A stretch of DNA of 64,000 bases, taken from IMG/VR virus record IMGVR_UViG_3300027969_000039, positions 62,001-126,000 of that record; one strand, 5' to 3'. The notes below the pieces were generated by a model. The model ran no database searches and was not told the DNA's origin. It was given only the letters and a program-made list of their open reading frames with translations. Made by a program: the position numbers and the translations under genes. Positions 1 to 64,000 of this stretch are shown here, piece after piece. Each line of letters opens with the position of its first letter. Position 1 is the stretch's first letter.

Positions 1-56
1 TGCTAGGCAGTTGATCCATAACTGCCTTAGTGATAGTGTATTTTAGTTTTTTTCTG

Positions 57-350
57 TCACTCATCCGGGTACACAGTAGTACCGTTGTTCATAAAAACGA
101 CAGTAAACTTATCTGTCTTGAATTGATTGTTTAGTTTACGACAGAGGTTTCGTGCATGACCAGGATTACTGAAACTTGTTTTCTTATACTTAGGTGTAGC
201 CTCATTGTCTAAGTAATGCTGAGATTTTAAGTTGATAGGTTGTCTATCATAGAATACAGCCCATATGCCACTTGCTTCTACAATTTGGTCGCACTTATAG
301 GTAGTTTTATCTACTAGTTCTAATAATACTTTTGGTTGTGTTCTACTCAT
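57..350 (-). CDS. hypothetical phage protein
   Basis: 97-aa ORF in a chain of abutting minus-strand ORFs. Confidence 0.7.
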   Translation of the reverse strand: MSRTQPKVLLELVDKTTYKCDQIVEASGIWAVFYDRQPINLKSQHYLDNEATPKYKKTSFSNPGHARNLCRKLNNQFKTDKFTVVFMNNGTTVYPDE

Positions 351-550
351 TAAAATTTACCTCCGATGACTTCTATTTCAATCACTTCGGAAGTGTTCTT
401 CTTTCCTTCAGTAACTTCATAGTGATCTATCAATAATTTAGCCAATTCATCACGCAAACTTCTAGCATCTGATAATGGAATTACCACATCTTTACCTTGT
501 CTACCTTCGATAACAGCTACTCTATCAATAAATCTTTTTATATGAAACAT
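350..550 (-). CDS. hypothetical protein
   Basis: 66-aa ORF; stop/start overlap with neighbours. Confidence 0.65.
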   Translation of the reverse strand: MFHIKRFIDRVAVIEGRQGKDVVIPLSDARSLRDELAKLLIDHYEVTEGKKNTSEVIEIEVIGGKF

Positions 551-1008
551 CAGATATTTATCAACTTTTTAGCTTCGTCCTCAGTTTTGTACGGACCCTC
601 ATACTCATAACGCTGTATAAAGATGTATTTAGGGCAAAAAACTACTGTAGGTTCTTCACTTTGATACATAACATACCATCCTGCCGCATGATAACACTTG
701 CTTTTAGTTGTTTTAGTGAATAAATGTATTTTGCGCTTGATGTCCAACATAGAATTGTAGACCTTCTTTGTTGTTGGATATTCATTAAAAGGTATTTCTT
801 TTTTAATCTTTTCTGCTTTTGTTTGTTGAAACTCTATGCTAGTTTGTTTTTTAATAGCACTAGTGTTTTTAAAATGAGTTTTACTGCCGTTGAGTTTTAC
901 TTCAAAGCCTGAACCATCAGCAATAACATTTCCTACCTTTGATGTACCATCAGTAACAATCCAGAATTGATTCTTAACTACGGGTTTTGCGATTAGTGGT
1001 TTTGACAT
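550..1008 (-). CDS. hypothetical phage protein
   Basis: 152-aa ORF, coupled to the downstream ORF. Confidence 0.7.
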   Translation of the reverse strand: MSKPLIAKPVVKNQFWIVTDGTSKVGNVIADGSGFEVKLNGSKTHFKNTSAIKKQTSIEFQQTKAEKIKKEIPFNEYPTTKKVYNSMLDIKRKIHLFTKTTKSKCYHAAGWYVMYQSEEPTVVFCPKYIFIQRYEYEGPYKTEDEAKKLINI

Positions 1009-1264
1009 TTTCTTCCATTTCTATTAATTTTGTAATCTTTTTAAAACTACTTTGTTTATCTACTATAACATTATAAGTAGAATTCTCATAACGAATTGGT
1101 AAATCTAAATGAATACTGTACTGTGGTCCAATTGTTTCATTGATTACAGTATCATTTCCAACTGTACCGACAAATGGAATATTATTCCAGTATCCAAATA
1201 TCCGTTGACCAAATTCATATTTAGCCACATGGCGATTCTTCTCAAAATATTCTGCTTGATTCAT
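974..1264 (-). CDS. hypothetical protein
   Basis: ORF 974-1279; likely start MNQAEY at 1264 overlapping the upstream stop. Confidence 0.6.
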   Translation of the reverse strand: MNQAEYFEKNRHVAKYEFGQRIFGYWNNIPFVGTVGNDTVINETIGPQYSIHLDLPIRYENSTYNVIVDKQSSFKKITKLIEMEENVKTTNRKTRS

Positions 1265-1539
1265 TTGTAACTTTCCCAAGTGTTTTGATCATAATTCCAA
1301 TGCCGGGTGTCGTAGAAGTCTAATTCAACTTCGTACCCAAACAATCCGAGCATTAATCTAGCACCTGCGTGGTCACTTTGGAATGTTAATTGAAACTCTA
1401 TATTGATGATATGTCCAGTACGATATCCGTTAAACTCCCATGCTTTGTTCTTTGTGATAGATCCATATTTACTCCACAGGATATTCCAAACTTTATTGGT
1501 TCTACGTGGGTTGACTATGTTAAAGTTTAGCTGTATCAT
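1261..1539 (-). CDS. hypothetical protein
   Basis: ORF 1261-1569; likely start MIQLNF at 1539. Confidence 0.6.
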   Translation of the reverse strand: MIQLNFNIVNPRRTNKVWNILWSKYGSITKNKAWEFNGYRTGHIINIEFQLTFQSDHAGARLMLGLFGYEVELDFYDTRHWNYDQNTWESYK

Positions 1540-1759
1540 TTTTTCCTTTAGGGTTTTGTATCTTAGCATTGATACAAGTACCTTCTAATACTTCAACTTT
1601 ACCTTGATTAGATTTTTCCGCTATCTCAGTCAAATGAATTTTTTGTTTATCGACTGAATCTCTGCATCGTTCTTCAATTGTATAATAGGACTGTGCTTGC
1701 ATGAAATTACAATTGCCATTAAAGCACATAAACAATACAGGTATAAAAATCTCAATCAT
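1520..1759 (-). CDS. small exported/membrane Cys-containing protein
   Basis: hydrophobic N-terminus with CFNGNC; ATGA overlap with the upstream gene. Confidence 0.6.
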   Translation of the reverse strand: MIEIFIPVLFMCFNGNCNFMQAQSYYTIEERCRDSVDKQKIHLTEIAEKSNQGKVEVLEGTCINAKIQNPKGKNDTAKL

Positions 1760-1974
1760 TCTTCGACTCCGTATTCTTTTTTAAGGGCTTCTAATGCTTT
1801 GCGAACCTGTTCGGCTACGGGACGATACTTCACAGGGTCTATAGGGTGATATGTATATTCAAACCCTGACCAAGTTTTGTCACCATCCAACAACTTATCA
1901 ACCACCGCTAGCATTTGAAATCTAGGATCACACCACATCTTGATTAGACTGTCGGGCGCTATGGGCGTGTTCAT
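1756..1974 (-). CDS. hypothetical protein ending in the GVEE junction motif
   Basis: 72 aa; C-terminus KKEYGVEE resembles the MNERI-family C-terminus. Confidence 0.65.
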   Translation of the reverse strand: MNTPIAPDSLIKMWCDPRFQMLAVVDKLLDGDKTWSGFEYTYHPIDPVKYRPVAEQVRKALEALKKEYGVEE

Positions 1975-2189
1975 TTTTCAACTCCAAAATGTTCTCTAAT
2001 GTCATCACCCATAGTTCCGCCACCATCCTTTTTCTCACGCAGGATATTATCTACCTTGCTGGCACATTCCTCTACAATCAACTCGGCGAACTTTTCTATA
2101 CCTTGTCGAGAATAGTCATCAAGTTCGTCCCAACATCCTTGTGCTGTGAGTCCTGCCTGGTATAAACAATGTTCAATTCGTTCGTTCAT
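1971..2189 (-). CDS. MNERI-family small protein, copy 1
   Basis: MNERIEH...EKFAELIVEEC...IREHFGVEK. Confidence 0.8.
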   Translation of the reverse strand: MNERIEHCLYQAGLTAQGCWDELDDYSRQGIEKFAELIVEECASKVDNILREKKDGGGTMGDDIREHFGVEK

Positions 2190-2380
2190 TTAACTCCCCA
2201 GAAAGGTGTGTTGCGAACAAATGGTCGCATAGGCACTAACACCGGAATCATCAACACTAGAATCCAAACCATTTGAATATATTCTGATTCAGTAAAACGA
2301 TACACAAAGATATTGAACATACCTACAATAAAGTAGATAAGTCCTGTATAGAACATATATTGTCCTGGGCTAATCATCAT
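2186..2380 (-). CDS. small two-TM membrane protein
   Basis: two hydrophobic segments; ends WGVK; ATGA overlaps on both sides. Confidence 0.65.
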   Translation of the reverse strand: MMISPGQYMFYTGLIYFIVGMFNIFVYRFTESEYIQMVWILVLMIPVLVPMRPFVRNTPFWGVK

Positions 2381-2631
2381 TCAACTCCGAAATGTTGTAA
2401 TAGACCATTCGCACAATCACCAACAGCATCATTATAAGTCAGTTCATTTGTATCGGCAACCTCTTTGTCAAGAATCTGCCCTTTACAATGTTCATAACAT
2501 TCCTTAACAATCAACTCGGCAAACTTTTCAGGACTAAAAGTCTTGGGCGGGGTAAACGCAAATTGTCCACTGCGTTCTACCGGTGGCTGAATATGTGCCT
2601 GTTCAAAAAGTAGTCGAATCTTCTCGTTCAT
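2377..2631 (-). CDS. MNERI-family small protein, copy 2
   Basis: MNEKIRLL...EKFAELIVKEC...LLQHFGVE. Confidence 0.8.
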   Translation of the reverse strand: MNEKIRLLFEQAHIQPPVERSGQFAFTPPKTFSPEKFAELIVKECYEHCKGQILDKEVADTNELTYNDAVGDCANGLLQHFGVE

Positions 2632-2858
2632 TCTTCAACTCCGAAATGTTGTTTAATCTCTAGTATAGGATGTAAGTATTCTTCACCGGGTCTGCTCATT
2701 CTAACAGTATATGGGGCAATGATATCAATACATTCCTGAACAATCAACTCGGCGAACTTTTCTATATCTTCTACTGATTCTATCCAGTAAAAACTAAAGT
2801 CTTTTTGACTCAAAGATAAACCAGCCTGAATTGCAAGTTGTCGAATTCGTTCGTTCAT
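2628..2858 (-). CDS. MNERI-family small protein, copy 3
   Basis: start reassigned to MNERIRQLAIQAG at 2858; EKFAELIVQEC...IKQHFGVEE. Confidence 0.8.
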   Translation of the reverse strand: MNERIRQLAIQAGLSLSQKDFSFYWIESVEDIEKFAELIVQECIDIIAPYTVRMSRPGEEYLHPILEIKQHFGVEE

Positions 2859-2944
2859 TTTAAATATCCCAATCCACCTAACACAAGATAACAGAACACA
2901 ATGCCAACAATAAAGTGCAGCCAATCACGAACGGTATCTGTCAT
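2855..2944 (-). CDS. 29-aa single-TM peptide (not in ORF track)
   Basis: manual translation MTDTVRDWLHFIVGIVFCYLVLGGLGYLK*; ATGA overlaps at both ends; GGAG RBS in the upstream junction. Confidence 0.6.
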   Translation of the reverse strand: MTDTVRDWLHFIVGIVFCYLVLGGLGYLK

Positions 2945-3177
2945 TCTTCAACTCCGAAATGTTTTTTAATCTGGTATTCCACAGAATAGGGGTGTGCCAA
3001 ATGAAACTTTACCGCAACATCGGCACATTCCCTAACAATCAACTGGGCGAACTTTTCAATTTTCTCTAAATCTTCTTGTTCCGAGTCTGTCAGGGCATCA
3101 ATCTTACCCCAGTGATGTAGCAGTAGTGCTGGACCAAGTTTAGCCTCTAGGGCGAGTTGTTTAATTCGTTCGTTCAT
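2941..3177 (-). CDS. MNERI-family small protein, copy 4
   Basis: MNERIKQLALEA...EKFAQLIVREC...IKKHFGVEE. Confidence 0.8.
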   Translation of the reverse strand: MNERIKQLALEAKLGPALLLHHWGKIDALTDSEQEDLEKIEKFAQLIVRECADVAVKFHLAHPYSVEYQIKKHFGVEE

Positions 3178-3299
3178 GCTACCTCCACCACACGATATTG
3201 ACTGAATGGATAATTCTCATTGAGCCATTCAATCATACCTTCTTCGTAAGGAAGAAACACGCTATTGAATTTGTTAGTGATATACTTACGCACAGTCAA
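3174..3299 (-). CDS. 41-aa hypothetical protein (not in ORF track)
   Basis: TTG start after an AAAGGA RBS; MTVRKYITNKFNSVFLPYEEGMIEWLNENYPFSQYRVVEVA*. Confidence 0.55.
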   Translation of the reverse strand: MTVRKYITNKFNSVFLPYEEGMIEWLNENYPFSQYRVVEVA

Positions 3300-3303
3300 T
3301 CCT

Positions 3304-4161
3304 TTACTTACTGATGTTCATCAAGGTCTTTGAATCACCGCCCAACACAGTAGTAGGCAGCTTACCGTCCCACTTTTCGATCCATTGCAGTTGCACATAG
3401 TTTGCACCACCGTTAGATTGAATAGCAGCCGCTTGAATCGCAATAGCTTTAGCTTCACCATCTGCCTGTGCGATACGACTGTTTGCTTCAACTTTGATAC
3501 GCTCCAGGTCTTGCTGTGCCTTAGCAGTTTTCTGTGCAGAAATAACTTTATCTTCAATTGCTTGTTGATATGCTTGACTAAATCCAAAGTTTACCAAGCT
3601 GATATTACTTACAGCAATATTGAACGGAGCCATCTTAGTAATCAAGTGTTGCAATATCTCTTGACTAACCAAATCACGCTTAGTAACCAATTCTTCACTT
3701 GTATAGTGACCTGTCACACTCTTAAAAGCCTCATTGATTCCAGGACCAAGAACTTTTTCATCTACATTGAGACCATACTCTTTGTAGATATGCGGTACTT
3801 TGAGCGGGTCAAGACGATAGTTCACTACGATATCAGTATGCACAACCTGCAAGTCTTTAGTACCTGCGTTAGCACCTTTTAGTTCTGCTTTCTGTAGACG
3901 AACATCTACATCCTTGATTGAACTGATTGGATTCACAAAGTGAACACCTTCAGTCAAGGGCAAGGGATTGACTTCACCCAATGTAACTTGTACACCAGTA
4001 TGCCCTGCACTAATTACAGTGAATGCCGAAATTCCAATTGATATAAGAATGATTGCTACACCTGTAAGTACGCCCAACGCAATCTTTTTAAATTCTGACA
4101 CAAAAATAATAGCACCTGCTACTAGCAAACCTACAAAAATACCCACGAGAATTATAAACAT
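3304..4161 (-). CDS. SPFH/prohibitin (band 7) family membrane protein
   Basis: N-terminal TM helices, SAGHTGV..TLG, AIEDKV and AEGEA-like coiled-coil repeats. Confidence 0.9.
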   Translation of the reverse strand: MFIILVGIFVGLLVAGAIIFVSEFKKIALGVLTGVAIILISIGISAFTVISAGHTGVQVTLGEVNPLPLTEGVHFVNPISSIKDVDVRLQKAELKGANAGTKDLQVVHTDIVVNYRLDPLKVPHIYKEYGLNVDEKVLGPGINEAFKSVTGHYTSEELVTKRDLVSQEILQHLITKMAPFNIAVSNISLVNFGFSQAYQQAIEDKVISAQKTAKAQQDLERIKVEANSRIAQADGEAKAIAIQAAAIQSNGGANYVQLQWIEKWDGKLPTTVLGGDSKTLMNISK

Positions 4162-4185
4162 AAAAAGTCCTTTGTTAAAAAATAC

Positions 4186-4214
4186 AGTATAACAGAAAAT
4201 GCAATAGTTGTCTA
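4186..4214 (-). promoter_or_regulatory. sigma70-type promoter
   Basis: TAGACA-N17-TATACT upstream of the SPFH gene. Confidence 0.65.
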
Positions 4215-4226
4215 TTGTTTTGGCTA

Positions 4227-4673
4227 TTACTTAGTCAGTTCAGCAACTAGCAAGAAATGATCATAAGCCTTTTTTACAGCAGGGTTAGTCAATATCTTAG
4301 CTGCTTCACCTTCTAAAGCCTTGAGTCCTGCTTGAGCAATGTCGTATGATGAGGCACCACTTAGAGTAGCAAGTTCATCACCAAACTCTTTGGCCAGTTT
4401 CTTCCATGCCTTACGTTGACCTTCAGTGATAGGAGTTTGCTTTGGTTGCAATTCACTGGCCTTTTGCATGGCTTGCATCATAGCATCTTCGGCCACCCGA
4501 GCAGCAGCAATCAGTGCAGCATAATCAGGATCAATGTTGTATCTACGGCTCTGCCCACCTGGATAGCATATCACAAGATGACTACCTTTTGGAAAACTAT
4601 CTAGCAAGTCATTGTCGTATTCAGCAACAGGAACATATTTCCTGCCGATCTTTTCGTAGTAAATTTTTTTCAT
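4227..4673 (-). CDS. hypothetical phage protein
   Basis: 148-aa ORF. Confidence 0.7.
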   Translation of the reverse strand: MKKIYYEKIGRKYVPVAEYDNDLLDSFPKGSHLVICYPGGQSRRYNIDPDYAALIAAARVAEDAMMQAMQKASELQPKQTPITEGQRKAWKKLAKEFGDELATLSGASSYDIAQAGLKALEGEAAKILTNPAVKKAYDHFLLVAELTK

Positions 4674-4674
4674 A

Positions 4675-5514
4675 TTATGTCCACAAACTGTCTCTAATCT
4701 TAATTAAACGAATCATCATTTCAGTATCTTCTTTATCGTAGGCTTTTTCAATCTTGTCTAACAACTTATGAGCCTTATCACGAGATTTTATTTCATCAGG
4801 TGCTTTTGCACTCATACCAAGCCAAGTATCACCGTGCTTGTTACGTAAACTTTCACAGTATTCACTCCAGCCACTTGCTTTATATGGGTCAGGACGATTG
4901 CGATATGTAACTGTCCACCATGTGTAAAGTTCCTTAATCTCTTTAGCATGTAGTGCTTGACTAGTAGGTTTACCATAGTCGGGATCACTTTTGTCAACCC
5001 AATCACTATTAGTAAGAGTCATTGCCCAGTCAAGATGATCGATACCTGCTTGACTGCAACGCCAAGTGCGCCAACGCCACCAACCACTAGCATAGAAAGG
5101 AGGATCATATTTAGCACGATCTTCCTTGCTTCCCCACGCAATGTGGCTCCAGGCTTGTTCGACCTCGACAAAATCAACCAACTCATTAAATAAGCATGGA
5201 AGGAACCTACTGCCAACATCACTCCAAGAACCAGGCTTAATATCACGATGATGTGCGGTAAGAGCATGAGTACGAGTAACATATCGGTTATTAATGTAAT
5301 ACTTGACATCATAAATCTTTCTAATAGGATAAGTTACAAAATCTTGAAGTTTACCAAGACCTTCCTCAGCTAACCAAAAACGAATAGGGTTATAACCTTT
5401 GGTGTTGTTAGCCCAATCATTCCATTCTTCACTAGTGCCTGACTTGAGTTTGGGAGTTCCACGAACCCAATCAGCGAAAGGGGTGCAACTCCAGTAATTA
5501 CTATGTTGTGCCAT
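4675..5514 (-). CDS. hypothetical Trp-rich phage protein
   Basis: 279-aa ORF. Confidence 0.75.
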   Translation of the reverse strand: MAQHSNYWSCTPFADWVRGTPKLKSGTSEEWNDWANNTKGYNPIRFWLAEEGLGKLQDFVTYPIRKIYDVKYYINNRYVTRTHALTAHHRDIKPGSWSDVGSRFLPCLFNELVDFVEVEQAWSHIAWGSKEDRAKYDPPFYASGWWRWRTWRCSQAGIDHLDWAMTLTNSDWVDKSDPDYGKPTSQALHAKEIKELYTWWTVTYRNRPDPYKASGWSEYCESLRNKHGDTWLGMSAKAPDEIKSRDKAHKLLDKIEKAYDKEDTEMMIRLIKIRDSLWT

Positions 5515-5782
5515 TACTAAATACCTCTGGATTATCTTCTACTAATGCAATCAATGCGTGAGTTTGAAACTTAACCTGTTCTTCTGTCATCTTTAGATTG
5601 TAGGCATGGTCCAGTATATGCAATACTTCATGCCACAATGCAATCTTTTTAGTTTGTTCAGTAAAGGTTTCGTTAATCCAAATCTCTTGACTATTGAATA
5701 ATGCAAGGCCAATATTACCTTGCATTTCCTCAGGTGTCTTGTACAGTACTTCGTATGTTATTCCACAAATTTTCAGTTTCAT
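5501..5782 (-). CDS. small HExxH zincin-like metallopeptidase
   Basis: IALWHEVLHIL motif. Confidence 0.6.
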   Translation of the reverse strand: MKLKICGITYEVLYKTPEEMQGNIGLALFNSQEIWINETFTEQTKKIALWHEVLHILDHAYNLKMTEEQVKFQTHALIALVEDNPEVFSNGTT

Positions 5783-5783
5783 T

Positions 5784-6041
5784 TTATTCTCCTAATTTTT
5801 CCCATATCCACTCTGACTCTTTCATATGTGCTACTGGTATCAACCATTTGTACTGTATGCATTCAAGTATAACACGCTTAAAATTGTCAGGGCATTCACG
5901 ACTGATTTCAAAGCCAGCCCTTGGGATAGTGCTGAAACCTCGTTCATCATACATAATGAAGCCTGGATCACCGAATCGTATTGATTTAATACGAAACTTT
6001 GGATCACTATTTTGGTAAGTTATTTTCATCTTCAAAATCAA
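5784..6041 (-). CDS. hypothetical protein
   Basis: 85-aa ORF. Confidence 0.6.
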   Translation of the reverse strand: MILKMKITYQNSDPKFRIKSIRFGDPGFIMYDERGFSTIPRAGFEISRECPDNFKRVILECIQYKWLIPVAHMKESEWIWEKLGE

Positions 6042-6255
6042 ACATTTCTCTAATAGATTTTATATACTGTGTTGGTAATACGCTAAATGTAGAAGCCTGC
6101 ATAATTATAGCACAACAATCATTAATAATCAACTGTGCAAATTTATTATCTACTTTAGTTTGGTAACTTTTATAGGTAGGTTTTAGATTAGGGAAATTGT
6201 CCTTAACATATTGCTCGGCTGCTTTCTTATGCTCTTGTATTCTTTTCTCAATCAT
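6007..6255 (-). CDS. divergent MNERI-family-like protein
   Basis: MIEKRIQE...NKFAQLIINDC...IREMFDFED parallels the family motifs. Confidence 0.6.
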   Translation of the reverse strand: MIEKRIQEHKKAAEQYVKDNFPNLKPTYKSYQTKVDNKFAQLIINDCCAIIMQASTFSVLPTQYIKSIREMFDFEDENNLPK

Positions 6256-6407
6256 TACTTCCCGGGTATAATTGCATCTGCAACTGCACCCACTGCCTTT
6301 GCTGTAACTTTCACTCCTGTCGCTACTACAGTAACACCTGCATCAGCAACTGCTACTACCGCACAACCATGCAATAGTAAGCAACATATAATTAAAATCT
6401 TATTCAC
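6255..6407 (-). CDS. small lipoprotein
   Basis: GTG start overlapping the rnh stop; signal peptide with LHGC lipobox. Confidence 0.65.
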   Translation of the reverse strand: MNKILIICCLLLHGCAVVAVADAGVTVVATGVKVTAKAVGAVADAIIPGK

Positions 6408-7405
6408 GCTAGTACACCCACGTAAGGACTGTTCAACCATTTTGCGTATGTCTCTGCATTATCACTAATTTTATTCAACTCATACTTGCCACAGAATTTC
6501 ATCAAGTGTATTCCCACTTGTGGAATAGTAGTTCTGCGAACACCCTCACGAATGTTTGTATCTACTGATAGTTTAACATCATCGGGCTGTGCTGTCAAGT
6601 CAATTAGGGTGCGGTTGCGTTCATAATCGTCACGCACACGATGTTCAACCCCTTCGTGATCGGACCAGCGTTGCAACATCAGATTGTTCCACTGGTAGCC
6701 TTGTTTATTTCTATCAGCATATGCCTCAATCAATCCAACTTTGTTCTTACTACCTTTCTCACGCACACCGGGAAAGGCACTGAAAATATTGTCGGTTGCG
6801 TCACCGCGCATGGTCTTCTTGAATAGCAGATATTGTGGGTCCTCAAGTAGTTTAGGTTCTTTAGTTTTCTTATCTTTTACTGAACGACCCTTATCATCAA
6901 AGTATCCCTCAAGTGTAATTAGTTCACCACTTACGCCATTGTACTGTTTGACTTTGGGTGAAATCAATTGTACGAAATCCGTGTCCGAACTGATGATAAA
7001 AATTTCATCCTCAGGATGCAAGTGAATGAAACGTGCAATCAAGTCATCAGCCTCAGCCTTAGGATCACGCAATACACTACAGTTTGTGCGGTCTTTAAGG
7101 TAAGAGCAAAATGTATCATACGTTTGCCAAAACATGGTGTTTTCTTCAACCTCTGCCTCTGTTTGAGACATTGTATCTACTACGCGGTTCTTCTTATACG
7201 GAGCGTACAAGTCCTTACGAAAGCTGCGACCTTCTAAACAGAACACTACATGATCAATTCCAAAACGTTTAACGATTTGATTAGTGCTAGCCAATGTAAG
7301 ATGTAAGGCCATACCCACCTTCTCGTCAACTGTACTATTGCGTGATGCAATGTGCCGAGCGCGGAAGAACGTATTTGCGGTATCAATGAGTGCGTATTTG
7401 GTCAT
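6404..7405 (-). CDS. rnh: T4-type RNase H / 5'-3' exonuclease (FEN-like)
   Basis: IDTANTFFR, EADDLIA, SSDTDFVQL and GDATDNI acidic motifs. Confidence 0.9.
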   Translation of the reverse strand: MTKYALIDTANTFFRARHIASRNSTVDEKVGMALHLTLASTNQIVKRFGIDHVVFCLEGRSFRKDLYAPYKKNRVVDTMSQTEAEVEENTMFWQTYDTFCSYLKDRTNCSVLRDPKAEADDLIARFIHLHPEDEIFIISSDTDFVQLISPKVKQYNGVSGELITLEGYFDDKGRSVKDKKTKEPKLLEDPQYLLFKKTMRGDATDNIFSAFPGVREKGSKNKVGLIEAYADRNKQGYQWNNLMLQRWSDHEGVEHRVRDDYERNRTLIDLTAQPDDVKLSVDTNIREGVRRTTIPQVGIHLMKFCGKYELNKISDNAETYAKWLNSPYVGVLA

Positions 7406-7411
7406 GTGTGT

Positions 7412-7440
7412 ATTATAGTCTACTATTTAGTTTTTGTCAA
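7412..7440 (-). promoter_or_regulatory. consensus sigma70 promoter, probably leaderless
   Basis: TTGACA-N17-TATAAT; ATG 6 nt downstream; CTAAATA within the spacer. Confidence 0.85.
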
Positions 7441-7881
7441 CTTGACTTCTTCCAAAAACATATCAGGATTGGAATTGATGTTAGAGAATAGTAGTGGGTT
7501 ATTAATAGTAAACGGGAGAAACTTTGACTTTACTTTTCTGATAGTATCATATGGGTAATTGACAATTCTATCAGCAACAAACTTTTCTAGGTCCTTGAGG
7601 TTAATTCCATGTACTGGATCTAACCATTCTAGTTTTTCATTGCTTAGTTCAAGCCTATATTCTGCCCATTCTTTTTTAACGTATCGTTCTAAATCTTTAA
7701 TCTGATGAATATCACCATAATATAGATTACAAAACTGTTGTGCAGCCGCAACGTGGTTAGAATATTCTAACAGTCTGTCAACGGGTAGATCCCTGAGTGT
7801 AATACCATATCCAAGCACAAGAGTTTGTGCTTGGATAATGTTATAGAACCACCCGTGATTAGAGAGTGTAGTTACCGACAT
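7423..7881 (-). CDS. hypothetical protein
   Basis: 152-aa ORF. Confidence 0.6.
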   Translation of the reverse strand: MSVTTLSNHGWFYNIIQAQTLVLGYGITLRDLPVDRLLEYSNHVAAAQQFCNLYYGDIHQIKDLERYVKKEWAEYRLELSNEKLEWLDPVHGINLKDLEKFVADRIVNYPYDTIRKVKSKFLPFTINNPLLFSNINSNPDMFLEEVKLTKTK

Positions 7882-9172
7882 TCTGACGAATATTCAGCGG
7901 AAGAGAATCATAGATATCATGCGTGATTCCCGGCGCTGGTGTGTAAATGAAATCACTTACATCAGTAGTAACCAAGTGCTTGCCGTGCATTTTCTTGTAC
8001 ATTTTAAGTACCAATGCCAATGCACAGTTATAAGGTGGAGTCTTGGCATCTTTGCCTTGAATCTTCAACCATGCCTTGTGTGTTTCTGCGGTGATGCTAC
8101 GCAACTCAGGGAAACCAACAAAGAAAGTTTTAACGATAGCATGAATGTCCTTCATGAATTCATCAAACGCTTTGCCCTTCATTGGTACGTTGCCATTCAT
8201 CAGTCCTGCATACAAGTGACCATAGAAACCAAATGCTTGCGAGTCCACTTCTGAACCATGCCAGAATTTATTGTTCATTGAAATAATGAACTTAAACTTA
8301 TCCATGTCATCATCAGTAAAACTAGACAATGCCTTGATATGAGTCAGTGTACCAGCACGACCTGCATGAGCATGATTGGGTGCCATTGGAATTGTATCTT
8401 CACTTTCACAATGAGTTTGTTTCTCGGCAGCTAGTTTGTATTTGTCATTAGGACCATTGTCACCGTACAACCGAAAGCTACGAACATGAACACGATGGTA
8501 GTCAAATTCATCCCAAGGCTTAGAACCTTCACCATTGCGATAGAGACCAGCTAACAGAGAAAAACTTTCTTGGTCAGTATCTACTACCCAGCATGGATAT
8601 TCAAAATCAAGCCAATCTTCGGGGACGTTATCCCAGATACCTTCTTTTGCGAACGAACCAACTACAGTTAGTGTATGCATACTGTCGATAACCAATAGTT
8701 GATTAGTTCCTCGTAGTCGCACGATAAAGATAGGGCTTAGTAAGCGAGGATCAAACCCACTGCTAATTTTAGCACAATGAGGTTTATCCAGTAGACGTTG
8801 TACTTCCTCAGGGATAATTAAAGCACGGAGTTTGTGATTCTCAAATTTAGGAATGTCTATAATTTTAAATTGAATGTTGTTTGCCTGTAAGAAAGCAATA
8901 ACATTTTGAAACTTCTTGTAACCTGAAAGTTCATTAGTCAAATCAATTACATTCTTGTTTTTCAATTGAGATTTAGTCTTAGCCAAAACATTATCTAATT
9001 GACTAATATTTACCTTCTGACGATTTGGACGCCATACTAGTTTAGTCTTTGTAGAGGGGACCGTCGCAATTACCACAGCGGCAGATTGACCATTCAATGC
9101 TGTCACGGAAGTTTTATTAGCGGTTGTTTTTGCTGTTGCTGTTTTTACAGCGGTTGCTTTTACTGTTGCCAT
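7859..9172 (-). CDS. ParB/Srx-like domain protein (tentative)
   Basis: start MATVKAT at 9172 after AAGGA; FDPRLLSPIFIV...VIDSMHT resembles the ParB/DGQH-type core. Confidence 0.5.
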   Translation of the reverse strand: MATVKATAVKTATAKTTANKTSVTALNGQSAAVVIATVPSTKTKLVWRPNRQKVNISQLDNVLAKTKSQLKNKNVIDLTNELSGYKKFQNVIAFLQANNIQFKIIDIPKFENHKLRALIIPEEVQRLLDKPHCAKISSGFDPRLLSPIFIVRLRGTNQLLVIDSMHTLTVVGSFAKEGIWDNVPEDWLDFEYPCWVVDTDQESFSLLAGLYRNGEGSKPWDEFDYHRVHVRSFRLYGDNGPNDKYKLAAEKQTHCESEDTIPMAPNHAHAGRAGTLTHIKALSSFTDDDMDKFKFIISMNNKFWHGSEVDSQAFGFYGHLYAGLMNGNVPMKGKAFDEFMKDIHAIVKTFFVGFPELRSITAETHKAWLKIQGKDAKTPPYNCALALVLKMYKKMHGKHLVTTDVSDFIYTPAPGITHDIYDSLPLNIRQNVGNYTL

Positions 9173-9227
9173 TTTATTTTCCTTAAAAAAGTTTATATTG
9201 CTAAACACCATGTCTAGCAATAACTGC

Positions 9228-9256
9228 ATTATACACGATTTTTTCTTTATTGTCAA
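9228..9256 (-). promoter_or_regulatory. consensus sigma70 promoter
   Basis: TTGACA-N17-TATAAT. Confidence 0.85.
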
Positions 9257-9284
9257 TAACTTTTTGGTTTATTTAACCAAATTG

Positions 9285-9749
9285 TTAGCTGACTTCTGTC
9301 CTCCCATCTCCTAGGTCCTTAGCACGGACCACTCTCATTTCTGAGGCCATTGCTCTATTTTCCGGATCAGCCTGTTGCTGTTCATAGAGTTCAAGTGCTA
9401 CATTGCGACATACCGATTGAAACCAGCGTTCGGCAATGATAGTGTCTGTATCATCATCACGAATCTTATATCCTGCACGAATTAGATTCAGAATGAATTT
9501 ATCATTCCAATCAAGTTCAAACGCCCCAGTGTTAATATCATATGGATCAAGTTCCATCTTTAGTATATTAACATACGGCAAACCAAGTTCATCTGCTTTT
9601 GCTTTGTCAGATACAGTTGGTTGTTCCTTCTGTACCTTAGGTGCCTTAGGTTTGCGAGGTTTCTTTACCTTAGGCACTGCTGGGGGAGGAGCCAATAATT
9701 CCTCTAATGCTTTTTCTTTGCTACCAAAAAATCTATCAAATAGTCCCAT
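9285..9749 (-). CDS. hypothetical phage protein
   Basis: likely start MGLFDRFF at 9749 overlapping the end of uvsE. Confidence 0.7.
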   Translation of the reverse strand: MGLFDRFFGSKEKALEELLAPPPAVPKVKKPRKPKAPKVQKEQPTVSDKAKADELGLPYVNILKMELDPYDINTGAFELDWNDKFILNLIRAGYKIRDDDTDTIIAERWFQSVCRNVALELYEQQQADPENRAMASEMRVVRAKDLGDGRTEVS

Positions 9750-10761
9750 TTTTATATCTCTCAAATAATTTAAAGCTGGCAAGATTCTTTGCCTTTGATT
9801 CACACATTATATCAAAGTTATCACAGAATGTCAATGCCCAATCGTTCACAGCATCGTTCCAATAGTAGTCGCTATGTGCCCTAAGTTTCTGTTTGCTATG
9901 TCCATTTTCTAGCAAACGCTCCAACTCTGGGCGATCAGTAACGGAAAAGTCTCCGAGTACATCTTCGCGGCTAACACTGTAATGCATAGTAGGGCGAACA
10001 CCCCGCCAACTGTCAATAACCCTTTTAACCCTGTCATCAGATGGGTCAATGTATTCTCCTTCACGTATCCAATTATGGTGTATGTCCATGACCGTAGGCA
10101 CGAGGTCAGATAGTGATAAGCAGTCAAGTAGTCCATGTGTATATTCCTCATTCTCTAGTGTAAGTGTGTTTCGGGCTTCGGGTGACAAACGATTGTACAC
10201 ATCACGAATGCCCTGTGGACCTTTACGACCACTGATGTGTACATTAACTTTGAAGTCTTGAAATGTTTTGCCATAGCCCATCCAACGAACCATGTCACAA
10301 TGATATTCAAATTCTTCAATACTCTTATTTACTACTTCTTCACGGTCACTCGCTAAAACTACAAATTGGTCAGGGTGAAAACTAAGACGGACATCATTAG
10401 CCCGTGCAGTCTCGCCGATGGGACTGAACCATCGTGCTAGACTATCTTGCATTGTTTTATCTTGCCAAAAGTCTTGCCAACCATCCATTGTATAGAAGGG
10501 AAGCATGTCCGATGTAAGACGAACCATACGCAATGATGGTTCTAGTGATGACACTTTTTTAACTAGTGCATGAGTATTGAGAATGTTTTGCTTTGATACC
10601 TCAAGTATCTTTTCTTCTGCGGTGCTACGAGATTGTCTATTGATCCATGCACGGGTTGTACCGCCGGTGGTTAGTTCTCTGACAGAACAGACTTCACCTT
10701 TACTGTTTAGTTCACTAAATTTACAAGCAAAGCCTATGCGTTTGATAGATTGATTTGTCAA
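9736..10761 (-). CDS. uvsE: UV damage endonuclease (UvsE/UvdE)
   Basis: RIGFACK, RLSFHPDQF, VHISG, LENEE and DIHH motifs; likely TTG start at 10761. Confidence 0.9.
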   Translation of the reverse strand: MTNQSIKRIGFACKFSELNSKGEVCSVRELTTGGTTRAWINRQSRSTAEEKILEVSKQNILNTHALVKKVSSLEPSLRMVRLTSDMLPFYTMDGWQDFWQDKTMQDSLARWFSPIGETARANDVRLSFHPDQFVVLASDREEVVNKSIEEFEYHCDMVRWMGYGKTFQDFKVNVHISGRKGPQGIRDVYNRLSPEARNTLTLENEEYTHGLLDCLSLSDLVPTVMDIHHNWIREGEYIDPSDDRVKRVIDSWRGVRPTMHYSVSREDVLGDFSVTDRPELERLLENGHSKQKLRAHSDYYWNDAVNDWALTFCDNFDIMCESKAKNLASFKLFERYKNGTI

Positions 10762-10778
10762 GATAAAAGTCCAAAGTG

Positions 10779-10785
10779 ATAAATA
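10779..10785 (+). promoter_or_regulatory. T4-late-like promoter
   Basis: GATAAATA upstream of the plus-strand operon 10841-14840. Confidence 0.55.
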
Positions 10786-10793
10786 ATACATAT

Positions 10794-10822
10794 AGTGTAA
10801 CAGAATTACGCAATAAAGTCAA
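10794..10822 (-). promoter_or_regulatory. sigma70-type promoter for uvsE
   Basis: TTGACT-N17-TACACT. Confidence 0.65.
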
Positions 10823-10840
10823 CTATTTACGGACAACAAC

Positions 10841-12523
10841 ATGAGATTTACCGAATTTATATCTGAGAACGAAAAGCCAGGATTATGGGCAAACATCCAT
10901 GCCAAACGTGACCGAATCAAACATGGATCCGGTGAGCGTATGCGTAAGCCCGGAAGCAAGGGTGCTCCAACAGCAGATGCATTGAGAAAGTCAGCAACTG
11001 ATGAAGCAGCTAATCCAGCACAGCAAGCAGCTATCGCTATCAATATGAAGAAGCATCATCAGAAGCCAAAAGGTGTGGCGGAAAGCGAGTTGGATAAATT
11101 TAAAAAGTATACCAGACCAGTTGTAAAGACTGAACCAAAGATCGAAAGAACAACTAATCCTGCAGGAAGAACAACTGACCATGTTGAATGGAAAGTTACA
11201 AGTCCGACGGGCGAGATTCACAGATATAAATCTAAAAAACAAGCACAAGAGCATTTTGATTCTTTTGGTCAGCAAGGTGTGGCGGAAGGCGACATGTATG
11301 GCGATCAAGAAGTAAGTTGGGAAAAAGGTGGTCGTAGAGCCCCAACTGGTGCATTTAAAAATCCTCATACCAGCGCATTAGGTCGAGCATTATATCGTGA
11401 CCTCAGCAAGCAACCTAAATTAAGCCCGCAACAAGTCCAACGCAACAAAGAGCGTTGGGCACAGCGTCAAGCGGAGCGTGAGCAAGGTGTGGCGGAAGGC
11501 TCTGAAACACCACAACAGCAACAAGTTCGTGCTGCAATTACTAAAGGCATGGAAAAATGGGATAGTAATAATAAGGCTACATATCAGAGTCAACCAACTA
11601 AAACTAATTATATGCCACCCAGCGGTTACGCTAGCGATTCATTGACAGGAGTAGATTCCATTGATCCTGATGGTACCGTGGTCATATCTCTTGGAAATAC
11701 TGGTGCCGAAGCCACAATTAAAAAATTAGCAACATTAGGTGGTATGCCCGGCATTAAAACTAGACAACTGCAATCACCAACCGTTTCATCTAGAGGTGTG
11801 GCGGAAGGCAGAAAGCCATTTCGTGATTTAAAATCTTGGGCTGACCACGCAAAATCACAAGGATTGAAAGTAAGCCCATCTGATCACATTGATTGGACAC
11901 ACGATGCTACTGATAAAGAAGGTAAGGTGCGTGGTAGATTTGTGACTACTAGTGTCCCACAAAATAGTCGAGGATTCATCCACCAGCAAGGTGTGGCGGA
12001 GGGAGAGAGTACTATTCTTTCTCCTGGAACACAAGTTACAGTACCTCACAAGGGAAAAATGGTTTCAGGTAAAATCGTTAGATATGATTCAGGCAAAGGT
12101 ATAGAGTCCCCAGCATATATTGTTGATATCAGCGAATACGAATCACTCATCGTTCCAGTTTCTAGAGTGAAGCAAGACATGGATGAAGGCGAGAATTGGT
12201 CAAAGCACAATAACAAACGTGCAGGCGGGATGAGTAAAAAGAGTGTAGCCAGTTATCGCCGCAGTCATCCTGGAAGCAAGATTCAAACAGCAGTCACAAC
12301 TAAGCCTAGTAAATTAAAGAAGGGCAGTAAGGCAGCAAAACGCCGTGCTAGCTTCTGTGCTAGAATGCGTGGCATGAAGAAACATCGTACTGGTGCGAAA
12401 ACAGCACACGATCCAAACAGCAACATAAATAAAAGTTTGCGTAGATGGCATTGCGAAAGTATTGAAGAACTACACGAATTAGTAATGCTTGCCGAACAAT
12501 TTATTAGGAACAATAAGAAATGA
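10841..12523 (+). CDS. modular putative internal-head polyprotein with GVAE-delimited modules
   Basis: N-terminus MRFTEFISE; five GVAE(G/S) joints separating unrelated 65-103-aa segments. Confidence 0.75.
   Translation: MRFTEFISENEKPGLWANIHAKRDRIKHGSGERMRKPGSKGAPTADALRKSATDEAANPAQQAAIAINMKKHHQKPKGVAESELDKFKKYTRPVVKTEPKIERTTNPAGRTTDHVEWKVTSPTGEIHRYKSKKQAQEHFDSFGQQGVAEGDMYGDQEVSWEKGGRRAPTGAFKNPHTSALGRALYRDLSKQPKLSPQQVQRNKERWAQRQAEREQGVAEGSETPQQQQVRAAITKGMEKWDSNNKATYQSQPTKTNYMPPSGYASDSLTGVDSIDPDGTVVISLGNTGAEATIKKLATLGGMPGIKTRQLQSPTVSSRGVAEGRKPFRDLKSWADHAKSQGLKVSPSDHIDWTHDATDKEGKVRGRFVTTSVPQNSRGFIHQQGVAEGESTILSPGTQVTVPHKGKMVSGKIVRYDSGKGIESPAYIVDISEYESLIVPVSRVKQDMDEGENWSKHNNKRAGGMSKKSVASYRRSHPGSKIQTAVTTKPSKLKKGSKAAKRRASFCARMRGMKKHRTGAKTAHDPNSNINKSLRRWHCESIEELHELVMLAEQFIRNNKK
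11072..12001 (+). repeat. five in-frame direct repeats GGTGTGGCGGA(A/G)
   Basis: copies start at 11072, 11276, 11486, 11795 and 11990; spacings 204, 210, 309 and 195 nt; three copies extend to AGCAAGGTGTGGCGGA. Confidence 0.95.
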
Positions 12524-13098
12524 AAAAACTACTAACGATACTTGCATTGACCTTCTTTGGTTCTGCATTTGCCGGAGAGATTACAGTATGTGATGGACAG
12601 TATGCATTATGTGCTGCTAGTACTTGCAAACCAACTAACAAAACAATTACTGGTAATAACGGCGTAGCATACCCAGAAGTAGAATGCCGTTGCCCAATAC
12701 TTAAAGGTCGTGCTATCGCTGATACATCAGCAGGTAACATGCAAGGTTCATGTGCTGCAACTGATGATAAACATGTTTGGAGTTTGTTTGCTCCTAAACT
12801 TTACTACCCACAAGAGGCTAGCAATTTTAGCAACAAACCAAAAGATAAAAAAGTAACTATACAAAAGTGTGATGCTAGTTTGAATCTAGGTGCAAAGTCT
12901 AGCAATTGCTTTAGTTGGAATTGTACGATAGGTAGTGATGGTATTGCACTATGCTCATGCCCAACTGGTCAAGTACCGGCAAATACTGCATTTTTAACAG
13001 AAGCAGGTCAAGGTAACCCAGAAGCATGTTCACAATACCCAGTAAGTTTACCAATCAAAGCGCAAGATAAGGCTGAAGCTAAGGAAGCAAAAAAATGA
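12520..13098 (+). CDS. secreted Cys-rich protein with internal duplication
   Basis: Sec signal ending AFA; 12 Cys in two halves, each with C-x4-C and CxCP. Confidence 0.7.
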   Translation: MKKLLTILALTFFGSAFAGEITVCDGQYALCAASTCKPTNKTITGNNGVAYPEVECRCPILKGRAIADTSAGNMQGSCAATDDKHVWSLFAPKLYYPQEASNFSNKPKDKKVTIQKCDASLNLGAKSSNCFSWNCTIGSDGIALCSCPTGQVPANTAFLTEAGQGNPEACSQYPVSLPIKAQDKAEAKEAKK

Positions 13099-14840
13099 AC
13101 TTTAAAGAATTACACGAAGGCGCAGAGCCAAATATGCCTGGTGCCCCTAGTGGCATCAAGATTATGACACCTCAGCAGTTCGTTGCTAGTGCAGGTGATT
13201 CAAAATCTGATGAAGAGGTATCAGAAGGCGGTAATGCATTCATGCCAGGCATACAAAATACGGCAGAATACAAAGCAGGTTTTGCAACAGGCAAGTTACC
13301 AGTTCCATATCCTGAAGGTACACAACAATATGCTAGCTATTACAAAGGAGTGATTGATAAGTCTACCCCTAATTTAAATAAAGGTACAGCAGGAAATTCG
13401 TTGACTGAATTTGCCCCTAGTGATGACGGTGATGATGGATTTAGTGAAGAAACACTAAAAGGTCTTGCAGCGCAATGGTGGAATGGTGATGAAGATCCTC
13501 GTGTAGAAAAATTATTGATGGCTGCAGGTTGGGAGATTGGTCAAGATGATGGGTATGACAACGGTGGTGTGTTTGTGGTGCGAGCCGGTGATGACAGTGG
13601 TCATAGTTATCTCAGTTGGCCAGCAGAAGAACTAAATCCTAATTTATCAGAAACACATTTAAATAGAATTCGTAGCTTATCTGGATTAGTTGAAGCAACT
13701 AAACTACCAGCACAAACTCGTGATTTGGATAGTCAAGAATTTCAAGACTATATGAAGCGTATCGTTGGTACACCTGATTTAGACAAAGAAGGTAATGTTA
13801 AAGTAGATAAAAAAGGTAACGAAAAGTATACTACTGGCAAGACCAAAGGTGACAAATACAAGATGCCTTACATCCATCGTAGTAGTGTAGTTACATACTT
13901 AAGCCCAGATGGTAAAACATATGATGAAGATGCAGTTAAACAAACATTAGCAATTCGTCCTAAATCATTATTAAAGCAAAATGAAAAGATGAAACATAGC
14001 AATGGTGAGTTTGAACAATTCTTCAATGTTGGATTTGCAGCATTAGTAGGAATTGCATTAGATGAACAAACTAATAAATTAATCATTGTTAATACTTGTC
14101 CAGGCGCTGGCTCTTGTAAAGTAGAGTGCTTTGCTATGAAAGGCGGCAAGATTCAATTCAAGGCTGCATGGCAAAGTGACGGAAGAATACTAACATATCT
14201 ATTAAATGATCCTGATGGTTTCTTCAATCAACTAAGTAGTGAAATATCTGCTGAGGCACAAGCAGCAGCAAAGGGTGATAAGAAATTCCCTAATGGTTGG
14301 CAAACAACAGTTCGCTGGCATGATGCTGGTGACTTCTTTAGTCCAGAATATTTAGACATGGCATTGAAGATGGCTGCTAAACATCCTGATGTTAAGTTCT
14401 ATGCTTATACTAAAATGGCTGGAGCAGCATTAGCGGATAAGCCAGACAACTTCATTATCAATTGGAGTGAAGGTGCTAACACTGCACAAGAGAAACAAAT
14501 CAAAGCACAAGATCCTAAGTTAGATAAAACAAAGAACAGTCGCATCGTTCCAGAGAAACTATTCTATGACTTATTGGCTAAGGACGAGAAGGGCAATTTA
14601 GCAAAGACTCCAGATGGTGCATGGCAACCTGCAGGGCCGCAAGAATTACAACAAATGAAACAGCGTATTGCAACAGAATACGGTATTAGTGCTAACTCTA
14701 TTTTGAGTTATACTGAGTACATGGCTAAGAGAAATTCAATCCCAGCTGGAATGAAGTACAATGTTATTGTTGCACCAGGTGAAGGTGATGTTAGTGCTAA
14801 CGACCCAGGCGTACTAAGTACCTTATTGCTAAGACATTAA
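13095..14840 (+). CDS. modular protein with C-terminal Gp88-like (Cys-cluster) domain
   Basis: MNFKELHEG leader; short modules; then CPGAGSCKVECFA, RWHDAGDF and FYAYTK motifs. Confidence 0.65.
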   Translation: MNFKELHEGAEPNMPGAPSGIKIMTPQQFVASAGDSKSDEEVSEGGNAFMPGIQNTAEYKAGFATGKLPVPYPEGTQQYASYYKGVIDKSTPNLNKGTAGNSLTEFAPSDDGDDGFSEETLKGLAAQWWNGDEDPRVEKLLMAAGWEIGQDDGYDNGGVFVVRAGDDSGHSYLSWPAEELNPNLSETHLNRIRSLSGLVEATKLPAQTRDLDSQEFQDYMKRIVGTPDLDKEGNVKVDKKGNEKYTTGKTKGDKYKMPYIHRSSVVTYLSPDGKTYDEDAVKQTLAIRPKSLLKQNEKMKHSNGEFEQFFNVGFAALVGIALDEQTNKLIIVNTCPGAGSCKVECFAMKGGKIQFKAAWQSDGRILTYLLNDPDGFFNQLSSEISAEAQAAAKGDKKFPNGWQTTVRWHDAGDFFSPEYLDMALKMAAKHPDVKFYAYTKMAGAALADKPDNFIINWSEGANTAQEKQIKAQDPKLDKTKNSRIVPEKLFYDLLAKDEKGNLAKTPDGAWQPAGPQELQQMKQRIATEYGISANSILSYTEYMAKRNSIPAGMKYNVIVAPGEGDVSANDPGVLSTLLLRH

Positions 14841-15661
14841 ACTTTAAGTATTTCTTCCAAAGAGTATAACTCTTTCATATAGGGTGACACATTATCTAAT
14901 ACAGATATTGTTAAGTCACCCTTTCTTCTTGGGCCGTGTTTTACATCAAAGTCAGCATCATTGACCTTCTTGTATAGATCAACAATCTGTCTAACTGAAC
15001 GACCTATACCGTGACCTAATGATTCTATTTGATTGCTTGGTTTCTCAATTGCAGTATGTAATGCATCACATATCTCATTAACATGCACATAGTCACGAAT
15101 GCAAGTTCCATCAAATGTATTATAATCTGTACCAAAGATAGTAAACTCACCCTTGTCTTTTGCCTGCATTAAATTGTGCATCAATCCATCTGGATTGGTT
15201 GGCGCAAATCCATCGCTACCAATTACATTGTAGAATCTAAAGATAGTATATGGTGTAGGTCTATGCTGTGTACAATATTCACGCACAACATCTTCTGCGG
15301 CACGTTTACTTATACCATATGCACTAGCACAACCTTCTGCTGCACCAGTACTAGCAAATATAAAGTTCTTTGTTTTTATCTTGTTGATGACATTCATTGT
15401 GCCATTTAAGTTAGTGATGTAATATTGAATAGGAATTTGTTCACTTTCACCTACATTAACTAATGCAGCCAAATGAATTATTGCGTCAAATTCAATTGAT
15501 AAGTCAATTAGTTTGCGTATATCATGTTGATAGAATTCACGCAATCCGTCAGCTTGTGGAATATTGATATCTAGTCCATGCACTTCATACTTGTCAGCTA
15601 ACATCTTAATTAGATGACTACCAATATATCCTGAACAACCTGTTATTAATATTTTTTTCAT
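14837..15661 (-). CDS. NAD-dependent epimerase (GalE-like)
   Basis: GCSGYIG Rossmann motif; YGISK catalytic motif; RDYVHV. Confidence 0.9.
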   Translation of the reverse strand: MKKILITGCSGYIGSHLIKMLADKYEVHGLDINIPQADGLREFYQHDIRKLIDLSIEFDAIIHLAALVNVGESEQIPIQYYITNLNGTMNVINKIKTKNFIFASTGAAEGCASAYGISKRAAEDVVREYCTQHRPTPYTIFRFYNVIGSDGFAPTNPDGLMHNLMQAKDKGEFTIFGTDYNTFDGTCIRDYVHVNEICDALHTAIEKPSNQIESLGHGIGRSVRQIVDLYKKVNDADFDVKHGPRRKGDLTISVLDNVSPYMKELYSLEEILKV

Positions 15662-17016
15662 GTAAATGAAAACAGACTTTCGCCTGTCTCTTCCTCTGTT
15701 GGTTTGTATGTTGGGTCTTTACTTAGATAACTATTATCATCTGTGTATATATTAACAATAAATTTGTAACGGTTAGCCAACACACTTTCAAAATCTTCAC
15801 GGGCTAAATGACTACGATTCAATTCTTTGATATAGTCACGGTAGCATATTGTATCATAATTATTAATCTTTGCTGCATTTGTATTGCTGCGTTTTGCTAC
15901 AAAATCATCTAAGAACTTTATCCAACCTTGTGCAGTATCATCATCTAGTTTTTTGATATAGTCTAATGCACCAGTATTGTAATAGTTGTCAACAATATAT
16001 AACATACTAATTAGATTGCTAGCGTTTGCTAGTTTCTCTTTATAGAAATATTTTTCATCAAAGTTATCAGACCATTCTTGATTGTCTAATACAACGCATG
16101 GCATATGACCAAGACATTCACTAAACGCAAAAGGATAATTTTCACCTAATGCTGGCATAAAGAATACTTTACAACTCTTAATGAAGTCTACCTTTTCTTG
16201 TCCTACAATAGCTACTTTAATTTCATAGTCTGTAATACCTGCTTCACTAAATGCTTTCTCAAACTTCTTAGCACCAGTACTATTAGTCATTACTTTGCAA
16301 GGTAAACCTGTTTCTTTCATTACTTTAATATAAGCGGACGGGTTCTTGCGTTCTTCCCATCGTCCAATAAACAATACACCACTACGAGGTCCATTGTTAG
16401 GTTCAAGCAATTTTCTCTCACTTAATGGCATACGCAATAGTGATACATTCTTTGCACCATACTTAGTCATCTCATCAACATTCTTTTGACTTTGTGTTCC
16501 TACAAAACTATGTGATAGTTCCATATGCTTGTTAAAGAAGTTATGATATTCATCTAAGCATACATCACTAAAGTCTTGTTCATCACGGAACACCATGCTA
16601 TATGAATGAGTATAGAATACAACTGGAATATACTTACCTATTCCCATTGCATAAGCAGCACTCATTGCCTCTTGCGTGTTACACACTAGCATATCATAGA
16701 TATTAGACTCAAAAGCAAGCATGAGACTTTTTCTAAAGTTAACCATCTTTTCAAAATTGATACTATCACTAAATGCAAATGTACCTGTATGATCTGAATA
16801 GCGTATACCAGAATCTGTATATATGATATTTGCACCCAATGACTTAACCAATGTAGCTAAATCGTTTGTTGGTTCTTTATCTAATATGATATCAACTTTC
16901 CAGTTGATACGATCTCCTAGTTCAGTAAATCCCTTAGCAAATTGACCTATACCACCATGTGTTATAAAGTGCTGATCACTAATTAAAAATCCAATACGTT
17001 TATTATATATCCGCAT
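15658..17016 (-). CDS. GT-B (GT4-like) glycosyltransferase
   Basis: GGIGQF, FIGRWEERKNP and ENYPFAFSE (E-x7-E). Confidence 0.8.
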   Translation of the reverse strand: MRIYNKRIGFLISDQHFITHGGIGQFAKGFTELGDRINWKVDIILDKEPTNDLATLVKSLGANIIYTDSGIRYSDHTGTFAFSDSINFEKMVNFRKSLMLAFESNIYDMLVCNTQEAMSAAYAMGIGKYIPVVFYTHSYSMVFRDEQDFSDVCLDEYHNFFNKHMELSHSFVGTQSQKNVDEMTKYGAKNVSLLRMPLSERKLLEPNNGPRSGVLFIGRWEERKNPSAYIKVMKETGLPCKVMTNSTGAKKFEKAFSEAGITDYEIKVAIVGQEKVDFIKSCKVFFMPALGENYPFAFSECLGHMPCVVLDNQEWSDNFDEKYFYKEKLANASNLISMLYIVDNYYNTGALDYIKKLDDDTAQGWIKFLDDFVAKRSNTNAAKINNYDTICYRDYIKELNRSHLAREDFESVLANRYKFIVNIYTDDNSYLSKDPTYKPTEEETGESLFSFT

Positions 17017-17200
17017 TCCATACCTCATCTACAGCCGGGACAGTAATCCATTCAGTTAATTCTTTTCTAATTAGAAATGAACCTGTTCTTGGATTTGTTA
17101 TGCTGTAATCTGTTATTTCACGTTCATAACGATATTGCAATATCTTCTCTGGACCTTCTTCCCAATTGGGTGTAACAAGCCAACGCATCTCAAATTTCAT
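17003..17200 (-). CDS. hypothetical protein
   Basis: 65-aa ORF. Confidence 0.6.
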   Translation of the reverse strand: MKFEMRWLVTPNWEEGPEKILQYRYEREITDYSITNPRTGSFLIRKELTEWITVPAVDEVWNADI

Positions 17201-17442
17201 ATTAAATCCTTTAATCTTGCTATTAAATATTCATCTTTATCGTACCAACGATGTTCATACAACCAATCTGTATCACCTGCTCTGTATCCTGCGGTAATAC
17301 AATATGCATTCTCTAACCACATTGTACGCTTTGTTATATGGCATTGTCTAGGCAATAGGGTAAACTTTAATTTTCTACCCATAATACATTTTTTAAAATG
17401 ATAATCACCGGCTGTTTGTGTAGTCCAATCACTTGAGGGCAT
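17197..17442 (-). CDS. hypothetical protein
   Basis: 81-aa ORF. Confidence 0.6.
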   Translation of the reverse strand: MPSSDWTTQTAGDYHFKKCIMGRKLKFTLLPRQCHITKRTMWLENAYCITAGYRAGDTDWLYEHRWYDKDEYLIARLKDLI

Positions 17443-17537
17443 TATTCTCTATCCACTCTAGCATTTACATTAGCACGATGTGCCATATAGAATACCGCTA
17501 CTATGTATCCAAGTAAGAATCCCCAGAAGAATGTCAT
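17442..17537 (-). CDS. 31-aa membrane peptide (not in ORF track)
   Basis: MTFFWGFLLGYIVAVFYMAHRANVNARVDRE* fills the gap exactly. Confidence 0.5.
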   Translation of the reverse strand: MTFFWGFLLGYIVAVFYMAHRANVNARVDRE

Positions 17538-18380
17538 TTAAGTGCCCCATTCGTTTTTGAATAACGGCACTTGTAGTCTATCACTGTACCGCCATCCTTT
17601 TCGCATTGCCATTTCTGCAACCGCCCTATTATTAAGATTGTACACCCGCTCAACGCCACCACAAGGCATAAGATAGACATGACCACGAAAACCCCTCTTA
17701 CGATACGCATTTACTGCCTCCTCAGCTTCTTCCATATCCTCGTTAGTAGCTACTACAAATTTGAGATATGTATGCCCAACTTGGCTATATTCATAGATTA
17801 TGTCTGGGCAGATAGCATCATCCCACTTCTCACCACTGATGCTGAGTTTAGGACTGACGCTGAATGTGATAGAACCCATGCTACGACTTGTACACCATTT
17901 ATTCAAGAAGAATCGTAGATCCTGATGTAATGATTGTGTACCATTAGTCTCAAAAGTTAGTTCTTGTAAGCTACGCATCTTCTCGTTTGAAAGTAAATCA
18001 ACAAAACTACGCTGCCAACCTAGTAGTGGCTCACCACCAGTGATGACAAGATGCTCATCTAACCAACGCTTCTCTGGCAACATATCCATGATACTACTAA
18101 CAATACTATCAGTTTCAAGCATTGGACTTAAGTCTTTGAATCTGGGATCCCAACTCGCATAGCTATCACATCCTGTACTGACAAGTGGTAACATTTTGTA
18201 ATCAGTATACTTTGTCGGGTCGATATTATTTGCTTCCTCGCTTAGTTTACCTTTCGGCATACCAAAGCCTGCACATTTGAAGTTACATCCGAATGTTCGT
18301 AGAAATACTGAGGGGACACCCATGTATCTACCTTCACCTTGAATGCTATAGAATAGTTCTGCTATTTTTAATTTTGCCAT
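17538..18380 (-). CDS. queE: 7-carboxy-7-deazaguanine synthase (radical SAM)
   Basis: ELFYSIQGEG, VFLRTFGCNFKC, ITGGEP, ETNGT, SVSPK and RLQVPL motifs. Confidence 0.9.
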   Translation of the reverse strand: MAKLKIAELFYSIQGEGRYMGVPSVFLRTFGCNFKCAGFGMPKGKLSEEANNIDPTKYTDYKMLPLVSTGCDSYASWDPRFKDLSPMLETDSIVSSIMDMLPEKRWLDEHLVITGGEPLLGWQRSFVDLLSNEKMRSLQELTFETNGTQSLHQDLRFFLNKWCTSRSMGSITFSVSPKLSISGEKWDDAICPDIIYEYSQVGHTYLKFVVATNEDMEEAEEAVNAYRKRGFRGHVYLMPCGGVERVYNLNNRAVAEMAMRKGWRYSDRLQVPLFKNEWGT

Positions 18381-18383
18381 GTT

Positions 18384-19481
18384 TTATTGCCTGAATGAAT
18401 TTATGTCACCTAAATATACTTTTTTGTTTTTAAAAATATCATCTTTTAATATTTCTTTTAGTAAAATTTTATCTTCTGCGTTTAAATTTAATCTATCGTA
18501 CATAATGTTATCTAAATGTCCCCACTGCCGTATACTATTAAAATATATACCTGTCAAGTTTTCATATGATAATTGCCAATTAATATAGTCTTTAATTTCT
18601 TTATAATTACCTTTTTGGACAGTAAAAGAAGTACTCCAGCCAATAAAATTTTTAAAACTGTTACTTATAATCATTTCATTAAGAAATTTTAAATTTTCAT
18701 CTAATTTATCTTTAGATCCATTTATTCTTATCTTTGAATAAGTTTCATTTGAAAATGCATCGATACTTACTGTAATATGTGTGATATTATTCCATAATGG
18801 TTTTATTTGATTCCAGCGTGATTCTGTCATTAAAATACCGTTGGTCATTAGTTTTATTGTTAAATTTTCATTTAGATTTTTTGTTGACAATGTTTTTAAG
18901 TAATTCCAATAAGTAGGACTTGCAAAAGCATCTCCACTACCAGTAATGTTTATACTAACCTTTTCACCTTGTTCTAATAAATAATCAACAAGTTTTTCAA
19001 CTTTGTCATTGATATTATCTATTTGTTTATTTTCTCCCAATTTATGAAGTATTAAATTATTACGACAACTAGGACATTGCAAATTACATGATAAATCATA
19101 ACAAAAATGAATTATGATTGAATTAGAATTTTTATAAAAATCTAATAATTGCAAAGGTACAATTGTATTACCAGGCATTACTTTATCATTTAACATTTGA
19201 CTAATAAAAGGACAATAGTCATTGCAGTTTGTGAATTTACCCTCACTCATATCTGATATCATAGCTAGTCGTTCTGAATTATTAATGATATCTTCTATTG
19301 AATCTGTAATAATATTGCCGCAAAATTTTGGTAACCAAGAAAAACAACATATAGTAATATCACCATTGTGGTGAATTTCTAAATGTTTTGATATTTTATA
19401 ACAGCCGAAATTTTTTAAATATTCCTGTGTTCTTGCATACTCATTTTCTGATTTCATTAAAAAATTCATGTTATGATTCAA
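18384..19481 (-). CDS. radical SAM protein with N-terminal SPASM/Twitch-like domain
   Basis: CNLQCPSC (Cx3Cx2C), GSGDAF, MTNG; N-terminal GDITICC; markedly AT-rich. Confidence 0.8.
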   Translation of the reverse strand: MNHNMNFLMKSENEYARTQEYLKNFGCYKISKHLEIHHNGDITICCFSWLPKFCGNIITDSIEDIINNSERLAMISDMSEGKFTNCNDYCPFISQMLNDKVMPGNTIVPLQLLDFYKNSNSIIIHFCYDLSCNLQCPSCRNNLILHKLGENKQIDNINDKVEKLVDYLLEQGEKVSINITGSGDAFASPTYWNYLKTLSTKNLNENLTIKLMTNGILMTESRWNQIKPLWNNITHITVSIDAFSNETYSKIRINGSKDKLDENLKFLNEMIISNSFKNFIGWSTSFTVQKGNYKEIKDYINWQLSYENLTGIYFNSIRQWGHLDNIMYDRLNLNAEDKILLKEILKDDIFKNKKVYLGDINSFRQ

Positions 19482-19960
19482 TCTTTAAATTCATTATCTT
19501 CTCTGTGTCCTTGACGACCTGCCATGTTTGAATCAGTCTCACGTACTTCTACTTTACAGCACCAAACACGTTTGGCTTCTTCACTGCCGCAGTTGGGTAA
19601 GAAGATAGTGTTCACATATTCATATAAGAAATCACTGATACCTTCACATCCTGTCTTTTCAACCTCTGTAATTTTTGCTAGTTTAAGTTTACCTAGATTC
19701 AATAGATGTTCACGCATCGGGTCATCTTGTGCGACTAGTAATGTATGATCGAACCATTCTTCTAATTTTTCTTTGAGTGGTTTCAAGCCACCAAAGTCAG
19801 TCACCCAGTTTCGTGCATCTAATGTATCCGCTTCAAATTCAAAATGAAACGACATTGCGTAACCATGAATCATGTTACAATGACTATCTGCACGCCATTG
19901 ACGATAAGCTACTGGACCTATCTGTTTGTACGTTTTTGTACTGAAATATTTTTTTGCCAT
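19478..19960 (-). CDS. queD: 6-carboxy-5,6,7,8-tetrahydropterin synthase
   Basis: HCNMIHGY, DFGGLK, FDHT, GCE and VRET motifs. Confidence 0.85.
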   Translation of the reverse strand: MAKKYFSTKTYKQIGPVAYRQWRADSHCNMIHGYAMSFHFEFEADTLDARNWVTDFGGLKPLKEKLEEWFDHTLLVAQDDPMREHLLNLGKLKLAKITEVEKTGCEGISDFLYEYVNTIFLPNCGSEEAKRVWCCKVEVRETDSNMAGRQGHREDNEFKD

Positions 19961-19968
19961 GTTGTTCT

Positions 19969-20042
19969 CCTATGTTAATTATAGCATAGGCAGCAGAATT
20001 TGTAAAGCGGGATGATGACCGAAGACCGCTATCTTTATTTAT
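19969..20042 (-). promoter_or_regulatory. late promoter plus structured 5' UTR of queD
   Basis: ATAAATA (20042-20036); AGCGG/CCGCU stem with a cUUCGg-like loop; CCUAUG/CAUAGG hairpin overlapping the RBS. Confidence 0.45.
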
Positions 20043-20496
20043 CCTTTGATTCAGCTTGTACTACACGCTTACGCAAACTACTGCTACTGAAACTATGGTC
20101 ACGGCTATTGAATACTAATTCAATCTTACGCTTCTCGCAGATTGCTCTACCAGTAAAGTCTTTCTCCATGTACTCAACCCCTAGTATACGCACATCTACT
20201 GGCAATGTCAACAGTATGTCTTCCAAATCTTTTTCTGTATTGTAAACAACAATTTCATCTACAAAACGGACAGCACTTAAACTGATTTGGCGTTCAACAA
20301 TACTTTGAATGGGAGCATTCTTATCTGGTCTATCCCATTGTGCATTATTTTGTAACCCAGCAATGAGGTAATCGCAATGATTCTTAGCTTCACTAAGCAT
20401 TGCGATATGTCCTGCATGTAATATATCAAATTGCGAGAACACGATACCTATCTTTAGGCCTTGTAATTTTAGTTCTTTGATACGGTTGAATATCAT
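20035..20496 (-). CDS. cytidylyltransferase (TagD/RfaE-like)
   Basis: FDILHAGHI (HxGH), LIAGL, ER..L.AVRFVDE and SSSSLR motifs. Confidence 0.85.
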   Translation of the reverse strand: MIFNRIKELKLQGLKIGIVFSQFDILHAGHIAMLSEAKNHCDYLIAGLQNNAQWDRPDKNAPIQSIVERQISLSAVRFVDEIVVYNTEKDLEDILLTLPVDVRILGVEYMEKDFTGRAICEKRKIELVFNSRDHSFSSSSLRKRVVQAESKDK

Positions 20497-20765
20497 TCTT
20501 CAACTCCAAAAAAGTGTTCTTTAATTGCTACATAACTGTCAACACCACATTGAACATAACCATCCCAATGTGTGTCCTTCATCATAAGTTCATCTTCCAG
20601 CACAGGCAGATATTGTTCTCTTACTTGATTCATACATTCAGCTATAATCAATTCAGCAAGATTTTCTAAGTTTTGTTTGTCATCATCATGCCCGTATAAG
20701 CTAGACCGTTTTAATGCCCAATCAAATCCAGCCTGTTCAGCAAGTTGTTGAATTCGTTCGTTCAT
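20493..20765 (-). CDS. MNERI-family small protein, dispersed copy
   Basis: MNERIQQLAEQAG...ENLAELIIAEC...IKEHFFGVEE. Confidence 0.8.
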   Translation of the reverse strand: MNERIQQLAEQAGFDWALKRSSLYGHDDDKQNLENLAELIIAECMNQVREQYLPVLEDELMMKDTHWDGYVQCGVDSYVAIKEHFFGVEE

Positions 20766-21445
20766 TTCCCACCCCGAGCCAATTGATAGAATTCTGCTCT
20801 TGCTGCTGGATCACTTTTGAATCCACCACCTAATTTACTTGTAACAGTACTAGAGCCAGTATCTTCTACACCTCTTGATTTAACACAATAATGTTGTGCA
20901 TCAATCATGACCGCAACATCTTCTGTCTCAAGGATATATTGCAATGCGTGAAAGATTTGTTCTGTCAATCGTTCTTGTATTTGTGGACGCTTGCTAAAGT
21001 ATTCTACGATACGATTGATTTTACTCAATCCAAGTACTTTCTGATTGGGAACGTATGCCACAGTTGCTAGTCCATCGATGACTACAAAGTGATGTTCGCA
21101 ATTGCTTTGTACATTGATATTGCGTTCGCATACCATTTCGTTGTACTTCATCTTGTTATCAACTGCTGTACATTTAGGAAATGCCTCATAATCTAATCCC
21201 CAAAAGATTTCATTGACATACATCTTTGCTACACGTTTTGGGGTGTCAATCAGACTATCATCTGTTAAGTCAAGACCTAATGCTGTCATAATATCAGCAA
21301 ATAATACTTCAATGACTTCAATCTTGCCTTTACGGTCGATGATTTGACCTGTCTCTTTGATAGGAGTTTCAACTCCCATCTTAACCAAATGTTCGTGTAC
21401 TTTTTGACCCAACTCTGGATCTGTTTTTGTTTTATTATAACTCAT
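20762..21445 (-). CDS. folE: GTP cyclohydrolase I
   Basis: TPKRVAK, SNCEHH, GLSKINR, QIQERLT and HYCVKSRG motifs. Confidence 0.95.
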   Translation of the reverse strand: MSYNKTKTDPELGQKVHEHLVKMGVETPIKETGQIIDRKGKIEVIEVLFADIMTALGLDLTDDSLIDTPKRVAKMYVNEIFWGLDYEAFPKCTAVDNKMKYNEMVCERNINVQSNCEHHFVVIDGLATVAYVPNQKVLGLSKINRIVEYFSKRPQIQERLTEQIFHALQYILETEDVAVMIDAQHYCVKSRGVEDTGSSTVTSKLGGGFKSDPAARAEFYQLARGGK

Positions 21446-21480
21446 AGATAACCTTCCTTTGTGATGGTTTTTGTTTTGAA

Positions 21481-21518
21481 ATGTAAGCTACCGTTGTGTA
21501 GCTTACATATTTATTTAT
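21481..21518 (-). promoter_or_regulatory. tandem late promoter and 11-bp hairpin upstream of folE
   Basis: ATAAATAAATA (21518-21508) followed by the ATGTAAGCTAC-N6-GTAGCTTACAT inverted repeat (21481-21508). Confidence 0.55.
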
Positions 21519-21524
21519 CACAGA

Positions 21525-21713
21525 TTAAGCCTTAGCTTCTTTTCTTGCTGCTTTTTCAGCGGTGATTTCATTACGGCGAGCCTTGACTGCTTTAGCTAGT
21601 TCACCCAATGCTTTACGGGCACGAGTTCCTGCTGCTGCATTACCTTTTTCAAATTTTTCATGTTCGGCTTCGTATGCTGCCAATTGTGTTTTAATATCAT
21701 TATGTGCGTTCAT
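21525..21713 (-). CDS. histone H1-like (Hc1-type) small basic protein
   Basis: KFEKGNAAAGTRARKALGEL motif. Confidence 0.75.
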   Translation of the reverse strand: MNAHNDIKTQLAAYEAEHEKFEKGNAAAGTRARKALGELAKAVKARRNEITAEKAARKEAKA

Positions 21714-21738
21714 TTTATTTCCTTTTTAAAATTTTTTT

Positions 21739-22122
21739 TTATTCGTCAAGTCTGGTGATTTCTAAATCACAATCAATAATCATTTCGCATTCGTCTTGAC
21801 TCCAGCCGTGTTCTTCTAAGTCAAGCCAAGAATTACCTTCTTCAAAGAATTCTTCTATCCAAGCTGTAGTTTCTTCATCACAGTCATCTGTGTCAACTTC
21901 TTCCCAGCAACCATCGCTAGTTTCAACTAGTTCAGCTTCATATCCGCAGTCGTACATATCTACTCCTGCTTCAATATCAGGGGGATTATCATCTTCTGTT
22001 TCTACAGTAAATTCTCCCCAACGCCATCCTGTTTCAACCATGACCTTATTACCATCTTTAGTAAGATAGTTACGTTCAATGATTGATTTCTTCCATGTTG
22101 GTTTTACACTCCATATTGCCAT
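21739..22122 (-). CDS. hypothetical acidic protein
   Basis: 127-aa ORF with an AAAGGA RBS. Confidence 0.7.
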   Translation of the reverse strand: MAIWSVKPTWKKSIIERNYLTKDGNKVMVETGWRWGEFTVETEDDNPPDIEAGVDMYDCGYEAELVETSDGCWEEVDTDDCDEETTAWIEEFFEEGNSWLDLEEHGWSQDECEMIIDCDLEITRLDE

Positions 22123-22123
22123 T

Positions 22124-23299
22124 TTAATATTTCCTTTCTTTAGTGTGTTTTCTGTAATCAGTACTCATGCGTAGCATATCATCGCCCTTGCCCTCTAATA
22201 TATCACAGATTCTATCAATCGTGCTATCGTTACGGTCACTTATCTTTCCCATGTTCTTATGAGGCTCTTGTAGAAGCCTACGTAACTTACCAATAGCATT
22301 ATCAATGCTCCAAGGGATATACAAACGGTCAGGATCGTTAGCGAAAGTTTCAGGGAAGCTACGATAAGCAGGATAGAGAACATTGCATCCGAGTGCATCA
22401 GCCTCACTGACTGTGTTCGAAACCCAATCTTGTAACGCACAGTTAAATACAACCCGACTATCATTAACAATGTTGTAGTATTCATTCTTTTCTAAATCCT
22501 CATGTATTGTCAATAGTCCACGACTCACCAAGTCGCGGGTTCGTTGCATATAGCTGTCGCTATTAGATTTAAGTTTACCCCCGCTACACACGCAGAATTT
22601 AATATCAGTGTCTGGGTTTTCAGTGTACCATTGTTCAATGAGGTCCATATAGAAATCAGGTTGTTTCTCCTGATCCCAACGGGCACTGAATACTACACGA
22701 TTCTTTCGTTCATTAAATGGCTTGATACTAGCGACACGACCTTGTACTTCACTCTTGCCAAATGCTAATCCACTGATATTGTAGATTGGAGCACGCCAAC
22801 CTGCAATCTTCATATGCATTACCATTTCTTCATTAGTTGCTAGTACACCGTCTACGAACGAATCAACCATCTTTTCATAATGCCCCATAAATTCTGACAT
22901 ATTCCAAACATGTACAAAATCATCAGGATCAATAGACTGGGCAAGACAGCGAACAAAAATACGAGGACGGTGCTCACTACTGATTTGATTGAGTATATAA
23001 GGTAGGCTCTCAATACCGGGCTGAAACATGTCCTCAAAGTAGATAACATCTTCATTGTTCAGTTCTCCTGCTTTCATCATCTTGATTAGATTCATCAGTT
23101 GACTCATACCGTAGTATGTGCGACCATGTGCATCTAATACTTGACCCGTTACTATTGCTTGGTCATTACTAAGTGTTTCCCCGGGTACTACAACATAGTT
23201 GATACCTCTAAGATCAAACACCGTAGTATTCCACTCTTGCAATTGCAGAGTGTACCTTGCTTTGTAGGGCTCAAGCCCCATGTAATATAGCTTACGCAT
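22124..23299 (-). CDS. GT-B glycosyltransferase
   Basis: VVFSARWDQEKQP, VVFNCALQDW.S..V.EA..LG, YPAYRSFPE; start MRKLYY at 23299. Confidence 0.75.
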   Translation of the reverse strand: MRKLYYMGLEPYKARYTLQLQEWNTTVFDLRGINYVVVPGETLSNDQAIVTGQVLDAHGRTYYGMSQLMNLIKMMKAGELNNEDVIYFEDMFQPGIESLPYILNQISSEHRPRIFVRCLAQSIDPDDFVHVWNMSEFMGHYEKMVDSFVDGVLATNEEMVMHMKIAGWRAPIYNISGLAFGKSEVQGRVASIKPFNERKNRVVFSARWDQEKQPDFYMDLIEQWYTENPDTDIKFCVCSGGKLKSNSDSYMQRTRDLVSRGLLTIHEDLEKNEYYNIVNDSRVVFNCALQDWVSNTVSEADALGCNVLYPAYRSFPETFANDPDRLYIPWSIDNAIGKLRRLLQEPHKNMGKISDRNDSTIDRICDILEGKGDDMLRMSTDYRKHTKERKY

Positions 23300-23505
23300 T
23301 ATGGACGAGCGTTTTCTTGCCACTGATCTCTCGCAACTTTTCCAGTTGCGAATTTTGTATACTGACGATAGACATAACTACGTTGGTCGTAGAGTTCTGC
23401 TTCGTTGTACTTATAACCAAAATCCACGCAGAATTCTAGATATTTCTCTAGGTCCTCAAAGATTTGTTGAACACGTGGGTTTGATTGAAAAGTTTGTTTT
23501 GCCAT
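23299..23505 (-). CDS. hypothetical protein
   Basis: 68-aa ORF with RBS. Confidence 0.65.
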   Translation of the reverse strand: MAKQTFQSNPRVQQIFEDLEKYLEFCVDFGYKYNEAELYDQRSYVYRQYTKFATGKVARDQWQENARP

Positions 23506-23514
23506 TTTATTTCC

Positions 23515-23967
23515 TTAGATAGCGAGGTTAGTTAAAGGTTTAGTTACATTATAAAAAATCGTAGCACCATTCTCATTGTCCTCTGAGACAGTGATAGTGA
23601 TATTACGATCTGGATACCGAGTTGCAATAACCTCATAAAGATCATCACTAATCATTTCACAACTTTTGTAATACAATGCAAGAATGCCTTGAGAATATTG
23701 ATTCTCTAACCATCGTTTGAATTGAATAAACTCAATATCACGGTCGTTGTGAAATACTTCAATCGTCACCTCAAAGTGAAAGATGTGACGATGTGGAGTT
23801 GCTAAAAAGCTAACATCATACTCATCACCTGTTGCCAAGTTAGGGTCTGTTGCTGCTGCGGGGTATTTATGAATACCTTCTTTTTGAAAACGTACAAAAA
23901 TTGTACGCATTGCTTTATCTTTAATTCGTTGACGTTTTTCAGCCAATACTTGCGTTTGTTGTTCCAT
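23515..23967 (-). CDS. QueD-like T-fold protein (DpdL-like candidate)
   Basis: PHRHIFHFEV, EFIQFKRWL, SCEMI and VSEDNENGA parallel the QueD layout; two genes from dpdA-like. Confidence 0.6.
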   Translation of the reverse strand: MEQQTQVLAEKRQRIKDKAMRTIFVRFQKEGIHKYPAAATDPNLATGDEYDVSFLATPHRHIFHFEVTIEVFHNDRDIEFIQFKRWLENQYSQGILALYYKSCEMISDDLYEVIATRYPDRNITITVSEDNENGATIFYNVTKPLTNLAI

Positions 23968-24176
23968 TATCTATCATCCTCAAAATTAACTCGTTCATGG
24001 TCTTCATCCCATTGAAGTCTTGTATATCTTCTTAACTCTAAGTATACATCAAGCCTATCTATTTTCATATCTTTAAGGGCATCTACAGTAAAGTCTTTAT
24101 CCTGTTCTGCTGCTAGTATTTTAGCATCAAGGTCCTTGAGTTGTTGTTCTAATCTTGCAATTCGTTGTCTATACAT
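23967..24176 (-). CDS. hypothetical coiled-coil protein
   Basis: 69-aa ORF. Confidence 0.6.
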   Translation of the reverse strand: MYRQRIARLEQQLKDLDAKILAAEQDKDFTVDALKDMKIDRLDVYLELRRYTRLQWDEDHERVNFEDDR

Positions 24177-24180
24177 ATTA

Positions 24181-25776
24181 TTACTCCAAAACTAATGACA
24201 TAGCGTCATCGCTATCTTCTATTTCCTCAATTGGTTCTTCATCTACAGTAAACAATTCATTAAACATAGTCATAGCATTAACTGTTTTTTTACCACTAAT
24301 ACCTTGGCTACCTGATTGGAATTGTTTCCAATAACTACTATGATAGTCAATCAACTCCCATGCTTCATCTTTAGTTTTCTTTGAAAAGATTTCATCAACT
24401 AATGTAGTGAAGAATCTATCACCTTCAAACTTATGAACAATCATCTTAGGAATCACACCTTGTTCATATTGCCGATTAGCCTCTTGAACTGCATTCATAT
24501 GCATCCAAACATTGTGACTTTGAATCAATGTGTAACTCAATGTATCCCAACTTGTTTTAGTTTCTTTGCCATGTTGTCCTAAGAATCCTACCCCACGATA
24601 ACACATATCTTTGAGTGTAAGTAAATCAGTTACTGGACTATCCGTAAATGTTTTATGTATTCCTTCAGCTAACACCGCATCACGAAACTTGCGAGTATCA
24701 CTAGCATATGATTTCTTCTCGGCAGTCTTTTCCATTTGATAAGACCACTTCTTATTATGTTGAATAGTTGTATTAAAATATGCCAATCCTTTAGCTGCAC
24801 TATAAAATGGACTTGCACAGTCAAAAGTAATTTGAAGTTTAGGATTATGATATTTACGAATAGCTTTTTGAATATCAGTAAACAATACTGCATATTCTAA
24901 TATACTTGTACCCAAACAATGTACTAAATCATGCTTATCTTCACGCAATAACCCGTCGTGAATTATTTCAGTCAATCTACGCAATGTCAAATGAATGTCA
25001 ATTTTATTTTGTCCACCGAACGCCCATCCGTTAAAATGATTATCTGGATAGATATTTGGGTCACAGTATTTTTTCATTTCAGTATACCATGTATCGCTGG
25101 CTGTATGATTACGACCCTGCAACACATTTAAAAACTTGCATTTCCCTGAGCGATTTTTTATAAAATATTCATTATTGATATGAGTAGCTGTTATAGCTTC
25201 TTCAACATTTTTGATACCATGCAGACTTTTTCCAGTACCTGGAATAGTGTTACCATCACTATCTTTTTCTACTGTCTTAGGGTCTTTCATATGAAAAGTA
25301 AGTTCAGACTGACTTGGTATATCTAAACACATACCATAGTCCATGTATGTGTCCATCCATGTTAATACTGCTTTGCGTTTTTTCATAGCACGAGGACAGT
25401 TAGGATCCTTCCAGTCTGCGGGCCATTGACCTTTTAAAATTTGAAAGCCACCACTGTCACCCAACATGAATGTACCTTGCTCACGCTCACGTATGATACT
25501 CTCATTGTTATCGTTCACAGTGGTATCTAAGTTAGCATGACCGGCAGAGTATAGTCCCCACTTGTAATAGTAAAGACCTTCTTTGCTGTTTAAGAAGTTT
25601 AATTTCTCAACATCGCCCTTGAACCCTGCAGGGATGCGAGCCTGATCAAAGTATGGTTCACCCTTGCGTTGCTTACCCAAACCAGCAATATAGAAACTGC
25701 TGACTGCGGGTAAGAACAATGCCCATTCAGGGTCTTGTTTTAGTGATAGATTATCCTGGACCATATGGTAAATCAT
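24181..25776 (-). CDS. dpdA: DpdA/TGT-like 7-deazaguanine transglycosylase
   Basis: GDSGGFQ, MCLDIP, NVLQG, GWAFGG, HCLGT and FDCASP motifs; context of folE/queD/queE. Confidence 0.8.
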   Translation of the reverse strand: MIYHMVQDNLSLKQDPEWALFLPAVSSFYIAGLGKQRKGEPYFDQARIPAGFKGDVEKLNFLNSKEGLYYYKWGLYSAGHANLDTTVNDNNESIIREREQGTFMLGDSGGFQILKGQWPADWKDPNCPRAMKKRKAVLTWMDTYMDYGMCLDIPSQSELTFHMKDPKTVEKDSDGNTIPGTGKSLHGIKNVEEAITATHINNEYFIKNRSGKCKFLNVLQGRNHTASDTWYTEMKKYCDPNIYPDNHFNGWAFGGQNKIDIHLTLRRLTEIIHDGLLREDKHDLVHCLGTSILEYAVLFTDIQKAIRKYHNPKLQITFDCASPFYSAAKGLAYFNTTIQHNKKWSYQMEKTAEKKSYASDTRKFRDAVLAEGIHKTFTDSPVTDLLTLKDMCYRGVGFLGQHGKETKTSWDTLSYTLIQSHNVWMHMNAVQEANRQYEQGVIPKMIVHKFEGDRFFTTLVDEIFSKKTKDEAWELIDYHSSYWKQFQSGSQGISGKKTVNAMTMFNELFTVDEEPIEEIEDSDDAMSLVLE

Positions 25777-26137
25777 TAACCTCTTCTTTTTTAATTAAAG
25801 TTCTGACAATACGTATCTGTTCTTCTTTTTGCTTGATAGTGTCTAGTAAATCTTTGATAGTGGGATTAGTTTCTGCTAATGCTGATAATTCCATTTCTTC
25901 ATCACGCTTTTTTCTAGCCCAATCAAGTAATGATTCTGCATCAGATGATAACCCAATACTTGCATAGCTAGTATTCATTGTCATCCAAGTACTTCCGTCA
26001 AACACTTGCGTATCAGTACCATTAATACGTATCATCCCTTGAATAGGATTGTTTATATTCTGATTGATATAGGGAACACTAGTGTTCCCTGCGGAAACAA
26101 CGGTGTACTTACCCATTGGAGCTATACCCTTGATCAT
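25751..26137 (-). CDS. hypothetical protein
   Basis: 128-aa ORF, ATGA-coupled to the clamp gene. Confidence 0.65.
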   Translation of the reverse strand: MIKGIAPMGKYTVVSAGNTSVPYINQNINNPIQGMIRINGTDTQVFDGSTWMTMNTSYASIGLSSDAESLLDWARKKRDEEMELSALAETNPTIKDLLDTIKQKEEQIRIVRTLIKKEEVNDLPYGPG

Positions 26138-26865
26138 TTTTTGTTCGCTGGAAGCAAGTAAACATATGTTGCGATACCACTATCAACTGTAATCTCAGTC
26201 GCACCTTGTTCGCTAATCTTGACTTTCTTGTCACCAACTTGATCCATGATACTCAAGAATTCTTTAACGGGCCACTTATGTGTACCAGCTAGTGTACCAG
26301 TCACTGGGGTGTTGAACACAAAGTTACCACTGTGAGTTGATGCATCACCAAAGTATATCTTCAAATCACTGCCATCAGTTTTGAATACAAAATGTTCTTC
26401 TTCGCTATTAGCATTTGCTTGCTTTTTAAGACGTTGAATACCTGCAACTGTCGGCTCAAATTCAACATTCCATTTAGCACCTTTGAATGATACACTCTTA
26501 ACTTTTTCATCGACTACGCTTTTAAGCATAAGACGATAGTCATTAACAAAATCACCGTTCTTTGTTTCGAAATGAATAGTAGATGGAACATCTACACCAT
26601 CACGCTGAGTACGAACAACATTGATTTTAGCATCTTTGTCATATTCGTCAAACCCGATAATTGTCTTGAGTTTACTCAAGTTAGGCATACCAAACACACC
26701 GATAAAGTCAGCTAGTGGGTCTTTGAATGTACCACTTACGATAACATTTTTGTTTTCAGCTACTGCATTGATAGTAGTCTCTGTATCAGTACCAGTAACT
26801 TTAACAAGTTCAATTGTACCAAGACCATGCGTATGGTCAATTAAGTCTTTTAAATAATCTTTCAT
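26134..26865 (-). CDS. putative DNA sliding clamp (gp45/PCNA-like)
   Basis: 243-aa beta-rich protein directly downstream of the DNA polymerase; two-domain size. Confidence 0.65.
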   Translation of the reverse strand: MKDYLKDLIDHTHGLGTIELVKVTGTDTETTINAVAENKNVIVSGTFKDPLADFIGVFGMPNLSKLKTIIGFDEYDKDAKINVVRTQRDGVDVPSTIHFETKNGDFVNDYRLMLKSVVDEKVKSVSFKGAKWNVEFEPTVAGIQRLKKQANANSEEEHFVFKTDGSDLKIYFGDASTHSGNFVFNTPVTGTLAGTHKWPVKEFLSIMDQVGDKKVKISEQGATEITVDSGIATYVYLLPANKK

Positions 26866-26907
26866 TTTGTTTCCTTTGTTTAAAATATTTAGGAGTTCCT
26901 ATCACGT

Positions 26908-26936
26908 ATTATAGTGGAATATATTGCAATAGTCAA
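26908..26936 (-). promoter_or_regulatory. sigma70-type promoter
   Basis: TTGACT-N17-TATAAT; CTAAATA late motif just downstream. Confidence 0.75.
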
Positions 26937-26943
26937 CACCAGT

Positions 26944-29649
26944 TTAACCGAATGTGAATAAATCATCAAATGTTGAATTAACATCGGTGTTGCTTCTGAT
27001 ATCCCAATCTAATACACCAAGCAAGTTGTCTATCTTTTCATCAACCAATGTTGATTCCATTAGTAAATCATCAAATGGCAATTCTTTGAACCAACTTGGC
27101 AATCTCAATTCATCAACCGGATATGCGATACTAGTGAAACCTAATGCATTATCTTTGAGTTTACATACAACAATCTTCATACCATCTATAATCTTCTGGC
27201 TGTAGTTATCACCGTATACTCTGCGTAGATAGTTCCAGTTGATTGCTGCCCGTGCATGACCGACACCACACTTACCAGTCTTTTCAAACTCAATGGTATG
27301 CTTAGTCAAATTGTTAACACTCTTTGGACTACCCTTAGTCCAGCTGTCTTGTTCAGACAATTTGTTTTTGAATTCTTTGACCATTTCAATAACTTTATCC
27401 CTTTGAGCACCGGCAAGTACTTTTGTAAGTACATCCATTAAGAATTCTTGTATGTACTTTGGAGTATCAGCACGTTTCAAGTCAAGACCCATAGCTTTGA
27501 TATCACCATTCTTGCCGTTTGTGTCTTTACGCTTGCCTTCTTTATCAAAGATATTAATAGCATAACGCTTCTTAGTAATAAAGATAGCACGATCACCAAT
27601 CAATTCACGCCCAGCTTTAATGATTAAACCATTCTTTCTTGGAGCATGAAATGCTCGTTCCATGAATGCAGGGAATGATTCGTTTGCTTGTTCAGCAATA
27701 CTATCATATAGTCCGATACAAGTTTCTTTGTTCCACTCTAGTTCCCCGTTCGCTATTTGCGAATTGAGAATAGGATATGCAGTAAAGTAACATGAGTCAG
27801 TATCACCATACACAATAGCATTACCATCGTGTGCATATTCACCTGCAATTGTTTCGTTGATTGTACTCATCATATGTTTAACAATCTGACGACCACTTAA
27901 TGTAACTGATTGCCCGATACGCTTATCATAGAATCTGCAATGTTCATTCAATAGTGCGCCATACGCAGAGTTCAACAAAATCTTACGAACAAGTTGACGT
28001 TTATCATAATATTCATATTGGTCAGTGCCATAAGCTGCTTTTGCTTTAGCTTGCATTTCTTTACGTTCACTATACCAGCGAGACAATAGTCCTGGGACTA
28101 CGCCCTCTTTCTCATAAGTAAAGATTGTACCATTCGCAGATAGCATCCATGGGCGATTGCTATCAAATATAATCTTCCATATTTCAGCAGCACTATATTC
28201 TTCACTGCGACCATCTTCATAATCTAATGTAAGCATTACTCCACGGTCTTGATTCATAATAGCTGTATACTCTAATACACTAAACAAGTTTTCCCATAGA
28301 ATAGCACCAGTAACATCATCGTCACCTTCTTTGAATCGTTTCTTAAGGCTAGCAAGTTGCTTGCCCTTATCGTCCATATACTTGTCAGTTAATGTCTGAC
28401 GGACTTGACCAACGATGGTTTCTCCTGCCATGTTGAGGGCACGAATAACCGAGGGATAGAGCGAGTTAATGTCAACTGCTCCGACATATTCGTGCATGCC
28501 TTTTTTGGGCGTAGCAACGAAGGCACCTGCTGCTGGCGTTGTTTCTTCTGCATTTTCATTCTTTCGTTTTTTGTCTGGCACTACTAAACCGCGTTCATGC
28601 GCTTCATTGAAAATTGCCATTTCAATCATAGCTACAGAACCCATTACTGTTGGCAGTAATACTGTATTCTCATGTGCTAGCTGATTAGCTAGTTCTAAGA
28701 ATTGAAGTTTGTTGTGAATCTTCACTAACAACATGGTATCTTGACGATTATATTCAATAAACTTTTTAAAGTCTTTGTTATACAACTGGTCAAGAGTACC
28801 TTCATATTGAGTTTTGTTCTCTCCTACTTCCATCTCACCAATAGCATCTAACTTATATGAATGTCGTGATTCATAGTTATACTTTTTGTAGAGTTGTAAA
28901 TAGTCCAAATGAATACGACCTACTAAATCGTATGTAGTTTCACTTTTGCCAAATCTTTCGTATTCTCTTGCTTTAGGAAGTTGACCCATCAAGCAAAACT
29001 TGCGTGTATCATCCTTACTCATTACTCTTGTGACACGATTAACCATATAAGGTATATCATATCCTTCACTGTTCCAGCCAGTCATTACATCAGCATCTTC
29101 AATGAGTTGAAAGAAAACATCAAACATATCCTTCTCGTTAGTGAAAAGCATACAGTTCTCAAACTCATTACATATTTCTTGCGCTGTTTCTGGACTCATG
29201 TGCTTAGGAGCAATGACCAATGTAACTAATGTATCTTGCCAATCCAAATATAATGAGATAGCAGTCACTGGATTGAATGGGTCAGTCGTAGGACTAAAAC
29301 CTTTCTCAGGGTCAAAGTCTACCTCAATGTCAAAGAAGCAAGTATGTAGTTTAGGAACATCTGCCTTAAGATAGTTTTCACTAAGGCAACGAAAAATTAC
29401 TGGCACATCACTTTCAAATAATTTCTTACCTGAATGTATACGTTTTTCTTTTTCAAACTCTTGTCGTTTGCGTGTACTGAAACGATTTACAGGGTCACCA
29501 TATATACTGCGATACTTTCCCTTATGATCGGGATAGTAGAGTACATAGTTTGTGGGATATTCTTTGTATTGACGCTTTCCGTTCTGGTCTCGTTCCACCA
29601 CATAGATACGATCCTCATCCCTTGAGTGTATTGCATCCACATAGGACAT
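26944..29649 (-). CDS. family B DNA polymerase (gp43-like)
   Basis: FDIEVD exonuclease motif; DINSLYPS, KILLNSAYG and YGDTDS polymerase motifs; no intein seen. Confidence 0.97.
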   Translation of the reverse strand: MSYVDAIHSRDEDRIYVVERDQNGKRQYKEYPTNYVLYYPDHKGKYRSIYGDPVNRFSTRKRQEFEKEKRIHSGKKLFESDVPVIFRCLSENYLKADVPKLHTCFFDIEVDFDPEKGFSPTTDPFNPVTAISLYLDWQDTLVTLVIAPKHMSPETAQEICNEFENCMLFTNEKDMFDVFFQLIEDADVMTGWNSEGYDIPYMVNRVTRVMSKDDTRKFCLMGQLPKAREYERFGKSETTYDLVGRIHLDYLQLYKKYNYESRHSYKLDAIGEMEVGENKTQYEGTLDQLYNKDFKKFIEYNRQDTMLLVKIHNKLQFLELANQLAHENTVLLPTVMGSVAMIEMAIFNEAHERGLVVPDKKRKNENAEETTPAAGAFVATPKKGMHEYVGAVDINSLYPSVIRALNMAGETIVGQVRQTLTDKYMDDKGKQLASLKKRFKEGDDDVTGAILWENLFSVLEYTAIMNQDRGVMLTLDYEDGRSEEYSAAEIWKIIFDSNRPWMLSANGTIFTYEKEGVVPGLLSRWYSERKEMQAKAKAAYGTDQYEYYDKRQLVRKILLNSAYGALLNEHCRFYDKRIGQSVTLSGRQIVKHMMSTINETIAGEYAHDGNAIVYGDTDSCYFTAYPILNSQIANGELEWNKETCIGLYDSIAEQANESFPAFMERAFHAPRKNGLIIKAGRELIGDRAIFITKKRYAINIFDKEGKRKDTNGKNGDIKAMGLDLKRADTPKYIQEFLMDVLTKVLAGAQRDKVIEMVKEFKNKLSEQDSWTKGSPKSVNNLTKHTIEFEKTGKCGVGHARAAINWNYLRRVYGDNYSQKIIDGMKIVVCKLKDNALGFTSIAYPVDELRLPSWFKELPFDDLLMESTLVDEKIDNLLGVLDWDIRSNTDVNSTFDDLFTFG

Positions 29650-29909
29650 TACAGTGTTTTACCCACAGTTTCCAAGATAGTATTTAATTCCTCGTGGTCG
29701 GCATTTGTTTGACCAAGACTTGCTTTGTGTGCGACAGATATTGCCTTCTTAAGAATGCTAGGCTTTACTTCTAGTTCTTCTGCAATAGCCTTGACAGTAT
29801 CACTTAGACCCTCGCGTAGGGTATCGATCTCGTGTAATACTACCATGCCCTCGTTGATAAGTTGAGTCAACTTAATCTTTTGCTCTCCGGTAAACATTTT
29901 ATCACTCAT
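29649..29909 (-). CDS. small DNA-binding protein (T4 DsbA/GapR-like, tentative)
   Basis: start MSDKM after GGAG; helical, with a KAIAEELEVKPSILKKAI pattern. Confidence 0.5.
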   Translation of the reverse strand: MSDKMFTGEQKIKLTQLINEGMVVLHEIDTLREGLSDTVKAIAEELEVKPSILKKAISVAHKASLGQTNADHEELNTILETVGKTL

Positions 29910-29931
29910 AGTTTCTCCTTGTAAAGTAATT

Positions 29932-29960
29932 AGTATACATGCCTTGTGTAGAAAAGTCAA
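29932..29960 (-). promoter_or_regulatory. sigma70-type promoter
   Basis: TTGACT-N17-TATACT. Confidence 0.7.
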
Positions 29961-30565
29961 ACATTTTGCTGTTTTTCTACAATCTTTTTAACCACAGTAT
30001 TCAGTCCTGGGTTAATATGTAATGCGTGTGGCATTAAATGTGTTCTTACATAGTTACGCATATACTTCGTGTCATCATTGCTATTATCGTGACACCAATC
30101 AATTGATTTCTGTTCGCACCATTTTGTGAATTCGATTTTGTTTGTAGTTAGAAATGGGCGAACAACATTGTTTCTTTTTGCTGGGATAACTTTGGCTTGT
30201 CCATGCATTGCTGACCAAAGATATGTTTCTACGCAATCATCTAAGTGATGACCAGTTATCACTGGACCCAATGAATTGCCAATACTATCCAAAAAATCAT
30301 AGCGTTCATTACGCCAATGTTCTTCCATGCTAAGTTCTTTGGGTTTACTCTTTTTAATCATCCCAATCATCAATGGAAGTTTTCGTTCTGTGCAGAAATT
30401 AGCAACAAATTGTAAGGCTCGTTCGCTATTCTCTGTTCCATGATGGAAGAAAGCGCAACCTACCTTATGCTTGTGTGAAAGGAAATCAGTGATGGCAACA
30501 GAGTCAACACCGCCACTAAGTGCGACAACAACTTCTTTTGGTAATGGAAAGAGTAGTTTTAGCAT
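29957..30565 (-). CDS. tilS: TilS-like PP-loop ATPase (catalytic domain only)
   Basis: ALSGGVDS, TGHHLDD.VET, VVRPFL, D.SN...YMRNYVR. Confidence 0.8.
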   Translation of the reverse strand: MLKLLFPLPKEVVVALSGGVDSVAITDFLSHKHKVGCAFFHHGTENSERALQFVANFCTERKLPLMIGMIKKSKPKELSMEEHWRNERYDFLDSIGNSLGPVITGHHLDDCVETYLWSAMHGQAKVIPAKRNNVVRPFLTTNKIEFTKWCEQKSIDWCHDNSNDDTKYMRNYVRTHLMPHALHINPGLNTVVKKIVEKQQNV

Positions 30566-30591
30566 CTACGCATTATAGCATAGAAACGATT

Positions 30592-31176
30592 TTATTGAAA
30601 GATTTCTGGGTGACTTTTGCCAAATATTTTCATGGCTTTGCCCGCAGTCATATCTGCTAGCATTTCAATTGGGCTACCAGGATAACTATCGCCCGGTTCG
30701 ATCATATTCAATTCACCTTGACGTACATGGGTTAGTTCGTGATAAACGGTACGCATAATGTCAACCATGTTACGATTAGCAACATATACCCAAACACTGT
30801 TATCGTTTTCTGAATGACGACCGGTGTGATGTCCTTGTTGTGCTTCTTCGGTATTGTAACTGAATTCAAATTTAGGTGTAGATTGTAGATGTAATTCTTT
30901 ACTAGCCCACTGGATGAATTTTTGCATTATTGGATTGTCTTCCAAGAAGTTTGGTTCATCGCTTGCTTCATCTAATTTACCCTTGACCCATTCATCTGGT
31001 GATCTTTTGAATTTGTGAACGAACAAATCATGTAATGCTTTACCAGTGATACGATGTTTACTTGCAATATTTTGCATCAACTTGTCAATAGTATTATAGT
31101 CATATTTTTGCAATGACGGTAGTCTTTTTGATAATTCAATTGCAGCGGATTCAACAATGATGTGTTTTGTGAGCAT
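30592..31176 (-). CDS. HExxH metallopeptidase with leader module
   Basis: start MLTKHIIVE 4 nt after ATAAATA; TVYHELTHVRQ and downstream E. Confidence 0.7.
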   Translation of the reverse strand: MLTKHIIVESAAIELSKRLPSLQKYDYNTIDKLMQNIASKHRITGKALHDLFVHKFKRSPDEWVKGKLDEASDEPNFLEDNPIMQKFIQWASKELHLQSTPKFEFSYNTEEAQQGHHTGRHSENDNSVWVYVANRNMVDIMRTVYHELTHVRQGELNMIEPGDSYPGSPIEMLADMTAGKAMKIFGKSHPEIFQ

Positions 31177-31203
31177 TATGTATTTATCAATGGTGCTCAC
31201 TTT

Positions 31204-31269
31204 AACGAACTAAATGGGTAGCGATTCCTATTCGTTGGCCAGCAGCCGGCCACACGGCCCTAAGGTGTG
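31204..31269. ncRNA. candidate structured RNA / DNA element
   Basis: GC-rich intergenic stretch with three adjacent stems; no family recognised. Confidence 0.35.
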
Positions 31270-31272
31270 TTC

Positions 31273-31956
31273 TTACCAAGAATTTTCTTTTAATTCTAAG
31301 GTGTATGTATCAAATCTTTTCAATCTAGCTAAAAACTCATTAGTTTGTTCAGTAACAATTCCAGTCATTTGAAATGTAACTCGTGGAACATGTCCTGCAT
31401 TTGCAGTAGAGTGCGGAACATTCTTCCAATCAAATGTACTGACATCGCCGGCTTTCCATCCAGTGTGATTATAATTACCATAACTCCAAAAATGTCCCAT
31501 CTGCCAATCTGTTAATTGAACAACGATTCTAGTAACTAAGTATGGTTGTTCTGGATTCCATTTTTCAAGTTTGTCTAAATGCAAGTTCCAAACTTCACCC
31601 GGCATCTGCACATGTACACGATTCATGCAATCTTTCAATCCAAACAAATCACTAATCTTTTGCAGATTGGGAGATATCTTCCATGATAGATGACTGATTA
31701 TATAATCTTTACCATACCCGGTTTGTTCTAAATCATAATCTTCTGCTGCTAGTTCTTCTTCAGGTCTAGATTTACCTGCTTGTCCTCGTGTACGCCATGT
31801 TGCAGGTTTGCTATTACTAACTGCGTTTTCAACATCACTAGAGTAGTCAGCAATAATTCTTCCTAACTTAACAACTGTGTCATAGTTTGGGTCCATTTTA
31901 GTTGTATCAAAGTGATACTTACTTCTTATTTTTGTATTTTCCCAATTTGAATTCAT
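31273..31956 (-). CDS. 2OG-Fe(II) oxygenase superfamily protein
   Basis: HLD...H...R(VTFQ) pattern in a double-stranded beta-helix context. Confidence 0.7.
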   Translation of the reverse strand: MNSNWENTKIRSKYHFDTTKMDPNYDTVVKLGRIIADYSSDVENAVSNSKPATWRTRGQAGKSRPEEELAAEDYDLEQTGYGKDYIISHLSWKISPNLQKISDLFGLKDCMNRVHVQMPGEVWNLHLDKLEKWNPEQPYLVTRIVVQLTDWQMGHFWSYGNYNHTGWKAGDVSTFDWKNVPHSTANAGHVPRVTFQMTGIVTEQTNEFLARLKRFDTYTLELKENSW

Positions 31957-32585
31957 ATTACAGTTACCCTTACATCTGATTCCCCATAATTTTGTTGATA
32001 TTCAACTGGGGGTTGTTCTATATTTAACATATCACAGAGCATGGTATTATTTAATGGGGTTTTGCCTGGGTAGTTTAAGGTGCCGTTGACAATACCGATG
32101 TTCTGTGCTTCAATAATTTTAGACATTGCACGTAGATTTTTATAATGTTGATAGTTTGGATATGTAATATCAAAATGTCCGCATTTTACCCACCACCCTA
32201 AACAAGCGTCATCGGGTCTGTGTACCAATATCAGTGGACATTCTGGCCAGGTCTTTTTTATAAACTCAATATGTTGAGTATAGCTGAACCAATGACTTTT
32301 GATTATACGAATGCCTTCACCATTAAATGGGCGGTCAAATTCTAATTCGTGTCCTTGTTTGCTGCGTGTGCCAAGACCATCTCCATCTAAAAACCAATCG
32401 CCGAATTCCATGCCCGGATCAAAGTATGCACCCATATGCATGAGTTCTGTGCGACCAGTCGCATCATGAAAATAGGTGCGCTCAATACTGTGGTCACTGC
32501 GATCAATACTGGGACTGTGATAGATGTTCTTCGCTACACTGCTCCATTTACTGCCTGGGGCGCCGGCTACAAATATATATTTCAT
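31953..32585 (-). CDS. sulfotransferase-like / P-loop protein
   Basis: FVAGAPGSKWS N-terminus, IIKSHW and LVHRP. Confidence 0.5.
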   Translation of the reverse strand: MKYIFVAGAPGSKWSSVAKNIYHSPSIDRSDHSIERTYFHDATGRTELMHMGAYFDPGMEFGDWFLDGDGLGTRSKQGHELEFDRPFNGEGIRIIKSHWFSYTQHIEFIKKTWPECPLILVHRPDDACLGWWVKCGHFDITYPNYQHYKNLRAMSKIIEAQNIGIVNGTLNYPGKTPLNNTMLCDMLNIEQPPVEYQQNYGESDVRVTVI

Positions 32586-33538
32586 TCAGGTTTAAATCGT
32601 TGTGCTATTGGTTGCCATTCTTTGCGTAACTTAATCATGCTAGCATTTAGTCCTTGTGCTGTGTGTTCATTCGTACTTATGAACATCATGTTCTCCTCAA
32701 ACTTTTCTTTAGCTTCTTTGCTATTGATAGCAGGGATGAAATTTGTACGATACCAGTCTTGTATATCTTTTGATGTACCTTTGGGTAGTATAAGATTCCA
32801 GCAGCCATATAGATTTAACCCCGGCGCGTAGTCTTTCATTAATGGCACTTTTTCTAATCCATGAATAGGTACTTCACTTGCTAGACCAATTAACTTTAAC
32901 TTACCTGCTTGTACATAAGGATAACCAACTGCAACTGGTGTCACACTAAACTCAACATGCCCGCCCATAACATCTAATAATGCTTGCGCTGGCCCTTTGT
33001 ACATAATAGTTTCAACCTTATCACCTGCTACATTCAACTTACTAGTTAGATATTCTACTGCTAGTTTATGTCCGCCTCCACCAATAGCAAAATTGATAGG
33101 TCTTTGTTTAGATTTAATTTCATTTATCAATTCTTCTGGGGTGTTTACTTTACTACTAGGGTGTGCCCAGAATGCTAATGGGCTTTTAGCAATATTAGCG
33201 ATTGGTTCAAATTCAAAAATGTTATATTTAAGCATTTGCGGATACCATATTTCAGCAGTCACCCATTGACTATTACATGCTGGCATAGAGATGGTATATC
33301 CATCATTAGCTACAGTGTTGAAATAATTTGTAGCAAGATTGCCATCTGCGCCTGGTTTATATTCAGATATAAATTTTGTACCAGTGTTCTTTTCTACAAT
33401 GTCTGCTACGATTTTAAAACTTATCTCATTGCCAGCACCCGGACCGTTTGGATATATAACAGTAATTGGTTTAGTTGGTTGCCAAGCTATAGCAGACAAT
33501 GACACAAGTAAAGTTAGAATAAAGATTATTGATTTCAT
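32582..33538 (-). CDS. TctC/Bug-family periplasmic solute-binding protein
   Basis: signal peptide; KPITVIYPNGPGAG, KPGADG, YKGPAQALLDVMGGHV motifs; start MKSII at 33538. Confidence 0.85.
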   Translation of the reverse strand: MKSIIFILTLLVSLSAIAWQPTKPITVIYPNGPGAGNEISFKIVADIVEKNTGTKFISEYKPGADGNLATNYFNTVANDGYTISMPACNSQWVTAEIWYPQMLKYNIFEFEPIANIAKSPLAFWAHPSSKVNTPEELINEIKSKQRPINFAIGGGGHKLAVEYLTSKLNVAGDKVETIMYKGPAQALLDVMGGHVEFSVTPVAVGYPYVQAGKLKLIGLASEVPIHGLEKVPLMKDYAPGLNLYGCWNLILPKGTSKDIQDWYRTNFIPAINSKEAKEKFEENMMFISTNEHTAQGLNASMIKLRKEWQPIAQRFKPE

Positions 33539-33546
33539 AAGAGTGA

Positions 33547-33562
33547 TTAAATATATATTTAA
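33547..33562. promoter_or_regulatory. palindromic divergent late promoter
   Basis: perfect palindrome TTAAATATATATTTAA with TAAATA on both strands, each 17 nt from an ATG. Confidence 0.6.
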
Positions 33563-33570
33563 CAGCATTT

Positions 33571-34104
33571 ATGACAGTCAATCAAATTTTATTAAACCAA
33601 TACTTTGGTACCATTTGGCATCAAAATAGCGATCCTTCCAAGAAGGATACTAAATCAGGGAAACAATTAATAGACAAAATTAATCCCGGTGAATCAGTAC
33701 TAGATGTAGGGTGTGGAACTAATCCTTTTAAAGGAATCATTCCCAATCTAACTGGAATTGATCCGGCTTTTGACCAAGCAGATCACAAGATATCAATTGA
33801 TGATTTTGAAACTAGTGAGAAATATGATGTTGCACTATGTCTGGGTAGTATAAATTTTGGAGGTAGTAGTGACATTGAGAGACAAATTGCCAAAGTCATT
33901 TCATTAATGAAACCAAATGGGAGAATATATTGGCGTTGCAATCCAGGAAGACAAGATCACCCTAGTGATGAATGCAAAAATGTGCCTTTTTATGCATGGT
34001 CTATACAAGAGCATGAGAGACTAACTGCTATGTTTGAAGCACGACTGATTGAATGTTGTTGGGAAGATAATGGTCGTAGAATATACGCTGAATGGAATCT
34101 TTAA
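33571..34104 (+). CDS. class I SAM-dependent methyltransferase
   Basis: VLDVGCG, GID and YDVALCLGSINF motifs. Confidence 0.8.
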   Translation: MTVNQILLNQYFGTIWHQNSDPSKKDTKSGKQLIDKINPGESVLDVGCGTNPFKGIIPNLTGIDPAFDQADHKISIDDFETSEKYDVALCLGSINFGGSSDIERQIAKVISLMKPNGRIYWRCNPGRQDHPSDECKNVPFYAWSIQEHERLTAMFEARLIECCWEDNGRRIYAEWNL

Positions 34105-34913
34105 TCGTCACTCTTACCACACTTAGCACGTTTAGCTTGTGTGAGTTTGCCGAAGTCAACTGGCCATTCTTGGCCTGGTTGTAATTCTTTAGCCCCTTGA
34201 GGGAATCCAAACTTTACACCTGAGGCTTGTTCAATCTGTGTTATAGGTAAACGAAACTTAGTTAAATCATTTCCTAAATTAGGATATGGAACAACATGTG
34301 GGAAACTCCATCCTGCTACTTCTTTAGTTTGATTGTTAATTACTATTTTATAGAAGCCATGTGGAACGATTACTCCATTGCCAATCTTCTTATCAGAAGT
34401 GGAATATAATGCTCCAACATATACGGTATATGATTGGTTCCGTTGAACTGACCATCCACGGACAGATGTTTCCAGTAATTTCCAGATTCCACGATTTAAT
34501 GAGCCAGCCTGGGGCGCCATGTTTGTCATTAAAAAACTCTCAAATTCTACTTGCGTATCCCAAGACAAATCTCCATCAGGAGCCATATGTCCTTTATCGT
34601 AATTAGTTCCAATATAATCATCAGGTCTAGCACCATTAGAAATATACTGATTAGCGGCAAAAGCATTAGTACGAGCCACACAACCCAGTGCATTTTGCGG
34701 AAGTAGTTCATAAGTTACAAACCTTGGTAGTTTTGCAGATGCATCATAACCAACTAGATATGCTTGTTGGCATAGTGGCTGAACACCTTGTGTTTGAGGG
34801 AATCCGTATGGTGCATGTACTTGGCATTGTTGAACTGAATTTGGGGGACGTTGTGTCCAAGCAGATACGGTGAATGAAGCAGTGACTAATAATAGTGATA
34901 TTATTTTTTTCAT
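34101..34913 (-). CDS. secreted DNA/RNA non-specific endonuclease (NucA/EndoG-like)
   Basis: signal peptide; YDKGHMAP, TNMAPQ..LNRGIW..LE and VPHGFYKIV. Confidence 0.9.
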   Translation of the reverse strand: MKKIISLLLVTASFTVSAWTQRPPNSVQQCQVHAPYGFPQTQGVQPLCQQAYLVGYDASAKLPRFVTYELLPQNALGCVARTNAFAANQYISNGARPDDYIGTNYDKGHMAPDGDLSWDTQVEFESFLMTNMAPQAGSLNRGIWKLLETSVRGWSVQRNQSYTVYVGALYSTSDKKIGNGVIVPHGFYKIVINNQTKEVAGWSFPHVVPYPNLGNDLTKFRLPITQIEQASGVKFGFPQGAKELQPGQEWPVDFGKLTQAKRAKCGKSDD

Positions 34914-34914
34914 A

Positions 34915-35355
34915 TTACGCTCGGGCTTTCTTTAGAGTACTACGAATCATCCATTGATGTTTTTCGTGAGCATCTAGCCTCTCAGCGATAAAGTTTGCTA
35001 TACCTTGTTTGTTTTCTTGTGTAGCTGAAGCAAAGCAATGGTTGAGTAAATCAATCATCTTACTGTTATCTTCGAATAATTCAGCAAACATTAATTCAGC
35101 ACGAGGAATTTTAAGTTGGTCTTGAATGATAGATAATTCAGCGTAGCGTGTTAAACTGCCGGGTGCATAACTATCCAATGTACGAATGTATTCAGCAACT
35201 TTATCTACTGCACTATATACTTCTTCATAGAAATTACCAAAGAATTCGTGATATTCAGGGAAGTCAGGTCCTTCAACATTCCAATGAAAGTTCTGTGCTT
35301 TGATGGATAGTGAATTAACGCTAGCCAATAATACTTTTAAATCTTCTGCTAACAT
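34915..35355 (-). CDS. dps: Dps ferritin-like protein
   Basis: FHWNVEG..F...HEFF..FYEE...VD.VAEYIR; HEKHQWM. Confidence 0.9.
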   Translation of the reverse strand: MLAEDLKVLLASVNSLSIKAQNFHWNVEGPDFPEYHEFFGNFYEEVYSAVDKVAEYIRTLDSYAPGSLTRYAELSIIQDQLKIPRAELMFAELFEDNSKMIDLLNHCFASATQENKQGIANFIAERLDAHEKHQWMIRSTLKKARA

Positions 35356-37367
35356 TATTGCTGTCCTTGTTGTTGTAGTAACTGTTTTGCCTTTTCTACA
35401 CTAAGCATTGGGCGAGGATGTGATCCATCTATAATACTTTGTAGATATTCTGCACTATAACCACTTGGTGCTTTTGCTGCTGGTTGTTCATCTGATGGTG
35501 CTACTTGAGTAGCAACTGGTTTACCAGTTAAACGATTAATACCAGGATCTTGATCTGGTAGTACACGACCGTGTGCGGCACCGCCTAATGCCATAGCACC
35601 TGCTAATGCTGCACTACCTAATGCGCTTTTCCAGCCTTCATCTACTTGGTGTACACCTGAAAGTATTGCTGATTCTTTTATTGGTACACAGTTATTAACT
35701 CTAGTATCACCCTTCATCTTAGTGCCTTGTTTTTTATAACCAGTCCAGCATTTAGGATCCATACGTTGTTTTTCTTCATCCATAGTTTGATTACCACTAG
35801 CTTGATCAATTCTGCGTTGTAAGTTAGCTTGCTCATCCGGGGTTGGAGCACCTGGATTACCTCCTGACACTCTTAAGTTTGCAGGTTTTGGTTGTTTTGC
35901 ATTACTTGGTGCTGCTGCTTGTTGACTTTGTTGTGCTAATTTACTAAATTCTTTAGCACCATAACTTACTGCCGCAGTTCTATTTCTTCTCTTTAAACTA
36001 TTTAATCCATCTAGTACATCATCTATTGCATCTTTAGCATCATCGACCGTTCTAAAAGATGATGGTCCAGATGATGGTGCGGCTGCTTGCCCTGCACCAC
36101 CTGATGCTGCACCAGCTGATGGTGCGTATCCTCTACCGCCACTTGCTGCTGACATGCCTGAACCTATTCTACTAGCTGGTACATTACTAGTTGTAGCTGC
36201 ATTGCTTGTAGTTTGTGGTGCTGATGCTCTGGTTTCAGGATTGACTTCACCAGTGTGACCCACATGTTGCATAGCTTGATTGGCTCTTGATGCGTCATAA
36301 CCTGTCATTTTACCGCCACCGTATGCATCTTTCATTCCGGCATATGTTCCTTTTACACTACCAATTGCATCACCTACCCCACCCGCCATACGACCCAATA
36401 ATCCTTGTTTGGGTTGTGCCGGCTGAACCGGTAACGGCTTTGCAGCAGGAAGTTTAAAGTTAGTAAATAAATTATTCAATGTCTCCTGTGGTACACCTGC
36501 TTTAATCATAATATCTGCAATTTGATCACTATCGGTTGGCTTATTTGCTTTATTCCATGCTTGCAATAATTTGTCAGCAGTAATCTTTGTTGTTAAGTTT
36601 TGCCCTTTGGTTTTAGCCCAATCTAGTATACCTTCATCAACTTGTTTTTTATGCTCATTAACTATTCTACCAATTAATCTATAAATTTGTGATTCAGATA
36701 GTTCAAATGATTCATTTCTCATTTGTAGACCATTGACTTCACCCGGCTTAGCAGGAACTCTTTTTGGTGCTATCGCTGATAGTGCAGAAGTAGCCGTAGT
36801 TGGTGGTTTAGGTTGTACTCTAGGAAATTTACTAAAATCACCTGTATCTGTTCTTGTACCATCTGATGGACGACCAACAAGTTCTGTACCTTTGTTTAAT
36901 GCAGCAGTTGCAGCAGCTTGTCTTTGTTGTCTTGCTGCTTGTGCAGCTTGTCCTGCAGGAGTAGTTGGTTCTTCTGCTGCTGAAACTGATGGATCTGCAC
37001 TTGTTGATTGTTTTAATCCTGAAGCTGCAACTGGATTAGGAGTGCTAAACATATCTTTAACTTTGCCAATTGCTGTTCTATTGTTGCCGCCACCTACTAA
37101 GTTAGCAGCACCACCTGCTGATTGAATCTCTTGTGCGCTTTTGAAAATTTGTTGAATTTGTTGAGGGTCAACTGCAACTCCTTCTTTAATTTTTTTTGCA
37201 TCATTATCAAATTGTTTTTTAGTAGCAGTATTGATACCTTTAAAACGTTTGTCGCCTTTTTTGAAGTCACCTTCACTATCAGCTTTGCTAGCATTAGCCG
37301 CAGCAGCAGTTTTGTATTTTGCCAACTTGTCGTTAGATAGTTCTGCTAAAAATTCATTGGTTCTCAT
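35355..37367 (-). CDS. modular putative internal-head polyprotein
   Basis: MRTNEFLAE leader; Ala/Gly-rich linkers; joints IKEG, VDEG and MDEE; CWTGYKK...NCVP module. Confidence 0.7.
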   Translation of the reverse strand: MRTNEFLAELSNDKLAKYKTAAAANASKADSEGDFKKGDKRFKGINTATKKQFDNDAKKIKEGVAVDPQQIQQIFKSAQEIQSAGGAANLVGGGNNRTAIGKVKDMFSTPNPVAASGLKQSTSADPSVSAAEEPTTPAGQAAQAARQQRQAAATAALNKGTELVGRPSDGTRTDTGDFSKFPRVQPKPPTTATSALSAIAPKRVPAKPGEVNGLQMRNESFELSESQIYRLIGRIVNEHKKQVDEGILDWAKTKGQNLTTKITADKLLQAWNKANKPTDSDQIADIMIKAGVPQETLNNLFTNFKLPAAKPLPVQPAQPKQGLLGRMAGGVGDAIGSVKGTYAGMKDAYGGGKMTGYDASRANQAMQHVGHTGEVNPETRASAPQTTSNAATTSNVPASRIGSGMSAASGGRGYAPSAGAASGGAGQAAAPSSGPSSFRTVDDAKDAIDDVLDGLNSLKRRNRTAAVSYGAKEFSKLAQQSQQAAAPSNAKQPKPANLRVSGGNPGAPTPDEQANLQRRIDQASGNQTMDEEKQRMDPKCWTGYKKQGTKMKGDTRVNNCVPIKESAILSGVHQVDEGWKSALGSAALAGAMALGGAAHGRVLPDQDPGINRLTGKPVATQVAPSDEQPAAKAPSGYSAEYLQSIIDGSHPRPMLSVEKAKQLLQQQGQQ

Positions 37368-37369
37368 AA

Positions 37370-39475
37370 TTATGCTTTCTTATTTTTGATAGATTTTTTG
37401 CTTTCGTATGCTATAGAAGCACCGGGTCTAGAAGAAGATGTATATCCTCTATCTTGTAATCTTGCTGGTTCATCACCAGTAGCTGAATATGGAGTGTTAC
37501 TTAGATTGTTTGAATCATGTTGTCTCTGATATTCTTGGTTAGATGCATCCATTTCATCTTTACTAACTAATGGAGGTTGAACATCTGCACGATGTAATTT
37601 GAAATTATAAAACTTGATACCTTTTGATTTCATAAAATCTTTAACTGCTTCTGAAGCCTGTCCCGGGGAGTTATATTCTGTTCCAAGATTGATATCTTTT
37701 GTAATTGATTTACCATCTACTTGAAAAGTAATTTGAGCAACAATAGGTTGTATTTCATGTGCATGTGCTCCTGCCCCGCCCAATGCAGCAGCACCTGCTA
37801 GTGCAGCACCTGCTAAATTACTTTTCCAACCTTCTTCTACTTTTTTCTTAGCAGCATCCCATGCAGCATCAGTCTTTACATTGTATTCTTTGCCACCAGC
37901 GCCAATGTCAGCAACTCTGCTACCAATATCTTTTTTAGTTTTTACAACAGCTTTATTGTGTTTGTTCACACTCTTTTGCATTAATTTACCGAAGTCTGGA
38001 TTGCGTTTAAGGGCCCGTTCATCTTCTGGACTTCTTGAACTTGCTGCTGCTGTTCTCAAATCACCTAAGTCAAATGCTTCCCTCATTCCTGCTACTTTGC
38101 TACCTTGAGTGTTAGCTGCGGTACCGGTACGGCTGGCTTTCATCTTATCTCCACCGCCACCAATGTGTCTACTACCATAATCGGTCTTGTCTGCCTTGCG
38201 TGGCTTTTTATATGGTAATTGTTGAACATTACCACCTTTACTTAAAAATGCTTGTAATGCAGAATCATCTTCCGCTACACCTTCAGCACTATCAGTAGCT
38301 AATACATCTGCAACTGTGCCAATATGATCGTTTGCTACTGTGATATAACTGTATTCCCATGCATCTAATTGATTACCTTGCTTCAACATCTGATGTATCT
38401 GCTTGCAATTCTTTGCAATATTACGCAACTCTCCCATAGCCATTTGTGGAATCTGTTCTCCACCATCACTATCTTCGTATGCAAGTCCACCGGCGATAAC
38501 ACCAGCACCTTCCGTTACCCCTTGCTCTGCTTGATCCATGTACCATTTAAGAATTTTTAGTAATTCAGTAAGTGATTCTTGCCCTTCAGGATTACAGTAG
38601 TTCTTAGCCATTCTAGCTAAGTCGTACATTGTTCGTAAGTTGCTGGTGCTTACATCACCTTCATTCATACCTATCTTACGCATCACCGCTGGAGAAGCGA
38701 TTTTTTTTATCGCTTCTTTTTTTCCTACTTGTGCTGCCCTATTGCTTATTTTTTGTGATACATCATCATAATGTTTTGCCAATGGATTCATATAGCCGCC
38801 ACCTAATGCATTATGCACCTCAGGCTTCATTGCTTGATTACTTTTGTTTTTAGCTAATTGTGCGGATCTTTGTAACAGATCAGAACTGAGTTCATTGATA
38901 GCATCACTATCAGGTTGCATCTCTTGACTGCTGATTAGATAATCCATCACATTAACCATCATACCTTTTGCTGCGCCAATCTTCTCTGATACCCACTCGG
39001 GGAATTCAGATTGAACGGATAATCTCTTATCTAAATCACTAGCAGCACGGGCGATAGTGTGTAGACTGTTCTTTAATGTGTGACCTTCGTGTTCACCATG
39101 GTCTAAGTCATGCTTAACAAATCCAGTTCTTCTTAGTCTACCTTGACCCGGGATAACGATTAAGTCTTGTTCTGCAATTTCCTCTTCGTTGACTTTTGTC
39201 ATGCTTGCTTTGATTTCAGCTTTTGTTTTTCCATATTTCTTTTGAAATTCAGCAGTAGTTAACTCTGTTAAATCTATTGATAGTTCTTTAACTTTGCTTT
39301 CTGTAATGCTATTAGCGTAAGGCCCTTTCTTTTTAGCCTTCCCTTTCATTACTTGTTGTACAGGTTTCAGTCCCGGAACATTAACATTTTCACGGGTTTG
39401 AGTCATCATAGGCTTTGCTACGGTTGCGACTGACCCTGCTGTGGTTGAATTTTCTACTATTTGCTTAAATCTCAT
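37370..39475 (-). CDS. modular putative internal-head polyprotein
   Basis: MRFKQIVE leader; joints QGVTEG, EGVAED, INEL, MNEG and VEEG; ATAAATA upstream (39505-39499). Confidence 0.7.
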   Translation of the reverse strand: MRFKQIVENSTTAGSVATVAKPMMTQTRENVNVPGLKPVQQVMKGKAKKKGPYANSITESKVKELSIDLTELTTAEFQKKYGKTKAEIKASMTKVNEEEIAEQDLIVIPGQGRLRRTGFVKHDLDHGEHEGHTLKNSLHTIARAASDLDKRLSVQSEFPEWVSEKIGAAKGMMVNVMDYLISSQEMQPDSDAINELSSDLLQRSAQLAKNKSNQAMKPEVHNALGGGYMNPLAKHYDDVSQKISNRAAQVGKKEAIKKIASPAVMRKIGMNEGDVSTSNLRTMYDLARMAKNYCNPEGQESLTELLKILKWYMDQAEQGVTEGAGVIAGGLAYEDSDGGEQIPQMAMGELRNIAKNCKQIHQMLKQGNQLDAWEYSYITVANDHIGTVADVLATDSAEGVAEDDSALQAFLSKGGNVQQLPYKKPRKADKTDYGSRHIGGGGDKMKASRTGTAANTQGSKVAGMREAFDLGDLRTAAASSRSPEDERALKRNPDFGKLMQKSVNKHNKAVVKTKKDIGSRVADIGAGGKEYNVKTDAAWDAAKKKVEEGWKSNLAGAALAGAAALGGAGAHAHEIQPIVAQITFQVDGKSITKDINLGTEYNSPGQASEAVKDFMKSKGIKFYNFKLHRADVQPPLVSKDEMDASNQEYQRQHDSNNLSNTPYSATGDEPARLQDRGYTSSSRPGASIAYESKKSIKNKKA

Positions 39476-39528
39476 GACGGTTTCCCAAAGTTATAGAGTA
39501 TTTATCAAAATACCATAATAAGGAAACT

Positions 39529-40935
39529 TTAGATTTTGCCGTTTGCTTTAGCTGTTGGGGGTATTCCAGCACGACTGGTGTTCCAGTAGAATGCTTTTGC
39601 GTTCTTTTTTATACTGTCAGGGTGTACATCTACAGTTAGTGCTGTCTTGAATCGCGGGTCATTCTTTTGTTTTTCGCTTGGAATATATCCACTTGCTTCA
39701 CTTATTCCACCACGATATTGATTATCTTTAACGCCAGCATAAGGACTTACTGGTGGAGTTTTTTCTGCTGCAAATTGCATGGTGTTGTATTCTTCCGCCA
39801 CACCTTTTACTTTTGGATCTAAATCTTTCAAGCTATTCACATCACCTTGCTTGCGCCACTTTGACCACATTTTTTGTCCAGCGGTAGTTTGTGTTTCAGA
39901 AGGCAATACATTGACACCTAACATGCGAATCAAAGCATACATATTTGCGGCTATACCTTGTCCTTGATATTTAGGATCGACTCTGGTCTTCATGCTTGTT
40001 ACACCTTGCACTTCACCTGTATATAGATTTCGTGCTTTGGCAAATTGTGCATCTCCAATTGGATTGAGATTTTTTTTATCATATGCTTTGATAGATAAGA
40101 AATCATTTTTCTTCCCTGCATTTGTAACATGATAAAGTATTCCGTTTATGTCTTGTTTGAAATCTAATCCTGGTTTCCATAACTCATTGTTGAATTGTTC
40201 TTCTTCATCTATGTTCTGATACATAGTCTCAAACGATAACTTCTCACTATGTAACTTGTCTCTTAAATCATATAATTTTGTAATATATCCTTGACTACGC
40301 AACATCTTATATGCTAAATTTTCAGGACCAAACTCACCACCTTTATCTAATCCTGCTTGTCTATATCGTTTGATCGTGTCTATTATATGTTTTACTTTAC
40401 TATATTTTCTTGACTGTAGTGCTATCTCTATCAAACCTAATAACTTTTCATACTTGCTTTTAGTAGAAGTTTGGTCAAAATCACTTCTACGCTTAGTGGG
40501 TATTCTTATCCACTGATCATTCATTACACTGTATTCACCTAAACTTACAACAGGTTGTCTACTGTCTTGTACATATAATTCTACTGGAATTTTATGAATT
40601 GTTATATCATGTGTATCATTGTATATTGTTTTCTTTGCTGTAAATAACTCTTTATATACTTCATTGGTAGGTAAATTACCCATGTCTACTAATATATGTA
40701 AATCTAAATCACTGTGCTTTGTGTAGCTAAATGCAGCATTACTACCTGAGATTGTTATGTCTTTTACATCTAAATCATGTACACCTAATTCTTCTAAAAA
40801 ATCTGCTGCTATCAGCATAAGCTGGTCTCTAACATCTGGTCGCAATTTAGTTTCATTCCATAACTTAGGATTAAGTTTATCGTGGAATGTTACCGCATCA
40901 CTTAGTTTAAAGCTATTAAGTTCTTTTTGATTCAT
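39529..40935 (-). CDS. Pol-beta-family nucleotidyltransferase fused to a GNAT module
   Basis: GSNAAFSYTKHSDLDLH (GS..DxD) and VELYVQD; VDPKYQGQGIA (GNAT motif A) followed by KGVAEE. Confidence 0.8.
   Translation of the reverse strand: MNQKELNSFKLSDAVTFHDKLNPKLWNETKLRPDVRDQLMLIAADFLEELGVHDLDVKDITISGSNAAFSYTKHSDLDLHILVDMGNLPTNEVYKELFTAKKTIYNDTHDITIHKIPVELYVQDSRQPVVSLGEYSVMNDQWIRIPTKRRSDFDQTSTKSKYEKLLGLIEIALQSRKYSKVKHIIDTIKRYRQAGLDKGGEFGPENLAYKMLRSQGYITKLYDLRDKLHSEKLSFETMYQNIDEEEQFNNELWKPGLDFKQDINGILYHVTNAGKKNDFLSIKAYDKKNLNPIGDAQFAKARNLYTGEVQGVTSMKTRVDPKYQGQGIAANMYALIRMLGVNVLPSETQTTAGQKMWSKWRKQGDVNSLKDLDPKVKGVAEEYNTMQFAAEKTPPVSPYAGVKDNQYRGGISEASGYIPSEKQKNDPRFKTALTVDVHPDSIKKNAKAFYWNTSRAGIPPTAKANGKI
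39793..39804 (-). repeat. exact copy of the GGTGTGGCGGAA repeat
   Basis: + strand TTCCGCCACACC; variants at 38270-38281 (GGTGTAGCGGAA) and 38510-38521 (GGGGTAACGGAA). Confidence 0.9.
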
Positions 40936-40997
40936 TTTTTTGGGTCAGGTGGAACGGGAGGGAATTTCTTTGGAGTTTTATGTCTAAACCAACTCAT
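40932..40997 (-). CDS. 21-aa Pro/Lys-rich leader ORF (not in ORF track)
   Basis: MSWFRHKTPKKFPPVPPDPKK*; ATG 5 nt after ATAAATA; stop overlaps the NTase ATG. Confidence 0.4.
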   Translation of the reverse strand: MSWFRHKTPKKFPPVPPDPKK

Positions 40998-41016
40998 ATA
41001 TGTATTTATTACTATA

Positions 41017-41553
41017 TTATAAATCTAGTATTTGACGAGGTAACCAAAGTTCATATATATTTTTATCGATCGGAGTATCTACGCATTTAGATAAAGATTC
41101 AACTGCTTTTCCGTCAATAATATCTTCTAAAGATATTAAATTTTTGACTTGTGTATTAACAAATTCAGAATATTTGATTATATTTTTTGCATATTCTTCT
41201 GTAGAATTGAAACCTATATCATTTTTATACCAATCTTTATGCTGGTTAAGTTTGCTAAATCTACCTGCTGCCCATAATGCAATTTTAAAATCAAAGGTTA
41301 TTATAGATATAATTTTATGTTTTTTTTCAATATGATATTCCATTTGATGACTTGGCAAACTTAGATATTTATTTTTCATGTTATTAATGTAAATATCTTT
41401 TTCTTGGTCTGTTTTAAATAATATAGGACATTTTAATTTGTCTCTTTCATCTTGAATTACTATATAATCATTTTCTAAAATAACGCCGGTTGGATCAATC
41501 ATCGCGGTAATTAAATCCCCGCAGCATCCACCCATAAAAGAAACAATATTCAT
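41017..41553 (-). CDS. AT-rich hypothetical protein (possibly sulfotransferase/kinase-like fold)
   Basis: VSFMGGCCGDLI N-terminus; visibly lower GC than its flanks. Confidence 0.55.
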   Translation of the reverse strand: MNIVSFMGGCCGDLITAMIDPTGVILENDYIVIQDERDKLKCPILFKTDQEKDIYINNMKNKYLSLPSHQMEYHIEKKHKIISIITFDFKIALWAAGRFSKLNQHKDWYKNDIGFNSTEEYAKNIIKYSEFVNTQVKNLISLEDIIDGKAVESLSKCVDTPIDKNIYELWLPRQILDL

Positions 41554-41561
41554 TGTATTAG

Positions 41562-41583
41562 AAAAGCCCCTTTCGGGGCTTTT
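41562..41583. terminator. intrinsic terminator (bidirectional form)
   Basis: AAAAGCCCC-TTTC-GGGGCTTTT immediately after the GT-A gene stop. Confidence 0.85.
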
Positions 41584-42513
41584 TTATGCTGCTTTTACTG
41601 ACTTGATTTCGTTGCCATCTTTGTCAGTTAATTTCATTCCCAGACTTTGTTGTTGTTCTAAGAACATTGGTCCCACTGTCTTAAGTAGATGTTCTTGATT
41701 TTCCATACAGAAAACATAACTACCGCTGTGACGCAATAGAACACGCTTGTCCATCCAGATACGACCACCTAAGTCACGCCAATTTTCGCAGAATGTCCAA
41801 TCTTCGCTGTAGTAGCGATTCTGACGAACTGCTGTGTCAAAATATGTTTTCAAGTATTGATCATACATTGGATCTAATCCAATGTCGTTCTTGTATTGCT
41901 TAACAGCAGGGTGAGTATTCAATTTCTCAAATACATGTTTCTTCATTAACAAGAAACCTGTACCTGCTTTAGATACTTCTTGCAATCCATCTGGTCCTTC
42001 TTCTGCACCTTCAAATCCGTTAACTACCCACTTGATAGGCATAGTTTTCATTGGGTACAATCCACCGATAACGTCTACGTCACGGTTCAATAGAACTAAT
42101 AGATGCCATGGCTCCCAACCAATGTCAGCGTCAACAAAGAACAAGTGTGTTGCATCTGGCATAGCTAAGAACTTAGCAGTTAGTGTGTTACGGGCACGAC
42201 TGATAAGACTTTCGTTGACCATTGTTTCCAATGTCCAGTCAATGTTCAATTGACGGGCTGTGTTAGCCCACTTGATGAAACTCATAAATGTTGATTCAGT
42301 CAACATACCACCATAGCAAGGCATAGCGATATGCACTTTGGTTGTACGCAAGAAATCTACATTTACTTGTACTTGGCCTGCTACTGGGGTTTGATCTGCT
42401 GGAGCATCTGCTTTTTGTGCTTGCTCTGCTGCCGCTTGTTCAGCGATTTCTTGTACCTTTTCTACTGGTACTGTTTTTTCTTCTTTAGTTGCTTTGGGTT
42501 TTCTTGTTGCCAT
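41584..42513 (-). CDS. GT-A (GT2-like) glycosyltransferase-related protein
   Basis: IAMPCYGG, SLISRARN, FFVDADI (DxD) and SEDWTFC motifs. Confidence 0.75.
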   Translation of the reverse strand: MATRKPKATKEEKTVPVEKVQEIAEQAAAEQAQKADAPADQTPVAGQVQVNVDFLRTTKVHIAMPCYGGMLTESTFMSFIKWANTARQLNIDWTLETMVNESLISRARNTLTAKFLAMPDATHLFFVDADIGWEPWHLLVLLNRDVDVIGGLYPMKTMPIKWVVNGFEGAEEGPDGLQEVSKAGTGFLLMKKHVFEKLNTHPAVKQYKNDIGLDPMYDQYLKTYFDTAVRQNRYYSEDWTFCENWRDLGGRIWMDKRVLLRHSGSYVFCMENQEHLLKTVGPMFLEQQQSLGMKLTDKDGNEIKSVKAA

Positions 42514-42570
42514 ATGGTCCTCTTGTTAAGATATAATTATTTACATCCTACAGAGGGGTACGAAATATTT

Positions 42571-44289
42571 TTATTTTTCGTCTAGGTAATCAAATTTAGG
42601 TTCAACAGGTAATCCGTCGCTACGCTCACGCTTTTTCATTTGTTCGCTGTCTCGTGCGGCTCTTAGTTTAGCGATAGGTGCCCCATCACCTGCTAAGTCT
42701 TTTGCCACATGAGCCATAACATCACTTTCTTTTTCCATTACAGTTGCTATACCAACACCAACGCCTAAGCTAGCTAGTGTATATTTGAGTGTGTCTACCC
42801 AATTCTTGCCGTTCATTCTTGCACCCACTGCAGGGACGATTGAGTTCAATATACCTTGCATCATTAGATTAGTTTGATAGGGTGTTAGTTGTATATTATT
42901 AGCAAGATTTATTGCGCCACCGCCTAGTAGTGCTGCTATAGCTGTAATGATTCCACCTTGTAAGTATGGATTGTGTTTACCTTCTTTAAATATATCAATC
43001 AACTTTTTGCGAACAACTGGGTCATCAGTCTTTTGTAATAAGTGTCGTGCTTTCTCTACATAGTTTTCTACTTCTTGTTCTTGTGCTTTTTGCATTACAG
43101 GTGTATAGAACTTCATAGTAGCATCAACTATTGGATCAGTTTCTTTATCTTCTTCAATAGGTTCAGTAGTAGCACCCATCTTCATTTTTTCTTGCACCGG
43201 CATTGCCTTCTTAACTTTTTTAGTATTGTACACTCCAAATTCTCCACCACCGTTGGTTTGGCTTGTCCAACCTGGTAATGACGGTAATACTCTTTTAATC
43301 ATTCTAGCATACAACGCTCTACGACCGGGTTCTGCGGCTTGGAAATATAACAATGAAGGTTTAAATTTTTTCACATACTGAACTATAGCATTGACTACAA
43401 TTCCAAACACTTCTGCGGCTGCCCCTGTACCTTCGATACCCTGTTTAACAACTGGAAATCCGCCTTTCATATCCTGTGTAATTTGTTCAAAACTAACAAA
43501 TTTGCTATTTTCATATACTTCGTCTGAATCAACATAATCATATGGACTCATGTTCTCTGGTCCAATATATGGTTCTAAGAAATCCAATTGATATTCTACT
43601 CCATTGCTAGCAGTGAAGTTAAATTTAATCATATCAGGATTACTAGTGTCCCATTGTGAAGTAGCTGTAGATGCTTTAGTATCAAAAACTTCTTGTAAAT
43701 TAACATCAACACCCATGCCAGCATCTAATAGCTTAACGACATTTGCTGCTAATGCGGGGTTACTTTGTGTAGCTGGATACAAACTCATTACCATTGCAGT
43801 CTTGCGTTTCTCGTTTAGTTTAGGCCACATTGCACGAATCTCACTTGCACTGGTAATGCCAGGACCAAACTCTACTGTTGGTAGATATTCAATGTAAGCA
43901 TGTTGTCCAAATGGTTTTAAATCTTTGCCTGTGTATGGTTGAAAGTATGCAGGACTTCCATCTTTCTTTGTGCCACCTGGTTTAGGTTGCTCATTCTTAT
44001 CTTTTTCACTACGCACAAATATTAATACATCACTGTCAGGATTATACTTGCTTGTTATTTCTTGTGGTCTGAATGGACTACGAACTTGTACAAATTGTCC
44101 TTTCTTTACACCTGCTACTTTAGCAAGTTTTTCTTTGATTGCAAAAGGAAAAGGTCTTTCACTAGTATCGTCTGATGCCGCAACATATACATCAGCACCC
44201 GGAAAGGTTTGTAATGCTGATTGATATAGTGAGGCATGACCCGCATGAAACGGGTGAAAGCCTCCGGGCATTACGACTATTGTACTCAT
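42571..44289 (-). CDS. HxGH nucleotidyltransferase fused to additional modules
   Basis: PGGFHPFHAGH, VRSEKD and SASEIR; then a domain shared with 58507-59604 and a hydrophobic module. Confidence 0.7.
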   Translation of the reverse strand: MSTIVVMPGGFHPFHAGHASLYQSALQTFPGADVYVAASDDTSERPFPFAIKEKLAKVAGVKKGQFVQVRSPFRPQEITSKYNPDSDVLIFVRSEKDKNEQPKPGGTKKDGSPAYFQPYTGKDLKPFGQHAYIEYLPTVEFGPGITSASEIRAMWPKLNEKRKTAMVMSLYPATQSNPALAANVVKLLDAGMGVDVNLQEVFDTKASTATSQWDTSNPDMIKFNFTASNGVEYQLDFLEPYIGPENMSPYDYVDSDEVYENSKFVSFEQITQDMKGGFPVVKQGIEGTGAAAEVFGIVVNAIVQYVKKFKPSLLYFQAAEPGRRALYARMIKRVLPSLPGWTSQTNGGGEFGVYNTKKVKKAMPVQEKMKMGATTEPIEEDKETDPIVDATMKFYTPVMQKAQEQEVENYVEKARHLLQKTDDPVVRKKLIDIFKEGKHNPYLQGGIITAIAALLGGGAINLANNIQLTPYQTNLMMQGILNSIVPAVGARMNGKNWVDTLKYTLASLGVGVGIATVMEKESDVMAHVAKDLAGDGAPIAKLRAARDSEQMKKRERSDGLPVEPKFDYLDEK

Positions 44290-44729
44290 TGTTGATTGCC
44301 TGTTATTGCCTGTAATAAGGCTCTGGCTACTACACGGTCTTTTTCTTGTTCTTCATCTGATAGTTGAGCATATGGAATGTTCATCAACTTTTCGCGCTGC
44401 TGAAGTTTTGCTTCTAATTTACCGGCAGCTTTTAGTTTCTCTGTGTCATCAAATTGTTCTGGGTGTGCTACAAACGCTTTAGCAGTTACATTCCATCCTT
44501 GATGTATCGCATCACTAATCTTTTCAATATCTTTTTCACCTGCTGTAATTGCTTTCAAAGCAAATTCAGCCGACTTCATATTAGCTTTCCATCCAAATGT
44601 ATTGCCAGGACTACTGCGACCATAGTGGTATGCATCATCCAATGCTTTGTCACTTATTTGTGCTAGTTGACCAATGTCCATGCTTTCGTTTAGCATGTCA
44701 ATATATTTTCTAAAAAGTTCTGTACTCAT
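44286..44729 (-). CDS. RyR-repeat-like domain protein
   Basis: AIHQGW...PYAQLSDEEQEKDR pattern; leader ending MLNE. Confidence 0.6.
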   Translation of the reverse strand: MSTELFRKYIDMLNESMDIGQLAQISDKALDDAYHYGRSSPGNTFGWKANMKSAEFALKAITAGEKDIEKISDAIHQGWNVTAKAFVAHPEQFDDTEKLKAAGKLEAKLQQREKLMNIPYAQLSDEEQEKDRVVARALLQAITGNQQ

Positions 44730-44730
44730 T

Positions 44731-45090
44731 TTAATAACTCAACTTTACAAAATTAACTACACCTTGTTGGAAATCTACAATCTTTGCTCTCATGTACACA
44801 AAGTTACCGGTAACATTTGTATATTGACTTGCGTTTGGATTATCACTTCCATTGAATTCATACACATCAAACCATTGATTTTCAAGTGATGCTGGATTTG
44901 CTAGTGTAGCTTGGATAACGATGTTACCTACAATGTTTGACACACTAAGGTTAACTGTCTGTAAATCTCTATTACCTAAGTAATAAGCAGCAGCAGGTTG
45001 AGCATTACCTACAACCGTGTAGGGTGCTGCATTACCTGGATTTACATAGGCTGTCTGCGGTAGCAGAATAAGTGTAGTAGATTGGCTCAT
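44731..45090 (-). CDS. hypothetical beta-rich protein (possibly virion)
   Basis: 119-aa ORF in a late operon. Confidence 0.65.
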   Translation of the reverse strand: MSQSTTLILLPQTAYVNPGNAAPYTVVGNAQPAAAYYLGNRDLQTVNLSVSNIVGNIVIQATLANPASLENQWFDVYEFNGSDNPNASQYTNVTGNFVYMRAKIVDFQQGVVNFVKLSY

Positions 45091-45257
45091 TATGCTCGTA
45101 CCACTTCTACTACAATACTTTCACCGACTAATTCTTGTGCAACTTGTTCTAACGCAGCTTGAACATCTGCACCTACAAGTCCACCATTGTCGGTGTCTGA
45201 ATCTTTAACGATTTTACTAAATTTGATGACTACTACATCTTCTACAATCTTTGCCAT
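45090..45257 (-). CDS. 55-aa hypothetical protein (not in ORF track)
   Basis: MAKIVEDVVVIKFSK...VEVVRA*; GGAG RBS; ATAAATA at 45289-45283. Confidence 0.65.
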   Translation of the reverse strand: MAKIVEDVVVIKFSKIVKDSDTDNGGLVGADVQAALEQVAQELVGESIVVEVVRA

Positions 45258-45293
45258 GGTAAATACTCCATTATTAATAGAGTATTTATCATT

Positions 45294-46022
45294 TCAGACA
45301 GGTACGGGTCGCTTTTCTAATTTATAGCGTTTTCCAAGCATATGTCCATACATTAATATCAAATAGCTTAGTGTACTTTCATTGTCATAGTCAATAGAAT
45401 GATTTCCGCTAGTATAGCGATATTGCCAACTATTAATTGAAGCAATTGGGCGTCTAATATAGTCATTTAACCATATTTTCAATGCATTACTTGGAACCAA
45501 TTCTTTACTTTTCTTGATGGTATCGTGCAAATCTTTAATAAAATCTCTTTCTTCAATATACTTAGATTTTAAATAAATTCTATACTTGTGCTTTGGCTCA
45601 TTGACATAATACTTTGTACCAGCAAACTGCTCCAATTGCACTTCTGTGATTTTTACGGTAACTAGTCCAAGATCCTTCAATGTAAGCAACAAATCTAAAT
45701 TGTTGCTGTACACTGACATAGTATCCATCTCAAGTCTGAAAGTTACTAATCCGGGATTTTTGTTACTGTTACGCCAATCAATGAAGTTATTAAGTTCATT
45801 GATTTTCTCCATCGTTACTGCTTTTCTATCTGCTCGTACCTTGCGATATCCGGTCTCATTCAATCTCCTAATCAACTCACCCGGAGATTTAACATAATTA
45901 GTGAATGCTAATCCATCGATAGTAAATTTAGCCCGATATCTATAGTTGTTGTAATAATTAGTTTCCTTATATTCATAAAAATCAATATTAGGAATGTTTT
46001 CAACTGACCTCAATAATCCCAT
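45294..46022 (-). CDS. hypothetical protein
   Basis: 242-aa ORF overlapping the end of clpA. Confidence 0.7.
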   Translation of the reverse strand: MGLLRSVENIPNIDFYEYKETNYYNNYRYRAKFTIDGLAFTNYVKSPGELIRRLNETGYRKVRADRKAVTMEKINELNNFIDWRNSNKNPGLVTFRLEMDTMSVYSNNLDLLLTLKDLGLVTVKITEVQLEQFAGTKYYVNEPKHKYRIYLKSKYIEERDFIKDLHDTIKKSKELVPSNALKIWLNDYIRRPIASINSWQYRYTSGNHSIDYDNESTLSYLILMYGHMLGKRYKLEKRPVPV

Positions 46023-48261
46023 CTTCGTTCACCTTGGCTGTTAGTTTATGTGTTACTGCAAAATCAATTGCACCTTCGTTCATCACTACATTGATTGTAG
46101 CAGATTTAATACGTTCAAACAAGACTTTTTTACTTAGAGGTACCCGAATCAATTCATCAATCTTGCGACTTAATGGTCGTGCGCCCATCTTCTTATCGTA
46201 TCCTTGCTCTGCCAAATACTCAACTACTGGTTCACTTAGATTCAATACAATATCATGCTTGTCAACCAAACTCTTTTTCAAGTCATCGGTAAACTTGATA
46301 ACAATCTTCTTAATCGCAAGTGTATCCAATTTGTTAAACTTGCAAATCAAGTCAACACGATTTCTAAACTCGGGCTTGAAGAATTCTTTCAATGCTTTGT
46401 CATCTTCACCGGTCTTCTCTTGTGTGCCGAAGCCGATGTTGTTGCGTTCGCTATCACTACTACCTAAATTACTGGTCATGATAATGATACTGTTCTTACA
46501 GTTAACTTGCTTACCATTACTTCCAGTGATATGACCTTCGTCCAACATCTGCAAGAAGATGTTAAAGATATCTGGATGTGCTTTCTCAACTTCATCAAAC
46601 AACATGATCGAATGTGGGTTCTTGCTCAAGTCATTGATCAATCGTCCACCTGACACTTGACTATCACCAAACCCAACATAACCCGGGGGAGGTCCAATCA
46701 AACTACTTACGCTATGTTTTTCTGAGTATTCGCTCATGTCATACTTAAGCAACGGCATGTCTAAATTCTTGCTTAGTAGTTTAGCAAGTTCAGTCTTACC
46801 GGTACCAGTTGGTCCCAAGAACAAGAAACTACCTGTTGGCTTAGTGTCATTACCAATACCAGCAAAGTTAACATAGACTCGCTCAAGTACCTGTTGTACA
46901 GTTTCATCTTGTCCGTATAGTTTGTCTTTGATGTTTGATTCTAAATTTTGAATCAATTCAAAGTTATCACCCTTCATTTTATCAGCAGGTACTCCAGTGA
47001 ATCGTTCAACTTGGTCAAACACAAGTTCTTTAGTAATGATTGCACCTTTGTTTTCTGCTACACGCTGTTTAGCACAAGCAGCATCAAGCAAATCAATAGA
47101 TTTATCTGGGTTCTTACGGTCATGAATATAGCGGTCAGCACTTTCAACTGCTGCTTTGATTGCCTCATCAGTAATTTCAACATTGTGAAAATCATTTAGT
47201 CTAAGACTCAATCCATTAAGAATGCGAATTGTTGTATCGTGGTTAGGTTCATCAACTGAGATACGATAGAACCTACGCATCAACGCACGGTCCTTCTCAA
47301 AGCTATCATAGTATTCTTCCCATGTTGTACTAGCAATAACTTTAAGAGTACCTTTAGTAATTGCAGGTTTAATCATGTTACTGAAATCAACCGACCCATT
47401 GTTAGCACCACCTGCGCCTTGCATAGTATGTGCCTCGTCAATAAAAAGAATAGTCTTTTTCTTTGTGTTCAATGCCTCAAGTACTTGCTTAACCTTTTCC
47501 TCAAAGTCACCGCGATACTTACTACCTGCAAGTAGTGACCCAATCTCTAAACTGTATAGTTGATGGTCTTGCAAGAATTCAGGCACTTCTTTATTAATCA
47601 TCATCTGTGCTAGACCTTCAGCAATTGCTGTTTTACCAACACCAGGATCACCGACCATCAATACATTACTCTTAAACCGTTTAGCAAGTACGTTAATGAT
47701 ATCATCAAGTTCTTTGCTACGACCAATCAATGGCTCAAGTTTACCTTGTGCTGCTAGTTGTGTCAGGTTGATTGTGTATTCTTCTAGTATCTCATCAGCT
47801 TGGTTCTCTGTTAGATTTCCAGTCTCACCATGCTTATAATGTTTTTGCCAATGTGATACAAATTCGTTTTTGTTAATTCCGTATTTCAACAAGAAATAAT
47901 GTGCATGGCTATTGCCTTCTGACGCAATGCTTAAGTATAAGTCAACAGTAGTAACCTGTCTACGACCACTAAACAATACTTGTGTGACGCAACGATTCAT
48001 AACACGCTCTAAACTATTTGTTTTGCGTGGAACTACATCGTCATCTTTGCTTACGATAGCATGTAAACTATCTAAGTATGCATTAATCTCTTGATCCATT
48101 GTTTCAACGTCTGCACCAAAACTATGCAAACATTTTTTGAATGAATTATGATTTATCAGTCCAAGTAGTAAATGTTCCACGGTTACATATTGATGTTTTC
48201 TTTCTTTAGCATAATGAATCGCTTGTTCAATAATACTATCTATTTCGGGTGAATGGTTCAT
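46000..48261 (-). CDS. clpA: ClpA-like Hsp100 AAA+ chaperone
   Basis: Clp N-domain (EHLLL); GDPGVGKT and GPTGTGKT Walker A motifs; IGF ClpP-docking loop. Confidence 0.92.
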
Positions 48262-49061
48262 TTTTGATTCCTTTGTTGTTTGTATGCTGCAATAGTATTT
48301 ACTAATTGTTCGTCTATGATATCAGGTATGAATGGCTTAAACAATATAATTTGGTCTCCGTAAACTGTTGAGTTAGGTATAGGCATCCCATGCCCTGCTA
48401 ATTTTAATTGCATATATGGTTGTGTTTTTGGTTTAACTGTAACCTCTAATGTCTTTCCAGACAATGTTGTGAATTCAAAAGTTGTTCCAACAATTAAATC
48501 TAATACTGATATCGGGTGATTACATGATAAATCATTACCTTGTCTATCATATTTAAGATGGTTCTCCACTCTGAAATCTACCATTAAACTAGCACCATCT
48601 ATGACATTATCAATACGCATCTGATTGCCGTTGTTAATTCCTTTAGGTACTTGGATAGTAATAGCATGAGTGTTAGTGGGTGTTTGTAATTTTAATATTT
48701 GCTCTCCACCATAATATGCTTGTTCAAGTGTGATTCCTACTGTGGTTCTAAATGTTTGTGGTTGTTTGCGCTGTTGGCTAAACGGGTCAAACGGGTTGCC
48801 TCCGCCAAACATCTGACTAAAGATATGTTCAAACCCTGGGGGAACACCAGCTTGCTGATGAAATCCTTGGGGAGCAGGATTGTCGTATTGTTGTCGTTTG
48901 TTTGTATCGCTTAGTGTATCATAAGCGGCTTGAATATCTTGGAATTTAGCCTTGTCTCCGCCCTTGTCAGGATGATGCTGACTGGCTAGTTTCCTATATG
49001 CTTTTTTAATTTCGTCAGGTGATGCGTTTTTAGCTACACCTAATGTAGTATAATGATCCAT
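48258..49061 (-). CDS. dnaJ: type II DnaJ/CbpA-like co-chaperone
   Basis: J-domain with HPD; G/F-rich linker; no zinc finger. Confidence 0.88.
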
Positions 49062-49067
49062 TCAATT

Positions 49068-49096
49068 ATTATAGCACAACATTATGCTAATGTCAA
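49068..49096 (-). promoter_or_regulatory. consensus sigma70 promoter, probably leaderless
   Basis: TTGACA-N17-TATAAT; ATG 6 nt downstream. Confidence 0.85.
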
Positions 49097-49101
49097 CACC
49101 T

Positions 49102-49701
49102 TTAGTTAGCGCCGGCAACCTTTTCTTTAGTACGACCGTATGCTGCAATACCCAAAACAGCACCCATAGCGATATGATATAGTCCTGCACCTTGTAGTGT
49201 CAATGGTTGCCATTGACTAGTTACTGCACCTTTACTGAGTGCTTGTAGTAGACTCCAAAGAATTGGGAACACAATGAAATCAGTAAGGCATGTAGCCATA
49301 TATAGCCATCCCATTGCGGGACGCCATTTTGAATTTATCCAATGTTCACTTTCTTTATCATTTGCAACTAATACATCAGCACCGCTTGCTGCATTAGTGG
49401 GTGCTGCACCAGTTAGTACTGGTTGTTGTCCACTTGATTGATTGATGTTTTGAGTACTTCCAAATCCTGTGTTTGGTTGTTGGTTGAAGCTAGGGGAGTT
49501 AAAACTGTTTTGATTGAATCCAGACGCTCCCGTTCCAAACGTTGAATTTCCACCAAAGCCTGTTGTAGTATTTGTTGTTCCATAAGTACTTCCTTGTGGA
49601 AATTGCGGAATTGTTGGATCCGCTGCTAACAAATCATGTTGATCATCACTCTTTGCTACTGCTAAATCTGTTGACGCTTTTTGTGCTAGAATAGTTGCCA
49701 T
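49102..49701 (-). CDS. holin-like membrane protein with low-complexity N-terminus
   Basis: C-terminal WRPAMGW...LGIAAYGRT.EK resembles 3TM holins. Confidence 0.6.
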   Translation of the reverse strand: MATILAQKASTDLAVAKSDDQHDLLAADPTIPQFPQGSTYGTTNTTTGFGGNSTFGTGASGFNQNSFNSPSFNQQPNTGFGSTQNINQSSGQQPVLTGAAPTNAASGADVLVANDKESEHWINSKWRPAMGWLYMATCLTDFIVFPILWSLLQALSKGAVTSQWQPLTLQGAGLYHIAMGAVLGIAAYGRTKEKVAGAN

Positions 49702-49702
49702 T

Positions 49703-50251
49703 TTATAATCCTGCCATTGCTATGTATGCTTGTATCTCACTATCTGGTTTACCATATAATTTTACAGTTTCTAGTCCGGCGCGTCTACGCATCTCATTTA
49801 AATCTTCTTGGTTTTCTTCTTCAACACGATATTCGTGTGGACTAATAGTAATTACTTGCTTCAATACTTCCGGGTCAGCATCGTATTCTTCTTCATCAAT
49901 AGAAATAGTCCAATCATTTATTGTTAACTCGGTAAGTGTTTCTAAATCATCAATCAATTCTACAATGCGTTCTGGAACTTTTGTTCTACGCTTCATCTCA
50001 ACAAATACTAGATACTTACCAGGACTTAATTCACCTTCGCTTAAGCTAGAATCTAGTATCCAATCATATCCACGCTCAAACCAGTCAACCAAATCATTTC
50101 CTGCTGCTTCGCTTTTAACAACAAATGCCAATGTAACAATGTCACTGTCTTTGCCCATCTTAGCAGCATACTCATCTACAGAAACGGTAGGTTCTATTTG
50201 ATCTACCATATCCAAATAATCTAAGCCTTCATTAATGATTCTTCTTGTCAT
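49703..50251 (-). CDS. hypothetical phage protein
   Basis: 182-aa ORF; N-terminus MTRRIINE. Confidence 0.75.
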   Translation of the reverse strand: MTRRIINEGLDYLDMVDQIEPTVSVDEYAAKMGKDSDIVTLAFVVKSEAAGNDLVDWFERGYDWILDSSLSEGELSPGKYLVFVEMKRRTKVPERIVELIDDLETLTELTINDWTISIDEEEYDADPEVLKQVITISPHEYRVEEENQEDLNEMRRRAGLETVKLYGKPDSEIQAYIAMAGL

Positions 50252-50259
50252 GTTATACC

Positions 50260-50874
50260 TTACATTGGGGCTGCGGTTCCGGCGGCGGGCGGAGCACCTG
50301 GTGGCATACCGCCCATTCCTGCATCGCCTGCCTCTTGTTCTTCTGTGTCTTGCCCATCGTCTTTATCTAAATCTTCATCGTATGAATTATCTAATTCTTC
50401 CAGATCAATTGTCTGTCCAGCTAAGTCAATAGAACCTTCTTTGATATCATCTAGTAATTCTTTAGGAATCTCAATGTAAACAAACCAAACCTTCTTTGGT
50501 TTCATCTTTGGATATCTACCACCAGGAACAAAATCTTCGTAATCTTTAACTTCTACTGGAACTTCTATCTCGCTTTTAGCAAACTTAACTTTACACCCAA
50601 TTGCTACTAATCGTCTAGCACCCTTTGGATTTGGCATTAAATCATATGGCCACATGAATATGCAGTTGACAGAATAGCGTTTTACCATTGGACCTTGGAC
50701 TAATTCACCTAGTTCCCAGTTTCTGTATGCATATAAATCAGATTCATCTAGTACTCTTTCAAAGTCTAGCAGGGTATTCATTGAACCATCGCTGGTAAAT
50801 ATGCCCTTTACGGTGTCAATAATGCTGACGTAATCAACATTGTCAAAGAAATTGTCGGCGGTTTCGTGCTTCAT
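50260..50874 (-). CDS. hypothetical phage protein
   Basis: 204-aa ORF; ATG 5 nt after ATAAATA (50886-50880). Confidence 0.75.
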   Translation of the reverse strand: MKHETADNFFDNVDYVSIIDTVKGIFTSDGSMNTLLDFERVLDESDLYAYRNWELGELVQGPMVKRYSVNCIFMWPYDLMPNPKGARRLVAIGCKVKFAKSEIEVPVEVKDYEDFVPGGRYPKMKPKKVWFVYIEIPKELLDDIKEGSIDLAGQTIDLEELDNSYDEDLDKDDGQDTEEQEAGDAGMGGMPPGAPPAAGTAAPM

Positions 50875-51044
50875 TAATATATTTATCTTTTATTGATTAT
50901 TAGCACTAATAAGAAATACTTGACCGTAGCCTTATATTTAGTCTACAGAATTGTGTTAAAAGTATGTTACTTTACATCATCAAAATTCATTTAAATAATA
51001 ATGAGTATTATGAGTACTCACGCTCTTATGAAGGAGAATTTACA

Positions 51045-51827
51045 TTGAGCAAACGGAAAACCAGTGCTTTACGCACTACCCAGCAAGATCCTCGCTTTAC
51101 AAGCAAAAAAACAAATCAAACTTTTTACATGAAAGAATCAAAAACAATAGACTTTTCACAGGCTCAGAAATCTGTACGTATCAATAAAAGACCCGTACAG
51201 TTAGTTCCCAAATCACTGAATCAAGAAAATTACATTATCGCACTATTAGATGAGAACACCGATATCGTTGTTGTCACTGGTCCTGCGGGCACAGGTAAAA
51301 CTTATTTGGCGATGCAAGCAGCTATTAAAGCAATGCGTGATGGTGAATGTGATAGAATCATATTATCCAGACCGGCAGTAGGGGTAGATGATGAAAAACA
51401 CGGGTTCTTGCCCGGTGATATCAATCAAAAGATGGAACCGTGGACAAGACCATTAATGGATGTATTACGTGAGTACTACACACAGTCAGAAATTACTCAT
51501 ATGTTAGAAGAACAAATCATAGAGATTGCCCCATTGGCATTCTGTCGTGGTCGTAACTTCAAACATAGTTGGGTAGTGTTAGATGAAGCGCAAAATGCAA
51601 CACCTGGTCAACTCAAAATGATTATGACTAGAATCGGCGTTGGCAGTAAGATTGTAATTACTGGCGATATTGAACAAGCCGATAGAAAATCAGCCGACAA
51701 TGGGCTACTAGACTTACAAAATCGATTGAGGAAGGGGGTGATACCAGGGTTGCAATTATGTACCTTTGACATTAAAGATGTTCAGAGGCACCGCATCATT
51801 GAACATGTACTAAACTTGTACAGTTAA
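51045..51827 (+). CDS. phoH: PhoH-family ATPase
   Basis: GPAGTGKT, RGR and DEAQN motifs; TTG start after AAGGAG. Confidence 0.92.
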   Translation: MSKRKTSALRTTQQDPRFTSKKTNQTFYMKESKTIDFSQAQKSVRINKRPVQLVPKSLNQENYIIALLDENTDIVVVTGPAGTGKTYLAMQAAIKAMRDGECDRIILSRPAVGVDDEKHGFLPGDINQKMEPWTRPLMDVLREYYTQSEITHMLEEQIIEIAPLAFCRGRNFKHSWVVLDEAQNATPGQLKMIMTRIGVGSKIVITGDIEQADRKSADNGLLDLQNRLRKGVIPGLQLCTFDIKDVQRHRIIEHVLNLYS

Positions 51828-51851
51828 AAAGAGGGGCATTGCCCCTCTTTT
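51827..51851. terminator. bidirectional intrinsic terminator
   Basis: AAAAGAGGGGC-ATT-GCCCCTCTTTT between convergent genes. Confidence 0.88.
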
Positions 51852-52119
51852 ACTTCTTCTGAACTTCACTTTCAGTATTGCTTTTTTCTAACTGGTCAAT
51901 CAATGTAGGATAGACTTTTTTGTAATATTCATTTAGTTTCTCCCAACCAGTATCTACTACGTTACCTTCAATTACACATTTCTGTACTTTCTGTTTACCA
52001 TAATCTAATATGACATTGCAGGTTTGAAGGTCAGATGTGCGTAGTCTTTTACTAATACTAACTTGTTCATCAATTTGTCCGTTTGGCTTACGAACAAATA
52101 TAATCAATAAATATCTCAC
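51850..52119 (-). CDS. hypothetical protein
   Basis: 89-aa ORF. Confidence 0.65.
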   Translation of the reverse strand: MRYLLIIFVRKPNGQIDEQVSISKRLRTSDLQTCNVILDYGKQKVQKCVIEGNVVDTGWEKLNEYYKKVYPTLIDQLEKSNTESEVQKK

Positions 52120-53042
52120 GATGTTAACTCCACTAAGGTTGCTGCTAGACTAATTTCAGGGATTCCTACTAACGGCAATTGTGCAAGACCATTGCGAATG
52201 AATATGATACTTGCATCACGCTTTTCTTGCTGTGTGCCCCACAAGTCTAAGTTATCGTACATCCATTTATATGTATCTTCGATACGTGTTGGATATAATG
52301 CAATGTATTGCATCAGTTGCTGACGACCTTCAATAATCTTTCCGGCTTTAAACAAAGTTGTTGCTTCTAACAATAACTCATGTTCGCTGTTACCCTGTGA
52401 TTGCGGGGGCAATAGTTTACCTGTGCTGCTATTGACTTGTAGTTGATTCAGACATTTACGTAAGTCTGGGTATGCCACACGCACATAGCTGTCCAATGTA
52501 TCTAAATCAAACTCTACTCCCTCAGTTACAAGAACCGTTGCGGCTCTTGCTGTATATTCTGTGCGATCGGGTTTAGCGATATGAAACTTGTGGCAACGAC
52601 TCTCACGCAATGCTGGAATGATTTTGTGTTCATAGTTACAAGTAAGAATGAACCTCACTGTATCAGCATATGCTTCCATATCGTTACGCAATGCTGCTTG
52701 AAACTCTGGGCTTGTATAGTCAGCCTCGTCAAGTAATATCACTTTGAACTTACCAAACGGCATTGTCTGTGCGAATCCATTGATCTTATCACGCACAATT
52801 GCAACACCATTCTCACGACTTGCATTGATTTCTAGTACATCATAATCTTCTACACCTAACTCATTTATCAATACTTTAGCTAATGTAGTCTTACCAGTAC
52901 CGGGGTCACCACTCAACAATAAATGAGGGATACTACCATTAGTGATCCAACCTTCTACTTGTTGTTTTTGTCGTTCGTCTACGAATACATAATCTGTTAC
53001 AGATTTTGGACGATACTTTTCTACCCAAAGTTGATTCTTCAT
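52116..53042 (-). CDS. clamp loader AAA+ subunit (gp44/RFC-like)
   Basis: WVEKYRP, GDPGTGKT, DEAD and SRC motifs. Confidence 0.92.
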   Translation of the reverse strand: MKNQLWVEKYRPKSVTDYVFVDERQKQQVEGWITNGSIPHLLLSGDPGTGKTTLAKVLINELGVEDYDVLEINASRENGVAIVRDKINGFAQTMPFGKFKVILLDEADYTSPEFQAALRNDMEAYADTVRFILTCNYEHKIIPALRESRCHKFHIAKPDRTEYTARAATVLVTEGVEFDLDTLDSYVRVAYPDLRKCLNQLQVNSSTGKLLPPQSQGNSEHELLLEATTLFKAGKIIEGRQQLMQYIALYPTRIEDTYKWMYDNLDLWGTQQEKRDASIIFIRNGLAQLPLVGIPEISLAATLVELTS

Positions 53043-53347
53043 TTTCTAAGCATTTCAAAAGTTATGATGTGTGCGATACTTTGACCTAAGTCTTGGTCAC
53101 TAGTGATGATATGCAATGCTGTACTGCGTTCATCTGTTCTAGGGTCATACGTACTATATTCCATTACATATCCACCGTTTGCTGAATAGATTGTGAAGTT
53201 CATACCATTATGATCTAATCTACGACCTTTACTAGAAGTAACAATGTGTCGGTCCATGGGAATCAACCCATTATCACCATCACTTCGAACTTTATCCCAA
53301 TCTTCTCTAACCCAGCTAATAACTTTTTTCTTAAACCAATTTATCAT
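53039..53347 (-). CDS. hypothetical protein
   Basis: 102-aa ORF. Confidence 0.65.
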   Translation of the reverse strand: MINWFKKKVISWVREDWDKVRSDGDNGLIPMDRHIVTSSKGRRLDHNGMNFTIYSANGGYVMEYSTYDPRTDERSTALHIITSDQDLGQSIAHIITFEMLRK

Positions 53348-53757
53348 TAATACACCTTGTCGCTAAATGTTTCGTCATATACTTGTTCATCTGACGCTAA
53401 TAGTATATCACTAGGATCAACTCTACGCAATGTTTTCTTACCCGTTTCATCTTCAATATCGATTCCACGTGTCCAGCGACCATGACTTACCATGACCCAT
53501 AGTTCTTCATACAAATCAGGGTCTTTATTCTCTGCGCCAATCTTGTATATCTTTCCCCAGCGAGGTCTGATACCAGCACTTTTCATATCATCATTGGGTA
53601 GTAGTATACCGCTAGTGGTAATACGAACATCAAAACTCATATCATAAACAATGATATGTGCGCCGATTGGTTTGAATTGACTTTTCTTAAACTTATGCGG
53701 TTCAAACGCTAATTTCTTTTCGTCAGTGGTTTCAAAGTCTAGTGTAATTTCTTCCAT
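53347..53757 (-). CDS. groES: GroES-like co-chaperonin
   Basis: FKPIGAHIIV, TTSGILLP mobile loop, G.IYKIG. Confidence 0.75.
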   Translation of the reverse strand: MEEITLDFETTDEKKLAFEPHKFKKSQFKPIGAHIIVYDMSFDVRITTSGILLPNDDMKSAGIRPRWGKIYKIGAENKDPDLYEELWVMVSHGRWTRGIDIEDETGKKTLRRVDPSDILLASDEQVYDETFSDKVY

Positions 53758-53758
53758 A

Positions 53759-54139
53759 TTATTTCTTCTTGGTTGCTTTCTTTACTTCTTCTTCTTTTAT
53801 TTTTTCAACTTCAATATCATCTTCTAAAAATTCATCCAACTCACGCTCATGCTCTGTTAGTTCTGGAATTTCTACTGGTGATGCTACTTTAGCATCTGGT
53901 TGTATTTTTGATTGGGGCTTTGGTATATTTTTTGTTGCTTGTGCAGAACGATTACCTACTGTTTTCCCATATGCTTCATTAACTTTGGCAGTTACTGGTT
54001 TGATAATTCTTCCGTATGCATCAATCGTATCTCCACGTGCATTTACGCCCATGTTACCAACTGCTCTAGTTTTTTCATTCTTAGCTAGAATCGCAGACAT
54101 ATCAACTGTTTTGCCCATTGCTGTTCTATGTGTAGCCAT
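53759..54139 (-). CDS. hypothetical protein
   Basis: 126-aa ORF with a GGAG RBS. Confidence 0.7.
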   Translation of the reverse strand: MATHRTAMGKTVDMSAILAKNEKTRAVGNMGVNARGDTIDAYGRIIKPVTAKVNEAYGKTVGNRSAQATKNIPKPQSKIQPDAKVASPVEIPELTEHERELDEFLEDDIEVEKIKEEEVKKATKKK

Positions 54140-54149
54140 TTTAATCTCC

Positions 54150-54659
54150 TTATTTTAAAAATTCATCTACCGACAATTGGTAGTACAAGCTATTTATTCT
54201 GTGAATTCCTATCAAATACAATACATAGCTTGCCACACTACTACCACGACCCACTCCCCATACGATATTGTTTCTACGCATTGTGTCCACAAGGTACTTC
54301 AAGTACTGTAGTAGTGGGAACATACTCCTATCATGGAATTTTATCAGTTCATCACCTGCACGTTGTAGTTCTTCTTCGTTTTTACATTGATCCAATACCC
54401 ATTTAGCAATATCCATTTCATAGTATTCAATGGGCATGTGCCATTGTGATTGATTGTGATTATCAAATTGTTCCAATGATAACTTACTGTCAACATATTC
54501 TACTAGTATGGGTAGATTTTCGTTAGACAGAAAAATATCATCTAAGTTGATTTTCTTATCTACAAAACACCCTTTGATAGTTCGTATTGGATCACGCATA
54601 TATAAATCACAGAGATCATTTTCTGTGAGAATAATCTGCCCATACATATCTGTTTTCAT
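54150..54659 (-). CDS. DnaE (Pol III alpha) fragment-like protein
   Basis: VWGVGRGSSVASYVLYLIGI...DEFLK; ends before the PDxD catalytic motif. Confidence 0.7.
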   Translation of the reverse strand: MKTDMYGQIILTENDLCDLYMRDPIRTIKGCFVDKKINLDDIFLSNENLPILVEYVDSKLSLEQFDNHNQSQWHMPIEYYEMDIAKWVLDQCKNEEELQRAGDELIKFHDRSMFPLLQYLKYLVDTMRRNNIVWGVGRGSSVASYVLYLIGIHRINSLYYQLSVDEFLK

Positions 54660-54665
54660 CCATGA

Positions 54666-54694
54666 ATGATAACATAGACTGTTGAGCAAATCAA
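54666..54694 (-). promoter_or_regulatory. sigma70-type promoter, probably leaderless
   Basis: TTGATT-N17-TATCAT; ATG 6 nt downstream. Confidence 0.6.
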
Positions 54695-54697
54695 CAG

Positions 54698-55291
54698 TTA
54701 TGGTTGTTTATCCTGAAAAATAATTTCAGTAGTTTTGTATTCTTTTTGTTCCCAATCTAAACCAACGCTTGCCCAATCGCAATGTTGTTTAATTAGTTTA
54801 ACTATTTTTTCTTTTTTATTAGTTTTAGCTACATCAGACATAACGGTGCTGCATTCTGACCACCACGATTTATTACCAAAAGGATGGTTGCTAGCAGTAT
54901 CTATATCATATATAAATTTAACATCATCACTTAATCCAGATCGTAGTGAGATAGTATTTACATGAAGTTTACCTTCAGTGATAGCATTAAGTTTTAATAA
55001 TAATAGAATGGTTATAATTTGATCGTATGGTTCTTCTGGAAGAGTGCATACTTTAATATCTGCTTGTAGATATTTTTCTATAGCCTTTTTGTCTGTGTGT
55101 TCTACGAATACACTATTTTCTAAACACTCAGTTAAGAAATAAGTTATTCTATCCATTGCTATATTTTGCTCTTTAATAGATGCTGTATCAACTTCCATTC
55201 CTAATGAAAGTTCATATACAGTCATTAAGAAGTATCCTTCAAAATGAACCGCTGCTTGGAATGCGAATTCACGTTCTATTTTTGTTGCCAC
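54698..55291 (-). CDS. hypothetical protein
   Basis: GTG start after GAGGG; ORF 54698-55354 in the track. Confidence 0.65.
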   Translation of the reverse strand: MATKIEREFAFQAAVHFEGYFLMTVYELSLGMEVDTASIKEQNIAMDRITYFLTECLENSVFVEHTDKKAIEKYLQADIKVCTLPEEPYDQIITILLLLKLNAITEGKLHVNTISLRSGLSDDVKFIYDIDTASNHPFGNKSWWSECSTVMSDVAKTNKKEKIVKLIKQHCDWASVGLDWEQKEYKTTEIIFQDKQP

Positions 55292-55532
55292 TTTCACCCT
55301 CTTTTTGTATGTAGACTTGATTCTTGAGGTTTTGTTTTTCCATAACCTGATCAAGTTTCTCGCCAGCTTCTCTGCGATAGCTTTCGATTACCATAGTAAG
55401 CTGATTGATTAATGGACGATTACCCATTTTATAGGCAAAGTTTAGCTTATTCATTAAACCGGTGATATCGGTCTGAATTTCTTCAAGTGTCTTTTCAGAC
55501 AATTGTTTTCTGTCTAAGAATGGATGTTCCAT
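55269..55532 (-). CDS. hypothetical protein
   Basis: 87 aa; ATG 5 nt after TAAATA. Confidence 0.65.
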   Translation of the reverse strand: MEHPFLDRKQLSEKTLEEIQTDITGLMNKLNFAYKMGNRPLINQLTMVIESYRREAGEKLDQVMEKQNLKNQVYIQKEGESGNKNRT

Positions 55533-55569
55533 TCAAATATTTAGTTAGGTTTTAAGTACCCATTATATT

Positions 55570-58116
55570 TTAAGCGTTGGCGCCTCTAAGTATTGCAAAA
55601 TTAATTATTGGAGTATCACTTGGGATAGCAGATTGATTGTATATCTGTATGGTAAATGTATTAGCGCCAACCGATAAAATGCTAGGAATATAACTGGTAG
55701 CAGTAGCACCGGAACGGAAATTTATTATAACTATATCAGATACTGTACAAACTACATTAGATACAGCAAAGCTATTCCATGTATTAGCAGTAGATGTTGT
55801 AGTAAACAATGTAATTGATCCAGTAACACATGGTGCTGCCATTGCGACTGCTGTACTACGACTTGTTGCTTGAGTTCCTGCACTACCAGCACCTGATGCA
55901 TATCCAACACCTTGAGTTTTACTATTAGAAAGTATAAAACCAGTACCGGTTAAATTACCACTAGTTAAAGTTGTTAATGTACCAACACTAGTAATATTAC
56001 CTTGTGCTGCTGTTGTTACGGTTCCTGCTGTAGTTGCGCTTGTTGCTGCTCCGGACAAAGCACCAACAAACGTTGTTGCTGTAATAGATGCATTGCCCAA
56101 GTTAGCACTAATGCTTGTATTAATTACCGCAGATGAATTCCCATTTGATGATGATGTAGAGAACGTAGGGTATACCGTTGTTGATGTAGATGTATTTTGT
56201 AATAATGCCGACGCATTTGTTGCACTAGCTACAGTTCCAGTTACATTAGCACCTACCAATGAACTCAACCCATTTCCGTTACCAGTAAATACACCTGTGT
56301 TAGCAGTAAATGCTACTGCGGTTACTGTACCATTAACTCCCAATGATGTTAGTGTGCCAACACTAGTAATATTACCTTGTGCTGCTGTTGTTACAGTACC
56401 TGCTGTTGTAGCACTACCTGCTGTTGTAGCACTACCTGCTGTTGCTACACTTAAATTAGCTACCTGTGTTGTACTTGTAACTACAAAAGGTGCAGTACCG
56501 CCTGCAACATTAGATATAAATTGCGGACTGGTTACATTAGCACTTGCTAGTACTTGCGCTGTGCCTAAATTAAGTACATTAGCATTACCGGATACATTTG
56601 CTGTGCCTGTGATATTAGCACCAGTACTAGTTAATACTAATCTGTTAGCACCTGTTACTGCAATAGATACATTTGCATTAGCAGTAATAGAAATGTTACT
56701 ATTACCATTTTGTAATAGTCCACTATTGATAGTAGTGATGTTACCAGTTGTAATAACTGATGTAGTTGTAGTTGAATTGCCTGAAATTAAGTTACCAACA
56801 ACGTTAGCAGTACCTGCTATGTTAGCGCCGGTCGATGTAACAACAAATTGAGCAGTTACATTGCCCGCGATAAACGTAGAAACATTACCACCAGATGTAA
56901 GTGTGATATTGCTAGTACCACTATTGATTAATGGAATGTTAGCACTCGTACTAAATACACCTGTTGTACCACTTACATTACCCAACCAAGTTAATCCTCG
57001 TGCATTACCTAATGTATTATAAGTTACTACTTCGCTAGCAATAGTTACATTACTACCAAATGCAAATTCACTATTACCAGTATCCCATCCCATAAACGCA
57101 GTTACGGGCGCACTTGTATAATACTGTAATGCAGTTCCTCTATCTTTCCCATCATTACTTGTTAATGCATTGCCGTTTGGTCCGCCGCCCAATGAAATGA
57201 TTGGATCTTGAACATTAAATGAAGTTACATTGTAATAGATTGTATTTCCTGTAACTGTTAAGTTTCCCGTAACGGTTGTATTTCCAGTTACTGTTAAATT
57301 ATTACCAACAGTTAAATTACCCACTATAGAAGTGTTAGTAGGTAAATCTACTGTCATTGTACCAGTTGATGTTATAGGACTATTTGTTACATCTAATGAA
57401 GTACTAGATAGACCTACACTAGTGACACCTGCCGCCGCTGCTGAGGTAGAAACTGTAATGTTTCCATTACTACTACTAAGTGATATTCCAGAGCCAGCAT
57501 TTAATCTTGTTACACCAGTATTAATGATACTGATGTTTCCTGCGGTAGTAATAGGACTACCAGATATTTGTATACCTGCACCAGTTGTTGTCACACCTAC
57601 ACTAGTTACAGTACCAGTGGAAGCAGCATTTGCTATACTAGTAACACGACCATATTGGTCTACTGTAACGGTTGGATAAGTATACGTACCAGCAACAACA
57701 CCACTGGTAGCTAAATCCAATGTGATGATACCACTACTAATAATAGGTCCGCCCACTGAGGTGATCCTAGCTCCTGCTGCTGCGCCTACCACATCAATGT
57801 TTGATACACCACCGCCACCATTACCGCCTCCAGGCGCAGTAATTGTTATGTTCCCGTTACTTTGAGTTAAAACAATACTATCATCACCGGCAACTAAATT
57901 AGTTACACCGGTGTTTGTGATAGTCAAATATGTGTTGCTATTACTATATTCTACATATATTCCATTGCCAGAAACAAAAGTTGTAGTTGGACTAGCACAA
58001 GAAAATAGTGTAGTGAAATTGTTCTTAGATTTATTAAAGGCCGTATATAACGAATCACTGCCCGCAGCTTCGTTCTGTAACCCAATATTGATGTTTTCTA
58101 TGCCTGAAATTGCCAT
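55570..58116 (-). CDS. tail fibre / long Gly-Thr-Asn-rich structural protein
   Basis: GTVTSV, GNLTV and ANVSGN-type repeats; ATAAATA upstream (58140-58134). Confidence 0.8.
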   Translation of the reverse strand: MAISGIENINIGLQNEAAGSDSLYTAFNKSKNNFTTLFSCASPTTTFVSGNGIYVEYSNSNTYLTITNTGVTNLVAGDDSIVLTQSNGNITITAPGGGNGGGGVSNIDVVGAAAGARITSVGGPIISSGIITLDLATSGVVAGTYTYPTVTVDQYGRVTSIANAASTGTVTSVGVTTTGAGIQISGSPITTAGNISIINTGVTRLNAGSGISLSSSNGNITVSTSAAAAGVTSVGLSSTSLDVTNSPITSTGTMTVDLPTNTSIVGNLTVGNNLTVTGNTTVTGNLTVTGNTIYYNVTSFNVQDPIISLGGGPNGNALTSNDGKDRGTALQYYTSAPVTAFMGWDTGNSEFAFGSNVTIASEVVTYNTLGNARGLTWLGNVSGTTGVFSTSANIPLINSGTSNITLTSGGNVSTFIAGNVTAQFVVTSTGANIAGTANVVGNLISGNSTTTTSVITTGNITTINSGLLQNGNSNISITANANVSIAVTGANRLVLTSTGANITGTANVSGNANVLNLGTAQVLASANVTSPQFISNVAGGTAPFVVTSTTQVANLSVATAGSATTAGSATTAGTVTTAAQGNITSVGTLTSLGVNGTVTAVAFTANTGVFTGNGNGLSSLVGANVTGTVASATNASALLQNTSTSTTVYPTFSTSSSNGNSSAVINTSISANLGNASITATTFVGALSGAATSATTAGTVTTAAQGNITSVGTLTTLTSGNLTGTGFILSNSKTQGVGYASGAGSAGTQATSRSTAVAMAAPCVTGSITLFTTTSTANTWNSFAVSNVVCTVSDIVIINFRSGATATSYIPSILSVGANTFTIQIYNQSAIPSDTPIINFAILRGANA
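55982..56445 (-). repeat. internal repeats in the tail fibre gene
   Basis: exact 38-bp duplicate at 55982-56019 and 56357-56394; 18-bp tandem unit ACCTGCTGTTGTAGCACT from 56398. Confidence 0.85.
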
Positions 58117-58160
58117 GGTTAGTCCTTATTATGTATTTATCAATAGGGATTAAATCAGTA

Positions 58161-58505
58161 TCACTCCATCATGTCATAGCTTGGCTGAAAACTGCTTCCA
58201 CAACCGCAAGTTGTCTGTGCATTTGGGTTACTAATAGTGAATTGACTACCGGATAAGTCATCTTTAAAATCAACTTCTGCTCCGGCAACATATTGCATAC
58301 TCATACTATCTACTAAAATCGTAGTAGATCCAGCTGGAATAGCCCAATCATCTTCGTTTTGTACTTCATCTAGTGTGAATCCATAACTCATTCCTGAGCA
58401 TCCTCCACCTTGTACATACATGCGTAATCTTAATGCAGGATTTCCCTCTTCTGCTATTACTTCTAATATCTTTGCTCTTGCGTTTTCTGTAACTGTTAAG
58501 TTCAT
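58161..58505 (-). CDS. erpA: A-type Fe-S cluster carrier (ErpA/IscA)
   Basis: GGGCSG.SY.F and [12 protein letters not shown] motifs; start MNLTVTE at 58505. Confidence 0.92.
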
Positions 58506-58506
58506 A

Positions 58507-59604
58507 TTATGATGTTCCTTCGCTAAACCACGGATCAATGATAACCGGTTGTCCGTTACTTCGTTGCATGACATTTGCCGTATGCAAATCCCATCCAAAT
58601 TTATTGATATTTCCTGTACTATATAATAACTGCATCACAGTATATAGCTGTTTATACATACTGTAAGTTTTTTTACTTGCAGGATTTTCTAGTATACTTT
58701 GCCATGTTCTAGCAAAAGTACCAGAATAGTTTGGACTAAAAAAATACCACGGGTGTCCATTTGTTAATTCGCTTTCCACAGTTGACCATGGTTTATTTCC
58801 ACTAACATAATCACTTAATAACCAAACCATACCTTGTAAGAAACCACCTTTTTCTATAGGGGATAATCTCTCCATCTCAATCTGAGTGTAGTCTTTGCCA
58901 TTGATATCGATGGTGTTCACTTCATTGAATCTAGGAACGCATGGTAAATCTTGATGACTCATTGAAAACTCATAAAACTTACGAAATACTTGTTCAGCTT
59001 TGCTACCCGCATCCTCTGGCATCAATATCTTGATCACATGACTATCATCTTTGGCAAAAACAGTAGCATCAGCACCGCTGCCAACATGATGATATCCAGC
59101 CGCTCTTAGTTGTTTCCAAATCTCATTGCTATTCTTAGTAGCTACTTCAGCTTCATCCAAATTATCTTTGACAATCTTGAAGTAGTCATCATACTCACCT
59201 GAATCAATAGGTGCCGCATGGTAACCGGGTACTTTGATTCTATTCAACATACGCTGGTATAATTTAGTTCTATTGTCATCTGCTTTGTGTGAAGTGAATG
59301 TAAGTTGATCAGGATGATAGCTAGAAATCAAATCTTTGATTGACTCAATGACAAATGAGAATACTTGTAATTCATTACCAGAACCAGTCTTTCTAAAAGT
59401 TGTACCAGTTCCGTCCTTTTCATATTCAGTAAAGTCTATTTCCCATACTGATTTACCTTCATCATCGTCATACTGTGAAGCATTAAAAACAATAACACGA
59501 CCACCTATCGTAGCCTTAGTGGTGTATAAGTCTGGAGTTGCTCTAACTACTTCACTAGAGACATTGCTAGTAAATACTTCGGTTATAAATTCTGTGGCTC
59601 TCAT
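58507..59604 (-). CDS. leader + unknown domain + protein kinase-like domain
   Basis: MRATEFITE leader; [20 protein letters not shown] and IIDP kinase motifs. Confidence 0.8.
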
Positions 59605-60155
59605 AGACTCTTACCCCAACGGGTATTAATCACATTCCAGTTTATGATTTTCCACTGTTCTTTGATGTACTTTTTCTTATCACTGCCGTAATCTAATATG
59701 AAAGCATGTTCCCACCAGTCAATCAATAACAATATGTCATTGCGTACTTGATGATTTACTATCGTTTTAATCTTGCCGTCTGTAGCTAAGTATATCCAAC
59801 CACTACCCTGTATCTTCATGGCCTCAATCTCAAACTCAGACTTCATGTTATCATAATCACCGTAATGTTTATTAACGAATCCCATCATAGGGCCGTTGGG
59901 CTTGTTATTGTTTCTCACTTCACGGAACTGCGGGAATAATGTATTATGCAGGAAAGCGCCTGCATAGTTGAAATCTCTATCACCCTCTTTATTATTGTAT
60001 CGTTCAGCATACCCGTGGGCTAGTTTCCCATAGTGCAAATCCAATGTGTCTTTGGATAGTACAGGACTGACTTCAGCCGGAGTGAAGTTTAAGGGTATGA
60101 TTTCTATGTCTTGAGGCTTACTCTTTTCCTCAAGCAATGTAATAATGTCACGCAT
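59601..60155 (-). CDS. Fe/Mn superoxide dismutase with leader
   Basis: LHYGK..Y, LHN, QGSGW and DWWEHA; four metal-ligand positions present. Confidence 0.88.
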   Translation of the reverse strand: MRDIITLLEEKSKPQDIEIIPLNFTPAEVSPVLSKDTLDLHYGKLAHGYAERYNNKEGDRDFNYAGAFLHNTLFPQFREVRNNNKPNGPMMGFVNKHYGDYDNMKSEFEIEAMKIQGSGWIYLATDGKIKTIVNHQVRNDILLLIDWWEHAFILDYGSDKKKYIKEQWKIINWNVINTRWGKSL

Positions 60156-60176
60156 AACATGTATTTATGCGTATTG

Positions 60177-60392
60177 TTACCTGCGCCGAGTAATGCGTCC
60201 TTTAGATAGGTCGTAGGGTGAGAATTCTACTTCCACCGTGTCTCCGAGCAATATTTTAATGTCGTTCTTACGCATACGACCACTGATGTAACCAGTAATC
60301 ACATTACTTGGATTCATCTGTACTTTGAACATAGCATTGGGTAATACATCGATCACCTTACCGTCCATCTTGATTCCCTCTTCTTTTGCCAT
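60177..60392 (-). CDS. infA: translation initiation factor IF-1
   Basis: MAKEEGI...LPNAMF...ISGRMR..I.IL.GD.V.VE.SPYDL.KGRI. Confidence 0.95.
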   Translation of the reverse strand: MAKEEGIKMDGKVIDVLPNAMFKVQMNPSNVITGYISGRMRKNDIKILLGDTVEVEFSPYDLSKGRITRRR

Positions 60393-60411
60393 TTTAGTTT
60401 ATTAAACTCCT

Positions 60412-60810
60412 TTAGTTGCGGCGCATTGTGCTGATATCTCTAGCTTCCTCATCGCTAAAGACAGGAACAGCATTACTCTTGTGCATAGTACCAATACCAA
60501 GAATCTTTGTTCCTGTGTATTTTGGTGCTGGCTTGCTAGACACGGGACCAGAATGTCCAGTATCCAAACTCTTGATGTGATGTGTGTTGGTACGACCGAT
60601 CGGTGTACTAAGTGAATAGACCAATGGTTCTGCTGCCATCGCTCGTTTTTGTCTCTTTGTTTCCTGTTCAACTCCCCACTTTTTCTGTAGGTCGTGCCAG
60701 TCAGATTCTAGTTCACGGTGCTTCCGTGCTTCCTCTGCATTGCGAAACTTAATTTTGCCCTTGCGTTTACCACCCATCGATAGGGAGGGATGTGCTAGAT
60801 GCATAGTCAT
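60412..60810 (-). CDS. hypothetical basic protein
   Basis: 132-aa ORF. Confidence 0.7.
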   Translation of the reverse strand: MTMHLAHPSLSMGGKRKGKIKFRNAEEARKHRELESDWHDLQKKWGVEQETKRQKRAMAAEPLVYSLSTPIGRTNTHHIKSLDTGHSGPVSSKPAPKYTGTKILGIGTMHKSNAVPVFSDEEARDISTMRRN

Positions 60811-60839
60811 ACGGATATAAACATAGTTAATATGAGTAT

Positions 60840-60868
60840 ATTATAATACAAAAATCATTTATTGTCAA
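60840..60868 (-). promoter_or_regulatory. consensus sigma70 promoter
   Basis: TTGACA-N17-TATAAT. Confidence 0.8.
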
Positions 60869-60871
60869 CCG

Positions 60872-61267
60872 TCATCTTTTCAGTATTTCAACAATCTTTT
60901 CTTTTTCCAGAATGTCGGCTTCTAATTCCATATATTGCTTACGCAATTCTCGCAATTTTTTCCACTTTACCTCTAGTTTTTCGTTGGGATGTAGTATCGC
61001 TAACCGTTCTTCTATCTTAGTCAAGGTCTTATCTAGGCTTTTGCCCTTGACTTTAATATCACCCTCAAAAACAGCATCACCTTTAACTTGTAAAGTACCA
61101 GTAGGTTGATGACTAATAGTGTCAGTCCAGACTGGACTTGTGCCATTATTAACTAGAAATTGTCCGCCAGTTCCTGTAGTTATTGGATTTATTGGATTTA
61201 TATTTATACTAGTACCTGTGGTTGTATAAACTTGTTGTGTTGGTGGATAGATTGAACTATTATTCAT
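60872..61267 (-). CDS. hypothetical protein
   Basis: 131 aa; coiled-coil C-terminus. Confidence 0.65.
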   Translation of the reverse strand: MNNSSIYPPTQQVYTTTGTSININPINPITTGTGGQFLVNNGTSPVWTDTISHQPTGTLQVKGDAVFEGDIKVKGKSLDKTLTKIEERLAILHPNEKLEVKWKKLRELRKQYMELEADILEKEKIVEILKR

Positions 61268-61488
61268 GTTTTCTTTAATATATAACGGCCTTCTTCATCT
61301 AATCCAACTTCAATATTATCTCCCTCTTTCCAGCCCATTTGGTCAAGCAATGCTTGTGGGATAGGTAATAATAAGTCATCGTCATTGTCAGGATTTGGTT
61401 GCGTTATTACTTCATAACGCATTCTTTCTTGTCCAGGATTAGGTCTAGCCATGTGTCTAGTATAATGTATTTGTTGATTACTAATCAA
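61264..61488 (-). CDS. AbrB/MazE-type DNA-binding domain protein
   Basis: LLLPIPQALLDQMGWKEGDNIEV; start may be at 61452. Confidence 0.7.
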   Translation of the reverse strand: MISNQQIHYTRHMARPNPGQERMRYEVITQPNPDNDDDLLLPIPQALLDQMGWKEGDNIEVGLDEEGRYILKKT

Positions 61489-62060
61489 GTTTTATGGATG
61501 AATGGTCCGTAAATCTTTTCAAGTTCTTGGATAGTTTGAGCAACAGTACTATCTTCATGCTTTACTGCAATGCCACCTGCACTACTCCATGCATCTAAAT
61601 ATTTGCCATAATCATCTACTAGTACATTTGGGATGCCACCATTTAATGCATGTTTGTACTTTGCACCAGTGAATATTGCACTACCACTAGTTCCCGGGTT
61701 ATATTGGTCTAGCCAATCTTTTTTAGCTTCTATGCTAGCCTTCGCATACGGACCGCGCAACGGAGCAGACAATACGGTGAACGGGATTTTATTATCATTT
61801 AGCCACATTACAATACGCATACCACCTGTTAGTGGCTTTAAGTCTCTAAAAAACTGATAAACTTGTTCCGGGCTACTTGTTGCTAATGCTTGTATATCTT
61901 CTTCTCGTCTTGGAATCTCTTTGTAACTAGAAACCCCATGCTTTCCAGCCCAGGCGCCAAAGAAATCTGCTTGAACTCCATCCATATCTAGGTATAGATG
62001 TGGCATCTTTGCTTCTGGTTCAGACTCAATTTCTTCTAATAATTCTCGTATACGCATCAT
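61485..62060 (-). CDS. HAD-family 5'(3')-deoxyribonucleotidase with leader
   Basis: YLDMDGV, VLSAP, K.DWL and LVDD motifs; leader MRIRELLEE. Confidence 0.82.
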   Translation of the reverse strand: MMRIRELLEEIESEPEAKMPHLYLDMDGVQADFFGAWAGKHGVSSYKEIPRREEDIQALATSSPEQVYQFFRDLKPLTGGMRIVMWLNDNKIPFTVLSAPLRGPYAKASIEAKKDWLDQYNPGTSGSAIFTGAKYKHALNGGIPNVLVDDYGKYLDAWSSAGGIAVKHEDSTVAQTIQELEKIYGPFIHKT

Positions 62061-62142
62061 TATATTTATCTGTACAGTATAGGAACGATTTTATAGCTAA
62101 ATACATAGTACAACAATAATAACAATAATAAGGAGTACAAAA

Positions 62143-62310
62143 ATGGTAACAAAAAAAGTTACTACTAGGCGAAAAGTAGTCGAGCCGCCTCCCCCTCCAT
62201 CAGTAAAGAGTTTCCCGACCGCTGCCTTAGGTGTAGGTATGGTTATCCTAACTAATTACCAAGCAGAAGTAAAGCAAGCACTAGGATTAATAATGAAAGC
62301 ATTAACATGA
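62143..62310 (+). CDS. 55-aa membrane peptide (not in ORF track)
   Basis: AAGGAG RBS; MVTKKVTTRRKVVEPPPPP...KALT*; ATGA overlap. Confidence 0.6.
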   Translation: MVTKKVTTRRKVVEPPPPPSVKSFPTAALGVGMVILTNYQAEVKQALGLIMKALT

Positions 62311-63050
62311 AAATATTAGATAAAATTTTAGAATTTAAGAGAACTCCATATGTTATTGCAGGGGTTATATTTGTAAGCAGTTTGGCTGTTCTTAGTTGTT
62401 TCAAAAGTGCAGAAACGCAACTAACCACACTAAATCATGCTGCTTCTCTCACTCGCACTATGGCTAAATCGTCAGATGATTTGACTAATTATGCTAGATT
62501 TTTCGTGACGACCAAGAATGAACAATGGAGAACAGAATTCAATAATGTGCTTAAAATCCGAAACGGAGAAGTAGCGGATGATAAGGGTGTGACAAAATCA
62601 TTCAAAGACAGAGTAAAAGAAGTACCGTTTTTACAGACCGAATTAGATCAGTTATTAAAAGCAGAACAACTAAGCAACAATCTCGCTAAACTAGAAGTTG
62701 AAGCGTTCGCATGGATAGATAAGGGTAAGCCTGAATTGAATTTTGACATAATGATGCACCATTACACAGAAGCACAGATGTTGATGTTTGGAGATGATTA
62801 CAAAAAATACAAGAAAGAGATCGTTGTCACTACGGATGAATTCTATGTGATGGTGGTAAGCAGATTACAATCAGAATATATGTTCTATATGACAGCAGCA
62901 TGGACGATGATCATTGTCATAAATCTAAGTTTGATTTTATTAGTGATGGTTATCAAGCATAAAGAAGTAGTTGATAAAAAACCGGTTAGAAAAGTTATTA
63001 AAAAGATACCGGTAAAAAAGCCAGCAGTTAAAAAAATTATTAAGGAGTAA
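62307..63050 (+). CDS. two-TM periplasmic sensor-like domain without output domain
   Basis: TM-SSDDLTNYARFFVTT...IRNG-TM resembles MCP/cyclase sensor domains. Confidence 0.6.
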   Translation: MKILDKILEFKRTPYVIAGVIFVSSLAVLSCFKSAETQLTTLNHAASLTRTMAKSSDDLTNYARFFVTTKNEQWRTEFNNVLKIRNGEVADDKGVTKSFKDRVKEVPFLQTELDQLLKAEQLSNNLAKLEVEAFAWIDKGKPELNFDIMMHHYTEAQMLMFGDDYKKYKKEIVVTTDEFYVMVVSRLQSEYMFYMTAAWTMIIVINLSLILLVMVIKHKEVVDKKPVRKVIKKIPVKKPAVKKIIKE

Positions 63051-63053
63051 AAA

Positions 63054-63575
63054 ATGGCAGAATCACGCAGCGAGAGAGAGGCACACATCAAAGATAGAGC
63101 CGGATGGACTATCACAGTAATAGCAGCATTATTAGCAGTTAACACATATATTGCTAATGGAATCAGTGGTAGTGTATTGACTAACACTATCAAAGCTAAC
63201 GATACTTGGAACTTTTATCAAGCAAAAAGCATCAAACAGACTATAGCAGAAAATGCTAGAGATGATGCTATCGCCCGCAAAGATACTAAGAAAGTTGAAC
63301 AATTGACTGCTAAGATCGACCGTTATGAGAGCGATCCAGTCAAGAATGAAGGTAAGAAAGAACTCATGGAAAAAGCTAGAAAGTTAGAAGCTGAAAGAGA
63401 TGAGGCAAAACAACATAGTCCATGGTTAACATTTGCTGGATCAACATTACAACTTAGTATCGTATTATTATCTGCTAGTATTTTAGCAGTTAGTATGGGA
63501 ATGTTTTACTCTAGCATTGGTGTAGGATTGATTGGTGCAATATTGATGAGCCAAGGCATTTGGATGTGGATGTAA
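63054..63575 (+). CDS. DUF4337-like membrane protein
   Basis: TM, ANDTWNFYQAKSIKQ, coiled coil and two C-terminal TMs. Confidence 0.7.
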   Translation: MAESRSEREAHIKDRAGWTITVIAALLAVNTYIANGISGSVLTNTIKANDTWNFYQAKSIKQTIAENARDDAIARKDTKKVEQLTAKIDRYESDPVKNEGKKELMEKARKLEAERDEAKQHSPWLTFAGSTLQLSIVLLSASILAVSMGMFYSSIGVGLIGAILMSQGIWMWM

Positions 63576-63585
63576 GGCCATACTT

Positions 63586-63828
63586 ATGGCTAACATGGTA
63601 TGGTCTATCGCAATAATCAGTGCAGGGATTGTATCGCCGGTTATACAGCAGATTGGATATTTTCAAGATGAGGCTACTTGTCAAAGAAGCCTAACCGACC
63701 TTAAATCACAGATACCTGTACAACATAAAATGGTATGTGTACAATACCCAGAACCTCCGCCACCTCCACCGCCTCCTCCACCAACCCCTAAGTCACAATC
63801 ACTTAATTCTAAGGATGCACGAAAATGA
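63586..63828 (+). CDS. small exported Pro-rich protein
   Basis: hydrophobic N-terminus; C...C pair; poly-Pro run. Confidence 0.55.
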   Translation: MANMVWSIAIISAGIVSPVIQQIGYFQDEATCQRSLTDLKSQIPVQHKMVCVQYPEPPPPPPPPPPTPKSQSLNSKDARK

Positions 63829-64000
63829 TCGATCCGTTCACCGCATTTGCGATAGCACAAGCAACAGTGGCCGGAATAAAGAAAGCAGTTGCATTGGGAA
63901 AAGATATAAACGGCCTCATAAACGAATTTAGCAAATTCTATAATTCTGCTGATGAGGTACATAATGCTAGTGTCAAATTAAAAGTACAAAGCATCAGGAT
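63825..64000 (+). CDS. hypothetical protein, truncated by the window end
   Basis: MIDPFTAFAIAQATVAGIKKAVALGKDI... open to position 64000. Confidence 0.6.
   Translation, partial: MIDPFTAFAIAQATVAGIKKAVALGKDINGLINEFSKFYNSADEVHNASVKLKVQSIR

Follow-up and report, generated by a model that had tools for sequence, protein, structure and literature searches.

The gene P0001 of a T4-related, uncultured jumbo phage from freshwater codes for a protein of 365 residues in which an N-terminal leader of nine residues (MRATEFITE) is followed by a predicted GNAT-like module, a short conserved joint and a minimal kinase domain. The leader closely resembles the tag by which T4 loads proteins into its head, so that P0001 is probably packed into the virion and injected together with the DNA. 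Judged from sequence and from analogy with T4, a head-packaged, protease-processed and injected effector is considered the best reading of the gene and a moderately likely one. The putative leader-and-linker cargo system to which P0001 belongs extends well beyond this single gene and represents the more interesting result.

The window refers to the whole stretch of 64,000 nucleotides analysed here (positions 62,001 to 126,000 of IMG/VR record IMGVR_UViG_3300027969_000039). The record around it comprises 303 kb, has an estimated completeness of 86% (CheckV) and was seen again in freshwater metagenomes; megablast with window positions 56000-62000 yielded no match among cultured phages. A gp21-type prohead protease (Peptidase_S77, 98.9 bits) and a Gp23-family capsid protein (328 bits) are encoded in the 303-kb genome. 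Its head genes are arranged in the order portal, 75-aa protein, acidic 273-aa protein, protease, coiled-coil scaffold and capsid protein, mirroring genes 20-67-68-21-22-23 of T4. Both profile scores and gene order indicate a gp21-type protease together with a T4-type scaffolded prohead, and on gene content the source is a T4-type phage.

Gene layout and the kinase domain

All motifs named in the earlier note, which had described a leader-tagged protein kinase-like domain behind an internal joint, are present in a single ORF of 365 codons plus stop on the minus strand (58507-59604; Table 1), and kinase-like domain, leader and joint are all real. The span given at that time runs from the last base of the stop codon (58507) to 59151, where the codon of A152, the residue right after NLDE, begins. 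The ATG of the kinase gene overlaps the stop codon of the SOD gene (ATGA). An overlap between the kinase gene and the IscA-like ORF was considered and rejected, since the IscA family match begins at an internal Met, the ATG of which lies 1 nt beyond the kinase-gene stop.

Table 1. Positions of P0001, its parts and further elements discussed in the text (window coordinates unless stated otherwise; a slash marks a joint or putative cleavage site)
Feature	Position	Strand	Basis
Whole gene P0001, 365 aa + stop: leader, GNAT-like module, joint, minimal kinase	58507..59604	-	ORF list, translation
Leader MRATEFITE, residues 1-9, ending in I-T-E	59578..59604	-	T4 CTS look-alike; genome motif count
GNAT-like module (predicted), residues 10-151	59152..59577	-	AlphaFold2, Foldseek
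Joint NLDE/AE, residues 148-153, putative prohead-protease site L-D-E/A	59146..59163	-	Conserved in relatives
Minimal kinase domain, residues 152-365	58510..59151	-	phrog_15752, Kinase-PolyVal in relatives, AlphaFold2
Glycine-rich loop GSGADATV, residues 175-182	59059..59082	-	Alignment (n=77)
VIK, residues 190-192, ATP-anchoring lysine K192	59029..59037	-	K192 invariant
Catalytic loop WDLHTANVM, residues 338-346 (D339, H341, N344)	58567..58593	-	Alignment (n=77)
IIDP, residues 355-358, metal-binding aspartate D357	58531..58542	-	D357, P358 invariant
Perfect sigma-70-type promoter, TTGACA-17-TATAAT	60840..60868	-	12/12 match in 61-nt intergenic gap
CATAAATA, T4-late-promoter-like, 14 nt upstream of SOD ATG	60162..60169	-	Motif search
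P0213, 560 aa, MRFTEFISE...	10841..12523	+	Chain of basic modules, five GVAE/G or GVAE/S linkers, C-terminal DUF6321
P0214, 670 aa, MRTNEFLAE...	35355..37367	-	Third leader gene of the window; two QVDE/G joints
gp21-type protease gene	Genome C1:233207-233842		

The kinase motifs amount to more than a chance resemblance: the C-terminal half of the protein matches phrog_15752 (PHROGs; annotated as T7 0.7-type protein kinase) with an E-value of 8e-11 across residues 158-358 and profile positions 55-236 of 260. Kinase-PolyVal (Pfam PF18762) scores 19.8 bits on P0001, which is below the cut-off of 27, and the match spans profile positions 13-50 of 160, from the glycine loop to the lysine only. This family is, however, matched by 56 of 77 relatives at E-values below 0.01 (best 6.2e-7), some of which carry a precomputed PF18762 label. 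Residues G177, D179, K192, W338, D339, H341, T342, D357 and P358 are invariant in the alignment of the 77 relatives (identity down to 43%), and G175 and N344 are conserved in at least 90%. Glycine loop, beta-3 lysine, D-x-x-x-x-N and metal-binding aspartate, i.e., the residues expected of the PKL superfamily, are all in place; a D-to-N spacing of five is that of the protein-kinase catalytic loop.

The AlphaFold2 model of residues 152-365 (mean pLDDT 88.5, pTM 0.84) displays a two-lobed kinase fold, which is also recognized by Foldseek (probability 1.0) and VIA-align (Z 8-9), and bears out the earlier claim of a kinase-like domain. Foldseek retrieved only kinases from the PDB, at a probability of 1.0 and a TM of merely 0.33-0.45, MEK1, PERK and PknB being mixed with APH(2'') enzymes at E-values of about 1e-4. 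Best matches in BFVD (TM 0.55-0.68 across the list) are proteins of uncultured phages, one of them a GNAT-kinase fusion, followed by T7-like 'protein kinase' entries. The Foldseek-independent search with VIA-align retrieved TkArkI, Mps1, HIPK3, MLKL and PknB at Z 8-9; TkArkI tops this list (Z 8.9), tied with protein kinases, which represent the most numerous type.

Helices precede the catalytic loop in the model, and the chain ends eight residues past D357, so that there is neither an activation segment nor a C-terminal subdomain and the usual substrate-binding lobe is missing. P0001 thereby lacks the activation segment, APE motif and C-terminal helical subdomain of Hanks-type kinases, and loss of the whole C-terminal subdomain with retention of the active site is as in Kinase-PolyVal. 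Searching PDB sequences with the kinase profile gave nothing significant (best E 0.04, a poxvirus capping subunit), and tblastn of the whole protein against cultured phages found no kinase relatives, only the N-terminal module in jumbo phages. Taken from profiles and model, the domain appears to be an active-looking minimal kinase of a phage clade, nearest to Kinase-PolyVal and to T7 gp0.7-like kinases.

With respect to substrate class, the evidence leans towards a protein kinase. The earlier note had named a structure search pointing to a small-molecule kinase as an outcome that would speak against its proposal, and the searches gave a divided answer, as the fold matches comprise both APH(2'') enzymes and protein kinases, while neither Pfam APH (PF01636) nor Pkinase has a match among the 77 relatives. 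A small-molecule kinase (aminoglycoside/choline-like) or an RNA kinase (like the archaeal tRNA kinase ArkI), packaged or not, would be compatible with the position of APH(2'') beside MEK1, PERK and PknB in the Foldseek list and with that of TkArkI at the head of the Foldseek-independent one. APH-type kinases likewise have a catalytic loop of the form D-L-H-x-x-N, and P0001 lacks the lobe which binds protein substrates in classical kinases. We nevertheless regard a kinase of this kind as quite improbable, considering the contrast between APH (0 of 77 relatives) and Kinase-PolyVal (56 of 77), the assignment to a gp0.7-type PHROG, the phage protein-kinase entries among the BFVD neighbours and the predominance of protein kinases over other types in the Foldseek-independent list.

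The truncation of the kinase, together with the occurrence of non-enzymes among T4 internal proteins, would also suit an internal head protein of kinase-like shape that has lost catalysis and serves a structural purpose only. This is very unlikely, however, as the residues for ATP binding and phosphotransfer are invariant or nearly so in 77 sequences with identities down to 43%.

GNAT-like module, joints and leader

The segment between leader and joint had been overlooked in the earlier note and is, according to its structural model, probably a divergent GNAT-like enzyme module. The AlphaFold2 model of this module reaches a pLDDT of 79.9, with a disordered C-terminal linker of low pLDDT, and all top Foldseek matches in the PDB are GNAT acetyltransferases (E 1e-4 to 1e-3, TM about 0.45). 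The module has no match to Pfam GNAT, and DUF6934 scores 20.3 bits, below the cut-off of 27. A G74-x-G76 loop as well as R112, L115 and Y116 are invariant in the module family. Stand-alone, leader-tagged forms of 141-155 aa exist, and the module is preceded by NLQE/VFD in P0217 and by NLTE/AFD in Vibrio phage nt-1. A further homologue of the module, EST35_0349 of the cultured jumbo phage PA5oct (start MHLFELFDQIE), is annotated as virion protein on the basis of ESI-MS/MS.

NLDE/AE, already recognized as an internal joint, proved to be a true module boundary. Among relatives in which the glycine loop was located, the kinase is preceded by (L/I/V/T)-x-E/AE in at least 19 different tetrapeptide contexts (e.g., NLDE, SIDE, ALEE, GVAE, PIDE, DVVE and KTNE); P0120, one truncated relative, lacks the joint. 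In stand-alone kinases the site is supplied by the leader, which runs straight into AE (e.g., FTNE/AE), and in a contig from a river metagenome position 59586 is joined to position 59156 with three letters in between, so that the leader is followed immediately by the kinase. Behind many unrelated sequences, P3 stays hydrophobic and P1 stays Glu, a pattern more in keeping with a protease site than with a scar of gene fusion.

Similar linkers are found outside the kinase family. The tetrapeptide GVAE occurs seven times in all ORFs of the genome, five of these occurrences being linkers in the leader-tagged P0213. Two of the P0213 modules are present in a cyanopodovirus as separate, small basic proteins without leader, encoded between the capsid and tail-tube genes. 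The (L/I/V)-x-E pattern is short, and conservation of the joint could reflect recombination history instead of cleavage.

Overall, 172 of 210 relatives carry the leader at their N-terminus (consensus M-R-A-x-E-F-I-x-E, with I or L at P3), in agreement with the earlier description of P0001 as leader-tagged. Queries with the complete protein and with each of its halves yielded the 210 relatives, and most of those devoid of a leader are truncated by the ends of their contigs. A second leader variant in the family reads MRISELFENE. In the AlphaFold2 model of P0001 the leader is disordered (pLDDT below 50 for residues 1-12). The pattern [RK]..EF[ILT].E occurs six times in the six frames of the genome, in five cases immediately after the ATG that opens a long ORF. 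In total, five genes of the 303-kb genome are leader-tagged, three of which are located in the window. Between the copies the leader codons vary synonymously and the DNA preceding them shows no relationship; it is therefore the peptide that is under selection. An NT5C-like nucleotidase (window 61485-62060) has an N-terminus, MMRIRELLEE, that is loosely similar to the leader; loose leader matches are therefore not specific.

In IMG/VR, the DNA pattern of the leader was found at at least 120 loci and in at least 146 ORFs, which belong to at least 26 mutually unrelated clusters and are often arranged in tandem. Among the matches listed, one cargo is an ADP-ribosyltransferase (PF03496, E 9.5e-13) and another, at borderline significance, a ParB_N protein; no match to the leader-tagged ADP-ribosyltransferase was obtained by tblastn against cultured phages. 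All five large leader-bearing IMG/VR genomes tested (245-525 kb) encode Peptidase_S77, and leader-bearing contigs of 40 kb represent 11-13% fragments of similarly large genomes.

Expression timing and proposed delivery

The earlier note had opposed delivery with the DNA to early expression, an either/or that the sequence does not support. A perfect TTGACA-17-TATAAT promoter (60868-60840, minus strand) heads a string of co-directional genes (132-aa gene, IF-1, SOD, kinase and IscA) and points to early transcription. Additionally, a T4-late-promoter-like CATAAATA precedes the SOD gene, which is translationally coupled to the kinase gene. Of 35 copies of GATAAATA in the genome, 22 precede a gene start on the same strand by no more than 60 nt, head and fibre genes among them, and the fibre-like gene just downstream carries this motif as well. 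The genome shows enrichment of GATAAATA but none of the classical T4 late promoter TATAAATA (15 copies, 3 of them near gene starts). All five leader-tagged genes have GATAAATA within 2.6 kb upstream versus 32% of all genes, a suggestive but weak association. An RNA-library contig with 97% identity spans positions 59194-59526; DNA carry-over is possible in this case.

The gene string counts against packaging, as the combination of IF-1, SOD and IscA-like genes with a perfect sigma-70 promoter ahead of them resembles an early operon. P0001 could be an ordinary early cytoplasmic enzyme that is never packaged, with joints that are scars of gene fusion and a leader serving as translation-start or stability signal, as tag for a phage AAA+ protease or as recombination handle. 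Apart from the promoter, the neighbourhood of auxiliary metabolic genes (IF-1, SOD, IscA and NT5C) agrees with such a role, as do the Clp/Lon-type ATPase encoded by the phage (window 46000-48261) and the early, cytoplasmic nature of T7 gp0.7, the best-known phage kinase. We consider it unlikely all the same. The leader has residues in common with two T4 head propeptides, the protease site included, and co-occurs with Peptidase_S77 in six of six large genomes. A fusion scar leaves the hydrophobic P3 and Glu P1 behind at least 19 contexts unexplained. Moreover, the leader cargoes belong to enzyme types for which head delivery is established or predicted, and P0213 modules are encoded among the structural genes of another phage.

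Delivery with the DNA, as suggested in the earlier note, has considerable indirect support in the CTS-like leader, in the gp21-type protease and gp23-type capsid protein of the genome and in the occurrence of this leader on an ADP-ribosyltransferase, GNATs and a ParB-like protein of related phages. For P0001 as an injected effector, the following route is proposed. MRATEFITE would dock the newly made protein on the scaffolding core of the T4-type prohead, as modelled on the CTS of T4 internal proteins and on the N-terminal propeptide of Alt. The gp21-type prohead protease would then cut after I-T-E (residue 9) and probably also after L-D-E (residue 151), which would remove the leader and free two enzymes inside the capsid, the GNAT-like protein (residues 10-151) and the minimal kinase (residues 152-365). 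Both would enter the cell with the DNA on infection and modify host or possibly phage targets prior to any phage gene expression, much as T4 Alt does. Proteins would be the most likely substrates of the kinase, by analogy with T7 gp0.7.

More tentatively, and with somewhat more doubt than trust on our side, the freshwater clade of T4-related jumbo phages (245-525 kb) may possess a combinatorial cargo-cassette system, in which polyproteins are loaded into the head, released by the protease and injected. One CTS-like leader plus (L/I/V)-x-E linkers would suffice to load strings of unrelated enzymes and modules, comprising kinase, GNAT, ADP-ribosyltransferase, ParB-like and small basic DNA-binding cassettes, and recombination at leader and linker codons would shuffle these between genes and strains.

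Proteins injected with the DNA act before any phage gene is read and therefore influence how an infection proceeds in its first minutes and how the phage fares against host defences. To our knowledge, only a small number of such proteins has been described beyond T4, P1, N4 and the phiKZ group. Should the proposal be correct, the leader would allow the injected proteins of a large clade of uncultured phages to be catalogued from sequence alone, a kinase and acetyltransferase-like enzymes would join these proteins, and the capsid targeting principle of T4 would be old and widespread. Leaders and linkers would then also be natural parts for loading proteins into T4-type capsids.

Comparison with known phage systems

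Like T7 gp0.7, to which the earlier note had likened it, P0001 is a phage kinase with PKL fold. A relationship at the level of the family is suggested by phrog_15752 and by gp0.7-like BFVD models (TM 0.55-0.61); gp0.7 itself is remote, hhalign of the kinase profile giving a weak match (26% probability) confined to the N-lobe. P0001 differs further by the absence of a C-terminal domain for host-transcription shut-off, with nothing following the kinase core, and gp0.7 is an early cytoplasmic protein without leader.

In phiKZ, 201phi2-1 and SPN3US, likewise jumbo phages, head propeptides are removed by a gp21-related protease. The protease of the phiKZ group cuts after Glu within a three-residue motif, and many of the processed proteins are ejected into the cell. 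However, the sites are of the type S/A-x-E and the propeptides are long and dissimilar. No short common leader has been described for the inner-body and ejection proteins of this group, which are unrelated to P0001 in sequence.

The closest parallel of the leader is the capsid targeting sequence (CTS) of T4, MKTYQEFIAE, which is removed by the gp21 protease through cleavage after L/I-x-E. Residue 4 (tyrosine) and F7 of the CTS matter most for targeting, I8 and E10 for processing. Exchange of the cleavage-site Glu for Asp abolishes processing in T4 while targeting persists. MRATEFITE corresponds to a CTS-type leader in its length of about ten residues and its L/I-x-E end, and shares with the CTS the M1, a basic residue 2, E-F-I-x-E and the gp21-type I-x-E terminus. 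It differs in comprising nine residues instead of ten and in lacking the tyrosine of T4 position 4. The variant MRISELFENE resembles the N-terminus of T4 Alt (MELITELFDE), a head-packaged and injected ADP-ribosyltransferase, both termini of which are propeptides cut by gp21. T-even internal proteins are a diverse set, including non-enzymes, that has only the CTS in common, and the leader of the present phage clade is likewise found on many unrelated cargoes, one of them an ADP-ribosyltransferase. In contrast to T4, the cargoes include kinase and GNAT-like modules, which are not known among T4 head proteins, and several form chains of modules between which (L/I/V)-x-E linkers recur. The leader phages also differ by their genome sizes of 245-525 kb and their uncultured freshwater bacterial hosts, and packaging of their cargoes is a prediction.

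Polyvalent proteins, as described by Iyer, Burroughs, Anand, de Souza and Aravind (2017), offer the second parallel. These authors placed Kinase-PolyVal with the protein kinases, the loss of the whole C-terminal subdomain being its hallmark, and predicted kinase, GNAT, ADP-ribosyltransferase and ParB domain types to be head-packaged. P0001 similarly joins a kinase devoid of the C-terminal subdomain to a GNAT-type domain. For polyvalent proteins, packaging and entry together with the DNA are predicted, and their domains shuffle in cassette fashion, as in the P0001 family. Differences concern the number of modules (two in P0001, up to 15 in polyvalent proteins), the proposed processing of P0001 by the head protease at short linkers instead of by an in-built metallopeptidase, and the N-terminal T4-type leader, which is absent from the published description of polyvalent proteins. 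Conceptually, P0001 may be viewed as a small polyvalent protein, composed of a GNAT-like module and a minimal kinase, that is equipped with a T4-type head-targeting leader.

Candidate late promoter

Across the whole genome, copies of the T4-late-promoter-like motif GATAAATA are strongly clustered shortly 5' of gene starts (22 of 35), with two classes of spacing to the ATG, about 10–15 nt and about 25–35 nt. The late promoter of this phage is probably GATAAATA in place of the classical T4 motif TATAAATA. Copies within the window are compiled in the table together with a perfect sigma-70 consensus promoter.

Features in the window, elsewhere in the phage genome (C1) and on other contigs
Feature	Location	Strand
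560-aa protein, leader-tagged, polyprotein-like architecture	window 10841-12523	+
Cluster: leader-tagged 670-aa gene, then 701-aa and 468-aa genes	window 35355-40935	-
572-aa protein without leader	window 42571-44289	-
Clp/Lon-type ATPase gene	window 46000-48261	
Auxiliary-gene run surrounding the kinase gene	window 58161-62060	-
Sigma-70 promoter (TTGACA, 17 nt, TATAAT) in 61-nt intergenic gap	window 60840-60868	-
GATAAATA copies	window 62070, 58141, 50887, 45290, 39506, 31188, 21519, 20043, 562	-
GATAAATA copy	window 10778	+
Uninterrupted open frame, 6459 aa, beyond window	C1:187811-207190	-
Four leader-tagged genes within about 4 kb, related freshwater contig	L006:2645-6465	+
Leader-tagged ADP-ribosyltransferase, 200 aa, PF03496, IMG/VR contig	L082:6643-7242	-

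Genes and clusters of the window

The kinase gene is surrounded by genes for an NT5C-like nucleotidase, IF-1, a superoxide dismutase (Fe/Mn type) and an iron-sulfur carrier of the IscA type. The 572-aa protein carries a second copy of the kinase gene's GNAT-like module behind NLQE|VFD, and also comprises a cytidylyltransferase-like HxGH domain and a hydrophobic C-terminal region.

The three-gene cluster may represent an internal-head-protein operon. Its 670-aa leader-tagged product is of low complexity, with two QVDE|G joints and a hydrophobic, glycine/alanine-rich tail; the 701-aa and 468-aa products contain one GVAE each, and GATAAATA is located upstream of the 701-aa gene on the minus strand.

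Leader-tagged and multi-module proteins

For the ADP-ribosyltransferase, tblastn found no relatives in cultured phages. On the freshwater contig, the first leader-tagged gene encodes a 543-aa multi-module protein, genes 2–4 immediately adjoin one another, and a staphylococcal-nuclease-like gene with a signal peptide follows all four. The 560-aa protein of the window consists of small, very basic modules separated by five GVAE|G/S linkers, its C-terminal part being DUF6321; in cyanophages and pelagiphages, these modules are encoded as individual small genes.
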